A program made the position numbers and the translations under genes. The notes under the pieces were generated by a model. The model had not been told where the DNA came from. It was given only the letters and a program-made list of their open reading frames with translations, and did no database searches. This document shows positions 1 through 64,000 of a DNA stretch of 64,000 nucleotides, one piece after another. Source of the DNA: Amoebophrya sp. A120 (lineage: Eukaryota; Protista; Dinoflagellata); assembly GCA_905178155.1 (NCBI GenBank), contig CAJINV010000011.1:1887939-1951938 (forward strand), read 5' to 3'. Each line of letters begins with the position of its first letter. The first letter of the stretch is position 1.

Positions 1-400
1 GGCGGGAAGCATAGGGAAAGCGGGAAGCATAGGGAAAGCGGGAAGCACGGGGAAAGCGGGAAGCACGGGGAAAACGGGAAGCATAGGGAAAGCGGGAAGC
101 ATAGGAAAAGCTGGAAGCATAGGGAAAGCGGGGAGCACGGGGAAAGCGGGAAGCACAAGAAAAACGGGAAGCACGAGAAAGGCGGGAGGCACGGGGAAGG
201 CGGAAAGAACGGGGAAAACGGGAAACACGGGGAAGGCGGGGAGCATACGGAAAGCGAGAAGCGCGGGGAAAGCGGGAAGCACGGGGAAAACGGGAAGCAC
301 GAGAAAGGCGGGAGGCACGGGGAAGGCGGGGAGAACGGGGAAATCGGAAAACACGGGGAAAGCGGGAAGCACGGGGAACCGGGAAGCACGGGGATAACGG
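1..400. repeat. 18-bp minisatellite (unit ~GCGGGAAGCAYRGGGAAA), about 22 degenerate copies, runs off the window start
   Basis: Direct 18-nt periodicity (gcgggaagcatagggaaa at 2-19 and 20-37), decaying toward 400. Confidence 0.9.
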
Positions 401-481
401 GATGGAAACACGAGCGGGGGGCGCAAAGAAGGCGGGGGGCACGCACGGGTAACGCCGCCGGCGGCCAAGCCCCAGGCGAGC

Positions 482-588
482 AGCTGCCCACCACCCTCCC
501 CCGGCGCCCTCCCTCTGTTCACGAAGGGAAAGCCGCGCCCCGGCACCAGGTAGCTGCCCACCACCCTCCCCCGGCGCCCTCCCTCTGC
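482..588. repeat. 36-bp direct repeat, two copies
   Basis: agctgcccaccaccctcccccggcgccctccctctg at ~482 and ~552. Confidence 0.85.
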
Positions 589-2368
589 CCACCTCACGAC
601 GGGACCGGCAGAGGGCGCCACCGTCCGCCGTCTCTGTCTTGGGCGGTGCGCGCGAGGGAGGCAGGCGGGGGCGGGGCAGATTACTGCATGCGAGCTGACG
701 CGGGGGGCGCCGCTGTTGTCCGGGGGTGCTGGGGGAGGGTCAACGGGATCGGGCCCCAATGGGCCCGGAAATAAAAAAATCACGAATCCCAAAAGAAAAA
801 CGAAAAAAAAAATTTTTGCACTGCCACTCTATTGTGCCAAACCACTCCGCCGGGGCTCGTTCGATAGGAAATCTGTAGGCCCTAAAATAACGCCGGGGCT
901 TTGTTAACAGGCTGCGGACCTGTGGGCTCCGGGGCTTTCGAAGAACTGCGCCACATGAAATCGAGCGCGCAACTTTTGTTCGGGCAAACACAACCTCACC
1001 GAAAAAACAGAAAAACACCGAATAAATTTGCGCCAAAAAGTTGCTTTCTTTGCGACATGAGTGCGACACGGGTGCGACACCGGTGCGACACGGGTGCGAC
1101 ATTTTTCGGCTTCTTCCTGAAATCCCTAAGAAAAAAAAAACCACGGCCGAAAGCCGATTTTTTTTAATTATTTCAGATTTTTTGTCGCAACAAAGGCGAT
1201 TTTTTGTCGCAGAATTAATTGGCCACTCGCCCACCCAAAACTTTCCCACCCAGAATCCCTCTCCCATCCCGAAGCACACACCGGCAACATGGGCTCCCTC
1301 TGCCGGCCCCACTCCAATCCCTTGCGCCCAAGCCTGCTTTTCCCGCCCAACCCACAAACCCAAGACACACAACCAGAAAAAGAAAACGCACCAGCGAGCG
1401 GCTGCAAGAACTGCAAAAACCCTGCGAAAACTTAAAAGCGCGAAAATTTTCCGGCTTTTGTGATTTTTTTGCTTTTCTGACTACTGGGGGCCGATCCCGT
1501 TGAGGAGGGTGGTAGGTGGGCCCCTGCGCCTGGGGGGCAATGAATGCCCCGCCCCGGCGCCCGTGCTGCCTCCAGCCACGCGCGCGGCAGGGGCCCCCGC
1601 TCTGCAAGGCTGCGCGCGGGGGAAGGGCGCGGGGGGCACCAAGGCGCGCAGGGGCAACCGGGGCACAAGAAAGGCAGGCGGCACGAACGGGCCACGCCGC
1701 AAACGCGCGGGCATGGCGTCACGCGCCAAAGCCTCGCATGGCGCGGACTGTTCCCCTGCTTCCTTCCCCCGTCCACTGGCGCCCGCCCACTGCCGCGCTT
1801 TGCGTTGTTGCTTGGGCCTAAGACTTGCCGCCAAGCAAATGCGCGCCCCATGCGGGTGGGGTCCTCGCGCTCGCGCAGAGACTGGAACCACGGGCGCCAT
1901 AGCGCTCCGCCTTCTTTCTGTCTGTAAGAAGCGGCGCAGATGCCTGGCCCCCCCCTGCATCAAAATTTTTTTCCCTTGCCCACCCTCTGGCACTTTTCTT
2001 TCCCCCCTGTCCACTCGTTCACCCTCCCACTACGCGACATAAGCTGCGGCCTTGTAATTTCGTTGATCATCTACTTCACCACAACTGAACCAAACAACCG
2101 GTAGATAACGAAGTTGGCCAGTAACCGACAAGAGCAACCCACTAGAGGTGTCCCCGCCTTCTGGAATGAGTCACATTTGTTTCCGCTTCGTATTGTGATT
2201 CTGGCCTAGTGACCTCTGAATTCTCAAAAACAAGTACGGTGGTCTGAATTCCCAAGAACATGGTCTGAATTCTCAAAATAAAGTAGATGGACGACATGAC
2301 ATCAAGGTTCTTGGGCTGCAGCTCGTGCAACAATGACATGCAGCTGGCATTCCATGATCCCTCCGCGA

Positions 2369-4287
2369 CTAGACGCCTGACAGGGTCTGGATCAAGTATT
2401 GCGCCACCGTGAATGAAAAGATCAGTTTTGGTCCGACCGCGCCGCATTTTGGAACCACTCCCTTGAAAAATCCGGAAGGTCCCTCCTCTTTCAGCAGTTC
2501 CTTTGCAATCGTGACACCGTTCTTGTCGGCCGAGAATTTGCCGCTCTGAATCCGGGTTTTAATCACGTCGCACGGGCAGGCCACGACAATGGACGCCAAA
2601 GACCCACAGGTGCTCGTAATTGCGGTCTGCAAAAAGGTTGGTTTGTTCTTGTTGATGGCCTTCGCAGAAGATGAACCGGAAGAGGTGGGTGTGGACTGCG
2701 GCTGTAAAAAAACGCGGTCGCGCACGGCCGCGTTAACCCCGAAAAGGGCGAAGGAACCTGACAAGGATTATAGGAGTTCAAAGATTGGAACCGGTATAAT
2801 TGCGGTTGGGATTACCGAATTGAAGTAGAAGATCCCAGAGAAAATAATAAATGACGTTTTCACATTCGGAACAAGCACTTCTTCTTCATGAAAACTGCAT
2901 CCTGCCTACCTGGAACGTTCCTCATCACCGTCCACTGCCATCCTGCATATAAATTTCGCAGGCCCTCTTGTCGAAACACCGCCACAAAATTTCGCCCGCG
3001 ATACGTGGGGTTTGTCTGTGCCTTAATCTTCAACACGTCGAACGGTAGCAGGAGCACCTCTCCAGCACCCATAAAAGCACCGGCAACGCCGTCGCACAGC
3101 AGGCCGCGGCGAACCGGATTCGTTTTTTGGTCGGACCCGAAAAACCTGCAATTCTAAACTTACTGTTCATATAATGAAATTCAAAGTTACAGAGCAGCCT
3201 GAACTACAACAGCTCGGGCTAGGATGATCACTAAAAATCACATAAATTCGTAATTGTTCTGCAATCGTGCTGCCTGAGCTTGGTTTTAATACTTTCTACC
3301 TCTCATACGGGCGCCGCACCAAATCCTTCACGAAGGGTTGGCCGCCGAACTTGTAGCTGCGTTGGGAGATCTTGTACACCGCCCCGTACCCCAAACCCGG
3401 AAATAGGGACTTGACCCGCTGTTGCATACGGGCGAAATCGACGAAATTCGGCGCCGTACCTAAACCTCCTCCACCCCCGCCCACCGTCGCCGCGGCCGGT
3501 TCGTGAAACAGAACTATGGATCTGTCAGGTTTGAAATCGACAAAGTTGAAATAATTAAATATGCCATGCATAAAATGGATGCCAGTTGAAGCCCGGTTTC
3601 TAAGTGGCGCATGACAAATTTGCGTAGAACCTAAATCCAGTTTGTCATGCTGTTTGGGTAAGGGCGACGCCTTTTGTCATGCTACTTTAGTAGCTCTATT
3701 TCTACCTCTCAACAGGCTTACAATATGCCTCCCTTGCGTCCTCTGCAACAGAGGCAGATTTTGCGTTGTATTTTATGCATTACAAACTATTTCAACTTTG
3801 ACGATTTCGATCCTGACACATGCATATGAACCTCGCCGTAATTATTCACAGACAGCCGGACCGGACTGGCCATCAACCGTTTCGCTACCGTGTCGATATG
3901 CACTGCAAAAATGTGTGGGTCTGGAAGGACGCGAACTTGTCATGCTAAGTCTGGACAGTACAAAAATTTGCGTTGCAAGATCACCAAAAACTGTCCACTT
4001 GTGAACAGGTTTAGAGGCAGTTTGTCATGCAGGCCAGACATGAGAGAGACTTCGCAGAACCTGTCATGCTAGGTCCTGCATTCCAGACCTCACGGGGCAT
4101 GGAAAATATGCATGACAAGCTTGCAATCTCCCAGACCCAGACATTTTTGCGCTTGATAGTCGACAGGGTGAAACAGCGCAAGCTCCAGTGCCCCCGCACA
4201 CCCGGCGCCCAGAAAGCGGGCAGAGGTGGTGGACGCTGGCGTGGAAGATCCACTGCTGCTAGTAGTACTGGCGGTGACTACAGTCAT
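2369..4287 (-). CDS. GGC1: Mitochondrial GTP/GDP carrier (SLC25, Ggc1/Yhm1-like), 5 exons
   Basis: Spliced product ARFLGAGCAGALELALFHPVDTVAKRLM...SLFPGLGYGAVYKISQRSYKFGGQPF...GAGEVLLLPFDVLKIK...RNVPGSFALFG...FFKGVVPK...GPKLIFSF closely follows yeast Ggc1p. Introns: introners 3897-4158 and 3515-3826; GT-AG introns 3146-3299 and 2758-2909. Confidence 0.9.
3515..3826. mobile_element. Introner family B (non-canonical intron in GGC1)
   Basis: TIR TATGSATSTGTCAGG..GAAATCG.CAAAGTTGAAATA; DR AGAAC/TGAAC; removal gives YGEV-LFHEP. Confidence 0.9.
3897..4158. mobile_element. Introner family A, subtype A1b, reverse orientation (intron in GGC1)
   Basis: TIR TAT..GCAAAAATGT.TGGGTCTGG; perfect DR GTCGA; removal restores the HPVD-TVAKRLM carrier motif. 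Confidence 0.93.
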
Positions 4288-4899
4288 CTTGGGTCAGGTT
4301 GCTTTCTGTGTAATGATCTTAGAGAAGTGATTGTTGTTCTAGAGCGCACGACACAATGACAGTTGTGTTGATTTCTTTACCGTCATACAACTTTTGTGAA
4401 TCTTATTTTCCTCATGCGAATCGACATAGAAGTGCGCATCACTGGAAACACGAAAAAAGATGATCACAAAAACCGAAGGTCGGATCGCGATCTGATCTGT
4501 AGTACTGCCATGCATCGTCAACGTCATCCAAAAGCAACCAATAAAACAAGCGACAAACGACTACTGTATTGGAATCGAGATCACGGATGAAGAAAAGCTG
4601 CATGTGAAAGAACAAAAAGTAAAGTTGAAGGATCGTTGGTAAGCGGAACCAGAACACTTTTGCGGTCAGTTCGCCGAAGTTCGTTGGCTTCCTGGCTACA
4701 ACTACAGAGATGGGGGCCTGCTACAATGCTAGTTTTTGTTTTTTATTTTTCGGCATTACTTTGATAAATTTGTAAAAAATTCTTCCGAGCACGATATCAG
4801 TCGCCCGCGGACGGTAAGCGCCTCCGGGTGCTGCAGCTCCTCAGGCGGTGCTCTGCCCCATGGCGACGACACCAGCCGAAAATTATCTAGTACGTCGAA

Positions 4900-6472
4900 C
4901 TAGTTGGTCGGCTTGAGCTCCGCCTTATACCTTTTCACCGCGTCCACAAGCCACTTGAGCCCAGGCTCGATACCGACATTATGCAGCGCGTCCGAGGGGC
5001 TGATATGCGGTTGAGGTTGTCGGGTATCGTATGTACTATCAGCAGTGGTTGTATTTCGAAAATTTACAGCTGCGAGACGAAACCACTCGCATCTTTGGTG
5101 TCTGACATCTAGATACACAGGATCACGTGATGATCGGGTGAGAAGGGACGAATCCAGTTCGAGAACGACAACAACTAGCAACAAATCAAACTTACAAGAT
5201 GTTCCAGGGTCGGTCCCGTATGGTCTCCAGTGTGAGCGCCTTCATGCACTCCAGTGGCTGCGCGGCTCCTGGGACGTCCATCTTGTTTGCAAAGACCAGT
5301 ATTGGCACCGGTCGCTCTCTATCAAATGCAAATATGTCTGAGTCTGGAAGAATGCAAGATTTTTTGTCATGCATATTTGTCATGACCCATGATGCCTGTA
5401 ATGCAGGACCTAGCATCGCAGACTTTTAGAGGGCTTCCTGATGCACCTTCCGCATGAGAAATGCCCTGCCCGTGTAGCACAAACGGCGCCCCTTTTTCTG
5501 GTCATGCAATACAAAATTTTTTAGAGTCCAAAAACAGCATGACAAGTTGCAATCTTCCAGACCCAGACACTTTTGCAGTTGATACTCTCGAAGTCGGTGG
5601 TTGTCTAGCAGCGTGTCAAGTTCGTCCTATGCTGTGCAAAAGTAATATCGCACTCGTACTTAATTGCTTTTATGCATTACAAATCTTTTTCTTAAGGCAA
5701 ATCCGCATTACAAATTTGGTTTGTAATGCTGAGAGAATTTGTATTGCAATTTATACTAGTACGATACTTTTGCAGTTCATACGTCCTTCGCTACGGCAAA
5801 CCGCAACTTGTCTGTCGCATCGATCACAAACACGATGCCCTGAAGAAGTTGTATTTTTTCACTTTAGATTAGAGTAGATCTACATTTAGCGCCAGTCTTT
5901 ATTTTCCACATTTTTACCCCACGTGTACTACACGGAGTCATGTTTTTATGCGTCCTTACTTGCAATGTGTAGATACGCCAACATCTACTACATCGATGCT
6001 ATGCAACACATACTATCAAAATCGAACTACCTCGCACTCGTCCACCTGACTTTCCCAGAGGTTTCGATACTTCCCCTGCCCCGACATGTCCACTGCCGCG
6101 ATTTGTACGCCGCCCTTCGTAAAAACTTCCTCGCTGTATCCCACGGTTGGCGCGGTGCTCAGGGAAACCTAGGTCGTGCGGGTACTTATTTGGGAAGATC
6201 ATGGAAGGTCACTCAACTACAACTATGCACGAAGCCGAGGAACAGGAACAGATGAAAGAGCTGCTGTCTCCGAGAATCAATGAAAGAACTGCTGTTTATG
6301 GATGAAGACAGAAACGATTGCAATTCATACACTAAAATTAAAACACACCCACCTTCTTTGGTTTCATCATGTTCAGAATCGTCGTCTTTCCGCTGTTGTC
6401 CAAGCCGACCATGAGTATCTTCACCTTCGTGCCCTCGAAGAACCTCCCAAACAGCCGCGAGAAAAACCCCAT
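4900..6472 (-). CDS. ARL6: ADP-ribosylation factor-like GTPase 6 (BBS3), 6 exons
   Basis: MGFFSRL..GLDNSGKTTI..PTVG..DMSGQGKYRNLWE..IVFVIDATDKLRFAVAKDELDTLL..PILVFANKMD..RPWNIFPSDAL. GT-AG introns 6169-6352, 5840-6030 and 5000-5195; introners 5628-5781 and 5320-5584. Confidence 0.9.
5320..5584. mobile_element. Introner family A, subtype A1a (intron in ARL6)
   Basis: TIR TATCAA.TGCAAA..TGTCTG.GTCTGGAAGA; perfect DR CTCTC; removal gives RLRE-RPVPILVFANK. Confidence 0.93.
5628..5781. mobile_element. Introner family I (intron in ARL6)
   Basis: Ends TATGCTGTGCAAAAGTA.. and ..AGTACGATACTTTTGCAGTTCATA; perfect DR CGTCC; removal gives VAKD-ELDTLL. Confidence 0.93.
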
Positions 6473-7115
6473 CTTGATGCGCAGTGTGGAGACACGGTTC
6501 AGCTGCTGGTCTGGCGCGGCCCAACAGCGAAGCAACGAGTCGTGAGACCAGTGAGTTCTTCTTGGGTCGTGAAGCAAGATCGTCACACGGTCCCGTCAGG
6601 CAGTAGCATCTTTTTGGCGGGTTTCCGCCTGGGCCGGCGGGAGATGTAGTTGTGCACCAACTACCTACAGCGAGGTGACGCCTTGCGTCTGAGATGTTCA
6701 GTGTGCAAGAAACATCGTGTCACTACGCGTGTTTCCGTTTTTCCTGCGGCCCTTCCCCCATCGCGATGCTCTTTGCAAAAAAAAAAAGAAACGTTTTCCA
6801 CTCCTCACTCTACTTGAGCGTGACAATAGCGATTCTCACAAACAATCAAACAGCAACCAAAAGTGAACAACATTCAGACGCGATCAGTACTGCTACACGC
6901 ATTGATTCTAAAATTTGGCTTTTCATCCACAGCAGCAGTGAGATATTTGGAAAAGAGGAAACATTGCTTGTCATGCACAGCAACACTGCTTGTCTTCGGA
7001 AAAGATAATTTTGTTCTGATATCAATCAACGGTACAGTACTAGAACTAGTGTTCAAATGCAGATATCAATCAGCTCCAGCAGAGCACGAGATTAGCGTTC
7101 TGAGTCTGACCAAAA

Positions 7116-8382
7116 TCAGCGGCCCAGCCCCGCCAGCATGCCCTGCAGAGAGCGGACCACCTTCTTTCCGCCAATCGCGTTCGTGAGTGAGCGCACCGCG
7201 TCGTTGGCTTTGCCCTCGATCGTGTCCTGCTGCCACCCCGTGGAGCGCGACAGCGCCGCGGCCGATTCCTGGTACTCGGGATTGGTCATTTCGTCCTCAC
7301 CATCCTCCTCTCTCATGTACTGCCGAAACGCGTTGTCCGGATCTTCCTCTGTGGAAAAGTTTATCTCGAATAAGCATCGAACGTCATCTATCATAGAGTG
7401 CCGCGTTCTTGTGCGGCTTAGTAAGCGAGTCAATCTGAAATTTATGCATCTTCACGTGCTGCATGTATAAGTTCAATCATCTTGTTGAAAATGAGAAAAT
7501 CCACATAATCGGAAGTGTACGTGGGGCCGCTAATCGTGCGCGCGCCTGCTCCTCGGCCAGGGCTCGTGACCGCTGCGCAGCTTCCGCTGCCTCCTCCGCC
7601 CGCCGGGCGTTCGCCTGGGCCTCGGCCTCCGCGCGCGCCTGCGCTTCCGCGCGCTTGTTTTCCGCTTCCAGTCGTTCTTCTTCTGCCGCCGCCCGGGCTG
7701 CTTCCTGCTGGTGCAAGTGCACTACCGCCTGATTTGCAGCTGCGGCCTGCGCCAGTTCGCGCGACCGCGCGTAGGCTTCACCGACCGAAGTTGGTGGTTG
7801 TGCGGTGGGAAGGAAGGGTGCAGCCACCTCTGGTCGCCGCGATTCTTGATTTCCGGTAGGGGTAGATGAAGCACCGGTGTTGCTAATGCCACTTTCCTCA
7901 GTGGCGTAGCTACTTTCCACCTCTGCAGCTCTCGCTGACGCCTTGTTGGAAGTTGCAGGTGGCACCGTTCCTTGTCCTGTTTCCTGCGCTGGTTCGGGAG
8001 AGAGCTGCGCGTCTGCTTGTTCACCCCGACCAGGAGCTCCTGTAATTGGGGCTGCTCTGCGAATGCGCTTGCGGATCAGGCGCAGGTCGGCGAAGACGGA
8101 CCGCCGCTTCTCGTCGAGCTCCTCAAGTTGGTCATCCAGGGCGGAAAGCCGGTCCTCGTCGAGCTCTTCCCGTTTCCGCAGGTCGTTCGGGGGATCAGCT
8201 TTCTGGGTGGTGAGTTCTTGGATTTGCCCTTGTACGAGAGAAGTTCGGCCTCCTTCACGACCGCGGCCACCGGTCGAGAGGATGCGTGCAGCAAGAAGCC
8301 TACTGTCCAGCAGAAGGCCCGACAACGCGAACAACAGAGAACAAGAACGACCCGGAGTACGAGCTGTCACATGTTGTGCCAT
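7116..8382 (-). CDS. Hypothetical protein with N-terminal hydrophobic segment and Ala/Glu coiled coil; at least 2 exons
   Basis: ORF 7477-8382 has a hydrophobic leader and an A/E/R-rich helix; ORF 7116-7433 is a likely next exon. Junction not resolved. Confidence 0.45.
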
Positions 8383-10748
8383 TCTACCGAAGTAATATGT
8401 CTTCCGCTATTCTTAAGGCGAACACGAGGACACCCAATACATTATGTGAGTGGACTTTGACGACCCTGCACCGACCGAGAAGTACCACGCACCACCGGAT
8501 TGTTGTAGCAGCAGAATGGCAAGCTAGTTGTACTTACGGACTTTCTAGAAACAGAACTTGTGAAAAATCTATCTTCCAATGTATGAAGTCACACGCAAGA
8601 ACAAAAAGATAGTTTATATATAGATCATGGATAAGTACGCTTGTGTAGAGGAACCGGCCCCAAATGGGCCGTGCGCTGCACTCCCACTCCTTCCTACGCA
8701 CTACTTAATAATAGCGCCACACTAATCAGCGCTCGGAAAAAGACAAATCGCGACTCCGGCGCACACCCACACACACCGACGGATACCTCTAAGCACCTTG
8801 ATCGCCAACCCTCCATCGGTACCGCTCTCTCTAAGTATCTATCACTCATGATGATGCCTGGGCAATTTACATAGGGGCGCGCAACAGGTTTTGCCTCGAG
8901 AAAAACTAAGCGTGCCTGCGGCTGCGGCAACCTGTCGCTGTCTGCTCGCATGAGAGAATGAACATGAATCCCAGGAACAGGGGCTAACACTACGCCTACT
9001 ATTATCCATGGAGACCGGGAAAAGCAGATACAAAAAACATGCCAAGGGCCCTCCACAGACGGCTGACAGCGCCGTGCCCCACACAGAGCCGCGCCACGCA
9101 CGCAACCCAATGGATGCGACAGGCGAAGCGGCGAGGCCCCCAGGATATATCAATCCGGGCGCCGAACACTGGCCCGGCCCCCACTGGGCCACAGACGGAG
9201 CGGGCCTGCCTGCGCAAAACGCAAGGGCGGTGGGCCGCAAAAACGAGCACACTCACCAGCATAGCGCTCGCAATTGGCGAGCAGGCCACGGAGGGGCCCT
9301 CCGGCAGTGCGGGTAGCCCCCCGGCCCCAATCCACGCGCCCAGGCCCTGGGCGCGCGCGGGCAAGACTGTAACCGCGCGCGCGACGCGCCCCCGGCCAGC
9401 CGCCGGGCACGCAAAATTAAGACGCTCACGAAGCCAAACAGAGGCGCCGCAACAACGCCGAAACGCGGCAAGACATCACACCGAGCGCAAGACGTTTCGG
9501 CGACGCTAGAACTGTAACACAGTCGAAGGCCGCTGTCTGCCGCCGGTGTTACTTCCTTGGCGATTCTCCCCCCGGTTGTCTCGCGTAACCACGGGCCCGC
9601 CCAAAGCTTACCGACTAACCAACACCGACGATCGAAGGCGATACGCTGGCAACCTGACTCCGTCAAGTGCGACGCTCACCGGCAAGGCGACTAGGGGCCA
9701 CCGCGGGCCATGAGCTGCCTTTTCACCTCTTTACCCAGGCGCACGGCGCGCGCCTCGGTCGGATGATGGGCTCGCCTGCGTCTTTTCGCAATTCTTCCGC
9801 GCTGAACGCTCACACCCGCTGGCCGCGCGCCGCGTCTGCCAGGGCGCTGACACGTGTAACCGCGGCCACGGGACTGGGAAAGAGAACACAAGCCGCGCCG
9901 CCGTCAAAGCCTTTCCAGTGGGTGTGCGCGCTCCTCGGCGCCCCTTCGTCCTGTAGTTGCTGACGCCCTGTAAGCTCGTGGCACACTTTCGCAAGCGGAC
10001 TCGTCTTCCTCTCTACGGACGACATTCCAAATCCGGCCGGTAGCGCTCGCCGCATGGTCCATCTTGTTGCCAGGAGCGCAAATGTAGGAAAAAACCTGCA
10101 AGAACGCGAAGAGGACCGCACCATATGCTGTGTAGTAAACATAATTTCCGAACCATTTTCGCCACACAAGTATTTACGACTTGTAGGCGGGGCGCTCATG
10201 TCGTCAACATATGACAAGAACGAAGATCTGATGCACAGCACACTCTTCTCCTCATGTATGAACGGATAATGCCAGAACTCTTCGTCTACTTGCCGTCTAT
10301 AGTCATCGCCAGAAAAAGAATCACCCCCAGTTGCTCTACCTCTAGTATCACTTCACTCGACTCCAGAAATCCTTCGTAGAAGAAAATCGTTGAACAGAAT
10401 CCAGGCACTCTTTGCGAAAAAGAAACGAAGCGGATGAGTAGACAGCATTTGCACTACTTCTGCAACGGGCACAGCCAAAGGAGGTTATTCAACATCGCAG
10501 ATGGATCGAAACGACTACCCATCCAGGAGAAAAGACGTTCTCGACTCGAGCCCGTCTGCAATACAGAGATCTAATGCGGGTGGTCGTTGGCGTTGCGAAC
10601 AAGGGTCGCGACATCCTGTACACTGCAGATGGAGATACAACTTCTTTCGATTCTCGCAGGCGTTAGTTTGTCCTCGTGTTAAAGCTCTAAAGTTAATCAT
10701 CACGCGAACTCGTAAAGTACGCTTTTTTCATAATGGATCCGACGCGCA

Positions 10749-11237
10749 CTACGGATGTGTGGGATTTCGGAAGGGTATGTTGACACACTGCGAGTGCGAC
10801 GACCCCGACCGCGAGGATTGTTTCATGGGTGGGGCTTGTTCATGGTTCTCCCGCTCCCCCACTGACGGATTTTTGACCGGCGGCGCCTCGATTTGTAGTT
10901 GATCCGTCATTCTTTCCTGTGCAACCACTTGTAACCCGGTGTCCACCTCTGCTTCGCCCTGCAGGTTCAACTGTACCTGGACCACACCCAAAACTTCTTC
11001 TGACATGTCTTCCTGGAAGCTTGTGGCTGGTTCAGATTCCGTAATTGCTTTCACATTGACTGGTTGGATGGGCACGGGCGCAACCGAAAGATCACGACGA
11101 TACAATTCTTTCTTTAGGCGGTGGTCGTGCGAAGGTGTTTTTCCACCGCAGTTCCGCATATATTCGCGCAGAGTGCCATCGCAGATGCAGCAACAACACA
11201 AACACGAAACTTCTTTCGCGAAAGGTACCCGAGACAT
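10749..11237 (-). CDS. Probable exon of an unknown multi-exon gene
   Basis: 162-aa ORF with plausible composition on the same strand as neighbouring genes; no family recognised. Confidence 0.3.
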   Translation of the reverse strand: MSRVPFAKEVSCLCCCCICDGTLREYMRNCGGKTPSHDHRLKKELYRRDLSVAPVPIQPVNVKAITESEPATSFQEDMSEEVLGVVQVQLNLQGEAEVDTGLQVVAQERMTDQLQIEAPPVKNPSVGERENHEQAPPMKQSSRSGSSHSQCVNIPFRNPTHP

Positions 11238-12084
11238 TGTGGTGGCGCTTCCGCTTGTTCTTTTATGATAAAAGAAAGACTCAAATCAATGAAAACCTCG
11301 AGCTCAACATTCGAAACATAAGTTGCGCTGTCTCTGCGAAGAGCAAGAGGGATAGAAATAGATTCAGCTACCCGCCCGCTACATACCTCCACCACCAAAA
11401 AAAACTCAGCCGCAAAGGGAAATCAGCAGAACGAAATGGCAAGCGATTACGATAAAGGAATTTCCTCGCGTTACTGACATACCATTTTCACAGTTACAGT
11501 GGTAAGTGCGCCGGTCGCGCACATAGACACGACAACCCACGACAGGCCAGGGCGCGAGCGCCTCATGTAGTTTTTCATCACCTCGTTTGGAAACGATGCC
11601 CTCTGCTCAACGAGTAACGTGTAGTCTGTAGTGATTTCGATGGACCAAAGACACTAAGGTCGACGACACGACGATTGGCAGTATTCCTTGCACAACTGCG
11701 AGGTGAAAGCGACAAATGTCAATGATGGTTCACGAGAGTACTTCAACTTGCATCGAAAACTACGAAGCGTAGACGACTACGACAATACGACGTACTATGT
11801 ATAATAAGATTTAAAGAACAAAAACGCTTTCACACTGACCGCCAGCAAGCGTCGTACGTAAAGCCGATACTTACGATTGGTATCCTTGTAGTTTATGGAA
11901 GTATTTTTCCGTGCGCCGGTTCTCTTCCTCTTCTGCTTTGAACTGGCAGCATAAGTGTCAACTCTTACTACGTGGCGCTACTATGAATTGCGTTTTAAAA
12001 ACTTTGTCGCGGTCGCTATCAGGAGTGTGTCAGCCTCTGACTAAAGAAAAGTGTGTTTGGAGCAGGAGCGTGCACCCACTCCGA

Positions 12085-13251
12085 TTACGGATCAAACCCT
12101 CTAACCATCCGCAGAATCTCCGCGTCACTGAGGTTTTGCAGGAACCGCGAGGGCTGCTGTGGGCGGATTTGTGCCATTGTGTCGCGAATGAACTGGTTGT
12201 CGCGGGTCTCTTGGTCGGGCTTTTCCAATGGGTGGTTGTCAGAAGAAGCATCCTTCTCGGTTGGAGCGGGCAACTGCGACTGGGCGCATGCTACGTCTGT
12301 TCTTGTAGCAGGTTTCTGTAGTTCATCCTCAGCTTTCGCAGCTCGAGACGAAAAGCTGTTGACGCCTCCGGCCGCATCTTTTCCATCCACATTTGCATCT
12401 GCTGCCTGGAACCCGCCCCAGTCATTTATCTCTGCCGTCTCATCGAGGATGAAATCTTGATCCGCATTCGTCGCACCATAAGTAGGTTGTTTCCTACACG
12501 TCGCATTGGCGTTGTAGTTCTCGGCCGCTGCAACTTCATTATCCAGACTGTCCGTGAAGATACCGCTGAAAGGTGTCGTTACAAACGCTGCGCGTGCTCG
12601 GAGGTCCTGCGCAGCTTCTACTCCCAACGGCGATTCATTTTCCTCTCCAGAACTGTAATCTTCCCCTTGTACCAATTGGCCTTGCTCACCGCCCGACACA
12701 TGTATTTGCAGCAAGCCGTCCTCCCCCGGTGAGAGCTGCTCCGCGCTGGCGTCGTCACTGGGGCTGAGATTTGGAGTGGAATTTGGTGTCGCCGTACTTG
12801 TCCCTGCTCCGACCAATGTCGCGTGGTCCTGGGTAATATTGTTGTTGAAGAGCTGCATGTTGTTGAGGTTCGCTGCAAGAGTGTCAATTGGCGTGGTGCT
12901 GTAGCTGTTGTTCATCTCGTCGTCGTAATTATTTTCAAGACCGTCATCAGGAGCACCATCAGCATCAAAATCTCCATCTACTCCGGGTGACAAGACCGCA
13001 TAGCCTGCGTCGGCAGGGTCTATGAAATTATCATCCTGCTGGAGGTGGTGGTCCTCGTCTTCGCTGTTCACATTTGCAACTGTTCTGTTCGGGCTGCAAC
13101 TACTGTTTTCCAACGACACAACGTGACTGTACTCGCGGTCGAGCTTCTGCAGTTCGCGTGCAACAATGCGATCCACCTCCTCGGGCGTGAGACGCCTCGT
13201 TTCCGTGGGATCGTCTTGTACTTGTGCGGGTACCGGGGTAATAGCGGCCAT
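12085..13251 (-). CDS. Acidic low-complexity protein; C-terminus weakly resembles MEA1
   Basis: 388-aa single ORF; C-terminal FIRDTMAQIRPQQPSRFLQNLSDAEILRMV recalls the MEA1 C-terminal motif (weak, by eye). Confidence 0.6.
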   Translation of the reverse strand: MAAITPVPAQVQDDPTETRRLTPEEVDRIVARELQKLDREYSHVVSLENSSCSPNRTVANVNSEDEDHHLQQDDNFIDPADAGYAVLSPGVDGDFDADGAPDDGLENNYDDEMNNSYSTTPIDTLAANLNNMQLFNNNITQDHATLVGAGTSTATPNSTPNLSPSDDASAEQLSPGEDGLLQIHVSGGEQGQLVQGEDYSSGEENESPLGVEAAQDLRARAAFVTTPFSGIFTDSLDNEVAAAENYNANATCRKQPTYGATNADQDFILDETAEINDWGGFQAADANVDGKDAAGGVNSFSSRAAKAEDELQKPATRTDVACAQSQLPAPTEKDASSDNHPLEKPDQETRDNQFIRDTMAQIRPQQPSRFLQNLSDAEILRMVRGFDP

Positions 13252-13769
13252 GTTTCAACAAAGGTATGCGGATGGGATCTCAACACGAAATAAATTTGAA
13301 AAAAGGAACAAATAAGTACGCAACCGGAAGGAACGTCTACTTCGTTTTGTTCACCTTGGCTTTTAGTTCTCCTAGAACTCGCTCGGTCTTCAAAAATCTT
13401 TAATATGTGTAGACCGATGAGCCGTACGATCTAGTTCGCTGACGCTGCCAATGCAACAAACTAGCCAAATCCGGGATAGTGAAAACGCGCAGCGGACTTC
13501 ACGGCGGGCATGTGGTTCATAGTGATAGTTTGCATTTATTGTTCCAACATCCTTATAAAAATGGTCATCCAAAGTCGGAAGCGGAACTTAAAATCTCCAT
13601 GTACAGACATTGGTGTCTTTAAGTCGAATAGAGCCATCTCACATTTCGTGATCTCAACAAGAACGGCAAGTGCATCATGATCCCAACAACCTCGAATTTC
13701 ATCGCAACACAAAAGAACTGGGCAACATGAACATCTTGCTCAATGACATGATCTGATATGAACAAACAG

Positions 13770-16499
13770 TTAGGAGAGTTGGTAAGAAAATGTCGTGGAA
13801 CAATCGCAGACGTGGTGGCCTGCGGTCCACCTCAACCTCCGGCTCATTTACTTGGCCACACACACGCCCATACAGAGACGGCAGGCCCCTCAACAAGGAA
13901 GATGCGGCGCAGACCGGCACTGGCCGATGACAAACAAGCACGCAAGCTGCGCACACAGACCACAGCCCCTCGGATGCACAAACGGCACGCAAGGGCCGCA
14001 CACTCCCGCCGCAAGCGAGCAGCGCCGGCGCCTGGGGTGCGTGGCGCTGCTAAGAAAGAAAGCCCAGGCAGGATGGCCCCGGCAGTTCGGCGATAACAAA
14101 CCGGAAACGCAATATGCACACTCCGGCCGCCCGAAGCCACTGAGCCGGCCGCCGGGTCGATCGCACGGCGCGCACGCAGCATGCGGCAGGGGCGTGGGCA
14201 GGCCGGCCGCCCGACGCCCCCGGCCGGGCGCAGCCACATCAAAACAAAGAAAACAAACGAGGCGCCGCGCAGCGGCGGCGAGGCAGCCAGCCAGACCCCA
14301 CACGCAAAACCTGCGCGAGTGCGGCGCTTCCTTGCCTTTTCTTCTGCATTTTGTCATAGCCAAGGCCTGGATGCACTCCTGCGGCAGCGATGCATGCGGC
14401 CACGGCTCCCGCGGCTGAAGTCCGAACCACCCCTGTCCTCGCGCGCAGGCAGACTGACGGCCCAGGCCGCCGGCCGCCTCAGATCTATCACAGGGCCCGC
14501 CGGTCGTTTCCCTGTTGCTCGCGGCCGGGCGATTGCGATCGCTTTCGGTCTGCCGGGCTGCCTTTCGCCTTTTCTGCGGGCGGCGGCTCCCGCAAGGCTT
14601 CCACGGCCGGCCGTCGCGTGGCGCTTTGGTGCATCGTGGAAAAAGACGGCCGCCATCCGTGGCCTCTTCGCCTCTTCTGCCACATCAGGCACGCTGTGCC
14701 GCGCCGCGCCTCAGCATACGTGTTTTTCAGACGCCTCCTGTGCATCTATCCTATGCCAACAGATTAATGAGTAGTTGGTTGCGTGTCATGCAACATCAGC
14801 AACATGCAATCCCCTCAGACAATCACAGAGATAGGCATCGCTCCAAACCCTTAGTACGTCGGATCATGACTCTGCTCTTCTGTGTTGCTGTCCTAGCGTT
14901 ATTTATTTCTCTTCTTCTCTCAAAAGCCGTACACGCTTGGCGCTACATGAATCTCGATGGAAGGCCCGCCGCAGGAGAACACAAGGAAGCGACTCAGCAC
15001 TGCAGCTGTACTACCTCGTCTTCTGTCCAAGCTACAGACCTCGTCCCGAGTTAGTTCTTCCAACAAACTGAGCTGCTTTGCGAGCGACTGATCATGTGGT
15101 CGCGGTCGCGAACGCGTAGGCGTAGATGCATACTACGTACACGGCAGCTACAGCAAGATGCGGCGCCGGCCGGCTGCGGCACTGGCCGCTGCACGGTAAG
15201 CGCTCGTGCTGAGCGCACAGACCGCGCAATGAAAGCCGGCACACAACGCCCGCGCACCAACACCACACACGAACCGCGCCAAAGGGCTACATAGCCCAGG
15301 CAGACGGGGGGCGGCTCGAAAATAAACACAAACAGGCCAGCCACGGCGGACCGCCCGGCGCCATGGGCTCGGCCGCCAAACCGGCCGCGCGAAATGCGGC
15401 AGGGGGGGGCGATGGCGGCAAAAGAAGATCGGTTCACAACTTTGCTCACAAAATTGCCGACACGAAACCGATCCTGCGTCTCCTTCCATTCTGACTCCGA
15501 ACCTACAAAATTACTTTCACTATTCGACGAGCTGATTACTGGGATCCGGGCCCCGAGGGTTGGAAACTCTCCCGCACCGGAAAGCAGATATCGCCGAGAG
15601 CCGGGGCGGGCGGCAGGATGGACGGCGCCGCCGGCCGGCCGGGCACAATCAAAATCATGGCGCCCCCAGGGGGGGCCTGAGTTCTCTGCTCGCCAGCCAG
15701 CCTCTCTTCGGCTCGTGCCGCTCGCCTCCGCCAGCTTCCCGTCGGACGTATCTCCACTGACTGAGCCATCCGTGCCTCCCAGCAAATGGCCCAGCGCGTC
15801 CAGCTGTTGTTCCGCCCGCACACCGACGACACAAGGGGCGGCCGCTGTCTTGTCTAGATAGACCGCGAGCCAGTTGCGCCGCGCCTCCGTCCGCTGCCAT
15901 AACCAACGTGGCGCCAAAGAGAGCGTAGCTGGGGCAGGCGCGGCCGCCTGTTTAGGTCGCGCCGTCACCTCTGTTGCTGGGTCATCGCGGGGCAACGCTC
16001 CGCAATATCCATCATCTCTTGCGAGTCTCACGCCTCAGGAAGTACTTGCATCTCTTTCTCTACCTATCTGACTCTGAGTCTGACGCAACCAAACAAATAA
16101 CTTTCGCTCCAATCACACGACGCAGCATCAGCAGCAGACGCTCCTGCTCTCAGGCCATCTTACAAGTAGCATGGCTCCACCAGGCTCGCAATACATACAA
16201 GTGCTGTGTTTCCTTCTCCGCAACCACTCTGCTCTAACTTGAAATGCTGCTGTACCACGCATTTACTTAGATTATCTGCATCTCTCACTCTCTGTGTCTG
16301 TCCCTTTGCGCTCAGAAGAGTTCAATGGAATAAAGCCGTTAGAGAACATCATAGGTGACTTCTTCTACAGACTCATTTTATAGTAGCTGATCTTTTCGTT
16401 CTATTTCCAAATACGCACCTCAGTCCGAGTTATTGTAGTTCTTCTAACAAACTGAGCTGCTTTGCGAGCAGCAGATCATGTCGCGGTCGCGGACGTGTA
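13770..16499. repeat. Highly diverged tandem duplication, unit ~1.35 kb
   Basis: Clear ~80-bp match 15038-15118 vs 16417-16499 (tagttctt..aacaaactgagctgctttgcgagc..gatcatgt..cgcggtcgcg). Weaker collinear anchors: agcccaggcag at 14061/15294 and gca.catcagca.ca at 14790/16121. Confidence 0.5.
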
Positions 16500-16633
16500 A
16501 TAGTGCGAAGTGTCTGAATGGTCACACAAATCAACTCACTCTCTGTCGGGCTCGGGTGAAAGTGAAACTATGGCATTGTGTTCGCTGAAAATAACGGACC
16601 TCGAAACTTCACCAGGCAACTTTTTACTACCCC

Positions 16634-19600
16634 TCAAGCCTTCATCCGTTTGACTTGGCTTCCGCTTCCCTCCACCCCGGGAGCTACTACCGATTTGCTC
16701 CTTGCAATAAGGTCTCGTGCACTCACCGCGGACAGAGAGAGCGAGTCTTTGAGTTGCAACGCGGCGCTGTCGATTCTTTCGCTTCGCGTTGCCAGCCCCA
16801 AAGAGAAGTAGTTCCACCTCTCATACGCGGAAAGAATCGGATTTTGATGGTCTATTCTCCGCGTTGATGTTGATGAATTACCCAACGCATTATAATTTCG
16901 ATCGCGCACAGAAGTGCTACTCACAACTCCGACGCTACTTGCACCTTGTCTGTGGACCTGCTTCCCCGCCAGGACGAGGTCATGATGTTCGGCTTCGGGA
17001 GGTTCATTGGCATTGTCATCCGGTCGTGGTCTACTACTTCCGAAAGAAGAACTTACACCCGGCGCCGACATTCCACGTCGCGTCCGCCTGACGGCCGGAA
17101 TAACAACTGCCCGGTTGTTCAACAGCCGCTCCCCAGCCAAGGCGAATCCGTAAAAGTTCAATTGGTCCTCGAAGGTAGAATTGTAGTAGTTACTACTCCC
17201 TGTCCCTCTAGAAGCTGCTGCTCCTGCTGCTGTACTTCTACCACGAGAAGCCATCAATCCTCCTGCTCTCCCGACCGCGACACCATTCGCCAGCGCCAAC
17301 ACTTTTTCCCTCCCCTCGCCTATATACTGAGATAGTAAAAACTTCTGCTCCAGGTCGCGCCGGCCGAGGAACGCGCGCTCCTCCGAGGCCTGCGCAAAGG
17401 AGAATCGCCAATCCTGGTACTTTGTCGCCCCGGCGTTCACGCGGGCGTCTAAACCGAATTTCAGCGTGACCGGGTCCGGGTTGGGGAAATCCAAATCGTT
17501 TGCGAGTTCCGCAAAGTCCGGCGGCACGGCGTACATGTTCGAGACCTCCCGAGGCTCCGCGCTCATCCACGCGGCGGTCGATTTGTTGTAGAAAAGCGTG
17601 CCGGAGGACGTGGCCAGGAAGGATTTCGGATCTCCTGTGGAAGAGTACGTTTTGCTGGAGCTGGTTTGGGTTTCCAGGCACACCACCCCGGACGGTAAAA
17701 CGTAGATCTTTTTCGGCACAACCGGGAGCGGTGCGGTGATGGTGTGCACGCGAAGGTGGAAATCGAGAACAATGACACGCTGGACCGGAGGGAGAATAAG
17801 TTGGGACAGCATTGTAGTTGTGTCGGCCGCGGCGATAGTCTGTGCAGAGTGGGTTTTGGGGTTGTTGTAGCACTAAGTGCAAATTCAAGAAACTGACACT
17901 TCGTTCAATGATCTTCGTAGCATACAGCTATACACAAGTCTCAATCTTCATGTCGCTTCAGTTACTTCTCGTCAAGCTCAACAAGTCGTGCAGATGAACC
18001 CTATCAAAAGGAGAACAAGCGATAAATGATCAAACTTTACCGTACGAAAAAACAACAACTATGTACCTGCTCAGGCATCCCGACCGCAACCAAAAACGCC
18101 GACGTTTTCGACACGGAAAGCATTTCGACCGGAAAGGGCAGCAGCACCGGCGGCAGGCAGCACACGCCGCTTTTGAAAAGCCCCAATTTACATGCCTCGA
18201 ACACGACAAATGCGAGGGTCGTGTTCGGCACCCGGTGGATGAGAGTGACCAATTGTAGAGACGGCTGCTCGCGGTAAACCAACTCGTTTTCGCTACTGAC
18301 GGGAAACTGTTCTTTGCTCGCAATGCCGAAAGAGTAGTAGTAGAGGGGGGACGTCGTCGAGAGATTGTTCCTCCGGTGGTCCCTTTCGAAACTAGGTGGT
18401 GACGGGACGAGACGACCGGCCATCACTTCACGGTTCATGGAAGTCGTGAGAAACGCCATCGCGTCGTTCTCCTGCTCTTCCACGGTGTCAATCTCATCCG
18501 CAAGCAAGGCCACCTTCTGTTCCTCCTCAACTATGAGCCCGGGCTTCGTGTTCGTCTGCACGGCGGAACGGTCTTTTTCGTCCTGCTCATCATTGGTCGT
18601 TTTGCTTCTCTCTTTGTTCTCCGAAGACGGAGAAGTGTTGGTCGAGGCAGGATTTATCTTAGAAACAGGTCCATCTTGCTGTACCTCCGATGCTGAAGGG
18701 AGCAAGATCCGCGCGTAATAGTTCGCGATCTCTGCTCTGGTTGTCGCGGAACATTCGGGGGTCGCAAACTTTTCCAAAACATTCCTTATAACGAGTCCCT
18801 GTTTCACGGAAATCCCTGGTCGTGCACCAGTTCCATCCTCCTGCGCAGTTGCGATGTAAGAGGACATGATCTGCGGGCTGTCTGTCAAGGTGAGCAGGGC
18901 ATCGAGCAAGGGTTCGGGAAGTCGGTGGAGGACACCTCCAGGGTCCTCGGTTTCTTCCTCTAGCTTCTTGAAGGGTTGATGCTGTCGAGGAAACGAAGGT
19001 AGTTGTGCTGGTACCACCACGTCAAGCACTTCACCTGATGGTCCCAAAAATGTAGGAATGGAAAAAACTACAGATTTATTGGATGCGTCGGCGCGAGGGA
19101 CAATCGCAGGATGAAACCGGCGGTTAATCGCTTTTTTATGTTGCGTCTTTGCTAGAGAAAGCCCGGCCGGAGTTCTACTTGATGATGCCAAATCTTCCAG
19201 AAGCGACTCCAACAAGTGGAGCTCGTCCTTAGACAATGAAGCCGCTCTGCTTTGTTCAGGTGCGGAGTTTATTTTGCTGTGATGTTTCTGGGGCTCTTTC
19301 ACGGAGGTTTCCATAATGCCAGCGACAGGAGATCCGCCAAACAGCGCGTCCGCCAGATCATTCACGAAATCGAAATCTATATCACCGGCCGCATTAAACA
19401 AGCTGTCGAAATTCGCAGTTGCTTGGTCCAGATCGAATTCGATTGTGTTCTCTGTCACTTCTCCTGCGCTAGAAAACATGTGGTCAGTGTCATCTTCACC
19501 TCCTCCTGTAACAAGGAATTCCCGACCAATCACATTACCCGGCGCGCGCTCACCTTCTTCCTCTTCGCCCACCGCTACCTGGTCATGATCTTCGGTACCA

Positions 19601-22600
19601 CTTCTATCTTCCTGAAAAATCGCATCCACGGCCGCTGCGAACTCTGTCGTGTCATTAGTGAAATTCGCCTCAACCATCGCCCGATGCAGCTGCTGCTCCG
19701 CTCGGTACTCGGTGTCGTTTGCGAAAAGCCGCGTCATCAAGACCGGCTCGACTAGCTTGCCATGCGGAGAGGACGCTCCTGTTGCGCGACTTCTGAGCAA
19801 GGCAGAAGATGTTGACGCACCTCCCATTGCTCCATGACCAAAGTGCTGATGTTCCTGCAGTTCGGGCTGTTGTAACATTTCATTTTCATCGTAAAAACCC
19901 CCAACCACAGGAGCCGCACTGCTATTCGAAAGCGCCATGGCTTGTTCCTTCTCCATTTCCTTCTCAATGAAGTCGGGCGAGTGGATTTTCTGGAAATATT
20001 CCACGTTCACGTTCGTCGCTTTATTCAGCCACCGGCTGCTGCACCGCAAAAACGCGCAGTAGCCGTTGTGCCCGCAGAGGAAAATCGTTTGGCAGTCGTT
20101 GGAAAGCAGAATGTCCTGGATCGGGCCCCACCGGTCGGGACAGAGTTCGCTGATGGTCAGAAGTGGTGCGTCGTTGTTGCTGCTCCAGATCGCCAGAGCG
20201 TTGTTTTTGTTCGACACAGTGAGCAACAAAGAGACGGGCTCAAACTTTGCGTTTTCGGAGATAGTGGCGGTGGTGGTTTTTCCGAGAGTACTAGTCTTCG
20301 TCTTGTTTTTATTTCCATCAGGAACAACAAGCTGCTGACCACCACCTTCTTTCGAGGACGTTGAAGGAGCGACTACGCGCTGGCGACAGAGTGGTCCGTG
20401 CACGACGTGCGAGATCCGGTCCATCGCACTGGGAATCCGGATTTCTGCCAGCGCCTTCCCCCAGTCGTCGCGCGAGAAGATCGGGGCGTAGTAGTTCGTT
20501 TTGTCCGGCAGCCGCGGGTCAATGGTTTCCCCGTAGGGCAAGACACAACTTGCACCGAGCGGGTCCCAGCTCGGCCGCGCCGAGACCTTCATGCGCGCCC
20601 GGTTGCGCGCGCTCATGTCCGGCCAGGTACCCTCCGCTAGTTCTTCGCGCAAGTGCCACTTGGATGAAGAAGAAGATGCAGTTGCAGCAGCCTTCTGTTT
20701 AGACGTATGTTTCTTACTGGTGTTGAACACCTCCACCCGTGTCCACACGAAGGGAATCACGTTCCCGTGCACGGACTCGTGCATGCCCACCACCGTTCTC
20801 CCCCACGGGTCGAGCTCGCCGCCCAGCCACTTGTCGAGGCCGTCCTCGAGGTCTTTGATCGTCAAGTCGTTCAGCCGGCTCTCCGCTTGTTTCAACAGGT
20901 AACTCGCGGACTTGCCCCGGTTCTGGAACAGATTTTCGTACTTATTCTTGCTGGAAGAGGAGGATATCCCTTGAGGTCCATTGATGTTCATCATCTCCAA
21001 ATTGTTGTCCACTCTGGATGAACCAGTGTTAAAGTGCGCCTGCATCTCCCGGGCCTCCCGCCGGACGCGGAACATGTACTGGTATTTGCTGATTGCCGCG
21101 TCGTCCACGACAAATTTGTGCAATTTTTCTCCCGTCGCGACGTCCAGGAGGTGCAAGTCCGCGAAGTCCGTCACGACAAGCAGCTCCCGCGGATTCGCTT
21201 TGTTCCACGACAAATCGACAATGCCGCAGGTCCGGCTCACCGTACTGGTAAACTTGAAGGACTTGACCCGCTTCCAGTTTCGCATGGGAAGGTGCCGCAA
21301 ATCTTGTGCTTGGCTCGAACGGGTGCCGGCGCTCGCACCAAAATGATTCTCGTCATTCGCCAAACCAGAAGGACCACCAGAACTCTGATCTGCCTTGTAG
21401 GTGTAACTACCCGGCTTGTAGAGGAAGACGTGGCCGTCCGCGCCGCCACTGGCAAGCACCGGCTCGGAGGGGTGCCACCGCACCCGCTGCGCCGCGTCGT
21501 AGTGCTCGGTGAGACAGGACAACTGCGTGACAGAAAAGGCGTCTTTCGTCGCGTGCCACTCCAACGTGTAAATCCGCACCTTGCTGTCCAGTGTCCCCGT
21601 CGCCAGCATCTCCGCCGTCCGGTTTTGGCAGGTCGTCACGTCCATACACAAAACCCGGCGGGTTTCGTCGGTTAGTTCGGGAATCTCGCCGACAGTAACC
21701 TGCCGGGACTCCTCCTGCACGACCGCGTCTTGATTTGGTGCTTCGACGAAGGAGGTCGTGGGATCATGTTCTTGCCCCAGTTCCTTACTGCTTGTTTTCC
21801 CGACAATTTTATCACTTCGCGCGACCGCGACTGAAACCGCCGTGGCTTCTTTCACCTGCATAGTAGTTCTAGAGTTCTTGTTGTATCTTTCCGCCTGTTC
21901 TTGCAACGCGACGCTGTCGTCGGAATTTTCACTGTCCGAGTCAAATTCAGGTTGAAAAGTCACCTTTTTCGACGTCGACGAGCCTTTAACATTTGCAGCC
22001 TTTTTTTTGATGTTCTGCCGAGCTCTCGTACCAAAAACTCCAGCAGAACTGTTGTTCTCCACCTGGTCCTCGCCGGCCTCGGCGTCGTCTGCAGTGGCAG
22101 TTGCAGCAAACTCCAATTCGCCAGCTGCCAGAAGCGCTTTCAGTTCTTCGCGTTCGCTCATCAATGGTGCGTGATCAACGAGAAGATCGGTTAGGAGTGT
22201 GATCTCTTCGAGAGACAGGTCGGAGACAAGAGACTTCAGCACAGAAGATGTGGTCCTCGTCTCGGATATGGGAGAAGGAGATGTAGTTGCTGTTTCGTGT
22301 TCGTCTGATTCGCGACGGGCAATGCCAGTGCTCCTGTCCAGATGAACGTTGGCTCCCGTCGCACTATTGCGGGCGCCGGGGGAATTATTCGAGATAGAAT
22401 TTTCACCTGTTGTGGCAACCGCGACGAGAGTGGTGGTCAAATCTGCAAGCACTTTTTCCCGGTAATCTCGAGGCCCTGCCAAAACGTTGGAGATGAGTTG
22501 AAGCTTTGCATCCTGCTTCAAAGCTGTCTTGACCTCTAACAACCAGGAGCTACTGATCTTTCTGGCGTTGTGGTCGAATGTGGATGATCTTGACGCGGCT

Positions 22601-23427
22601 GCAAAATCTGGCGCGTCTGTTGTTGTTCTTGACGAGGTGTAAAGATCTCTTCCGTCCGTGAAGATGAGGTGAGAGTCGTGCCGTCCTGAAGGTGAAACTG
22701 GTGGAGAACCACGTCCAGTGGCTGTGGTTTTCTTCGTCTTCGACTTCTTTTTATTCTCCCCGTGAGTCTCGTCAGGGTCTTGGTGAAGTAGAGCAAGCCC
22801 CTCCTCAGTCGCCGCCGGTCTGGAAGATGTTGAAGCTGCAACATTTACTCTCGCGGACGAGGAGCTGCTTCCTCCCTCCTGGAAAAGCTGAAACGCAGGC
22901 AAAGGCAGCTGCAAAGTGGAAGCTAGTAGCTTTGCCGTTCTGGGAGATATGGGCCCAGAAGCGGGTGTTGCTGGATCGTCTCCTGCTTCATCACTTCTAT
23001 CCGCAGCGATGCTAGAAGCGGCCTCGTGGCCCAACTCCTGTGCTGCAGGTGCACCAGGAGGTTTCTGATCATTTTCGTCGTCTTCATCTTCCGTAGCGTC
23101 ATCCTGAAGCGCTTGTTCTTCTCTCGCTCGAGTGATCGCAGCCTGGCACTTTGCGCGAAAAGTTGTGAGGACCGCATGGTTCGTGTTGTTTCTGGCTGGG
23201 ACAGCAGGAGGCCCAAGCGGCCTGTTGTCGGTCGGCGGCCGGCGGTCGTTGTTGTAAAAGCGAGAATTATGGTTGTAGTAGTTGTCGTTTGGCGGCCGAC
23301 GGCCGTATCCGTAATTTGAGCCGCGAGAGTTGTAATTGTAGTTGTGGTCGTAGTCGTGGTTGCGCCCCCGGCGGTGGTCGTTGTTGTAACCGCCGCGAGA
23401 CTGGTTATTGTAGTACTGCTGCGCCAT
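16634..23427 (-). CDS. HIRA: HIRA-like WD40 histone chaperone with long N-terminal extension; 2 exons
   Basis: ORF 18037-23427 has LATGTLDSKVRIY, LTEHYDAAQRVRW..LASGGADG, NWKRVK, IVDLSW, RPSWDPLG, APIFSRDDW, ALAIWS..PLL and IFLCGHNG in HIRA motif order. GT-AG intron 17840-18066 joins in frame to ORF 16634-17812. Confidence 0.7.
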
Positions 23428-24580
23428 GATGAGGGGATATCAAACTCAGGAATGGCTGGAGAAAGTTGTTCTATGTATTTTTGGCGGGGAAAGTAGAACA
23501 GAAGCAGATCTACAATCCACCATGAATCCGAAAATAGAAATACATGGCGGTAATCTTCTTTTGAAAAAGCGTAAAGAACTCATAGTGAGTAGCTACAGTG
23601 TAAAAGCGTCGCTGAATTGAAAGGGATATAAGCCTTACGTGTACTGCGTGACCCGCCTGCGACAGGAAATAAACGAATAAAACTTTGTTAATGGAAGTGG
23701 GTGGTTGACAAAGTTTCTCTCGAACCAAAATATCAACAGGATCGCACGGAATGTATCTGTATGTGTTGAGGAGCGTTTGTGCTGCTTGTGTGTTTGTTCT
23801 GAACGTGAAGATCTTGCCATGACTTCGTTTCGTCACCACATCTTGTTCAGAACCAGGAGTTCACATAGTACAGCCTACGCGGTACTTTGTCTAGAAGTAC
23901 GGCCCTCTTAGCATAAAATCTATTCGGGCCGGACGAACTGTGGTGTGAAGGGCGATCCAGAACGCCATCGAAGGACTTTGAACTAAAACGTCGAACTCGC
24001 TGACAGGAGCAGGACATATTGCCTCCCTGCTTAAAATGTAAACAAGGCACGGCACCAGCGATGCGCAGGTATGTAGGTCTTGTTTCTTGTGATACAATTT
24101 CGGTATGTGAAGATTTGATGCAAGATAGAAAGACTCGCTTCATTTCTTGTTTCTATATGTGCAAAGGTGAACCGATAATAAGAGGGATACAAACAATTTA
24201 TGAGTTGCACTAGACGTGTGTAAGTGATAAACAAAGATAAAATCCAAAACATAGCTACATTGCTTGAGAAGGATATCCTCGTAGCTCCATGGGCATGAAT
24301 TCTGAATCTGAATACCATACGTGGAAGCGGGCATACAGACAAAATTTCCATTAATTGCATGTGCACGGCTAAAAATTTCGCCTACTTTGCGGCACGGGAT
24401 ACGCGTCGCGAGCGCACATAATGAAAGAGAAAGAGAAGACACACGAATGAATGCCAAGAATGGCGATAAAAGGACAAAATCGAAAAAAATTCCGTACACT
24501 TTTTTGATTTATTCTTACCGCTACAATAAATCAGAACCAAGTGGCCACAGAACCACGACTCCAAGAATTATTCCCATCGC

Positions 24581-27333
24581 TCACACGAGTTCCTGTTTCA
24601 CGTCTGAGAGCGCGTAATTCTCTACTTCTTCGCCGTTTTTCCTTTCGCCGTCAAATAAATACCGACTTACCTGGTCTCGCTGCCGGGCTTCGTAAAATTC
24701 GTCCCCGTCTAACCCGGCGGTGAAATAGTGGTGTCGAATTCGGTGCACCGCTTTCTCCCACGTCTTCTTGCGCTTCTCGACGCGCTCAGCTTTCGTGAGA
24801 AGTTTGTTTGGTTTTTCGTTTACCTTTGGTGCCGACGTCGTGCTGTCAGCGGTACCAATAGAAGTGGTCCTGCTCTCTTCATCTACGTCAAGAACTACAC
24901 GACCCCCGGTGCTGGCGTCTTCACCTTTACCTTTCCCCTGTAGTTCTTGCACCAGCTTTGTGCCCCCTCGTGAAGACGTCGACACTGTTGAAGGTTCCGA
25001 ATTCCAGATCGGACTAGTGTGGTAGTAGAGCAAAAAGAAGCTCTGCACGGCGCGGCAAAATTTCAGAAACCCCGGATTCCAGCGCGGGCCGTCGTCAGTG
25101 GTTGGACCTGCTGGAGGTGCATTATCGTCCTCGTAGTCAACTTCATCCTCCTCCCCCCCTGATTCCCCGCCTGTGAGGTGGTGCACCTCCTGCTCGTCCA
25201 AGGTGGGGACCTCCTGTAGGGACCTCCTGGAGGTGGTCGTCTTATTTTTGTTCCCTTTCGCGGTTTGGGTCTTGGATTTCGAAGAGTTCGACGCAGCAGG
25301 GCGCTTTTTCATCTTTTTCGGGTCTTGCTTCGCCGGCGTCCCGACTGGACGACCATCTTCAAAGTGGTGGTCTTGTTGCATCTTCTTTTTAGAAGGCCCC
25401 CGTTCTGCTGCACGATTTGGATCATCATTCTGGTACACGGCTCCGTGGTCTTTTGGAAACAAGGGTTCCAATTTGGCGAACGATTGTTCAAATTCGCGCG
25501 CAACTTTCTCGTTCGTCAGCCTCTCCAGCGCTTTTCCGTCCGGCAAGATCTGGCGTAATTGCGTGTACTTCATCCGCAAATCGTACACCAAATCTAGCAG
25601 GTGCGACGATTGCAGGCTGGCGAGTAGATTTTGATTTTCTAAGTCTAATTCTACTACTTCCGGGGAATTCACCCCAAAATGATTTTTCTTCCGCGGTTCG
25701 TGTGGACCTTCTTGCGCAGTTGAAATAATTTGGAGATTCTTTCCCCCCAGCGCCACAGCAGCTCCTTTGGTTTGGTCTTTGCTTTGGTTTGCTCTTTTTT
25801 CGCTTGTTTCGGTTTCCATGAAGACAGTGGACCACAGAAGCTGCAGTGGCGAAAAAGGCGTCAGCGGGAGGCTAAAGAGACTGCTCGCTTCCTCCAACAG
25901 CCACTGAATATTAGCCGTCACAACTTCTGTACATGTGGACGATGTTGACCCAGCACCATTACCGGCAAGAACATTGCTAGTACCAGATAATTTTTGCTCC
26001 GGAAGATGATGATGCACAATGCCGCTCCGCTCGAGCAAGCGTCCGGCCTCCTCCAGCAAGACTGACACTCTTCGTACCACCAAAAGGTGCTGCCGCGAGA
26101 AGCCCTCGAAACGCGGGAAGCCCGCTATCAACTGTAAAAATGTCTGGGTCTGGAAGAATTCATGTTTGTCATGCTTGTCTGGCATGACTCTTAAGTCTGT
26201 CATGCACGTTACCCAAGAGCTCCGTTTTTCTGTGATGCAGAAGCGCAGTCTGTCATGCAGAATAGGCAACACCTAGGAGCTCAGAAACTTGTCATGCTGA
26301 GCCAGCATTTGTAGCCTCATCATGAGACGCCACCCAGCATCACAAGTTCCCAGACCCAGACATTTTTACATTTGATACCCGCGGTGTGGAGGCACTCGTC
26401 CAGCTCGTCGGCAAGTTTGTGTTGCTGCAGTTCCAGGTATCCTGAGTAAAAACGTACCCACACCAGAGTCAGAATGGGGAATCTGCTAGACAAATCAGCC
26501 AGCTTTGGTTGTTTGGCATGACAAGTTTGTCCGCGTAGTGTAGTGCTGTTTGAGCTAGTTTAGCAGCATTACAGATCTAGTATCTCGTGCTGATTGGAGC
26601 ATGACAAATTTCAAAACCGCATTAGAAAATGCTTCTCATGGGGCTCCGCATGAGAAACATTTTAAGCATGCAGAGTTGCATGACAACTATGGTGTGGGTA
26701 CGTTTTTACTCAGGATACCAGGGCGAGGAGAGTCTGTTTCATTTTCACTTCTTCATCCTCGGACGTCGTGGTCCCCATACTGCATGCTGAAGTGACGTTC
26801 TTTCTACTGTGGTCTACAACTTCGACCTCGGCCTCGCTAGTACTGTAGATCTCCAGCCAGTGGCAGTAGCTAATCGCCCCCACTTCTGCCGATAGGGCCT
26901 CGCGAGCCTCGCGGAGGTCGAGTTCCGCCCCGTTATGGTAGTTGTTCATTTGTGGGTTCTCGTCTAGCTTTATTTCATCAACGACCATGTTATTTCTTGC
27001 GGTGGGCGAAGACTCCTTTGCGGGTGACAGACTTGTAGCCTTCGTCAGCGTGGTCATCGGTTCCTGGCTTGACACCCCCGTGCTCCTCCTCCCAAAAGCG
27101 TCTGAGACCTCTGATGTGTGCGCTAGAATGAAGGAATGAACCTTGCCGCAAAGGTAGCCGAAGGAGAATAATGCGCACAGAGACCCGATCAGAAGCGCAA
27201 TCACCTCGTGAGGACGCCATGCTATTCTTCTAGTAGGTTTGTTTTCATCCCCATGATCATGACTTTTTGGTGCCGGCGTTTTTGCCGGCTGAGCTCCTTG
27301 ATCTAAAGGAGATTCGATGGATATGGCTTTCAT
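24581..27333 (-). CDS. Hypothetical protein (~740 aa) with an N-terminal TM helix; 3 exons
   Basis: ORF 26710-27333, a mini-exon (ELQQHKLADELDECLHTAG) and ORF 24581-26125 join in one frame once two introners are removed. Confidence 0.75.
26126..26377. mobile_element. Introner family A, subtype A2
   Basis: TIR TATCAA.TGTAAAAATGTCTGGGTCTGG; perfect DR CCCGC; frame restored. Confidence 0.93.
26438..26717. mobile_element. Introner family D (opposite orientation to 48064 and 51055)
   Basis: Perfect 28-bp TIR TATCCTGAGTAAAAACGTACCCACACCA; perfect DR CCAGG; frame restored. Confidence 0.95.
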
Positions 27334-30300
27334 TTTGGAAAATCAAAATGCGAGTGCGTCGTGTAGTACCTATTTACTGTGAAAGTGTGGAGTAGAAGTA
27401 GATGTACTTCAGGGGACGTAGGATCTCCCAATTGATGTTTTTTCAAAAGTGGCACGGGGTCTTTTTTATTCTTTTTCGCCTGGTGTGTGGAGCTGGAGGT
27501 TAGTTTAGCCGTGTGATGTTCATCGTTGCTCTGCGTCTGCAACTGCGCGCGAACAACATGTAGCTCTTCTTATTATACAAAATTGCACGACAAACGGACG
27601 AGAAAATACTGGACGACACGAAACGATAACGAAACAAGTACGAAAATATGAGACGAACCTCCCTGCACGCACGAATTCAAACGAGGATAGGTCACCGAAA
27701 AATGAAATCAATGTCGCGAAACGCAAATTATAAAAACAAACCACACGACAATGCGGACAAATTTAAGCGCGTCGCTGAGTTTTCAAGCGTGCCCGTGCAG
27801 CTGCAGCAGCAGCGACAGCACCTCTTCGTGTACAGTACGTGTCTGGTTTTTCGGTTTTTCTTCTAGTACTTGTCGAGAGGCAACAAAAAAGGACAGCTGG
27901 TTTTTCTTCTTGTCTAAAAGGAACAAAAAGGACAATCTTCGGCAACATATATCCTTGCGGCACGGGGCAGGGTTTTTGCTTTTGGTTGGGCCGTGCGGCA
28001 AAAAAACGCGAGTACGACCTGCGATGCGTTTTCGAGTAGAATTTAGCAGGGCCGATGGGCCGCGCGCGCAAACCCACGCGCCCGCGGCGCCACAACGCGC
28101 TTGGGCCGACAGTGCGGGCCTGTATGTTCCGCGGAAGATAGGAGGTAAAGCGGGGGGGCCGGCACAACATGGAGCAGCCCACGGGCCTCGCTACTTGGTG
28201 ACGGCGCCCGGAGCTGACGAAAACGAGCCCGACCGCCGACGGCCGCCCCCTGGGGGGCGCGCGCCGCCACGCGGACACTGGCGCGGCGAACGTGGCCAAG
28301 GGCGCGGCGGAATGGCGCCCCCTCCAATATGCTCGGGAGCTCGCCCAACAGGCGGCCCAGGTCTGCGCCCCTGTCTTGCTTGCTGGTTGGGTGGTGCCTC
28401 ACGCAGCAGCCCCGGACTTCTCTCCCCACCTTCAGCGTGCGAAACTTGAGCAAGCCCGTGGGCATCGCTTGGAGCGGTTCCACAGCGTATCCCCCAAAGG
28501 AAATGCCCCAAAGAATGCGCGGGGCAGCGGCGCGGCGTCTCACTGCTGCGCCTTGAAATTGACAGCAAGGACCATGGGCGCCGGCAACGTTCGCGCTTCG
28601 GGCGTGTGCCGCAACGAGTACGAGCCACACGCCCGAGGGGAACAAATAACAACCCCCTCGATGGGCTTTCGTTTCCACAATCCGCGACGCTGAGGCGCCA
28701 CAGTCAGGGAGCTGGGGCGCCGGCACGCGCCTCCTCCAACGCCTCTGGTGTGACTGTGACGGACGAACTCGCTGTCATAGGTCGGATTCGTGTTGCACTT
28801 CCGGCACCCCGCGGCCGGGTCCGTAGTATGCAAATAGCCTGGCCCGCGGATCGGCGCACCCCGTCGAACCGCCGGCCGCGCCGCCCACGCGGCATTTTCC
28901 ACAGCAAAGCCGCCCGCGACCACCTTGCGCCCCCCGCCCTAGCCCTGCAGGCTTCTCGTAGAAGCCGCCGCAGCCTGCCGCTACACGGTAATCTGGCGCA
29001 ACCTGCGAAAGCTCCCGCCTACCGCCCTTCGACGGAGCACAACTCGCCGCCCTGTGACGGAATGCGCACGACAATCACGAGAAAAGACAGCGGCCCGCCG
29101 TGGCAGAAACAAACCACCCCCCCACGCACGGCGACAAGCAGCGTGGCAACGGGCCGGCCCGCCCCGAGGCATGCCGTGGCGCGCTTCGTTCCTCGCGCGG
29201 AAAAGTCCCAAGCCTGCCGCAGCAGGCACAACGCCGGGCGCTGCGGCGCCTTCCCTTCGGCGGCGCGGCCGGCCGCGATTCCATTCGCCACAAGCGCGGC
29301 GGCCTTTCGGGTACCAGGCAAACGATGCCGCGCCACGCCCCCCGGCCCCCATGAAAAGCAACAATCAACGGAGAGCACGAATGAGGGGGCGACGGCGCGG
29401 CTCCTCCTGGTCGCGCACGGAAGCGCTTGCACATTGCGGCCCCCCTTTCCCGCGCCCAGGTCCGCCGCGCTTTCCGCCGCAAAGCCGCCGCCGGGGGCCT
29501 GGCGTCGGCGTAGGTCGTCCTTGGCGGGGGTCGCACCCTGCGCAGGTGCTTCTCGGCCGGCGAGAGGGTCTTCCAGCCGGGCAGACAGGCGGCGCGGCGC
29601 GGCAGGCTCTGCCGTCCGCGCTTTGCTCGGCCCCACTGCCCAGCCGCTTTGCCCACAAACGGACGCCCCTAGCTTCGTGCGAGGCACTTCCGGGCGCGCC
29701 GCCTCCGAGCTAGTAAACCACACGACAGCGCGGACACGTTTAAACATGTTGTTTTGGTGTCCTTCGCCCAACGGACAAGTGAACGCAAAAGAACAGCCCC
29801 AGATCCACAGATTATTTCATCATATGTGCCAAAAAGTGCGAGAGGACTCCGAGGCTCGGAACTTTTCACGTTCCGATTTTTTTTCGGGCGTTGGTTTTGA
29901 TGTTTTATGAATTTTTTTTATGAAATTTTTTTCGTGGGTCAGAAAAAATGGAGTTCGTTGCGAAATGCGCACGCTTATTAAATGCTGTGGGAAAAAAGCT
30001 ATGAGTAGAGTATTTCTATGCGAATCGAGGGCGTGATGTGATGTGGCAGAAGCGATGCAAAGACGACGAAGCCTCTTTCGCTTGGCGAATTAGCTGCGTC
30101 GTCGAATATGAGATTGGAGCACAGAATGAACCTAAGCCAAATTCTGAGCACAGCAAAGCTGCACCCAGGATGAAGCTTTAGCTTTCGGTTCGGGAAAAGA
30201 AAAATGCAACAGGAACCTTACTGTATGGTGGAAAAGGTGCAGCTTTTGGTATGGCACTACAATTACAGGTTGATGTAGCAACCTTCTTTCTTGCTATGAA

Positions 30301-31525
30301 AGAGAACGCACTCCTTCGACAGGCTACGTACTACATCCAACGACCATAAGAGAAACCTCAACTAGTTGTTCAGTTCGTTGTTTGTTCAAAAAATTGCAAA
30401 CAATAAAAAGGTGCGCTCTCGAGTTCTTTTGTTTGCAAACGAGGAAAGACAAAACTACTACACCCACCCCTACAGAAAGGATAGAAGTTCATCCGGCTGC
30501 TCGTGGCTGTTTGCATACCAGTGTTGTATTTGCGCGTCGAGTTTATTTTCAATGTACGGGGAGAAGACCAGGACCCGCCACCGTGGAAGAAATCGAGAAG
30601 GAGCTCTATTCGTCTAAGTGGCGCTCTTGGATGAAAAGACGAAGCCTCACAAAGGTGCGTCGGTGTATCTATTTACAACAATGCGTGGATCACGAGCAAC
30701 ACCATAGCGTATAGTATTCTTGTGGGGCGACAAAATGACAGTGGTCTGACAGGAGCCATGGTGTTGTTCTTGACAAGAATCATAGCTAGACTTTATTGTG
30801 CCGGCCTCAGAAAAAAAAAATTGGCCTTGTGTTTCGTGTTGTCCCACTTGACCACCTCAGTCGGTGGTAGCAAGAAAACAGAAGTATGTCAGAGAACGAC
30901 TTCGATCCTGCTCGCTGTCGTTATTTTTACTTTTACTTTACATTTCTAAACGGCGGAAAAATTTTGTTGTTTTTTGTCTTCCGATGTTGAGCCTAACCGT
31001 CTCTTGGTTGTCGAGGGCCTCATGCAACCACGACAAGAAGCACAAGACTCCTCTCCAGAAGAGTTAGACCATAAATCAAACTTGACTAGATATACTGTAC
31101 GGGTGGTCGTGCAGCAGAGAAGTGGTTTCTTGGAAACTATGCGACACTGACACTGTACTAGTCATCGAATACAGTAAAATCAAAAGCTTCTGTTTTCGCC
31201 TAAAACGGAGCAGGAGGAAACAAGTTCTACTTTGAGGTTAGATTACTATGCCGACTCTCTTCACGATGAAATCGCGAAGCAAGATCATGCTTGCGCATTC
31301 TCCTGAAGTAGTAGTAGTACATGAAATAAATATGAGAAGTTGAAAAAAAGTACGAACTCCTCGTAGCACGGTGTGCTACGTGTTCGTCGATCTTGCCGGA
31401 TTAGTGTTAAACTGGAAAGTGACAAGAGGTGATCAAGATACCATAAAGATATTTATCGGACACAAAGTAAATGCAAAAATTGTTAAAAAAAGCGGATTAT
31501 AAAAATGTCTAGGTACGACCACTAC

Positions 31526-34500
31526 CTAGGAGCTAGTCGTGCCCAATGAAAGCGGAAAATTCGAGCTCCCTGCGCTGCCTGGCGTCATTGCGAAATTCGA
31601 TGTGGATGCGGTGGTCGGGGTTCCTTCACACGGCGTCGCACTATCAGCCGCCGACCCGCATTCCGAACAAGCAGGAATTTCTTGCATCAACGCGGTCGTA
31701 GAAGTCTTGGACTATTTTCGAAAAATTTTATTGAGTTTGATATTCGAGACAATTTTTTGATGCTGGATTTTATCTATCATGCGCCAGACCAGGTGAAATG
31801 AGGATGTGCTTTCTGCGATAATATTTCTACTTAGACACTTCCTTCTTCGATTCTGAAGACACAATCGAAATAAGAGCTCCTGCCACAAATAATCAGATTG
31901 ATGTCAGAGGCAGAAGCAGAACTGGTCGTGGTCGTGCTTCAACCAAAAATAAAAAAATCATACCCGAAGATGCTCCCCCGGCGCCCCCGTGGCACGTCCC
32001 TTTATGCTCCCTAAGAACATCTCGTCGGAGGTTGCTTTGGAATTATAAACTGAAGAACACGACGACGATGATGAATAGGCCGTGTTCATTCCAATCGTTC
32101 CGCCCACCATCTGTAGTTCCGCATGATCATCTTGCGGCTCCTTGGACACGAGAGAAGAAGAAGAAGCGCTCGCACAGTTACTAGTACCGGTTGTGGAACT
32201 ACTAGTTGCATAACTGAGTAACTGCACCCCGGTCGGCCCCAGTAGCTCGGTCAACAAGTCTTCTCCACCAGGGTGAAGACCGGTCCCCTCCTGCTGGCCT
32301 GCGGGAGCTTTGTTCATCGCGCTCGTCGTGGTAATGGCATCAGCAGCAGAGGCTCCTGTCATGGCTTTATTGTGGTGCACGTCAATGTCCTTCACGATGA
32401 TGTCGTCGAAGACATCCTTGGTTGTTTCATCTGCTCCGACCTGCCGCAACCATGCACACAAATCGGTCTCCTCGCCATCAGCTCCTTCGTGGATAGTACT
32501 AGTAGTACCATCACGAGGACGATAATTATTGCTGTCCCGCCCGCTGAAGGGGAAAGGACTGCTCTTGGACGTAGCCTGTGTTGGATTTGTTCAATATGAA
32601 GTTTTTTTGCTGTACAAAAGAGACTAGAGCGGGATGGTCAACCACTAGAGCGGGATGGTCAACATACATGCGGAAAAAGTAAAAGAGCAGAAAGGAAGAT
32701 TGCGCAAATAAATCCACCATGCACAAGTAGTATACCCTCATTTCCGTTACTTCGTCCCACACATCCGGTGACAAATCCAGCTTCGGAAAACACTCCGCCC
32801 ACCGCACCAAGGCGTCCGCGCCCCGCATGCCGAGCCGCTCCCAGACCTCGTTCACGCTCATCACCAGTGGTCGACGCATCCGAACGACTGGATTTATTTT
32901 GATTCCACAACGATTTCAACAAACTCGGTTCGATACGTGGTCAACGATATTTTTACGGTTGAACATTGAAGAAATTCGATTGACGTAGTGCACGGTCTAC
33001 TTACTACTGCGCCAAGAACAGAAGAAATTGAAATCATCCAGAAGATGCACGAAAAGCCCCGGCCGATAGGCTGAAAAATGTAAATGTTTAAAAACTATAG
33101 ACAGACAGTACATTTGACGTAATCCCAGAAGGCGTGGGCATACTCGCTGACCCAGTGCGATACGACCGCCAAGGCCCGGCGCGACCGCGGGTGCCGGTTT
33201 TGGATCCAGATGGTGAGCTCCCCGCTGGCGCAGTCCAACCAGACGCCGCCCCGGTGGGGGTAGTCCAGGAACTGCCGCAGGTGCTGGATTATGCATTGCA
33301 AATAAAGTATCGCACTCGTAGTACTCGTAGGCATACAGCTTCACAAATCTTATTCTTGAGGTCGCAAATCCGCATTGCAAGTTGTATTTTTCACGCTGCG
33401 GTAATCTGTGTCTGTCATGCGATTTATACTAGGGCGATCATACTTTTGCAATGCGTATGGATCTGCACAGCCTTCTGGTCCATGAAGAACGGCAACGCCT
33501 CTCGGGGAATGAACAGCACATCGTAGTGGGAGCACTTGTGCTGCAAAAAGTGCGGGGTAGGCGGGATGAGGTACTGGTGCGGACTCCCCCCCGCGGACAC
33601 GATCGGGTTAAAGCCCCGGTGGCCGTGATTGTTGCCAAAACTCATGGCCGTGCTGATCGGCCCGCGGTCGCCGAAACCAGTGGAGGCAGAGCCTGAACCT
33701 TTCATATTTCCGCCGCCAAGAAAGCCCCCAGCCCGACTGCTGGCGTTGTGTCCACCTCCCCGTGTGGCGGCGGAGGGAACAAACATCATGCCGCTGCCAC
33801 GGTGGTGGCTACTGATCATGCTCCCCATGCCGCCCACCCGGGAGCAAGAACCTGCTGGTGCCCCTCCATAGGGTCCACCTCCGCGAGACGACATCCGAGT
33901 GGAACAATTGCTGTGACCACGCTCCCCGAGGACGCCAGCCTGGTGCGGAACAAAGCCGCCCGCGGTACTAGTACAGCCGGCAGCCCCTCCTTCCAGCAAC
34001 TCCAACCGCTGCAGATCAGCGAAAGTAGTCGGTTGGCCGCCACGAATTATGTGCTTGTTATTTACTAGCGCGTTCATGGCGGAAAGCGGCATCCGCCCCC
34101 GCGCAGTGAACCCGAAGCTGGGCATGAAGGGAATCGCACTGGAGCGAAACCGGCTGTAATCAATCTCGCCGTACATATTTGTGTTGTCCAGTCGGGGCTT
34201 GTTTACGTTGTTTCCTGCTTGTTGTTGTTTTCTCCCACCGCTGCTCGCATGATCAAAAATATCAGGGACCGACTTGTTCATATCTTCACAAGAGGTCCTC
34301 GCTGTCTTTTTACTACAATTTTCATTGTTTTCGCTTCCCAGCTGCGGCGGCCCTGTTTCTTTCATCACGTCGATCTCGCCCGCTTTTCCTTGTTTCGTTG
34401 TAGCAGCTGTATCTTGCACGATTTGGATTTTATCCTGGAGTTCTTGTTGCCCATCCTCCTTCATAAATTGGCCGCTGCCGACGTTTTCATCACCGCGATC

Positions 34501-36885
34501 CCTATCAAACCGCTTGTCCTCGTTGAACACCACCGGACCCCTTGTATCTTCGTCGAAGTCCATGGGAAAATTGAACTTGTCCACATCAACTTCCGATGCA
34601 ATCTTCGACCCACTGACAGCCCCTTTTTTCTTCTTCGCAGAGGACGCCGTTTTCTGCCGCTTGTTGCTACAGTTATTTCCTACCGTTTTCATCGCAGGAG
34701 CGGCTTCAGCGTCATCATTCTCTTTCTCCTCCGGCGGCAACACGAACTTGCTTACTACGGGAAGATTTTTCGACCTTTTGTTCTTCCCCCCAGTGTTAAC
34801 GATGATGTGCTGGTCCTGGTGCTGCTGCCCCTTTTTGTTTTTACCATAGTTCTTGTAGTACTGGTCGGTTTTATACAGGTCAACATCTACTTCGTGCTGC
34901 CCACCTTTCTGATGTGGTCCTTTGGGATTGTGAAAGTTTTGACTTTTTCCCGCCCCTGATACAGTAGTAGTCTTCTGCATGCTGATGTTCTTGCCCTTGT
35001 CCGCAACTTCATCCTCCCCATCTAGGTTGCAGCCGTTGTCCCCATGCAGTACTTGATCCTGGTCGTAAAACCAATGCCCTCCGTCGTCGTCCAAAATACC
35101 TAACTCCATGCCGTCGGGAGATTTGTAGAGCCCCGCTTTTTCCTTGCCAAACCCGATGGGCGACGGTGCGTAGGAAAGCAAATCATGCGCAATAGGACAA
35201 TGCTCGTGCTTGACAGCATCTGCATCCATCATTTCTGAAAAATCGACCGTGTTTGAGTTGTTTTGATCCGCGAGGTGGATCACTGACGCCATGTAGTTGT
35301 TCCCTATCCCTGCTGTAGTCGATGATCCGAAAGTAGCAGTACAAGAAGTACCGGCTTCTTCTTTAGTCGACGGCACACCACGTCGTGTCCCACCTGCCAT
35401 CGTCACCTCAGATGTTGAACTTCGGGTAGTAAGAATCTCCTGGGACGACAATTGCTGTGGATTCGTAGAGGACATCGAGGAGCAGGAAGTATAAACAGGC
35501 GGTGATTTTGTCGTCGTCCCTAGCAAGTGCGCCCAGTGCGGGTCATCCTGGTCGATTTGAATGGTTGCGTCAAGCTCCGACTGCAGCTCTGAGGAACTAC
35601 ATTCACTACTTCTTCCTATGTTGTTGCCCCCCTTTAGTACCCAGTTGTCTTCCGCTCCACCAGAGGAGGACTCGAAATCAAAAGACGAGCAGGGACCAGC
35701 ACTTCTGGGGCTGCTCAACAAAGTCGTGTCGTGGTCCAAATTCAGTGCCAACGCGCTCGGCTGCGAGAGTAACTCGGCGTGGTCCTCCACAGGAGGTCCT
35801 CGTGGTGTGTCAACTACATGCGGGGTCGACGACGTGTTGGAGCTCTGGGTCGTGATCGCGACGTCCTTCGTGCCATCGATTTTTCTTTGACTCCCCAGCG
35901 GATCATGCTCTGGTGCAGCGAAGAAAGAACCAGGTTTAATATTATTCGTTTCCTGGTGCTCGTCCCGCGACCATTCTCCTCGCGGCGCAATCTGCTGCGC
36001 AAAGAGCTCCTCCGGAGAAAGCAGAGCAGCGCCCGTGGTCGGAAGGATTGGGAGCTTCGGTGGCTTATTTATCAGTGTAGAAGGCGCACTGTTATAAACG
36101 CCGGACGAGTTGTAAGTCAAGGTCGTAGTCGGCCGCGCGTGGCCTCGTTCCTGCAGTTCCTGTTCCACCCCCGCTGCCCGAGATGTTTTTGTACTACAAG
36201 TCGGAAGATCGTCACTTTCCTTTCCCTTGTCGCCGCTGGTGCACGAACTTTTACAACTAGTACCCTCAATAACTTCTTCTCCCGAACAAGAACCTCCCAC
36301 CGGGGTCGCGGAGCAGTAGTTGTGCTGATTATCATACGGGGTCGCGGAGGATAAAAAGCACTGCAACAGATCAACATCCGGAGGTGGATTACCCCCTGGC
36401 GGTCCAGCAGCAGATGAGATCGTGGTTGTAGTTCCAGTACCCTCCTCGGAGAGGAAATTCCCGCTAAGCGCGCAAGAACCGCTCCCGGAGCAGGTCGAGG
36501 CGGTCGGCGTTGCAGAGGTCGTAGTGGTGCTGATGTTCAGCCAATTCTCCAGCTTGTTGTGTAAGTACCAATCTTTATCCTGTTGTAGTTTATTTTCCAT
36601 CTGAAAATCGTGGTCTGCTGGTGAACAAGCAGCACCAGGTGTCGTCGTGAAGGAACTACCTGTAGGTCGTGGAGCTCCTTCCAGGATCGCCGCCCGGGGG
36701 TCGACCAGGACCACGTCGTCGCCCGGGGGTCGACCTTTGACAGCCGTCTTCAGAGAGGTGGACTGCGGCGCCGGGGACGAGATTTTGATGTCGTCGATTT
36801 TGCTTATTTTTTCCACGGTGCTGCTACCTGCACCTTGGATCATTCTTCCGTAGTTCCTGTCTGATGCAGCACTCATCTTTCTCAA
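31526..36885 (-). CDS. Large low-complexity hypothetical protein, multi-exon
   Basis: 1153-aa ORF 33424-36885 continues across introner 33290-33457 (VQIQ-HLRQFLDYPHRGGVW). Further likely exons at ~32700-32880, 31960-32500 and 31526-31700. 3' end uncertain. Confidence 0.6.
33290..33457. mobile_element. Introner family I (unpaired)
   Basis: TATGCATTGCAAA..AGTAT and ATACTTTTGCAATGCGTA ends; perfect DR TGGAT; frame restored. Confidence 0.9.
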
Positions 36886-38808
36886 TATTCACGACGTGGT
36901 CCTCGGAAGATGACGCTTGGTTGGCTCTCTAAATACAACTTGCTTTGGTTTTATTCAAGTACAACTACTTTGATACTTTATTTTACTTATTTACTTTTCT
37001 ATAACAAGTCGTGAATGAGTGTCCTCAGCTTCGAAATTCCTCCATATATTAGGCATACATCACTACATTCATTGTAGTTGTACTCAGTTATTACAGCTTG
37101 GAAATAAACCCAACACAAATCAGAGCTGGGTATGGCAATGCAAACGCGGGCCGAAGGATCGTCGTGGAGATCATACGAGAGGAGAGCATCGAGTCCTCGA
37201 CGCGGCAGCAGAATGTGTAGGCACCAGAGACGGAACTTTCCTTCTGAAGCTCTTCTAACAACAAAGCTGACACAGGAGCCAACAACTTTTTGCCGATCTT
37301 TCCGTTCTTGCGTGCCTACTTACGATAATGTTCTATTGCAGGGTATAAGTAATTGAAGAGGTTCTACTCCTTGGGGCCGAAGTCGAGAAAAATGTTCTCG
37401 TCGAGAATAATTACGTGAAGATCACGAACTGCGTCGCTCGATCAGGTGAGGATCAACTGTTATTTTTGGATTGTTGTCGTGCTAGACTGTTTTCTACTGG
37501 TGACCTGATCAGGAATATATAAGCTTGATCCCTACGACTATCGAAAATACGAAATTATGCAGCTTTTATAGAAACTGCAAACTCAACGAAAAATGCTGCT
37601 GGTTCATCAACTAGAGAAGGAGCGCGTCGAACTAAGGCGAGCAAAAACTTGAACTTTACTAAACTCTGGACTAATACTTCAAAAACGACAACTTTCACCG
37701 GGAGAGACAGACAGACATTACATATAGAAATTCGATACAGATTCACTTTTTCATACCAAATCGAATAGAGTGAAAAACCAAATTGAATCGCCTAAATGCA
37801 TCTGTGGGGGTAATCTCAGGAAGATGTTAAAAAGGATCGTCGTGTTCAACAGGCATCAATCTCGTGGCTGATTACCACCTTCACTCAGGATCATCTTCAT
37901 CTGCTATGCGCTTTACAAGAAGCTCAGTAGAGGATCATCTTCATCGAGCACATCGTTGTGCAGCTCCGCAGGACAGCATCTATCTTCAACAAGTTGTTGG
38001 AAAGACTAAAACTACAACTGAGGAAGTAGCTGCTGCACTTGGAATAAGAAGTTCTTGTCCGCACAACTCGTGCGGATCGAGCCTGAATCGATCCCGACGC
38101 CTCCGTCTGATGCACGTATCGAGTTAGATATGCGAGGTGACATGGTTGGAAGTAAGTAACCTTGAAGGACCTCTACTGTGTCCTCGGTCATTCCTTGCAA
38201 TATGAAACACTGGCTGTACAACTATATTGAGACCCAGTTCACCGCTGTCCGATCCGTTTCTGTCCTAAGAAATTTAGGCGCGCGCGGTTGCAAGAATTGA
38301 GGTCTTAGGATTAATACTTATTTTCTACGCAGCAGTCGTAAGCGCGGGTATAATTGATCTGGATCGGATCCAATCAAACGTGGCCAAATTATACCTGGCG
38401 CCCTAGCCTTGAATCTAAGTAGTTGATCGACTGATTCTTAAGTGGCGTCTTTTAACAGCATCCTTTTCCTGATGCCGTCGCGCTTGAAGATTTTCGTGCC
38501 TGGTTCGCCGTACAAAAAAGAAAACGCACCGGCTTCTTCTAGAAGGTGGAGACACTTCCACGCAGTTCTTGACGCATGTAGTGCGTACGAATGTTTTTCA
38601 CATTTTATCGCCAGCATTGTTCTTTCGAAGTAGATGCAGAATGCAGTCGACGTGGGGTTCTTGCTACTATAGCTCATTGTGGTCGCTGTAGTTGAAAATA
38701 CCAAACCGCGTGCTCCGTTTATTCTTTTTTCACGTATCGATGGAGTCAAAAAAGCAGTCGTGTGCTCGCTTCTTACTTTAGGCGAGCGATTGAAGACAGT
38801 GATACTGG

Positions 38809-40146
38809 CTAAAAATTGACGAAGCCCTGAGACCACGAGCAAGTGGCTCCTGACAAGCTGGGGTCAAAAAACCAGTGCGCCTCGTGATCGGCCATGATCG
38901 TATCGACCATGGGCTCCGCCAGGTGCACCAAGGGGTTGGAGCCGTCGCGATTCTCGGCCAGCAGAAGCGACAACAGGACACTGTATCAAAAGGAAAAATC
39001 CCCCCTCCCCATATCGAAACGAAATTTCTGATTTTGGATGGCTAAGGGCTGGGCGTCCCTGTTTAGACTATACCTAAAAAACTTAAACCACATACCCGGT
39101 AAACTCTAGTAGGATTATTTGGACGATGTGATTTCTACCGAAAGACAGCAACAACAGCTCCTGGGAAGGCGGCATAGTGAGCTGTGTTGTTATCTGAGTA
39201 GAAATAACTTCGTACAAATGTGCCCACTAGCACCGAGGAAATTTCTGATGCTGGATTTGCGTACACAAATCAGGTCTGTCTTGCTGGAGAGGACTGCAGG
39301 CATATACCAAGCCTGGGTCGAGAGGTTTTGACGTAGGGGACTAGCATGACAGACGTCGGCCCTGTAAGCCCAACAGCATCACAAACCGCCGGCATAATGC
39401 GGCGGACTCTAAGGCTTTGCCTTCTTGCAAGACAGACAGGATTTGTGACCTCAAATCTGCATCACAAATTTTCAGACGAATGCGTTTTCAATATGGGGAG
39501 GGGGGATTTTTCCTCTCAATACACTGCAGGTCTTGCCCTCCCCCGGAATGTGCTGGGTTCGGTTGTGCGCCTCCCGAAAGGGGGCGGGCGGTATCACGTG
39601 TTGCCCGACGAAGAGGCAGCGCGCGGCCTCGTTCACCGAGTTCATGTCCCATTCGACCACCCCGTTCTTGTCCGGCGTGCACACGACCTTTGGGCGCTTG
39701 AAAAAGAACAGCAGCTCGTCGGTGCGGTCGCACAACACCTCTTCGCCGACCCATTCGTCGTGCCGCGCGTGGTGCAGCGTCTTGTTCGGGTTCTTCAGAG
39801 AGGAGGAGAGCCCGTTTTCTTTGAAGACACTGGTGTGGTATTTGCTGCGCTGGGTGACCTCTTTCACCTTCTTTCCGACTGGATCCTCCTTGCAAAGGTA
39901 GAGTTTCCGCCACTTTTTCCCGACCCCGAGGATTCGCCCGGTTTTCGCGTCCACGCAGCACGCGTAGGGGTGGGTGGTCACCGTTTTGGCCAGAAAAATG
40001 TCGACGAAAAGCTTGATCGCGTCTTCCAGCGAGCTTTTATTCTTGGCCCCCGTGCTGTCCGGGGGATGATGGGAACTGCCGGACACCAGGAGCTTCTGGA
40101 CCTTTTCTACTTCGCTCGACATTTTCTCCTCGATGACGCCCACCAT
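38809..40146 (-). CDS. 3' part of an unknown gene; upstream exons probably lie in 40200-44900
   Basis: ORF 39472-40146 continues for ~55 codons (KTCSV-LLSLLLAENRDG..) after removing introner 38984-39521. Confidence 0.55.
38984..39521. mobile_element. Introner family G (538 bp)
   Basis: ~38-bp TIR TAT..A.AGGAAAAATCCCCCCTCCCCATAT.GAAA; perfect DR CACTG; frame restored. Confidence 0.92.
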
Positions 40147-42612
40147 CTAGTACTAAGTACTTCCTCGGTGGACGTAAAATTATGTTCGTGCTGCAGTTCT
40201 TGTGATGGAACTGGATTCCGATAGATCTTCACGAGATACAAAAATACTAGCACAACTAGAGCATTTATAGTCTATCATTTTTACAACGACAACCTACAGC
40301 AGCTCTCCTGCAGCTGGATCAACATTATACATAGACCCATGAGGTATGATGAAAAAAAGCGTCGTGTCACAACCACCGACGAGTTGGGGAAGTTATTTTT
40401 CCCTTCAACAATCATCACACAACAGCAAGCAACACCACGAGTAGTAGATCATCTTCAAGAGAATACTTATGACATAGCACGGACCACAGACAAGTACAAG
40501 GCTCTTGTTTTTTATCGAAACAAAGGCATAGAAGAAAAACCACGCACGACATGAATAAACCAAAGCCGAAGACGGCAAAAAAAAAGACACCTTGCGGGTT
40601 TTCGGTCCTCTTCTCTTCCTCGGCGGTTCTTGAGTCGGCGCTGGGTCCGTGTCCTGTGGGTCGCGAAGCAACATGGCATGTTGAAAACAAAACTATTTCT
40701 TCAGCCCAACATTTCAGATCCTGTCCGCAATCCAGTTCTCCTTTTCGTTTTTGATGTTCTTTGAGTCGCCAATACAGCACTGGTTCTACTGGTTGACCGT
40801 GCATAATTGCAAACTGCAGCAATATCTGCCCGTGTTTCGTTACTTTAGCTCCGGTTGTAACATAGATTATTTACGAGGCAAATCATTTTCATACGAAAAC
40901 AATAGACCTTTCGATATTGAAATAAAAGAAAAAGCCCTAAATTGATACGAAACAATAAAGCGCATGCACATACATCATGGATTGCACTGTTCTAACTTGA
41001 TATGTTTCCGGGAATGTTTCTATTTTATCTCAAGATCTATGTTTCTTCATCTTTGGCTTTACTTTTCATAATTAACCCCTAACACGCGGAAACAAGCAGA
41101 ATTGTTTCCCAGCTAGTACCGCCCCAGCGCCCGTCCATGCCGTGAGACTGACACGCGGCCGCGCTGAGTAATGCTAGTGGAGTTGTGTTTTTCTACTTGT
41201 CGTCGCACAAAGCTAATAAAAACAAGTACAAGCGAGTTTCTTATAAATTTTTCTGCAATTAATATTATGGTGCAAAACTTTTCAGATGCTATTTGGACTC
41301 GTCTTCTCCGATTTTTGTGAAAGAATACGTATCTTACCTACTTCTTCATCCTATGCTAGTAGCCGTGCCAGGCTCATCACGAGACCACAACAACTTTTCC
41401 GGTAGAAGTAAACATAGAAATAAATAAAGTCGTATTATAGGGGTAAGTAAGTGCTAATATCTCCACCTCGGCGCTTCGAAAAACGACCGGAGGTCGAGTG
41501 ATTGATAGATAATATTAATAACGGGAGGGCCGTACTAGATAAGAAAACCAAAACATAAACTGACAGAATGAAACCTCCTCACAGTCAGCATGTTGTCATG
41601 TGGTTGGTCTTCTGATAAGTGATACCAAAATGCTTGACAGAAGCCTGCATTTTTCGGCCAAAACCAGAGAGACCAAGTGCTGCAAGTTGCCCCAGAGGAC
41701 ACAGACACACTTGCAACGCATAAGAAAATATGTGAAGAAACAGGCCTAGAAAACAGCAATTTTGCTGTCAAACTAGCCAGGTGATGCTTCTACGCGCTGC
41801 GGGAAAATTTCGATCAAATAAAAATATGCTATCGGGCGCTCGTAGTACAAATTGGGTTGTATTATTTGTTGTGGTATCACGGATCAGATACAACACAATA
41901 CAATGTGCTTGTATCATGAACCTATGATCATGCTTTCTTTTTCTTATTTTCTATGAGACTTTTTTTACTATCTCGGGTTCTTTGTTTGTCAGTGAGACCT
42001 TACTCCGTCCCGGCAGCGACACTAATCAATGGCCTGAATTGTAGCCTGCCAAGGGTAAGTTCTACTGTTACTTATACTATCAAGCTACAACAAAAGTAGT
42101 ATTCAACAAGTACGAAACTACAAGAAAGGAATTTTGTTGCAAAAATACGTACTTATTCTTGCTTTGCAAAATTAATTATACGTACCTACACACATTTGTG
42201 TTTATCATGCCGAGCCATGTTTTTGTTTTCTTTGTTCTTCATCTTCCCACACGAATTCTACAACATTGAATGATGACCCCCTACTTACTCGTGGGAACGA
42301 TGCCCACATCTTCGACTACTAGTGACCCGTGCGAATGGCAAAAGACGATAGAAGAGATATACGGAAAGGTAAAATATTGAATCGAAATCATGATGAGCGC
42401 GGTTGCACTTTGACAACTCGAGAACGATTCGTTGCTGCAGGTGCTCGTCCCTTCTCATCCGTAGTGCAGCTCTGCGCTGAGAGGTGGAGTTATGAAACTG
42501 AAACATTTGTCATTTACATTTATTTCATCGAGTTCTTGTACTTTTACACTTTCATATTTCTTGTTCGGGATCGACTCCGTCGCCGACGGCATCTTGATAG
42601 CTGCTCCGCTCA

Positions 42613-44047
42613 TATGCATTGCAAATATGTCTGCGTCTGGGTCTGGAAGAGTGCCAGAGTTGTCATGCAGGTTTTCCAGATACCATGGCTGATGGCACTT
42701 AGGATGAAGGGGGCAGTCCTCAATCAATACACATTGGAAGAGGGGACCCCAACCTCCTGGGGGTGAAGAATCGAGGGTGGCATTGACCTACAGAAAATGA
42801 TCAGCGATCAAAAATCCGCAGGCGAGAACGGGAAGGATCTTTTCAGACACCGACCCAAATCCTCTGCCAACCACTTCCCTCGATTTCACAAACCTCTCCG
42901 CCGCGACGCAAGCGAAGCAAACGGGAGGACCCCGGCTACCCTTCCTCACGACCGAATTCCGAGAGGGATAAATAGTCCCCTCAGATTAGACGGAAGTGAA
43001 GGCATAGTCCCGGAGGGCAAGAAGGAATGCTCCCCCACGCCCTGAAAGCCTGGAAGGCAGACAGGGTGCTCAACTGTGCATAGTGGTTAGCACGAAGAGC
43101 TAGGGACGTGAGAGACACCGCGACGCACAACAACCCGACCAGGTAACCCAACACGCTCCGCCTCGAGAGCCCGGGGACCAGACAGTTGTGGCAGCAAAAT
43201 GAGGAAATGCCAGACGACAAGTCGTCAGCAACGCCAAGTCATTACCAGCCAACACAGCAAACAGGGACCAGGGGAGCCAGATAGCCAACTGACACACAGC
43301 TGGGGGGAAGGCTGAATGAGAGCGCACCGTCCAAACTGACGAGAGGCCAACAAACTCCAACCCGCACCTGAAACCCAAGAGAGCGGCCCAGACCCCTGAG
43401 AGCAGCGAAGACCTGAGCAGAGCCCAAGCAACAACGAGGCGCCCCATCTACCCATCCTGACTCCTGCCGGTGGCGAAGACGCTCCAAAGTCAGAGCATCC
43501 TACAACGGGAATTTCCGACAGAGGTCAATCAACGACAGCACGAGGTTGAAGGCGTGCGGGCTCTTGGAGATAAAGCCAGCGGTAAGAGGAAACCAACATC
43601 GTATCGGGGGAGGCCGGAAACTGAAGACCACGATTCGGAGCGGCCGCGCGGATCCGACCTCGCATGCACCTCAGCCACCACTTCGCTTGCAGCATCCATC
43701 CCGAAGAGCGCCACCGTGCGTGTGCAAGCCAGAGGCCACCGAAAGAACACACATATCCCGCCGCAACCGCCACCACATCCACCTTGGAGTCGCACTCCGA
43801 AATGGGCAAAGCGGGCGCGTCCCGTCCTCAAAGAGGTCTGGTATGTAGGACATAGCATTACAGATTTATTTGTGAGAGTTCTCTCAATCTCATGCCTATC
43901 CTGCATGAGAAACACCCTCTCGATTAGGTCAAAAGTGGAAAACTTATGGTAATCATGCAACACAGATTTTTACATGATTGTTCAAGTTCAGATTTAGCAT
44001 GACTAGTTTCTTTGTTCCAGACCCAGACTACATATTTGCATTTGATA
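42613..44047. mobile_element. Introner family A (A1b) carrying a ~1.15-kb internal insertion (~42687-43832)
   Basis: A-type TIRs; perfect DR GCTCA. Both halves align with the reverse complement of 3897-4158. Flanks join as an open minus-strand frame (EDRFLS-GAAIKMPSATESIP). Confidence 0.88.
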
Positions 44048-45012
44048 GCTCAAAAATCGGTCCTCGGCTTCTCGTAGAATAAATGCGTGCTGACTTTGGT
44101 ACTTAAAATGAATCCTGCTTTTCTATACGTCTTCACTGCAACACAGGACTTCTTCTGAAAAATGGGAGCTGTTGTAGTTCCGGAAATATCTATTTCGCCC
44201 GTCAGGTCAACATCTCTTTCTCCGACTCCGCAGAAAGTGGCTTGGAGAAAAATCCGCCGCGGCGAACAAGAAGAAGCAGGAGTACAAGATGAACTTCTTG
44301 TACTACGTGACGTATCCGTAATATCCAGGAGGTAAAATAATATGCTGCAAGAAAAAATCGGAGACCACTAGGAGCGCCACAACACAACAACCTGCTTTGA
44401 TTATAGGCGTCGTGGCTTCTAGAAGAAGGTCTTCGAGGAGATCAGTGCAGCTGGTTTTTTTCCCTGAAGCTCGTCTTTCGAGATGATGTCAGGTTCGCAA
44501 AAAAAGTACGTGGTATTTCTGTTATTCCGGTCTTCCCTGCCTGTTTTCGTTGCAAATGATCAACACCGCGAAGAGCACGGAAGTAGTTGTGTCGACGAAG
44601 AAATGGTAGTAGTTTTAACTTCTCACATTTCTACACAATTTCTCACAAGTCCGCGAACAATATCCACTATGGTTTTTTTTTTCCAGATTTTTTTTTTATT
44701 TCAACGGTTGGTGCTGAAGTAAATTCATAAAAATCCATGTAAGTATGTTCTTCGGCCGATCAAATTCTGAACCAGCCGAAGAACACAAGTATCTGTGAAC
44801 ATAATTAACGCAACGGAAACAAAAAAAAATCTCCAGCAGAAAATAGATTAGGCTTTTCAGGAAATAACAAGACCGCAGCAAAACCAGCACACCAAGGCAC
44901 AAGAATAACGAGGCCTTCTCTTTATCTTTAGGCACTTGCACTTCGCTCAGTCCTCACAAAAAAACAACAACTGGCAACAGTAAGCGCATACTAATAAAAT
45001 CGGCAGATAAAG

Positions 45013-45679
45013 TAACATGTTATATAAGGGTGGCCCCACACAGATGCCACGGACACAGATGCCCGGATGACACAGATGCCGGATTTTTGACGTCATGCAA
45101 AATCGGCGACACAAAAGACACAGATGCTGTGACCCCCATCTCCAGAGAGGAGCGCTGTGCTGCCGGTCACGGTAACAATAACCATTGCGGGGCAATGCCG
45201 CGGCACACTTCTCGACGGTGCCACGACTACCGACCATCTGGCCACAGGAGAGCAGCCTCTGCTACGAATAAGAGCGCAAGCCCCGTGCCAGGGTGGGGCT
45301 CTCCGCTAAAGCGTAAGCGTGCGCCCCTCTGGTGGGTGCTTAGTAAGATTTGGGACGAAGCGCAAACGCAGGCGCTCACCCCGAGGCAATGCAGATTTTG
45401 GCCGCGGCGCCTTTACCAGCAGGCCCCGCCAGCGCTTCAGCTTCCTTTGGGCAAATTGGATGGAAAAACGAGACTTGGCCGAGGTGCTCGCGCCCCCACC
45501 TCCATCTTTTGCGCCCTCAATGCAAAGGGGGGGCGTAGGGCGTCCGGTGTTTCTATTTCATGTTCGTCATCTGTGCACAGATGCCACCAAGATTGCAACT
45601 GTTTTGCGCTTCTAGTGTTCGTCATCTGTGTCATCTGTGGCATCTGTGTCATCTCACATCTGTGTTATATAACGCGTTA
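45013..45679. mobile_element. Non-autonomous DNA transposon (MITE) with 6-bp TSD
   Basis: 15-bp TIR TAACRYGTTATATAA; TSD ATAAAG at 45007-45012 and 45680-45685; inverted clusters of subterminal CACAGATG repeats at both ends. Confidence 0.9.
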
Positions 45680-46073
45680 ATAAAGAACCATAAATATCCA
45701 GGACTGCAGCTTGTCTCTCCACGCTGAAAGCGTGTCGTGTCCCTCTTCTCAACAAACCGACAGCGGGAGCAGCCTTGGCTACGGAGATTACTTAGTACTG
45801 CGGAATAAATGACGGCAAGAATACTTGTTTCTGGAAACGGAAAAATACAACCGGATTTTCAGAATTGCGGAACAACAGGCATGCAGGAACTTGGAGAGAA
45901 GTTCGACTGTCGAAATTGCAATGAGTCGCTCATCTCGAGGACCTATTTTCTCCGGGCGGACAAAACCGCGAAATGTGATGTAGTTCTTGCTGCCCAATAA
46001 GACTCTTTGTTCATCTTCGCATCATGTCTTGCCTAGCAGAGCTGCAGCTTCTGCTCAATCCCTGAACATGATT

Positions 46074-46278
46074 TTCTCATCACTTTTACTCCATCGTCAA
46101 AAAGGCTGCGTTGTAGATGAAAATGTCTTCATCTTCCAACATTTCCTCTCATCTCAGGGTGGTCTTTGTCTTACATCAAAAGCCAATGAGCTCCTGGGAG
46201 GTGTTGGCGCGGTGGTCCCTCGCTAGGCGGCTGTAGATGTAGAAATGCAGTGCGTCGTAGCCGTGGCTGGTCGTGTTC
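46074..46278 (-). pseudogene. Duplicated 3' fragment of the SPFH gene lacking the family-C introner
   Basis: Near-identical to 47575-47997 minus the element and one DR copy; encodes NTTSHGYDALHFYIYSRLARDHRANTSQELIGF*. Confidence 0.9.
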
Positions 46279-46479
46279 GACCCGCGGATCTGTAGAAATG
46301 CACGGCGGATCTGCGTTCGCAAGGGTAACGGGTTCGAACCGCCAGTGCCAAACGACCCTCCTTCCCAAAGCAAGGCGAGACCGCATGATTCCATACTCTC
46401 GCTGCTATCGCCAACGAGAATACAATCAGGGCTGCCACCACTGTCCGCACCACGGATAAACCAGAGATACCCAAAACTG

Positions 46480-47362
46480 TCCGCAAAGCGGATTGCGCCA
46501 AACTTTCCGCCGCACGGATGAGACGAAACTCTCCGCCAAGCGAATCTATAGCCAGAACTTTCAGCCGAGCGGATGAGGCCAGACTTTCCGCCAAGCGGAT
46601 AACCAAACTTTGCGCAAAGCAGGTGAGACCAAACTTCCCGACCAGCGGATAAACCGAACTTTCCGCAGAGCGGATGAGGCCAGACTTTCCGACAAGCGGA
46701 TAGCCAAACTTTCCGCAGAGCGGATGAGACCAGACTTTCCGCCAAGCGGATGAGACCAAACTTTCCGCAAAGCGGATGAGACCAGACTTTCCGACAAGCG
46801 GATAAAAGAGACTTTCCTGAGGCGGATGGACCAAACTTTCCGCAAAGCGGATGAGACCAGACTTTCCGACAAGCGGATAAAAGAGACTTTCCTGAGGCGG
46901 ATGGACCAAACTTTCCGCAAAGCGGATGAGACCAGACTTTCCGACAAGCGGATAAAAGAGACTTTCCTGAGGCGGATGGACCAAACTTTCCGCAAAGCGG
47001 ATGAGACCAGACTTTCCGACAAGCGGATAAAAGAGACTTTCCTGAGGCGGATGGACCAAACTTTCCGCAAAGCGGATGAGACCAGACTTTCCGACAAGCG
47101 GATAAAAGAGACTTTCCTGAGGCGGATGGACCAAACTTTCCGCAAAGCGGATGAGACCAGACTTTCCGACAAGCGGATAAAAGAGACTTTCCTGAGGCGG
47201 ATGGACCAAACTTTCCGCAAAGCGGATGAGACCAGACTTTCCGACAAGCGGATAAAAGAGACTTTCCTCAGGCGGATGGACCAAACTTTCCGCAAAGCGG
47301 ATGAAACCAGACTTTCCGACAAGCGGATAAAAGAGACTTTCCTGAGGCGGATGGACCAAACT
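46480..47362. repeat. Satellite: degenerate ~25-bp monomers grading into about 8 near-perfect 75-bp higher-order units
   Basis: Unit = gcggatggaccaaactttccgcaaa (25) + gcggatgagaccagactttccgacaa (26) + gcggataaaagagactttcctgag (24). Confidence 0.95.
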
Positions 47363-47673
47363 TACTACCAACGGCAGGGGCGTTACTCCCTGAGGACAAG
47401 AGAGAGAGGAAATAAACTTCAACCCAGAACGGGAAGAGGTTCACCCTCACAGTCATCAGATCCCGGCTACCGGAAAAGGGCGAGGCTCGGACAGACATAA
47501 AATATCGCCCGTCCAGCCCCAGCCTAGGCTCACAGGCTCGCTAGCCTGCTACTGCCCGGGCATACATTTATTTGTTCTCATCACTTTTAATACTCCATCG
47601 TCAAAAAGGCTGCGTTGTAGATGAAAATGTCTTCGTCTTCCAACATTTCCTCTCATCTCAGGGTGGTCTTACA

Positions 47674-50600
47674 TCAAAAGCCAATGAGCTCCTGGGAGGT
47701 GTTATGAAAGTGCACAACTCCCCCTCCCCCTCATTTGTCATGCAAAATACCGATTCCATGCTCTGCCTTTTAGCACTGTTTGCATGACAAGTTCTGGCAG
47801 CCCAAATAGCACTACAATGCTGTGCAGATTTGTCATGCAAAACCGGCATTCCTGCTGACGCTTGTATTCCTGTTATCGCAATACAAATGAGGGGGAGGGG
47901 GAGTTGTGCACATTCATAGCTGTTGGCCCGGTGGTCCCGCGCTAGGCGGCTGTAGATGTAGAAATGCAGTGCGTCGTAGCCGTGGCTGGTCGTGTTCAGC
48001 CAGCCCATACCGTCGGCAAATTCCTTGTACAGGGTTGCGTACCGCCGGATCAGAGCCGACCCCTATCCTGAGTAATAACGTCCCCACACGACCATAGTTG
48101 TCATGCAGATTAGCAAGCACAGGAGCATTTGTGATGTGGACCCCCAAGAGAGGCACAACTTTCAATCGTGTTTTGGAAATTGCAATGCTAGAAACAGGAT
48201 GAGGAGATGGATTTGCTATGCGGATTCCCTTGCTAAACTGCACTACAATACAGCCTGCAATTTGTCATGCGTGACTCGCAAAACTTCTAGGTTTGTGTTG
48301 CAAAATCTCTATCTTGACAGACTATCGGGTCGTGGGGACGTTTTTACTCAGAATAACTCCCCGTCCGTTCTCTCCTTGGCCACTTTGATGGTGCCTTATC
48401 AAATGTAAAAATGTCTGGGTCTGGAGGATTGCAAGGTTTGTCATGCACATTTTGCATTACCCGTGATATCTGTGATGTATGCACCAGCATCACAAATTTT
48501 TTGCGGGCATCTTGATGCCTATCCCGCATGAGAAATCCCCTCTCCGCGGAGCAAAAACTGGACGCCTCTTGTTGCTCATGCAATACAGATTTTTTTGGAT
48601 TCCAAAAATAGCATCACAAGTTGCATTCTTCCAGACCCAGACATTTTTACATTTGATATGCCTTCTTGCCGTGCCATCTCCAGTACCAGTGCAGCGTCTG
48701 CGTCTGCGTATCCTGTGCAAAAGTATCGTACTCGTATAAATGCAAGTCTTGCATTACAAATCTTTTTATTAAGGCAAATCCGCATGACAAATTCCATTTC
48801 TCATGCTAGGGGAATTTGTATTGCATTTGCAATTTATACTAGTACGATACTTTTGCAGTTCATACTGCGAGGGCCGTCACGAGATTTTTCTGCGCCTGCC
48901 GGATGGAAACCTGATGGTGGAGTTTTAGGTAGTAGACCTCCACATCAGGACCTCTTTTTTTACTCGATAATTTCATTTCCCTCACGATCATCTTCGAACA
49001 GCACATCAATCAGCCTACTGTCGTCAAGTGTGTGTGAGGATGCGAGCTAATTCTGACTCTGAGCATATTGAAAATGATGTAGGTACAAAAAGCCGCCATC
49101 ATACATCAACATGAAACCTGCTGTCTATTCCTGGCCTTCTGTCGTCTTTGTTTCTTCAGGAGCTTGGCAATGACAGCCTCGTCAAACGCCGATGGCAGCG
49201 AGATCTTGCGCAGCTGAAAGTCGACCATCGTGAAGAACCCGTCACTATGAAGTGCAAAAATCTCTGCTTTTGGAAGAGTGTGCTTCTTTGTCATGCACGT
49301 GTTGCATGACCCATGACGCCTGTGATGCGTGCCCTTGCATCACACATCTACTTTTGAGGGCTTCCTGATGCCGACCCCGCATGACAAATGCCCTCTCCGC
49401 GTGGCAAAAAAAACTTCCTCTCGGTCTTGCTGCTCATGCACTACAGAGTTCCTTTAGAATCCAAATGCAGCATCACAACTTTCACAGATTATATTTGCAA
49501 TGCATAGTCACCCTCCGAGGCAAACATGGTCCCCACATCGTTCCGCAGCTCGTTGCATCCTGTGCAAAAGTCTCGCACTCGTAGTAATCGCAATTATGCA
49601 TGACAAGTCTCTTTCTCAAGGTAAATCAGCATCAGAAATTCCTTTTGTCATGCTTAGCAAATCAAAATTTGTAATGCGGTTAGTACTACTAGTACGATGC
49701 TTTTGCATTTGATACGTTGCTGATCTGCACGCGTTTCTCGAAAAACTGCAGCGTGTGGAAGCGCACCGAAACCTCCTTGACTTTCTTCTCGATGATCACC
49801 CGCAACCAGTCGCGCCACCGCGTATGGAAACGGTACGAAAAAAGGTCGTCTATCGCTTTCAGTTCGTTATAATCGGCAAGTAGTGTAAGAGAGGCAAAAG
49901 CCGAAGTGCATTCTGAAGATTCTTGGACTTCTTCCTGCTTCATGAATCTCTACCTTACGCTTGTTTTCTTTCTCATATTCATGCGCATGAGCAGTACAAT
50001 TGTAAAATAACTTACTTGCGATGAAAGAAACTACCTTGGCGAATGACTACTATCTATGTGGCATGAAAAAAAGTGTGACGAACTGACAATGATAGGAAGA
50101 ACATTCTTCGTGTGCATTTCCATACTGCAGTCCCCAGGCGTAGTAGAGTTGCGGCAGCATTCCTCTCACAAGCCGGATTGCCGTATCCAAGAAAAAAACC
50201 CGCGTTGACGGTGTCAATTTGTAATTTTCGAGAGCAGCGCACGAGGAACTCATGGTCATGTTTTTTCTTTTCTCCAACAAGAATAAATATAGATGGTGCT
50301 TCTCATTATTCGACTGAAAAAGCTTCTGACACGACAGAGGATTTTTCTTGGATACTGCAACGACAGCTGTTTATTTCATGGGCACAAGGCCCAAAATTTG
50401 TTCGGAAAGAGGTCTAACAAATCTATTTTGCGCTTCAGTCTTTCACAAGGAGATAGATGACTCATTTTCTATTTTCATCAGATGAAAGCATCATCAACTT
50501 CTAACTATGTCTTCTAACTTCACCACATGCATTATGCAATTCCAAATCCGAAAAAAAACACGCATATATCAAAATTTTGAAACAGAATGTAGTATATTAC

Positions 50601-51528
50601 GTCGAGAAACACGGACTGCCCGTTGCTCGTCCAGACGGACATGCTGGAGCCGTCTTTCCCACTGGGCAGCCACTCCAGGACAATTAAACTCTGCGAGTAG
50701 GATATTACAATGAAAAATGCCCCCGTCCCTGAACTTGAAAGCATTTGTATTGCAACCCTTTCCAAATGAAACATTCGCCCTCTTGCATGTATCAGCGTCA
50801 CATATTTCCGATCGTGAATAGCAAAACTTTTTATTGCAAAAGATCCCAGCAAGAGCGGTGCTTGTCATGCAAGCGATGCGAAATACGACTAGAATCTGCA
50901 TCAGAAAGATTCATACTCCTTTCATGGATGACAAAAAGTTTTCATTTGGAAACATCGCATCACAAATTTTTGCAACTTTGGGGGTGGGGGGCGCTTTTCA
51001 CTGTAATATAGGACAGGATCGAGCGGCCGAGCCCGATGAGAAACCGGCCGGAGACATCCTGAGTAAAAACGTCCCCACCCCATAGTTGTCATGGAGATTT
51101 GCGATTACAGGAAGATTTGTAATGCGCATCTTCGTGAGAGGCATTTCCAATCGCGCTTTGGAATTTGTAATTTTTCTGTAAACGGGATCAGCAGATGGAT
51201 TTGTGATGCAGCTGCACTTGCTAAACTGCACTACACTACGGACTGGAATCTGTCATGCGTTGCTCCCAAAGCTTCTGGGTTTGTGTTGCTAAGTTCCCAA
51301 CTTGCCAACTGTGGGGTGGGGACGTTTTTACATATGATAGGAGTCGTCGCGCGCCTCCCGCCGAATTTCGTCGCGCGATACGGTTTTGAACGTGTCATCG
51401 TATACCAATCCGTAGTACCGGGGTTCCAGCACGTCAAATGAGCAAGCAAACAACACGATAGACGTGATGAAGACGATCAGGCAACAGCCACCCGCGAGGG
51501 GCACATCGTATTCACGAAACTCGCCCAT
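47674..51528 (-). CDS. SPFH/band-7 (prohibitin/stomatin superfamily) membrane protein, 13 exons
   Basis: Reconstructed: TM helix, SFDVLEPRYYGL..SGRFLIGLGRSILSY..WTSNGQSVFLDLSLQ..LYYAWG..FFEKRVQIS..FQLRKISLPSAFDEAV..coiled coil..ELIGF*. Ten introners plus GT-AG introns 50367-50600 and 48911-49117. Confidence 0.85.
47703..47918. mobile_element. Introner family C
   Basis: ~36-bp TIR TATGAA.GTGCACAACTCCCCCTCCCCCTCATTTGT; DR GGTGT/GCTGT; empty site at ~46200. Confidence 0.95.
48064..48355. mobile_element. Introner family D
   Basis: TIR TAT.CTGAGTAA.AACGTCCCCAC; DR ACCCC/ACTCC; frame restored. Confidence 0.92.
48397..48658. mobile_element. Introner family A, subtype A1a
   Basis: Perfect 29-bp TIR TATCAAATGTAAAAATGTCTGGGTCTGGA; perfect DR TGCCT. 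Confidence 0.95.
48709..48864. mobile_element. Introner family I (paired type)
   Basis: TATCCTGTGCAAAAGTATCGTACT and AGTACGATACTTTTGCAGTTCATA ends; perfect DR CTGCG. Confidence 0.93.
49246..49506. mobile_element. Introner family A, subtype A1a (degenerate TIR)
   Basis: Interior aligns with 5320 and 48397; perfect DR GTCAC; removal gives SEGD-GFFTMVDFQLR. Confidence 0.88.
49556..49714. mobile_element. Introner family I (paired type)
   Basis: CATCCTGTGCAAAAG and GATGCTTTTGCATTTGATA ends; perfect DR CGTTG. Confidence 0.9.
49823..50124. mobile_element. Degenerate introner, family H
   Basis: TIR TATGGAAA.G..ACGAA; DR CCGCG/CTGCA (3/5); removal of element plus 5 nt gives WGLQ-WRDW. Confidence 0.7.
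50184..50354. mobile_element. Degenerate introner, family F
   Basis: 13-bp TIR TATCCAAGAAAAA; DR eroded, but removal of element plus 5 nt gives LSLQ-IRLVRG in frame. Confidence 0.7.
50703..51008. mobile_element. Introner family E
   Basis: TIR TATTACA.TGAAAA..GCCCCC; perfect DR TAGGA; frame restored. Confidence 0.9.
51055..51339. mobile_element. Introner family D
   Basis: TIR core GTAAAAACGTCCCCACCCCA; DR GGAGA/GGAGT; removal gives DDS-GRFLIGLG. Confidence 0.9.
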
Positions 51529-52192
51529 AGTTGTGCCCTAGCCAGTCTAGTTTACTGATTTGTGCTGCACTTTATGACTGCTGGACTTTCAAGAAGCAGA
51601 AGCCATTGACATAGACATTCTTATCGTCCCCACCGGTAATAAAACCTATCAAACCTGGATAGCTGGAAGTAGCTGCTCCGGTGGAGGTCCTATCTGTCAC
51701 TGTACCTCAGCCAGGCACTCTGTGGGCGGGAGGTGGAAGCGCCTCGTCTCTCAAGAACTTCCTTTTTTGCGAGGCCGTGGGCCAAGCGGTTTTTCATAGT
51801 ATAATTTCTGCTTCCTGCAAAGCACTTGTTGTCCTCCCGGTGGAACCCATACATGCAGGCCAAGGTTCGCACTAGCAGATATTTAGTGTCGTGTACACAG
51901 CGAACCTGCCCTTTGCTGGGAACTACTGCCTGGGCGAACTAAAAAATTGTTGCAGCACGATCTTTTACTAAACACCAACACCAGCCGCTTAGGACTCATA
52001 GCTACAACACACTGGCGGTCGTTTTTTCTTTTCATTTGCAAGACCGACCAGCGGCTCCAATCTATCATAACTTGAAAAATTCGTCACACAAAGGAATCAT
52101 TCTCGTCGGTTATGCGAATTTGTCTTTCTCTTTCAAAAGTGCACGGTACCACGGGTACGGGTATTAAAAATACACACAACGCTACAAAAATT

Positions 52193-54165
52193 TCAAATTT
52201 GTTTCATTCGACTTCCTCTATTCGAACCCGCCATGCCGTTCCTGCCTAGAACCTCCCGCGCTTCCCGACGCTTCACCAGCAGCGAGTGCGCCCAACCCAC
52301 TAGGCCGAACTGCAAGAGAAAGGCGGCAATTTCGTCCGCGTGGTCGACGCAAAAGAGCATCACAACGAAGAAACCCGCGCAGGCTAGGAGCAATAGGAAG
52401 AACAGACAGGCGTTGGACTGGAAGATGGATTTTTGCTGCCTGTACTTCTCCTCGTCCGCAATCACCAAACTGGTTTTCCAACGCAAAAGTCCAATTACAT
52501 CTTCAACGTGGAGGTAGTACTACTCGCGGTGAAGTAAAAATGTAAATCGCGGTAGTTTTTTTGAATGACACACTTTTCTTTTTTTGTTTTTCTGCACTTT
52601 ACCTGACACAGCACGACCAGGTCGACGGTTTCTGGGCAACCTCTATACGAGGTTGATCATGCAGTTTGAAATTGAATTTATCTGAGTAGTACTTTACTAC
52701 TACGATTCTATGTGAAAGAACTTTGGCACGGTCGATACAGTCGACGGGGGCGCAAAACTTTCGCCGTAGCTTCACCGACAAGTCTCGGATATTCTCGTCC
52801 GCTACTCCACTGCTCCTATCCACCGGGTAACACGCGAGAATGCTGGTTTCGCACTTCTGCCGGACGCTTTTCAGCCGCTGGCAGTGCGCATCGTGGCTGG
52901 ACCGCTGCTCGCTCTCCGTCGGCTGTGCCTCCGCCGCGGGGAGAGGTTGCAGCTCGTCGGGGCTGCTGTTCACATCTTCAACGGGCGCTGGTCTTTCACC
53001 TGGCGGTGGCACCAGGGATGAAGCAACTTCCTCCACAACCTCAGGTGTAACTGAGGACTGCTCCCGTTCTGGCGGCGCTCGTTTCTCGGCGATCGTCTTC
53101 GGACACGCGTCAAAAAGTTCGCAGTAGTCCGCTATCAAATGCAAAAGTATCGTACTCGTTTAAGACTAAGTTGCAGTCATGCATGACAGATCTGGCTTCT
53201 TAGCAAATTCCGCATCACAAATTCCATTTCTGCTTCTGGAAAAATTTGTAAATGCTATTTTTAAAAATTTATACGAGTACGATACTTTTGCGATTCATAT
53301 CCGCACTGCACGCCTTATTTCTCGACGCGAACACCACGGAGTCATTGTCGTTGTTGCTCTGCGGCTGCTCGCTTTCTCCTTCGAGCAGCGCACCGTTCGC
53401 CGCGTAGGTTTTATTTGTCGGGTTCGCTTTTGATGTTGCAGCATCTTCCAGTTTATTTTTTTCTTGTGCTGACGACGCAATACTGGCGGAGGAGCTCCTG
53501 CTTGACGTCAGGGTTCCGGAAGTAGCACTGGCGGCGCCGACCATGGGCTTCGTGTAATTTCCGTACAGGTCGAAATGGACCGTTTCCAAGTGCAGGTCCA
53601 TGTAGTGCTCCGACCGGAATTTCTTGCCGCAGATCAGGCACTCCCAGTTTGCGTAGGGCGCGTGGCCGCCGCCGCGGGTGCGGCGTTTACGCAACTCCTG
53701 CTCGGCGTAGAGATCGTTCGTAGCGAGGAAAGGACACGAGGCGGGAAAGGTGTAGCCCAGTTGCAGCCCGGGCTGTGGAGTGTTGTTTTTTTTGTACGCA
53801 TGTGGTGATGAAAAAATACGAGGCTCTGTAGCAATTGCAGATGCACAATGAACGACTTGATTCCTGTGGTTGTTCGTACGGAATTTTCATACAACCCCAA
53901 GTGGGTTCTTCTTCTTCAGCACGAGCACGACTCTGCCCCCCGCGTAGATGATAACAAGAGAAACTACGACGTTCTTTTCTATCATAGGTACCTGCAAAAT
54001 TTGCTTTTCAATTTCCGTGCGCACCCGGCGCGACAGCGGGCGGCTACAGGGGTGCTTCAGCGCGGTGCGCTCGGCCGTGTTGGTATCGCGATTGCGCGAT
54101 GCGTGGCTGGACAGGGTCAACAGCAGGATGCGGGTCAAACAACTCTTCACGCTGAAAGCAGACAT
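52193..54165 (-). CDS. C2H2 zinc-finger protein with signal-like N-terminus and C-terminal TM segment, multi-exon
   Basis: HPCSRPLSRR..CPF..NDLYAEQE..WECLICGKKFRSEHYMDLHLETVH..CSADYCELFDAC matches the layout of a plant/protist C2H2-like family. Start codon and last junction inferred. Confidence 0.75.
53133..53299. mobile_element. Introner family I (unpaired)
   Basis: TIR TAT.AA..GCAAAAGTATCGTACTCGT; perfect DR TCCGC; removal gives CSAD-YCELF. Confidence 0.93.
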
Positions 54166-56202
54166 CGTGGCGCCGGGACCGCGCAAGGGACACGTCACAG
54201 GAGATCTTGTGTTGCGCACGAAGTACTTCTTACTTCTCGTGCCGAAGCTGCTTCTTGTGGCGCCAGCGCAGCAGCTCCCACGTATTTTCCTCCTTGCTGC
54301 CATTTTCAAGGACATTTTTGTGGTCGTGGTTGCTGTTGACTTTCTACTTGTGCTATCTCCTCTGGTGGTCGACATAGGGTTGCCGTAGGCCTCTTCCGTG
54401 ACGTCTTTCTGAGTCCTTGTTGCAACTCTTTCAGCCGGTCTCCTTGACGTTCCGCTCAAGCAATGATCTTGACCACCCCGAAGATGACAAGATCTCCTCT
54501 TTGGCCGGCGTTCGCACCAGCTCCGAAATCTTCTTTTCCGACTTGTTACGCCGTCACGCGCACTGGCACTACACCACCTAGACCTGCGCCGCGATGGCAC
54601 AGAAGTGGGGATGGGGATGAAGAAATTTCTGCTGTTACAGCGCCGGTGCCCCCTTACGTCCGGATAACGCTCTGTGGAATTATCGTTTTGGCAGCTCCCG
54701 CTCGTCCATGTCATCTGCTGGTTCTCAGAAACAGAGTCTAGAGCAAGAGCGGGGTCAGGTCTGCGTTGCTGCATTTCTAGGCGGGAACGATACAACGGTC
54801 GAGCAGTACCCCTCCAGACTTCCTCCTCTCGCCCTCTGCAGCGAGAAACTGCGCGACCTGTCGCTATGTGGTCGCTCTCGTGTTGAATATTTCCACGTGT
54901 CGTGCCACGACTCGTTGTGCCTGATCGTCCCACCAGTGTTCCTCCTGCTGGCACCATCGTCGTCACTTTTTCCCAATTTTTCCAGAAATTGCCGTCTCGT
55001 AGCTGCGTTGTCAGTTGTCGATGGCGTGGTCTGGTTCTACAATAAGCTCAGGCAGACGATATCAGCACAAGCAAACATGTTGGACCATCTCGTACGACGA
55101 AAGCAAAAGAAAAAACGAAACGACTATTCCAGCGCGGTAACGTGAATCATGTTGTCGTTATTGCTGAATATGATTGTCTTCGCACACAATCTGATCAAAC
55201 GCAAGGTGTGGTGAAGTACTCTACTTATTTGTAGTGAAGTGCTCTACTTATTGTACTTAGTATCCCCTCTGACGCAAGGAAATAAATGTCGGATCACGCA
55301 GCACAGACACAGAGCCGAACCGAACCGAGCATAAAGACTCTACTGGACCTCCACAAGGTGGACACCTGTCGATGCAAAGAAAAAACGATGAAGATGAACA
55401 TCCTGCATAGAATAACGACGAACAGTACAGTGTTTCTTCCTACTTGTCCAAGAACACGACTGAGAAGAAAGTCCTCGCAAAAAGTAGCCTAGGCCCTGAA
55501 ACAAAATCATTTTTAAGCAGCTGATACACTCCCTTTTTTTGACACATCTTCATTGCAACAATGCTACACGGAATCAAGTAAAGGAGTCGCAGCTGTTCTT
55601 TTTTCTCCTGCTCGAGATTTTCGCGGCTTTTTGCACCTACTTCCTGCCTTGTGCTGTCATGCATGTGCTGACGATGTTAAATATAGGCGTTTTGCTAGAA
55701 CGCAAAAGCAAGCCCTGTCGTGCTACTTAATTTTTGGTACAAGTTCATTCTCCAATATTGTGCTAGAACTGGAATCCCTGTAACTACTTCTACCATGAGC
55801 ATTGGATTTGAAACCAATCCTGCCAGCAGAAGTTACAGACCTGTTCCTGCTTTTATGTTTCTACCTCGATTAAAATCCTCCATTCTGTCATTTTACAAGA
55901 AGTTTACGATGATCAAGCGTGTTCCATGTTGCTCACAGACCCTTCTTTAGTTGCGTTGCGTACTATCACTATGCTTTCTGGCTCGGATGCAAAAAGTCAA
56001 ATCATGATGAATCAACGTCAACCTGACGAACAACAACATAAAGACTTGTGTATATGTTTTGTGTACTTTTATGTTTTCAAAGTCAAAACTACGAACCAGG
56101 CATGAAATTCCTCCACTTCTCGACCTTATTCCCTTCTGTCCCAACTGCTTTTCACATCTTGGAACTACGGTGAGACACGCGGCGCGTCTCAAATTAATAT
56201 CA

Positions 56203-56874
56203 TTATTGTAATCTCCGCCCTAGAAATGCTCTGTTTTGATGCTCCGGGTCCGAGGGCGAATTGGACGGTGACGTACTCGCTTCCGAGAGCGGACCTTTCT
56301 GTCCCTCTCTTGGCGCGTGAGCTGGCAGATTCTTATTGATCCGTGTACAAGCGTCGAGGAGCTGTTGAGAGATACGCAGGCTTTTTCCGTTATGTCCTTG
56401 TTCCCCGTTGTTCAACAAGAATTCTGGAGGTGGTGAAACTCCGCCGTTCTCTACTGGGGCCGCCCAGGCCGTTCTGTCGTCTTCTTCAGCCGCCGGCGGT
56501 AGTTCCATAGGTGGTATGTACCCGGTTGCAGGAGCTCCAGGTAGGAAACAAGCGGGAATTTGCGAAGGTGCAGTAGGCAGTACCGAAGGTCTAGCTGCAC
56601 TTGCTGCTGCAGTAGAAGATGTTGAGCCCAGATACGTATTAGAAGCCATCAAAGTTGTAGAAGCATCAATACTTGTTCCCTCGTGGTTTCTACGATTCTG
56701 TTCTTGTTCTACGCTGGAAGAGCTTCCAAGGGTACTGTAAAGTCTCCATGCCGGTGTCCCGTGCGGCGTCGCCAGTCCGTTTGCCTCCGATACGAGGCCG
56801 AAGAAAAAAAACGCCCGCATCGTGCTAATCATCGTGGTACTTCTGATGCTGGGCCGAGATTGATGCAGTGACAT
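56203..56874 (-). CDS. Hypothetical secreted protein (possibly only the first exon)
   Basis: 223-aa ORF with a signal-peptide-like segment MRAFFFFGLVSEANG. Confidence 0.45.
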   Translation of the reverse strand: MSLHQSRPSIRSTTMISTMRAFFFFGLVSEANGLATPHGTPAWRLYSTLGSSSSVEQEQNRRNHEGTSIDASTTLMASNTYLGSTSSTAAASAARPSVLPTAPSQIPACFLPGAPATGYIPPMELPPAAEEDDRTAWAAPVENGGVSPPPEFLLNNGEQGHNGKSLRISQQLLDACTRINKNLPAHAPREGQKGPLSEASTSPSNSPSDPEHQNRAFLGRRLQ

Positions 56875-57955
56875 TTTGTTTTTCAGTTGTGTCCGTCTTT
56901 GTTGAATGGTGCAAAAAAATAGTACTTAAACGGATTTAGAACTTACTCGCGGCGTCGTGTTGGAACGAATCGGAAAGCAAGCAATTGCACGAAATTTTTT
57001 CAAAAGAAGTTGTACTTTCTCTAGTTCTTTGAGAGGACAACAATGCAAGGAAAATCTTGATGCAGAGAATGAAAAATAGAATTTCACTACTCAGTTAATT
57101 ATTCAACATGTAATACATAGCTGCGGACGTCAAAAAACCTGCGGTTCATGAATGGCACAAGGGCGGATCCGCGGACAACGGTCCAAGGCAAAAGAATCGC
57201 ACATCTCCAATGCATCTCTAGACACTGGTTTCCGGAACAGCAGAGGCACACGCCCAACGACCGTAACATTTATTACGGGATCATCTTCTTGACCTTGAGC
57301 TTTCCCTTTTCGATCTTTCGACATTTTTTGGAATCGGATTTTGAAACTTTTGGTTTTGCATTCTCTTGCCTGATATGTTCGCCGTTTTTTACGCGTGAAA
57401 AATCATGCACTTGCCGCGCCACCGCGAGACGGGAGAAGCTGAACTATGCTTGCACGATGATCGGTGGATGAGATTTTTTTCATTTTCGCATTGCTAGTGT
57501 TGTGACGAAAGAGCAGTTTAGCATTTAATATTCTTTGAGAATTATTCAAAAATTTTTCCATGCGGTAGAACTAGAATCTGGGAGAAAGTAGAAACTGAAC
57601 CCTGACTGTCATCCACGCTATCGGTTCCAGGCTCTAGTAACCATGCGTAACATTGTATACGTTTGCGTATCCATAAGCGTACTAGCGATATAGTGCCGTA
57701 ACTATGTCATTAATTTTCGAAATTTAGAGGTAGCGGTAGCGCATTGCCTATGCATAATTCAGATCATCACCTCACGTTTGAATTGTAATTGTGAATGAGT
57801 TGAATACGTTTTTGCTTTCACCAAATTGAGTAAAACCAATCATGACGGAGCGAGCACATTCATGATACTTTCCGTCAGGAGAATAGTCCATATAGTTGCT
57901 TCCAGAATATCATGATGCGTATTTTCATCTTCAACCGAATATCTTACAGTGAATT

Positions 57956-58129
57956 AGGAATCATGCAGACCACATCTTCCAATTCCATGGTTGAGTCAAT
58001 GTAAAACTTAGCGCCGATAACTTTCTGTTATGCAAAAGTAGCAGGAATCATGCAGACCACATCTTCCAATTCCATGGTTGAGTCAATGTAAAACTTAGCG
58101 CCGATAACTTTCTGTTATGCAAAAGTAGC
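57956..58129. repeat. Perfect 87-bp tandem duplication
   Basis: aggaatcatgcagacc...gcaaaagtagc starts at 57956 and again at 58043. Confidence 0.95.
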
Positions 58130-58800
58130 AGAGGCTTCGTCGTAGCGGCAGCGGAACGGATAAATATTAATGATCGACTCCTTCTAGGAAACGTCGTCTC
58201 GTTGATTATCATGAAAATGTAAATTTAAGTTTATTCATGGTCTGCTACCGTCCTTAAAGCGATACAGAAACAAATGGAAATATCGGATACGTGAGTGAAG
58301 CAAAAGCTATCTTTAAATCTCATGTACTTTCTTTTTCGTGATTTTTTCTCAATGCGGATCTGCCTGCGGATACTCTGTTCTACTCACTTTATTCTTAAAA
58401 GATTCTACGTTATCTGTCGATCACGGTCTACGCATTTCTAAGTAGCTGCTAAAACGTAAACCTGGCTGTGCCTCGTTCAACCCCAAGTACCTTGTTGCTC
58501 ATTGAAATTAAGTAATTCCTGAGGTGTCGCCACTAAATCATCAGTATAAGTGGTGAAGCGGCAGACAGCGACGCGCGCCATCTGCCTCTTCGTCTTGGCA
58601 ACGGCAACATCCTTCTCCTCATCCTCAACATAAGCTCTTACTATTACATTTCACGACAAGACAACATCTGTAATATCACCATCACGTGCTAAGTCGCGGG
58701 AACTTCTACGTCTACCATAATTTCATTTTTCATCATACTTGTCCAGAACTGCCACGGGCCGCACGTGTATTAAATACTTCGTCCGAAAAGTACCAGATTT

Positions 58801-61800
58801 CTACACCGAGCGTGACCTCCCGTTCTTCTCGCACGGACTGCACCGGGCAGGATATGAGAGCGCACAACTCCCCCTCCCCCTCATTTGTATTGCATGAACA
58901 GCAACCACACAAGCGCTGGCAAAGAATAGAAAAAGATGCGGCTTTTGCATGACAAATTCCTAGAGGAGCGCAGTAAGTCTTGGCGTTCGGCATCTGTCAT
59001 GCAAACAGTGTTAAGAGGCAAAGGTTGGATTTGGAATTCTGCATGACGAATGAGGGGGAGGGGGAGTTGTGCACTCTCATACAGGATCGTTGTAGTTCAG
59101 AAACGTATTTTTCACCCGCATGGATTTCGACGCGGCTCCCCGCACCGTATCAAATGCAAAAGTGTCTGGGTCTGGAAGATTGCGAGATTTGTCATGCTTG
59201 TCTGGCATGACCAAAAAGGTTGTGATGCGTGTCCAAGAAGAGACCCTTTTGCCTGTCATGCAAAAACGCAGTTTGTCATGCGAAACACGCAACACAAAGA
59301 AGCGCAGAGATTTCTCATGCTTGGCTGTGCATTACAGAGCATTCACTATTCCCAACGCAGCATTACAAGTTTCCACATCCAGACACATTTGCAGTTGATA
59401 CACCGGACTCGCGAGCAGCGTCGGACCAACGACAGCGGACACAGCCGACAAAGGAGCTGGTGGTGTTTTAGGAGTTAGACATTCACTCACCACCTCCCTC
59501 TGGGCCACGACAGTAGTTTTCCCCATTATTATAGTCGCACGACCGACACACAACGATCGACCCCGCAAATACACATTGTCAACATCGTGCGGAAGATCAT
59601 CACGCTAGTCCTGAAGTCTGATCGTAGTTCAATGCGTAGAAAAAAAAAGCAAAAATAAATACAGCTAATTTGTTGTCCTCCTCTTGCATTTGCGGCCACT
59701 GCGGTGGGGGAGGGAAGCAACGGCGGCGGCGGGTTGATACCGCTTGCAATCGCCGTTGTCGCAGTCTGGTAGCAGTTCGCAGCGAGGGCAGCAGCAGCGG
59801 TTGCGGGGTTGTTTACTGTGCCACTACTGGTTGCACTGATATGCATGTGCAAATTTTCTATCAACCCTGGTCTGGCGGAAATGATCTTCTCGACAGCGGC
59901 AGATATGCTTCTTGCAACAAAGATTTTCGTCTGGCATTACACAAGCCATGATACAGCATCACAGATCAGAATTTGAATTCTTTTCATCTAGGTCGATAGA
60001 AATATTTTTGCACTTGATAAGCGAACTGATCATACGAGTGCTGATGTGCGGCGGCTGCCGCTTGTACGCCCGCCGAATAGAACGCCGAAGAGGCAGCTGC
60101 GGACAGGTTTAACGAGCCTGGCATGTTGTGCGCCGCGGCCGCAACATGATTAGCAGCATGGTGGTTCGTCGTGCCAAACTGCAGGTGGTCGAGGTTACTA
60201 GCAACATGCTGATGCGCAGTAGCTCCTATTCCTCCCGTCAAATTACTTGCATTGTTGTTCAGGTCAAAAGCCGCGGCGGAGAAGTAGCTGAGCAGAAAGG
60301 GGTCAAATGCGCTCGCTGGCGGCGGGGGCAGCACTGGTACATTCGGATTAAATTGGTTCGTCCCCGCCGCAGCTGCAGCAGAGAGATGGTGGTGCGCGGG
60401 TACATGATGCGCTGGTGGGTGGTACTGGAGGCTGCTGTTGAACAGTAAATCACTCAACGTACTCGCCGAAACAGCCGCGTGGTTGGGCAGGCAATTGTTT
60501 TGGGCGGTGGTCGAGGGTGGTTGTAGTAGCATTGGATTGTTCCCGTTGTTCCAACACGGGGAACCTCCGACGTTCTGGTGGTTGAATTGGCTGCTCAAAT
60601 GGTTCAAGTTCGCGCCGAGCGGAAGATCGTGTTGAAGTTGATGGTGAGTGGGAACGACCGCAGAATTTGTTGTGCATGTGCCACCACCAGCCACTGCGTT
60701 GTAGTAATTATTCCCCCCAAGAACGGCACCTCCACCTGCCGCTCCTCCGCAGTAAAGACTGTTGCTCGCAGATGTTGCGGTGCCGAAATGTCCATTGGCT
60801 AGATTCGCGAGTTGTGGCGCCAGGTGGCCGGATGAGTTGTTAGTATTTTCCAGGCAGGTGGAATTGTAACCACCGGCGGCTAGATTGTTCAAAACCGTGG
60901 AGGCAGCATTCTGGCTGATATTCATTGCAAATATGTCTGGGTCTGGAAACTTGTAATCCTGGATTCGGAATAGTGAATGCTCTGTAATGCACAGCCAACC
61001 ATGAAAAATATCTGCGCTGCTTAGTGTTGCGTTTTCCGCATGACAAACTTCGTTGTTGCACGACAAGTACAAGGGTCACTTCTTGAACACGCATCACAAA
61101 CTCTCCAGTCATGCCAGACAAGCATGACAAGCCTTGCATTCTTCCGGACCCAGACATATTTGCAATGCATAGCTGAGCAGCTGCTGCAGTTGTTGGGCCG
61201 CGTTTGATGCATTGAGACTACAGCTGCCCGTCGGCATCAATCCCTGTGGCTGCGGTGGTTGTGGCACGTCGTGGACGATATGTTGTGAACAACTAGTTCC
61301 ACCTCCGCCGACGGCCATCGCGTTGTTTGTGCGCGAAGAAGGCAAATGATTCAGAGATGCGTGGTTCGTTGTCGCTGTCCCAGAAGTTTGGGACAGAAGT
61401 TGCTCCAAGAAATCATTGGACAGTAGCCCTGTCGCAGACGCTCCTCCGGGCTGTTGTTGTTGATGCGACTGCACTTGCAGTGTGGATGTTGCAGACGGCG
61501 GAATGTGCGACTGAGCGATTGAGCCACACAGGTTATTTGGGTTCGCAGTTAAGCCTGGTGCTCCACCTCCCGGGAGGTGGGCAGCCGCGGTTTGACTGTC
61601 CATACCCGCTGGTGCGGCGGCCGAAGATTCAGCGTTTCCTCCAGTAGCGGGACGACCCGTCGCGGCGCCCCTGTGGTCGTGCTGCAGGTTAGAATTATTC
61701 GCCGGCGGTTGTTGTGCACCTCCATTCTGCTGGTTCTGCTGGTTGCTACTGGTCTTGTCATCGCCAAGAGCAGTGGTATTGCTCTTGTCCACAGAAGTTG

Positions 61801-64000
61801 TCTTTTCACCAGTCGTTGTAGCGGAAGAGCCGCTAGCTGTTGTACCCGACTCCACAGCTCCACCCGTAGGAGCAGTAGTACCACCAGCACATCCGGGCGG
61901 CGGTAACAGTGGAGGCAGCGCCGGGGGCTGCGGCGCGACCGCCGGGGCGGCGGTCTTATTGGCGGTCGTGGACGAGGACAGTGTTCCATTTGTTCCGCCA
62001 GCAGTAGAAGTACAGCTGGGAAGCTGCTGGTGCAGCATCTGGGCAAATTGCAGGCTGTTCTGCTGCAGCTGCGTCGTGAGGCTCGTGCTATCCAATCTGC
62101 TTGGAGGCAACATCGCTAGTACGCCCTGATGTTGATTCCCGCTCTTCATGAGCGCCGCCGGGTCAGCCGGGAGGGAGAAGGTGCGCTGCAACTCCCGCGA
62201 TTTGCCCGAATTCCGGGCGGCCGGGACGAAACCAGCCACGCCATTCGCGTTCGGGGCCGACTGCGCAGAGGGCTGGTCCGGAAGCTTCGGCAGCGGGTGA
62301 GAAGTATTATTATACTGAAGATGGTGCGCCGGCAGGGGCTGGCCAGTAGTCGAAGTCGTGGTTCCCCGAGCGGTAGTTGCCATTTGATCTGAGATTCAGT
62401 GTTCATCTTTTTATCCTCGCAAGGCTGAGCAATTGCGATCGTCTACAAGATCACTAAAACAACATCTTCGGTACTATATCAATTTGATTGACCAGAACGA
62501 AAAATCCCAAAATTTACCTTGTCCGTGTTCGGCCTTCTTTGCGTCCTCGCCGGTAGAGGTTTTCATCCCCTCCACTCTCGAAGCATTTTGTCCTGGCACG
62601 TTTTGTTCGCCCTGCTGTCCATTTGGCGACGCAGAAGGCAACTTGAACGGTGGTGGGGGCGGTGGGGGGCCTGAAAATACTCGCTTTATGTTGTATTGAT
62701 GTGATAAATATGTCGTGTGTGTAGTGGCCACCTCGCAGCGGTGATGTACAACTTCGTAGGTACGTGATTCCGTAGATTTCTTTTTCAAATATGCATCGGA
62801 CTGACAAGGAGAGGCAAACAAAATTGTGTCAGTACACATTCCCTTCTTGGTCAATCGCCTCGGTGGCGGTCCAGCGGCCTCTGGAATGAACGGTGCCAGC
62901 ACAAGGTCGTTCGGAAACGGCAAGAGGGTATGAGAGTGAAAAGAAAATTAAGAACTAATTTCCTTTATTGTTATGTCACTTTCTGATCAACTACACATCA
63001 GTTCATCCAGAACGTGAAATTCCCTTCTGCGAGTAGTATCTTGCTATTATGCCAGACAAATCGAGAACCAAACCCCCTTCTAAAAAAACGATGAACAGCG
63101 GGCAGTGCGCTAGTGCTGTAGTACTGTCACTCACGAGTTGTATACATCAGTCTTGCTTTAGCTTTTTCTGGTGCATGCTGACAATGTATGAATTGATAGT
63201 GACAGGCTGAAACGTCACTTAAGCGGGATGAAAGTAGTTCTCCTCCACTTTCGTAGGCAGCTGGCAGCGGCGTAAACCCCGGGGTCGTGAGCGACGCGTC
63301 TGTAGTGACGTCGTGTGTAGTGTCTTCTGATGTTGTGAAGAAGACGGGATGAAAGAAACGCCAATGCTATATAAATAGCTTTCATCAAGGTAAATAACAA
63401 TCTGTACCCGTGTGCATCCCGGTGAGCTGGCTCTGGTTCAGCATGTGCGCTGCCGCGGAGGAGACCATCGCTATGGAAGCGTCAGGATTGAAATCGTCAA
63501 AGTTGAAATAACTTGTAATGCATAAAATCGATACCAGTTGGAAGCCCACTTTCTAAGCGGCTTTTGTCATGCTGCTTTGTCGCCGACGACTGCTTTTGTC
63601 ATGCTACTCTGGCAGCTCTATCGCAGACCCAAAACAGGCTGACAGTCGGCCGCGCTTGCCGTCCCTGCAAGAGAGGCACTTCATGCCTTGCAGTTTATGC
63701 ATGAGAAATTATTTCAACTTTGTCGATTTCGATCCTGACGCTTCCATAATCGCGGCCGTAGTCGTAGAAGTGTTCAAAGCCGAAACCGTATGAGAGTGCA
63801 CAACTCCCCCTCCCCCGCACTTCTCATGCAAGATCCCAAATGCAAGCGCCGCTTTGTGGCACCCTTTGCATGACAGACTTCGCCGGAAGAAGGCGCCCAA
63901 AGAACAGTACTACAACACTAGGTGCCTGAACTTGTCATGCGGAGCCCCCACGCGCGCTGGTGTTTGTATTGCTGTAGTGTATGCCATACAAATGAGGGCA
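58801..64000 (-). CDS. Large Q/N/P/A-rich low-complexity protein with C-terminal VKNTFL motif; 5' end outside the window
   Basis: ORF segments join in frame across introners 60919, 59840, 59148 and 58853, ending SMRVKNTFLNYNDPARCSPCEKNGRSRSV*. A GT-AG intron at ~62389-62517 links upstream exons. Some junctions unresolved. Confidence 0.65.
58853..59081. mobile_element. Introner family C (opposite orientation to 47703)
   Basis: TIR TATGAGAG.GCACAACTCCCCCTCCCCCTCATT; perfect DR CAGGA. Confidence 0.95.
59148..59400. mobile_element. Introner family A, subtype A2
   Basis: TIR TATCAA.TGCAAA.GTGTCTGG; perfect DR CACCG. Confidence 0.93.
59840..60019. mobile_element. Introner family J (degenerate)
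   Basis: TIR TAT(G)CA.GTGCAAA..TTTCTATC.ACC; DR ACTGA/AGCGA (3/5); removal of element plus 5 nt restores frame; internal GCATTACA and GCATCACA. Confidence 0.78.
60919..61171. mobile_element. Introner family A, subtype A2, reverse orientation
   Basis: TIR TAT.CATTGCAAATATGTCTGGGTC.GGAA; perfect DR GCTGA; removal gives QLLS-QNAAST. Confidence 0.95.
63472..63748. mobile_element. Introner family B
   Basis: 40-bp TIR TATGGAAGCGTCAGGAT.GAAATCG.CAAAGTTGAAATAA; perfect DR ATCGC. Confidence 0.95.
63789..64000. mobile_element. Introner family C, truncated by the window end
   Basis: Left TIR TATGAGAGTGCACAACTCCCCCTCCCCC; start of the right TIR (atacaaatgaggg) in the last bases. Confidence 0.85.

What the first reader, a model, noticed from the sequence alone, without database searches (positions are those of the whole stretch)
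5320..5781. Paired introners: subtype A1a is followed 43-50 nt later by a specific I subtype (ARL6 instance)
Seen: all three A1a copies (5320, 48397, 49246) have a family-I element immediately to their right, in the same order and orientation, with gaps of 43, 50 and 49 nt. Each partner has its own 5-bp DR. The spacer is unrelated host exon (here the conserved ARL6 residues KDELDTLL), so it did not travel with them. The three paired I copies share a left end (T/C)AT(G/C)CTGTGC that the two unpaired I copies (33290, 53133) lack; A1b and A2 copies have no I neighbour. Inference: two elements are co-mobilised and inserted about 45-50 bp apart in one event, or one recruits the other. This would be a bipartite intron-generating system that carves out a micro-exon. 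I know of no description of it. Sample size is only 3, and two cases are in one gene.
Basis: partly seen in the sequence, partly recalled or inferred. Interest (0 to 1): 0.92.

Follow-up and report, generated by a model that had tools for sequence, protein, structure and literature searches.

The report
Introners packed around short micro-exons
The three A-then-I introner pairs are real. They are samples of a genome-wide habit of this parasite's transposon-derived introns to sit 35-75 bases from another introner of any family, not a dedicated two-part A+I system.

Summary
The window has three A copies, each followed 43, 50 or 49 nt later by an I copy. Each element has its own 5-bp target duplication, and the spacers are host coding sequence that stays in the mRNA.

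The interpretation (a specific, co-mobilised A1a+I system) does not hold.
- The genome matches Amoebophrya sp. A120 by assembly metrics.
- Of the 20 closest genome-wide relatives of the 5320 A copy, only 2 have an I on that side. The others have A, P, E or N there, or nothing.
- Family-label permutation in 264 kb shows no A-I excess: 9 tight pairs against 7.8 expected, and 6 against 6.4 without the window.
- Genome-wide exact-motif counts give 969 A-A, 984 A-I and 151 I-I close pairs, only 1.29 times random mixing for A-I.
- Partners differ in divergence, and A-A partners are no more alike than random A copies.

What is real is generic:
- Introners of all 16 sampled families pack at 35-75 nt, with almost none closer than 35. 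Of 167 site distances, 54 lie in 30-65 nt, against 19 expected with local density kept.
- The CCTGTG end of I faces a close neighbour of any family 1.8 times as often as its other end.

The scan noted mixed-family pairing elsewhere in this genome. The cause of the spacing is unresolved.

The parts
5320..5584 (.). A-family introner (265 bp) inside the ARL6-like gene. Its 5-bp duplication CTCTC lies at 5315-5319 and 5585-5589.
   Evidence: It is 92-94% identical to 39 other copies genome-wide.
5585..5627 (-). Micro-exon of 43 nt between the elements (38 nt once one duplication copy is removed). It encodes DELDTLLDNHRLRE of an Arf/ARL6-like GTPase.
   Evidence: The 14 codons fill Arf profile positions 102-115, between the flanking exons at 83-101 and 116-152.
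5628..5781 (.). I-family introner (154 bp). Its duplication CGTCC lies at 5623-5627 and 5782-5786. The left end tatgctgtgc faces A.
   Evidence: It is 88-93% identical to 39 other copies.
48064..48355 (.). P-family introner, 41 nt from the next A. This makes the cluster a triple, P-A-I.
   Evidence: It is absent from RNA contig X1 record 1.
48397..48658 (.). A-family introner with duplication TGCCT.
48659..48708 (-). Micro-exon (50-nt gap) retained in the mRNA.
   Evidence: RNA contig record positions 829-950 account for the short exons between 48058 and 49113.
48709..48864 (.). I-family introner with duplication CTGCG. The left end tatcctgtgc faces A.
49246..49506 (.). A-family introner with duplication GTCAC.
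49507..49555 (-). Micro-exon (49-nt gap, 44 nt in the mRNA).
   Evidence: Record positions 657-700 lie between the pieces 49113-49240 and 49715-49816.
49556..49714 (.). I-family introner with duplication CGTTG. The left end catcctgtgc faces A.
3515..4158 (.). Another close pair of other families: D 3515-3826 and A 3897-4158, gap 70.
26126..26717 (.). Close pair A 26126-26377 and P 26438-26717, gap 60.
50703..51339 (.). Close pair H 50703-51008 and P 51055-51339, gap 46.
58853..59400 (.). Close pair E 58853-59081 and A 59148-59400, gap 66.
63472..64000 (.). Close pair D 63472-63748 and E 63789 onward, gap 40. It is cut by the window end.
33290..33457 (.). Unpaired I copy whose left end is tatgcattgc.
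53133..53299 (.). Unpaired I copy whose left end is tatcaaatgc. It is removed precisely in RNA contig X1 record 2, with a 391-nt exon on one side.

Best explanation
The window comes from a genome whose assembly metrics match Amoebophrya sp. A120. Most of its introns are short non-autonomous transposons ('introners').

Shown here. All 16 sampled families share one build: ends TAT...ATA, terminal inverted repeats, and a 5-bp target duplication with no sequence preference. The element plus one duplication copy is removed from the mRNA. The three A-then-I pairs are ordinary examples of a generic packing. An introner of any family, in either orientation, very often lies 35-75 nt from another introner (30-70 nt in the pre-insertion sequence), almost never closer than about 35 nt, and rarely at 150-300 nt.

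Inferred from partner differences. Partners arrive independently and at different times.

My committed reading of the cause. A new insertion is favoured, at the DNA or chromatin level, in a zone about 30-70 bp beside a resident introner end, or both elements hit one accessible zone of about 100 bp. Insertions closer than about 30-35 bp are lost because so short an exon cannot be spliced. Both steps are inferred.

Family I adds a polarity: its TATCCTGTG end faces the neighbour about 1.8 times as often as its other end, whatever the neighbour's family. That polarity, plus the abundance of A, is why A-then-I with the left end of I facing inward is the commonest A-I layout.
For: Genome identity. 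The assembly is 115.5 Mb. Contig C5 is 9,243,444 bp, equal to the published scaffold N50. Contig C18 is 1,463,775 bp, equal to the published N90.

Generic packing.
- 188 elements of 16 clusters were annotated in 264 kb. Of 167 gaps between consecutive elements, 52 are 35-70 nt and only 5 are under 35, in every family and orientation combination.
- In pre-insertion coordinates, 54 of 167 site distances lie in 30-65 nt, against 18.9 +/- 3.8 (maximum 34 of 1000) when each site is jittered by +/-150 nt. Distances under 30 number 5, against 18.5 expected.
- Genome-wide exact-motif counts give 969 A-A, 984 A-I and 151 I-I facing pairs, with reversed-pattern controls of 0. Gaps of the first-listed pairs are almost never under 35 and have their mode at 50-69.

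No A-I specificity.
- 2 of the 20 closest relatives of the 5320 A copy carry an I on that side.
- Label permutation gives 9 against 7.8 expected, and 6 against 6.4 without the window.
- A-I is only 1.29 times the random-mixing value of 765.
- Of 24,246 A ends, 4.1% face an I end and 8.0% face an A end.
- The nearest relatives of each 'A1a' copy mostly lack an I.

Independent arrival.
- Partner divergences are uncorrelated: Spearman -0.11, p 0.48.
- A-A partners are 0.717 identical against 0.690 for random A pairs, p 0.29.
- Spacers are unique host sequence, apart from segmental duplicates.

Polarity of I.
- The left-end 20-mer occurs 3,847 times: 384 have an A within 0-90 nt and 906 have any introner start at 30-75 nt.
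- The right-end 20-mer occurs 3,737 times, with 208 and 500 respectively.
- Chi-square is about 51 and about 130.

Splicing. The RNA contig lacks all introners in 47.5-51.7 kb and keeps the micro-exons.
Against: - The cause of the 35-75 nt band is not shown.
- In the sample, the I polarity tracks transcription. When I is read right-to-left, its downstream flank is tightly occupied in 12 of 19 cases and its upstream flank in 3 of 18. That fits an RNA-level (splicing or retention) effect at least as well as DNA-level targeting.
- A-I pairs are 29% above random mixing genome-wide, so association is not strictly neutral. This may instead reflect depletion of A-A pairs.
- Divergence from a mixed-family consensus is a rough clock.
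- 20 of the 21 sequence pieces were centred on A copies, so sample frequencies are ascertained. My library also misses low-copy families; unannotated introners lie at 49822-50125 and 50184-50354.
- Pairs are somewhat over-represented relative to a geometric cluster-size model: 39 against 28.7 expected, p about 0.06.
Confidence: 0.85

Rival explanations
1. A1a and a particular I subtype form a bipartite system that is co-mobilised and inserted 45-50 bp apart in one event.
For: - All 3 'A1a' copies in the window have an I on the same side, in the same orientation, at 43-50 nt.
- In those three pairs the partners have similar divergence: 0.080/0.107, 0.123/0.101 and 0.216/0.174.
- The left end of I is genome-wide the preferred facing end.
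Against: - 18 of the 20 closest relatives of the 5320 copy lack an I on that side.
- No enrichment under permutation.
- Only 10.0% of I left ends have an A within 90 nt, and the same 1.8-fold polarity holds for all neighbour families.
- Other A-I pairs have discordant divergences, such as 0.073/0.382 and 0.264/0.148.
- Two of the three cases lie in one very introner-dense gene.
Confidence: 0.03
2. Retention, not targeting. Insertions land anywhere in exons. Those that land 35-75 nt from an existing intron are spliced better, through cross-exon help between neighbouring splice sites or hairpins, and survive. Closer ones fail.
For: - The sharp lower limit near 35 nt looks like a minimal-exon limit.
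- The I polarity is directional with respect to the transcript: 12 of 19 downstream against 3 of 18 upstream.
- Asymmetric families show orientation bias relative to transcription (I 19:8, P 14:5, D 7:1), while the symmetric A family does not (38:38).
- A non-library intron lies 41 nt from I 48709, by my arithmetic on the RNA contig.
- Splicing in this organism is unusual: only 30% of introns are GT-AG and no U1 snRNA was found.
Against: - Introners with long flanking exons are common and are spliced, for example I 53133 beside a 391-nt exon and E 47703 beside exons of 141 and at least 168 nt. A near neighbour is therefore not required.
- About a third of elements (66 of 188) have no close introner neighbour.
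- A roughly 20-fold density contrast between 35-70 nt and 150-300 nt would need very strong selection.
Confidence: 0.3
3. Generic double insertion. One transposition event, or one transposase burst on one chromatin particle, places two elements of any family 30-70 bp apart. The analogy is the two Ty1 integration hotspots per nucleosome, about 70 bp apart.
For: - Pairs are the dominant cluster size: 39 pairs, 9 triples and 3 quadruples, against 28.7 pairs expected under a geometric model.
- A 5-bp duplication is typical of copia-type integrases (my own knowledge).
- Integrase-related introners are reported in A120.
- Ty1 has two hotspots per nucleosome about 70 bp apart (PMC3545840).
Against: - Partner divergences are uncorrelated, and same-family partners are often very different, for example 0.353 against 0.142 and 0.249 against 0.065. 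Simultaneous arrival is therefore unlikely as a rule. Two separate hits on one particle remain possible.
- Spacing is a broad 35-75 nt band with no helical or other period.
- The chromatin of this lineage is atypical, and no occupancy data were available.
Confidence: 0.1
4. Chance. Introners are merely dense in some genes, and the three A-I pairs and the short gaps follow from density alone.
For: - The gene at 47.5-51.7 kb is extremely dense, with about 12 introns in 4.2 kb.
- About 1.2 A-I adjacencies are expected in the window from genome-wide rates, so 3 is not extreme.
Against: Keeping local density (jitter of +/-150 nt) still gives only 18.9 +/- 3.8 distances in 30-65 nt, against 54 observed, and 18.5 against 5 below 30 nt. 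Genome-wide gap histograms peak at 50-69 nt instead of being flat.
Confidence: 0.02

Closest known systems
Introner elements of Amoebophrya sp. A120 (Farhat et al. 2021, PMC7789003; Gozashti et al. 2025, PMC12130899)
   Same: - Same genome by assembly metrics.
- Short repeated introns with 8-20 nt inverted ends and 3-5 nt direct repeats at the exon/intron borders.
- Non-canonical borders and no coding capacity.
- 'Tens of introns in a single gene'.
   Different: Term searches in the two Amoebophrya papers held found no description of the 35-75 nt mixed-family spacing, the exclusion below about 35 nt, or the end polarity of family I. I searched for: short exon; adjacent, nearby, tandem, clustered. 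Farhat et al. also doubted transposase-mediated mobilisation; the uniform 5-bp duplications seen here argue for it.
Micromonas and Aureococcus introners with nucleosome-linker insertion (Huff, Zilberman and Roy 2016; cited from memory and through PMC9860276)
   Same: - Non-autonomous DNA transposons with inverted ends and target duplications that become introns.
- Insertion sites are non-random at the chromatin scale.
- Nearby insertions leave intervening segments of a characteristic size.
   Different: There the intervening segments are nucleosome-sized, about 150 nt (from memory; the paper was not readable here). Here they are 35-75 nt, too short to hold a nucleosome. Here many families share one end type and duplication length.
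Ty1 integration: two hotspots per nucleosome about 70 bp apart (Bridier-Nahmias and Lesage 2012, PMC3545840)
   Same: - 5-bp duplication (own knowledge).
- Pairs of preferred sites a few tens of bp apart, set by a chromatin particle.
- Integrase-related introners are reported in A120.
   Different: - No transposase was identified here.
- The spacing is broader and shorter: 30-70 bp in pre-insertion coordinates.
- No link to Pol III genes.
- Chromatin was not examined.
Composite or macro-transposition of two neighbouring elements (IS-flanked composite transposons; Ac/Ds alternative transposition; own knowledge)
   Same: Two transposon copies close together with facing ends.
   Different: A composite would carry its spacer along. 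Here every spacer is unique host coding sequence, and each element has its own duplication.

Membership tests
Amoebophrya introner elements (MITE-like introns) | Terminal inverted repeats at the intron ends | tested here: met
   At least 12 of 16 terminal bases are complementary in 115 elements, against 0 in the reversed-sequence control.
Amoebophrya introner elements (MITE-like introns) | Short direct repeat (target duplication) flanking each copy | tested here: met
   A perfect 5-bp duplication flanks all 115 strict elements, including five of the six in the finding. The sixth, I 49556, has CGTTG on both sides.
Amoebophrya introner elements (MITE-like introns) | Lies in a gene and is removed from the mRNA | tested here: met
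   RNA contig X1 record 1 skips every introner in 47.5-51.7 kb, and record 2 skips I 53133. For the ARL6 instance this is inferred from Arf profile continuity: 83-101, then 14 codons, then 116-152.
Amoebophrya introner elements (MITE-like introns) | Many dispersed copies | tested here: met
   There are 24,246 A-type end 13-mers and about 7,600 I-type end 20-mers in the genome.
   2 of 20 closest relatives carry the partner. Permutation gives 9 against 7.8. Only 4.1% of A ends face an I. The neighbours of I left ends include the A, M, I, E, D and K families.
   There is no correlation of divergence, Spearman -0.11. A-A partners are no more alike than random A pairs. The clock is rough.
   Exact gaps spread over 30-75 nt with no period. 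A-I gaps run from 10 to about 170 nt, with their mode at 50-69.
Linker-targeted introners (Huff 2016 type) | Nearby insertions leave nucleosome-sized segments | tested here: not met
   Segments are 35-75 nt.
Linker-targeted introners (Huff 2016 type) | Insertion into nucleosome-free linker DNA | not testable with these tools
   No chromatin occupancy data were available for this organism.
Integrase-type (Ty1-like) paired hotspots on a chromatin particle | Transposase of the retroviral-integrase kind with a 5-bp duplication | tested here: inconclusive
   The 5-bp duplication is met. Gozashti 2025 reports integrase-related introners in A120.

The most novel reading that the evidence does not exclude
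Resident introner ends, most strongly the TATCCTGTG end of family I, bias where the next introner lands to a zone 30-70 bp away. This could work through a bound transposase or end-binding factor, or through a chromatin particle with two accessible sites. Intron gain in this genome would then be partly self-seeding and would systematically manufacture 35-75 nt micro-exons. The ruler would differ from the nucleosome-sized one reported in other algae.
Probability: 0.35. Interest if true: 0.7.

Novelty: new variant of a known kind. Interest (0 to 1): 0.45.

Why it matters
The specific claim of a two-part A+I intron-making system would have been new, but it fails.

What remains still bears on how introns spread. 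In a genome where most introns are recent transposons, new introns cluster at a characteristic sub-nucleosomal distance from older ones, avoid distances under about 35 nt, and show an end-specific polarity.

That gives a measurable spacing rule for testing whether target choice or splicing-based survival shapes exon sizes. It also warns that gene models here will miss many micro-exons; exons of 11 to 51 nt are confirmed in one transcript.

Tried and rejected
Data limits.
- Fetching flanks of all 39 close A relatives failed. Genome-wide tests therefore used exact-motif counts only.
- The raw 2026 RNA runs X9 and X10 gave almost no reads on the stretch. Splicing evidence rests on contigs of X1, whose RNA nature is a guess by the tool. 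Its pieces lack all introners, and the DNA run X5 does not.
- The joints of DNA run X5 are other genomic copies of the families, not polymorphisms. No strain polymorphism could be assessed.

Analyses that gave nothing or were weak.
- Coding strand from open-frame length at single sites was unreliable; it miscalled ARL6. I used one strand per locus instead.
- Element-excised (joined) sequences were built only inside scripts, to measure open frames and site distances. They were not sent to any search. Exons were searched one by one by reference, and the joined protein was not searched.
- There is no helical or 3-nt period in 200 exact gaps.
- Age does not differ consistently between the upstream and downstream member: in the 9 A-A tight pairs with a known locus strand, the upstream copy is the more diverged in 4 (tallied by hand).
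- No paralogous filled/empty sites occur in the 264 kb.
- The cargo of the inflated A element at 42.6-44.0 kb has no long reading frame.

Literature.
- Huff 2016 could not be read.
- A search for introner together with micro-exon terms listed no paper holding 'introner' among the 15 shown.
Full report
WHAT IS THERE

The stated elements exist at the stated places.
- A 5320-5584 and I 5628-5781 are separated by 43 nt.
- A 48397-48658 and I 48709-48864 are separated by 50 nt.
- A 49246-49506 and I 49556-49714 are separated by 49 nt.

Each element has terminal inverted repeats and its own perfect 5-bp duplication: CTCTC, CGTCC, TGCCT, CTGCG, GTCAC and CGTTG (read). The three paired I copies have a CTGTG-type left end, and the two unpaired ones do not.

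The ARL6 spacer reads DELDTLLDNHRLRE on the - strand. The two flanking exons were searched singly by reference. They match Pfam Arf at profile positions 83-101 (E 0.026, weak alone) and 116-152 (E 1.7e-7), so the 14 codons exactly fill positions 102-115. I did not search a joined model.

WHOSE GENOME

The assembly has 115,520,608 bases. Contig C5 is 9,243,444 bp and contig C18 is 1,463,775 bp. Farhat et al. 2021 give 115.5 Mb, scaffold N50 9.243 Mb at L50 = 5, and N90 1.464 Mb at L90 = 18 for Amoebophrya sp. A120. That paper and Gozashti et al. 2022 and 2025 already describe introner elements in this strain, with inverted ends and 3-5 nt direct repeats.

ANATOMY OF THE FAMILIES

A scan requiring TAT...ATA ends, at least 12 of 16 complementary terminal bases and a perfect 5-bp duplication finds 115 elements in the window plus 20 fetched 10-kb pieces. 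It finds none in the reversed sequence. The elements fall into 16 clusters. A library search raises this to 188 copies, of which 81 are A, 27 are I and 19 are P. The duplications have no sequence preference.

A has nearly identical ends. I has two distinguishable ends: left TATCCTGTGCAAAAGTATCG and right TATG(A/C)A(C/T)TGCAAAAGTATCG.

SPLICING

Contigs of run X1 were laid on 47,500-53,400. The tool guesses that X1 is RNA. They give one 1,259-nt record on the - strand that omits E, P, A, I, A, I, H and P, while its record numbering leaves room for the short exons between them. One example is the 44 nt between A 49246 and I 49556. A second record omits I 53133.

By my arithmetic on the record positions, the exons of that gene are about 141, 36, 45, 41, 128, 44, 102, 51, 11, 102 and 41 nt. 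Removal is of the element plus one duplication copy.

TEST OF THE SPECIFIC CLAIM

The 20 fetched pieces are each centred on one of the 20 best genome-wide matches (92-94% identity) to the 5320 A copy. They are its nearest kin.
- On the side where the window copies carry I, 2 have an I in the same orientation (gaps 48 and 51). Four have another A, and one each has P, E or N. Eleven have nothing within 150 nt.
- Shuffling family labels over all elements gives 7.8 +/- 2.4 expected tight A-I pairs against 9 observed. Without the window the figures are 6.4 and 6.
- The nearest relatives of the other two 'A1a' copies also lack I partners.

Genome-wide counts used exact inner-repeat motifs, with gaps of up to 170 nt allowed. 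They give 969 A-A, 984 A-I and 151 I-I facing pairs, with reversed-pattern controls of 0.
- Random mixing predicts 2*sqrt(969*151) = 765 A-I pairs, so the excess is 1.29-fold.
- Of 24,246 A ends, 8.0% face another A and 4.1% face an I.
- The excess looks more like a shortage of A-A pairs than a special A-I bond. A possible reason is that two facing A ends are long inverted repeats that could loop out the micro-exon (inference, not tested).

TEST OF CO-INSERTION

Divergence from the family consensus is uncorrelated between partners of 46 close pairs (Spearman -0.11, p 0.48). The mean absolute difference is 0.109, against 0.102 for non-adjacent elements of the same locus.

Ten A-A partner pairs are 0.717 identical on average, against 0.690 for all A pairs (p 0.29). 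Spacers are unique coding sequence, apart from obvious segmental duplicates. Partners therefore come from different source lineages and probably different times.

WHAT IS REALLY NON-RANDOM

Gaps between consecutive introners show a sharp band. Five are under 35 nt, 52 of 167 are 35-70 nt, and the density per nucleotide at 150-300 nt is about twenty-fold lower. All family and orientation combinations take part.

In pre-insertion coordinates, 54 distances lie in 30-65 nt. Jittering every site by +/-150 nt, which keeps local density, gives 18.9 +/- 3.8. Distances under 30 nt number 5, against 18.5 expected.

The first-listed genome-wide pairs show the same pattern, with medians of 64, 61.5 and 74 nt for A-A, A-I and I-I and almost nothing under 35 nt. 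Two hundred exact gaps from the ends of I spread evenly over about 40-65 nt with no 3-nt or helical period. There is a band, not a fixed 43-nt ruler.

Cluster sizes are 66 singles, 39 pairs, 9 triples, 3 quadruples and 1 quintuple.

For scale, the published median exon in A120 is 265 nt.

A REAL POLARITY

| End of I (exact 20-mer) | Copies in genome | A within 0-90 nt | Any introner start at 30-75 nt |
|---|---|---|---|
| Left | 3,847 | 384 (10.0%) | 906 (23.6%) |
| Right | 3,737 | 208 (5.6%) | 500 (13.4%) |

Source. By my arithmetic, chi-square is about 51 for A neighbours and about 130 for any neighbour. The ratio is the same (1.8) for A and for any neighbour, so this is a property of I and not of an A-I bond.

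In the sample, with one coding strand assigned per locus, I is read right-to-left in 19 of 27 copies. In those copies the downstream flank (the left end) is tightly occupied in 12 of 19 and the upstream flank in 3 of 18. The symmetric A family shows no orientation bias (38:38) and no end bias. P (14:5) and D (7:1) show orientation bias.

MECHANISM

Shown:
- independent elements, each with its own duplication;
- precise removal from the mRNA;
- generic short-range clustering with exclusion below about 35 nt;
- the end polarity of I.

Inferred:
- a common type of transposase, from the shared ends and the 5-bp duplication;
- sequential arrival of partners.

Not resolved: whether the 35-75 nt band is made by target choice or by survival. 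I favour target choice beside a resident element, or within one accessible zone of about 100 bp, with loss of insertions that would leave an exon under about 30-35 nt. Singles with long flanking exons are common and are spliced, and the density contrast is very large. The transcript-directional polarity of I keeps the survival model alive.

One analogy worth testing is Ty1, which has two integration hotspots per nucleosome about 70 bp apart (PMC3545840). Integrase-related introners are reported in A120. This is a lead, not a test.

COMPARISON AND NOVELTY

The elements are members of the known A120 introners. The pair-specific system is not real. Term searches in the papers I could read found no description of the generic mixed-family packing or the I polarity. 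Huff 2016 and Roy 2023 could not be read.

Other first-stage notes of this scan on the same genome describe mixed-family pairs and a spacing rule. My results agree on mixed families and disagree with a near-constant 43 nt.

LIMITS

- Only 264 kb of sequence could be examined in detail, most of it centred on A copies.
- Motif counts see only well-preserved ends.
- Strand calls are per locus.
- The age measure is crude.

Noticed in passing
window 50356-50366: An 11-nt micro-exon (TGCAACGACAG on the + strand) lies between an F-like introner at 50184-50354 and a further intron at 50367-50600. RNA contig X1 supports it with 11 letters between the joint 50179 -> 50601.
   Followed up: partly
window 49822-50125: An unannotated intron of about 304 nt has TATGGAAA...TTTCCATA ends but no perfect duplication. 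It is skipped in the RNA contig. My library misses such low-copy or older introners.
   Followed up: partly
window ~48906-49112: An intron of about 207 nt without recognisable introner ends lies about 41 nt from I 48709-48864, by my arithmetic on the RNA contig. Tight spacing may therefore extend to introns outside the repeat families.
   Followed up: no
window 46467-47363: A tandem array with a unit of about 75 nt shows up as self-matches at offsets of 75-450 nt. It is not an introner.
   Followed up: no
whole genome: A-A facing pairs are fewer than random mixing predicts relative to A-I and I-I, by a factor of about 1.3. Long complementary facing ends might cause skipping of the micro-exon. 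The A family has at least 12,000 copies (24,246 end motifs).
   Followed up: partly
264-kb sample: Asymmetric families show orientation bias relative to the coding strand (I 19:8, P 14:5, D 7:1, K 0:4, H 4:0). The symmetric A family shows none (38:38).
   Followed up: partly
G000 C2:355305/363059, C2:2373794/2383945, C2:2769021/2778912, C3:2012338/2022325, C3:11664000/11676805, C2:11994463/11997478: Identical introner pairs with identical spacers recur 3-13 kb apart. These are recent segmental duplications that carry pairs with them. They are candidates for a filled/empty site comparison.
   Followed up: no
L019:3545-3880: A stretch of about 300 nt matches its own reverse complement at 75-80% identity. 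It is a large palindromic repeat outside my families.
   Followed up: no
L002:4861-5383, L009:9104-9588, L018:4568-5123, L020:2201-2696: A few pairs have gaps of only 11-22 nt, below the usual limit. Either the boundaries are off, or very small exons exist, or the two elements are spliced as one intron.
   Followed up: no
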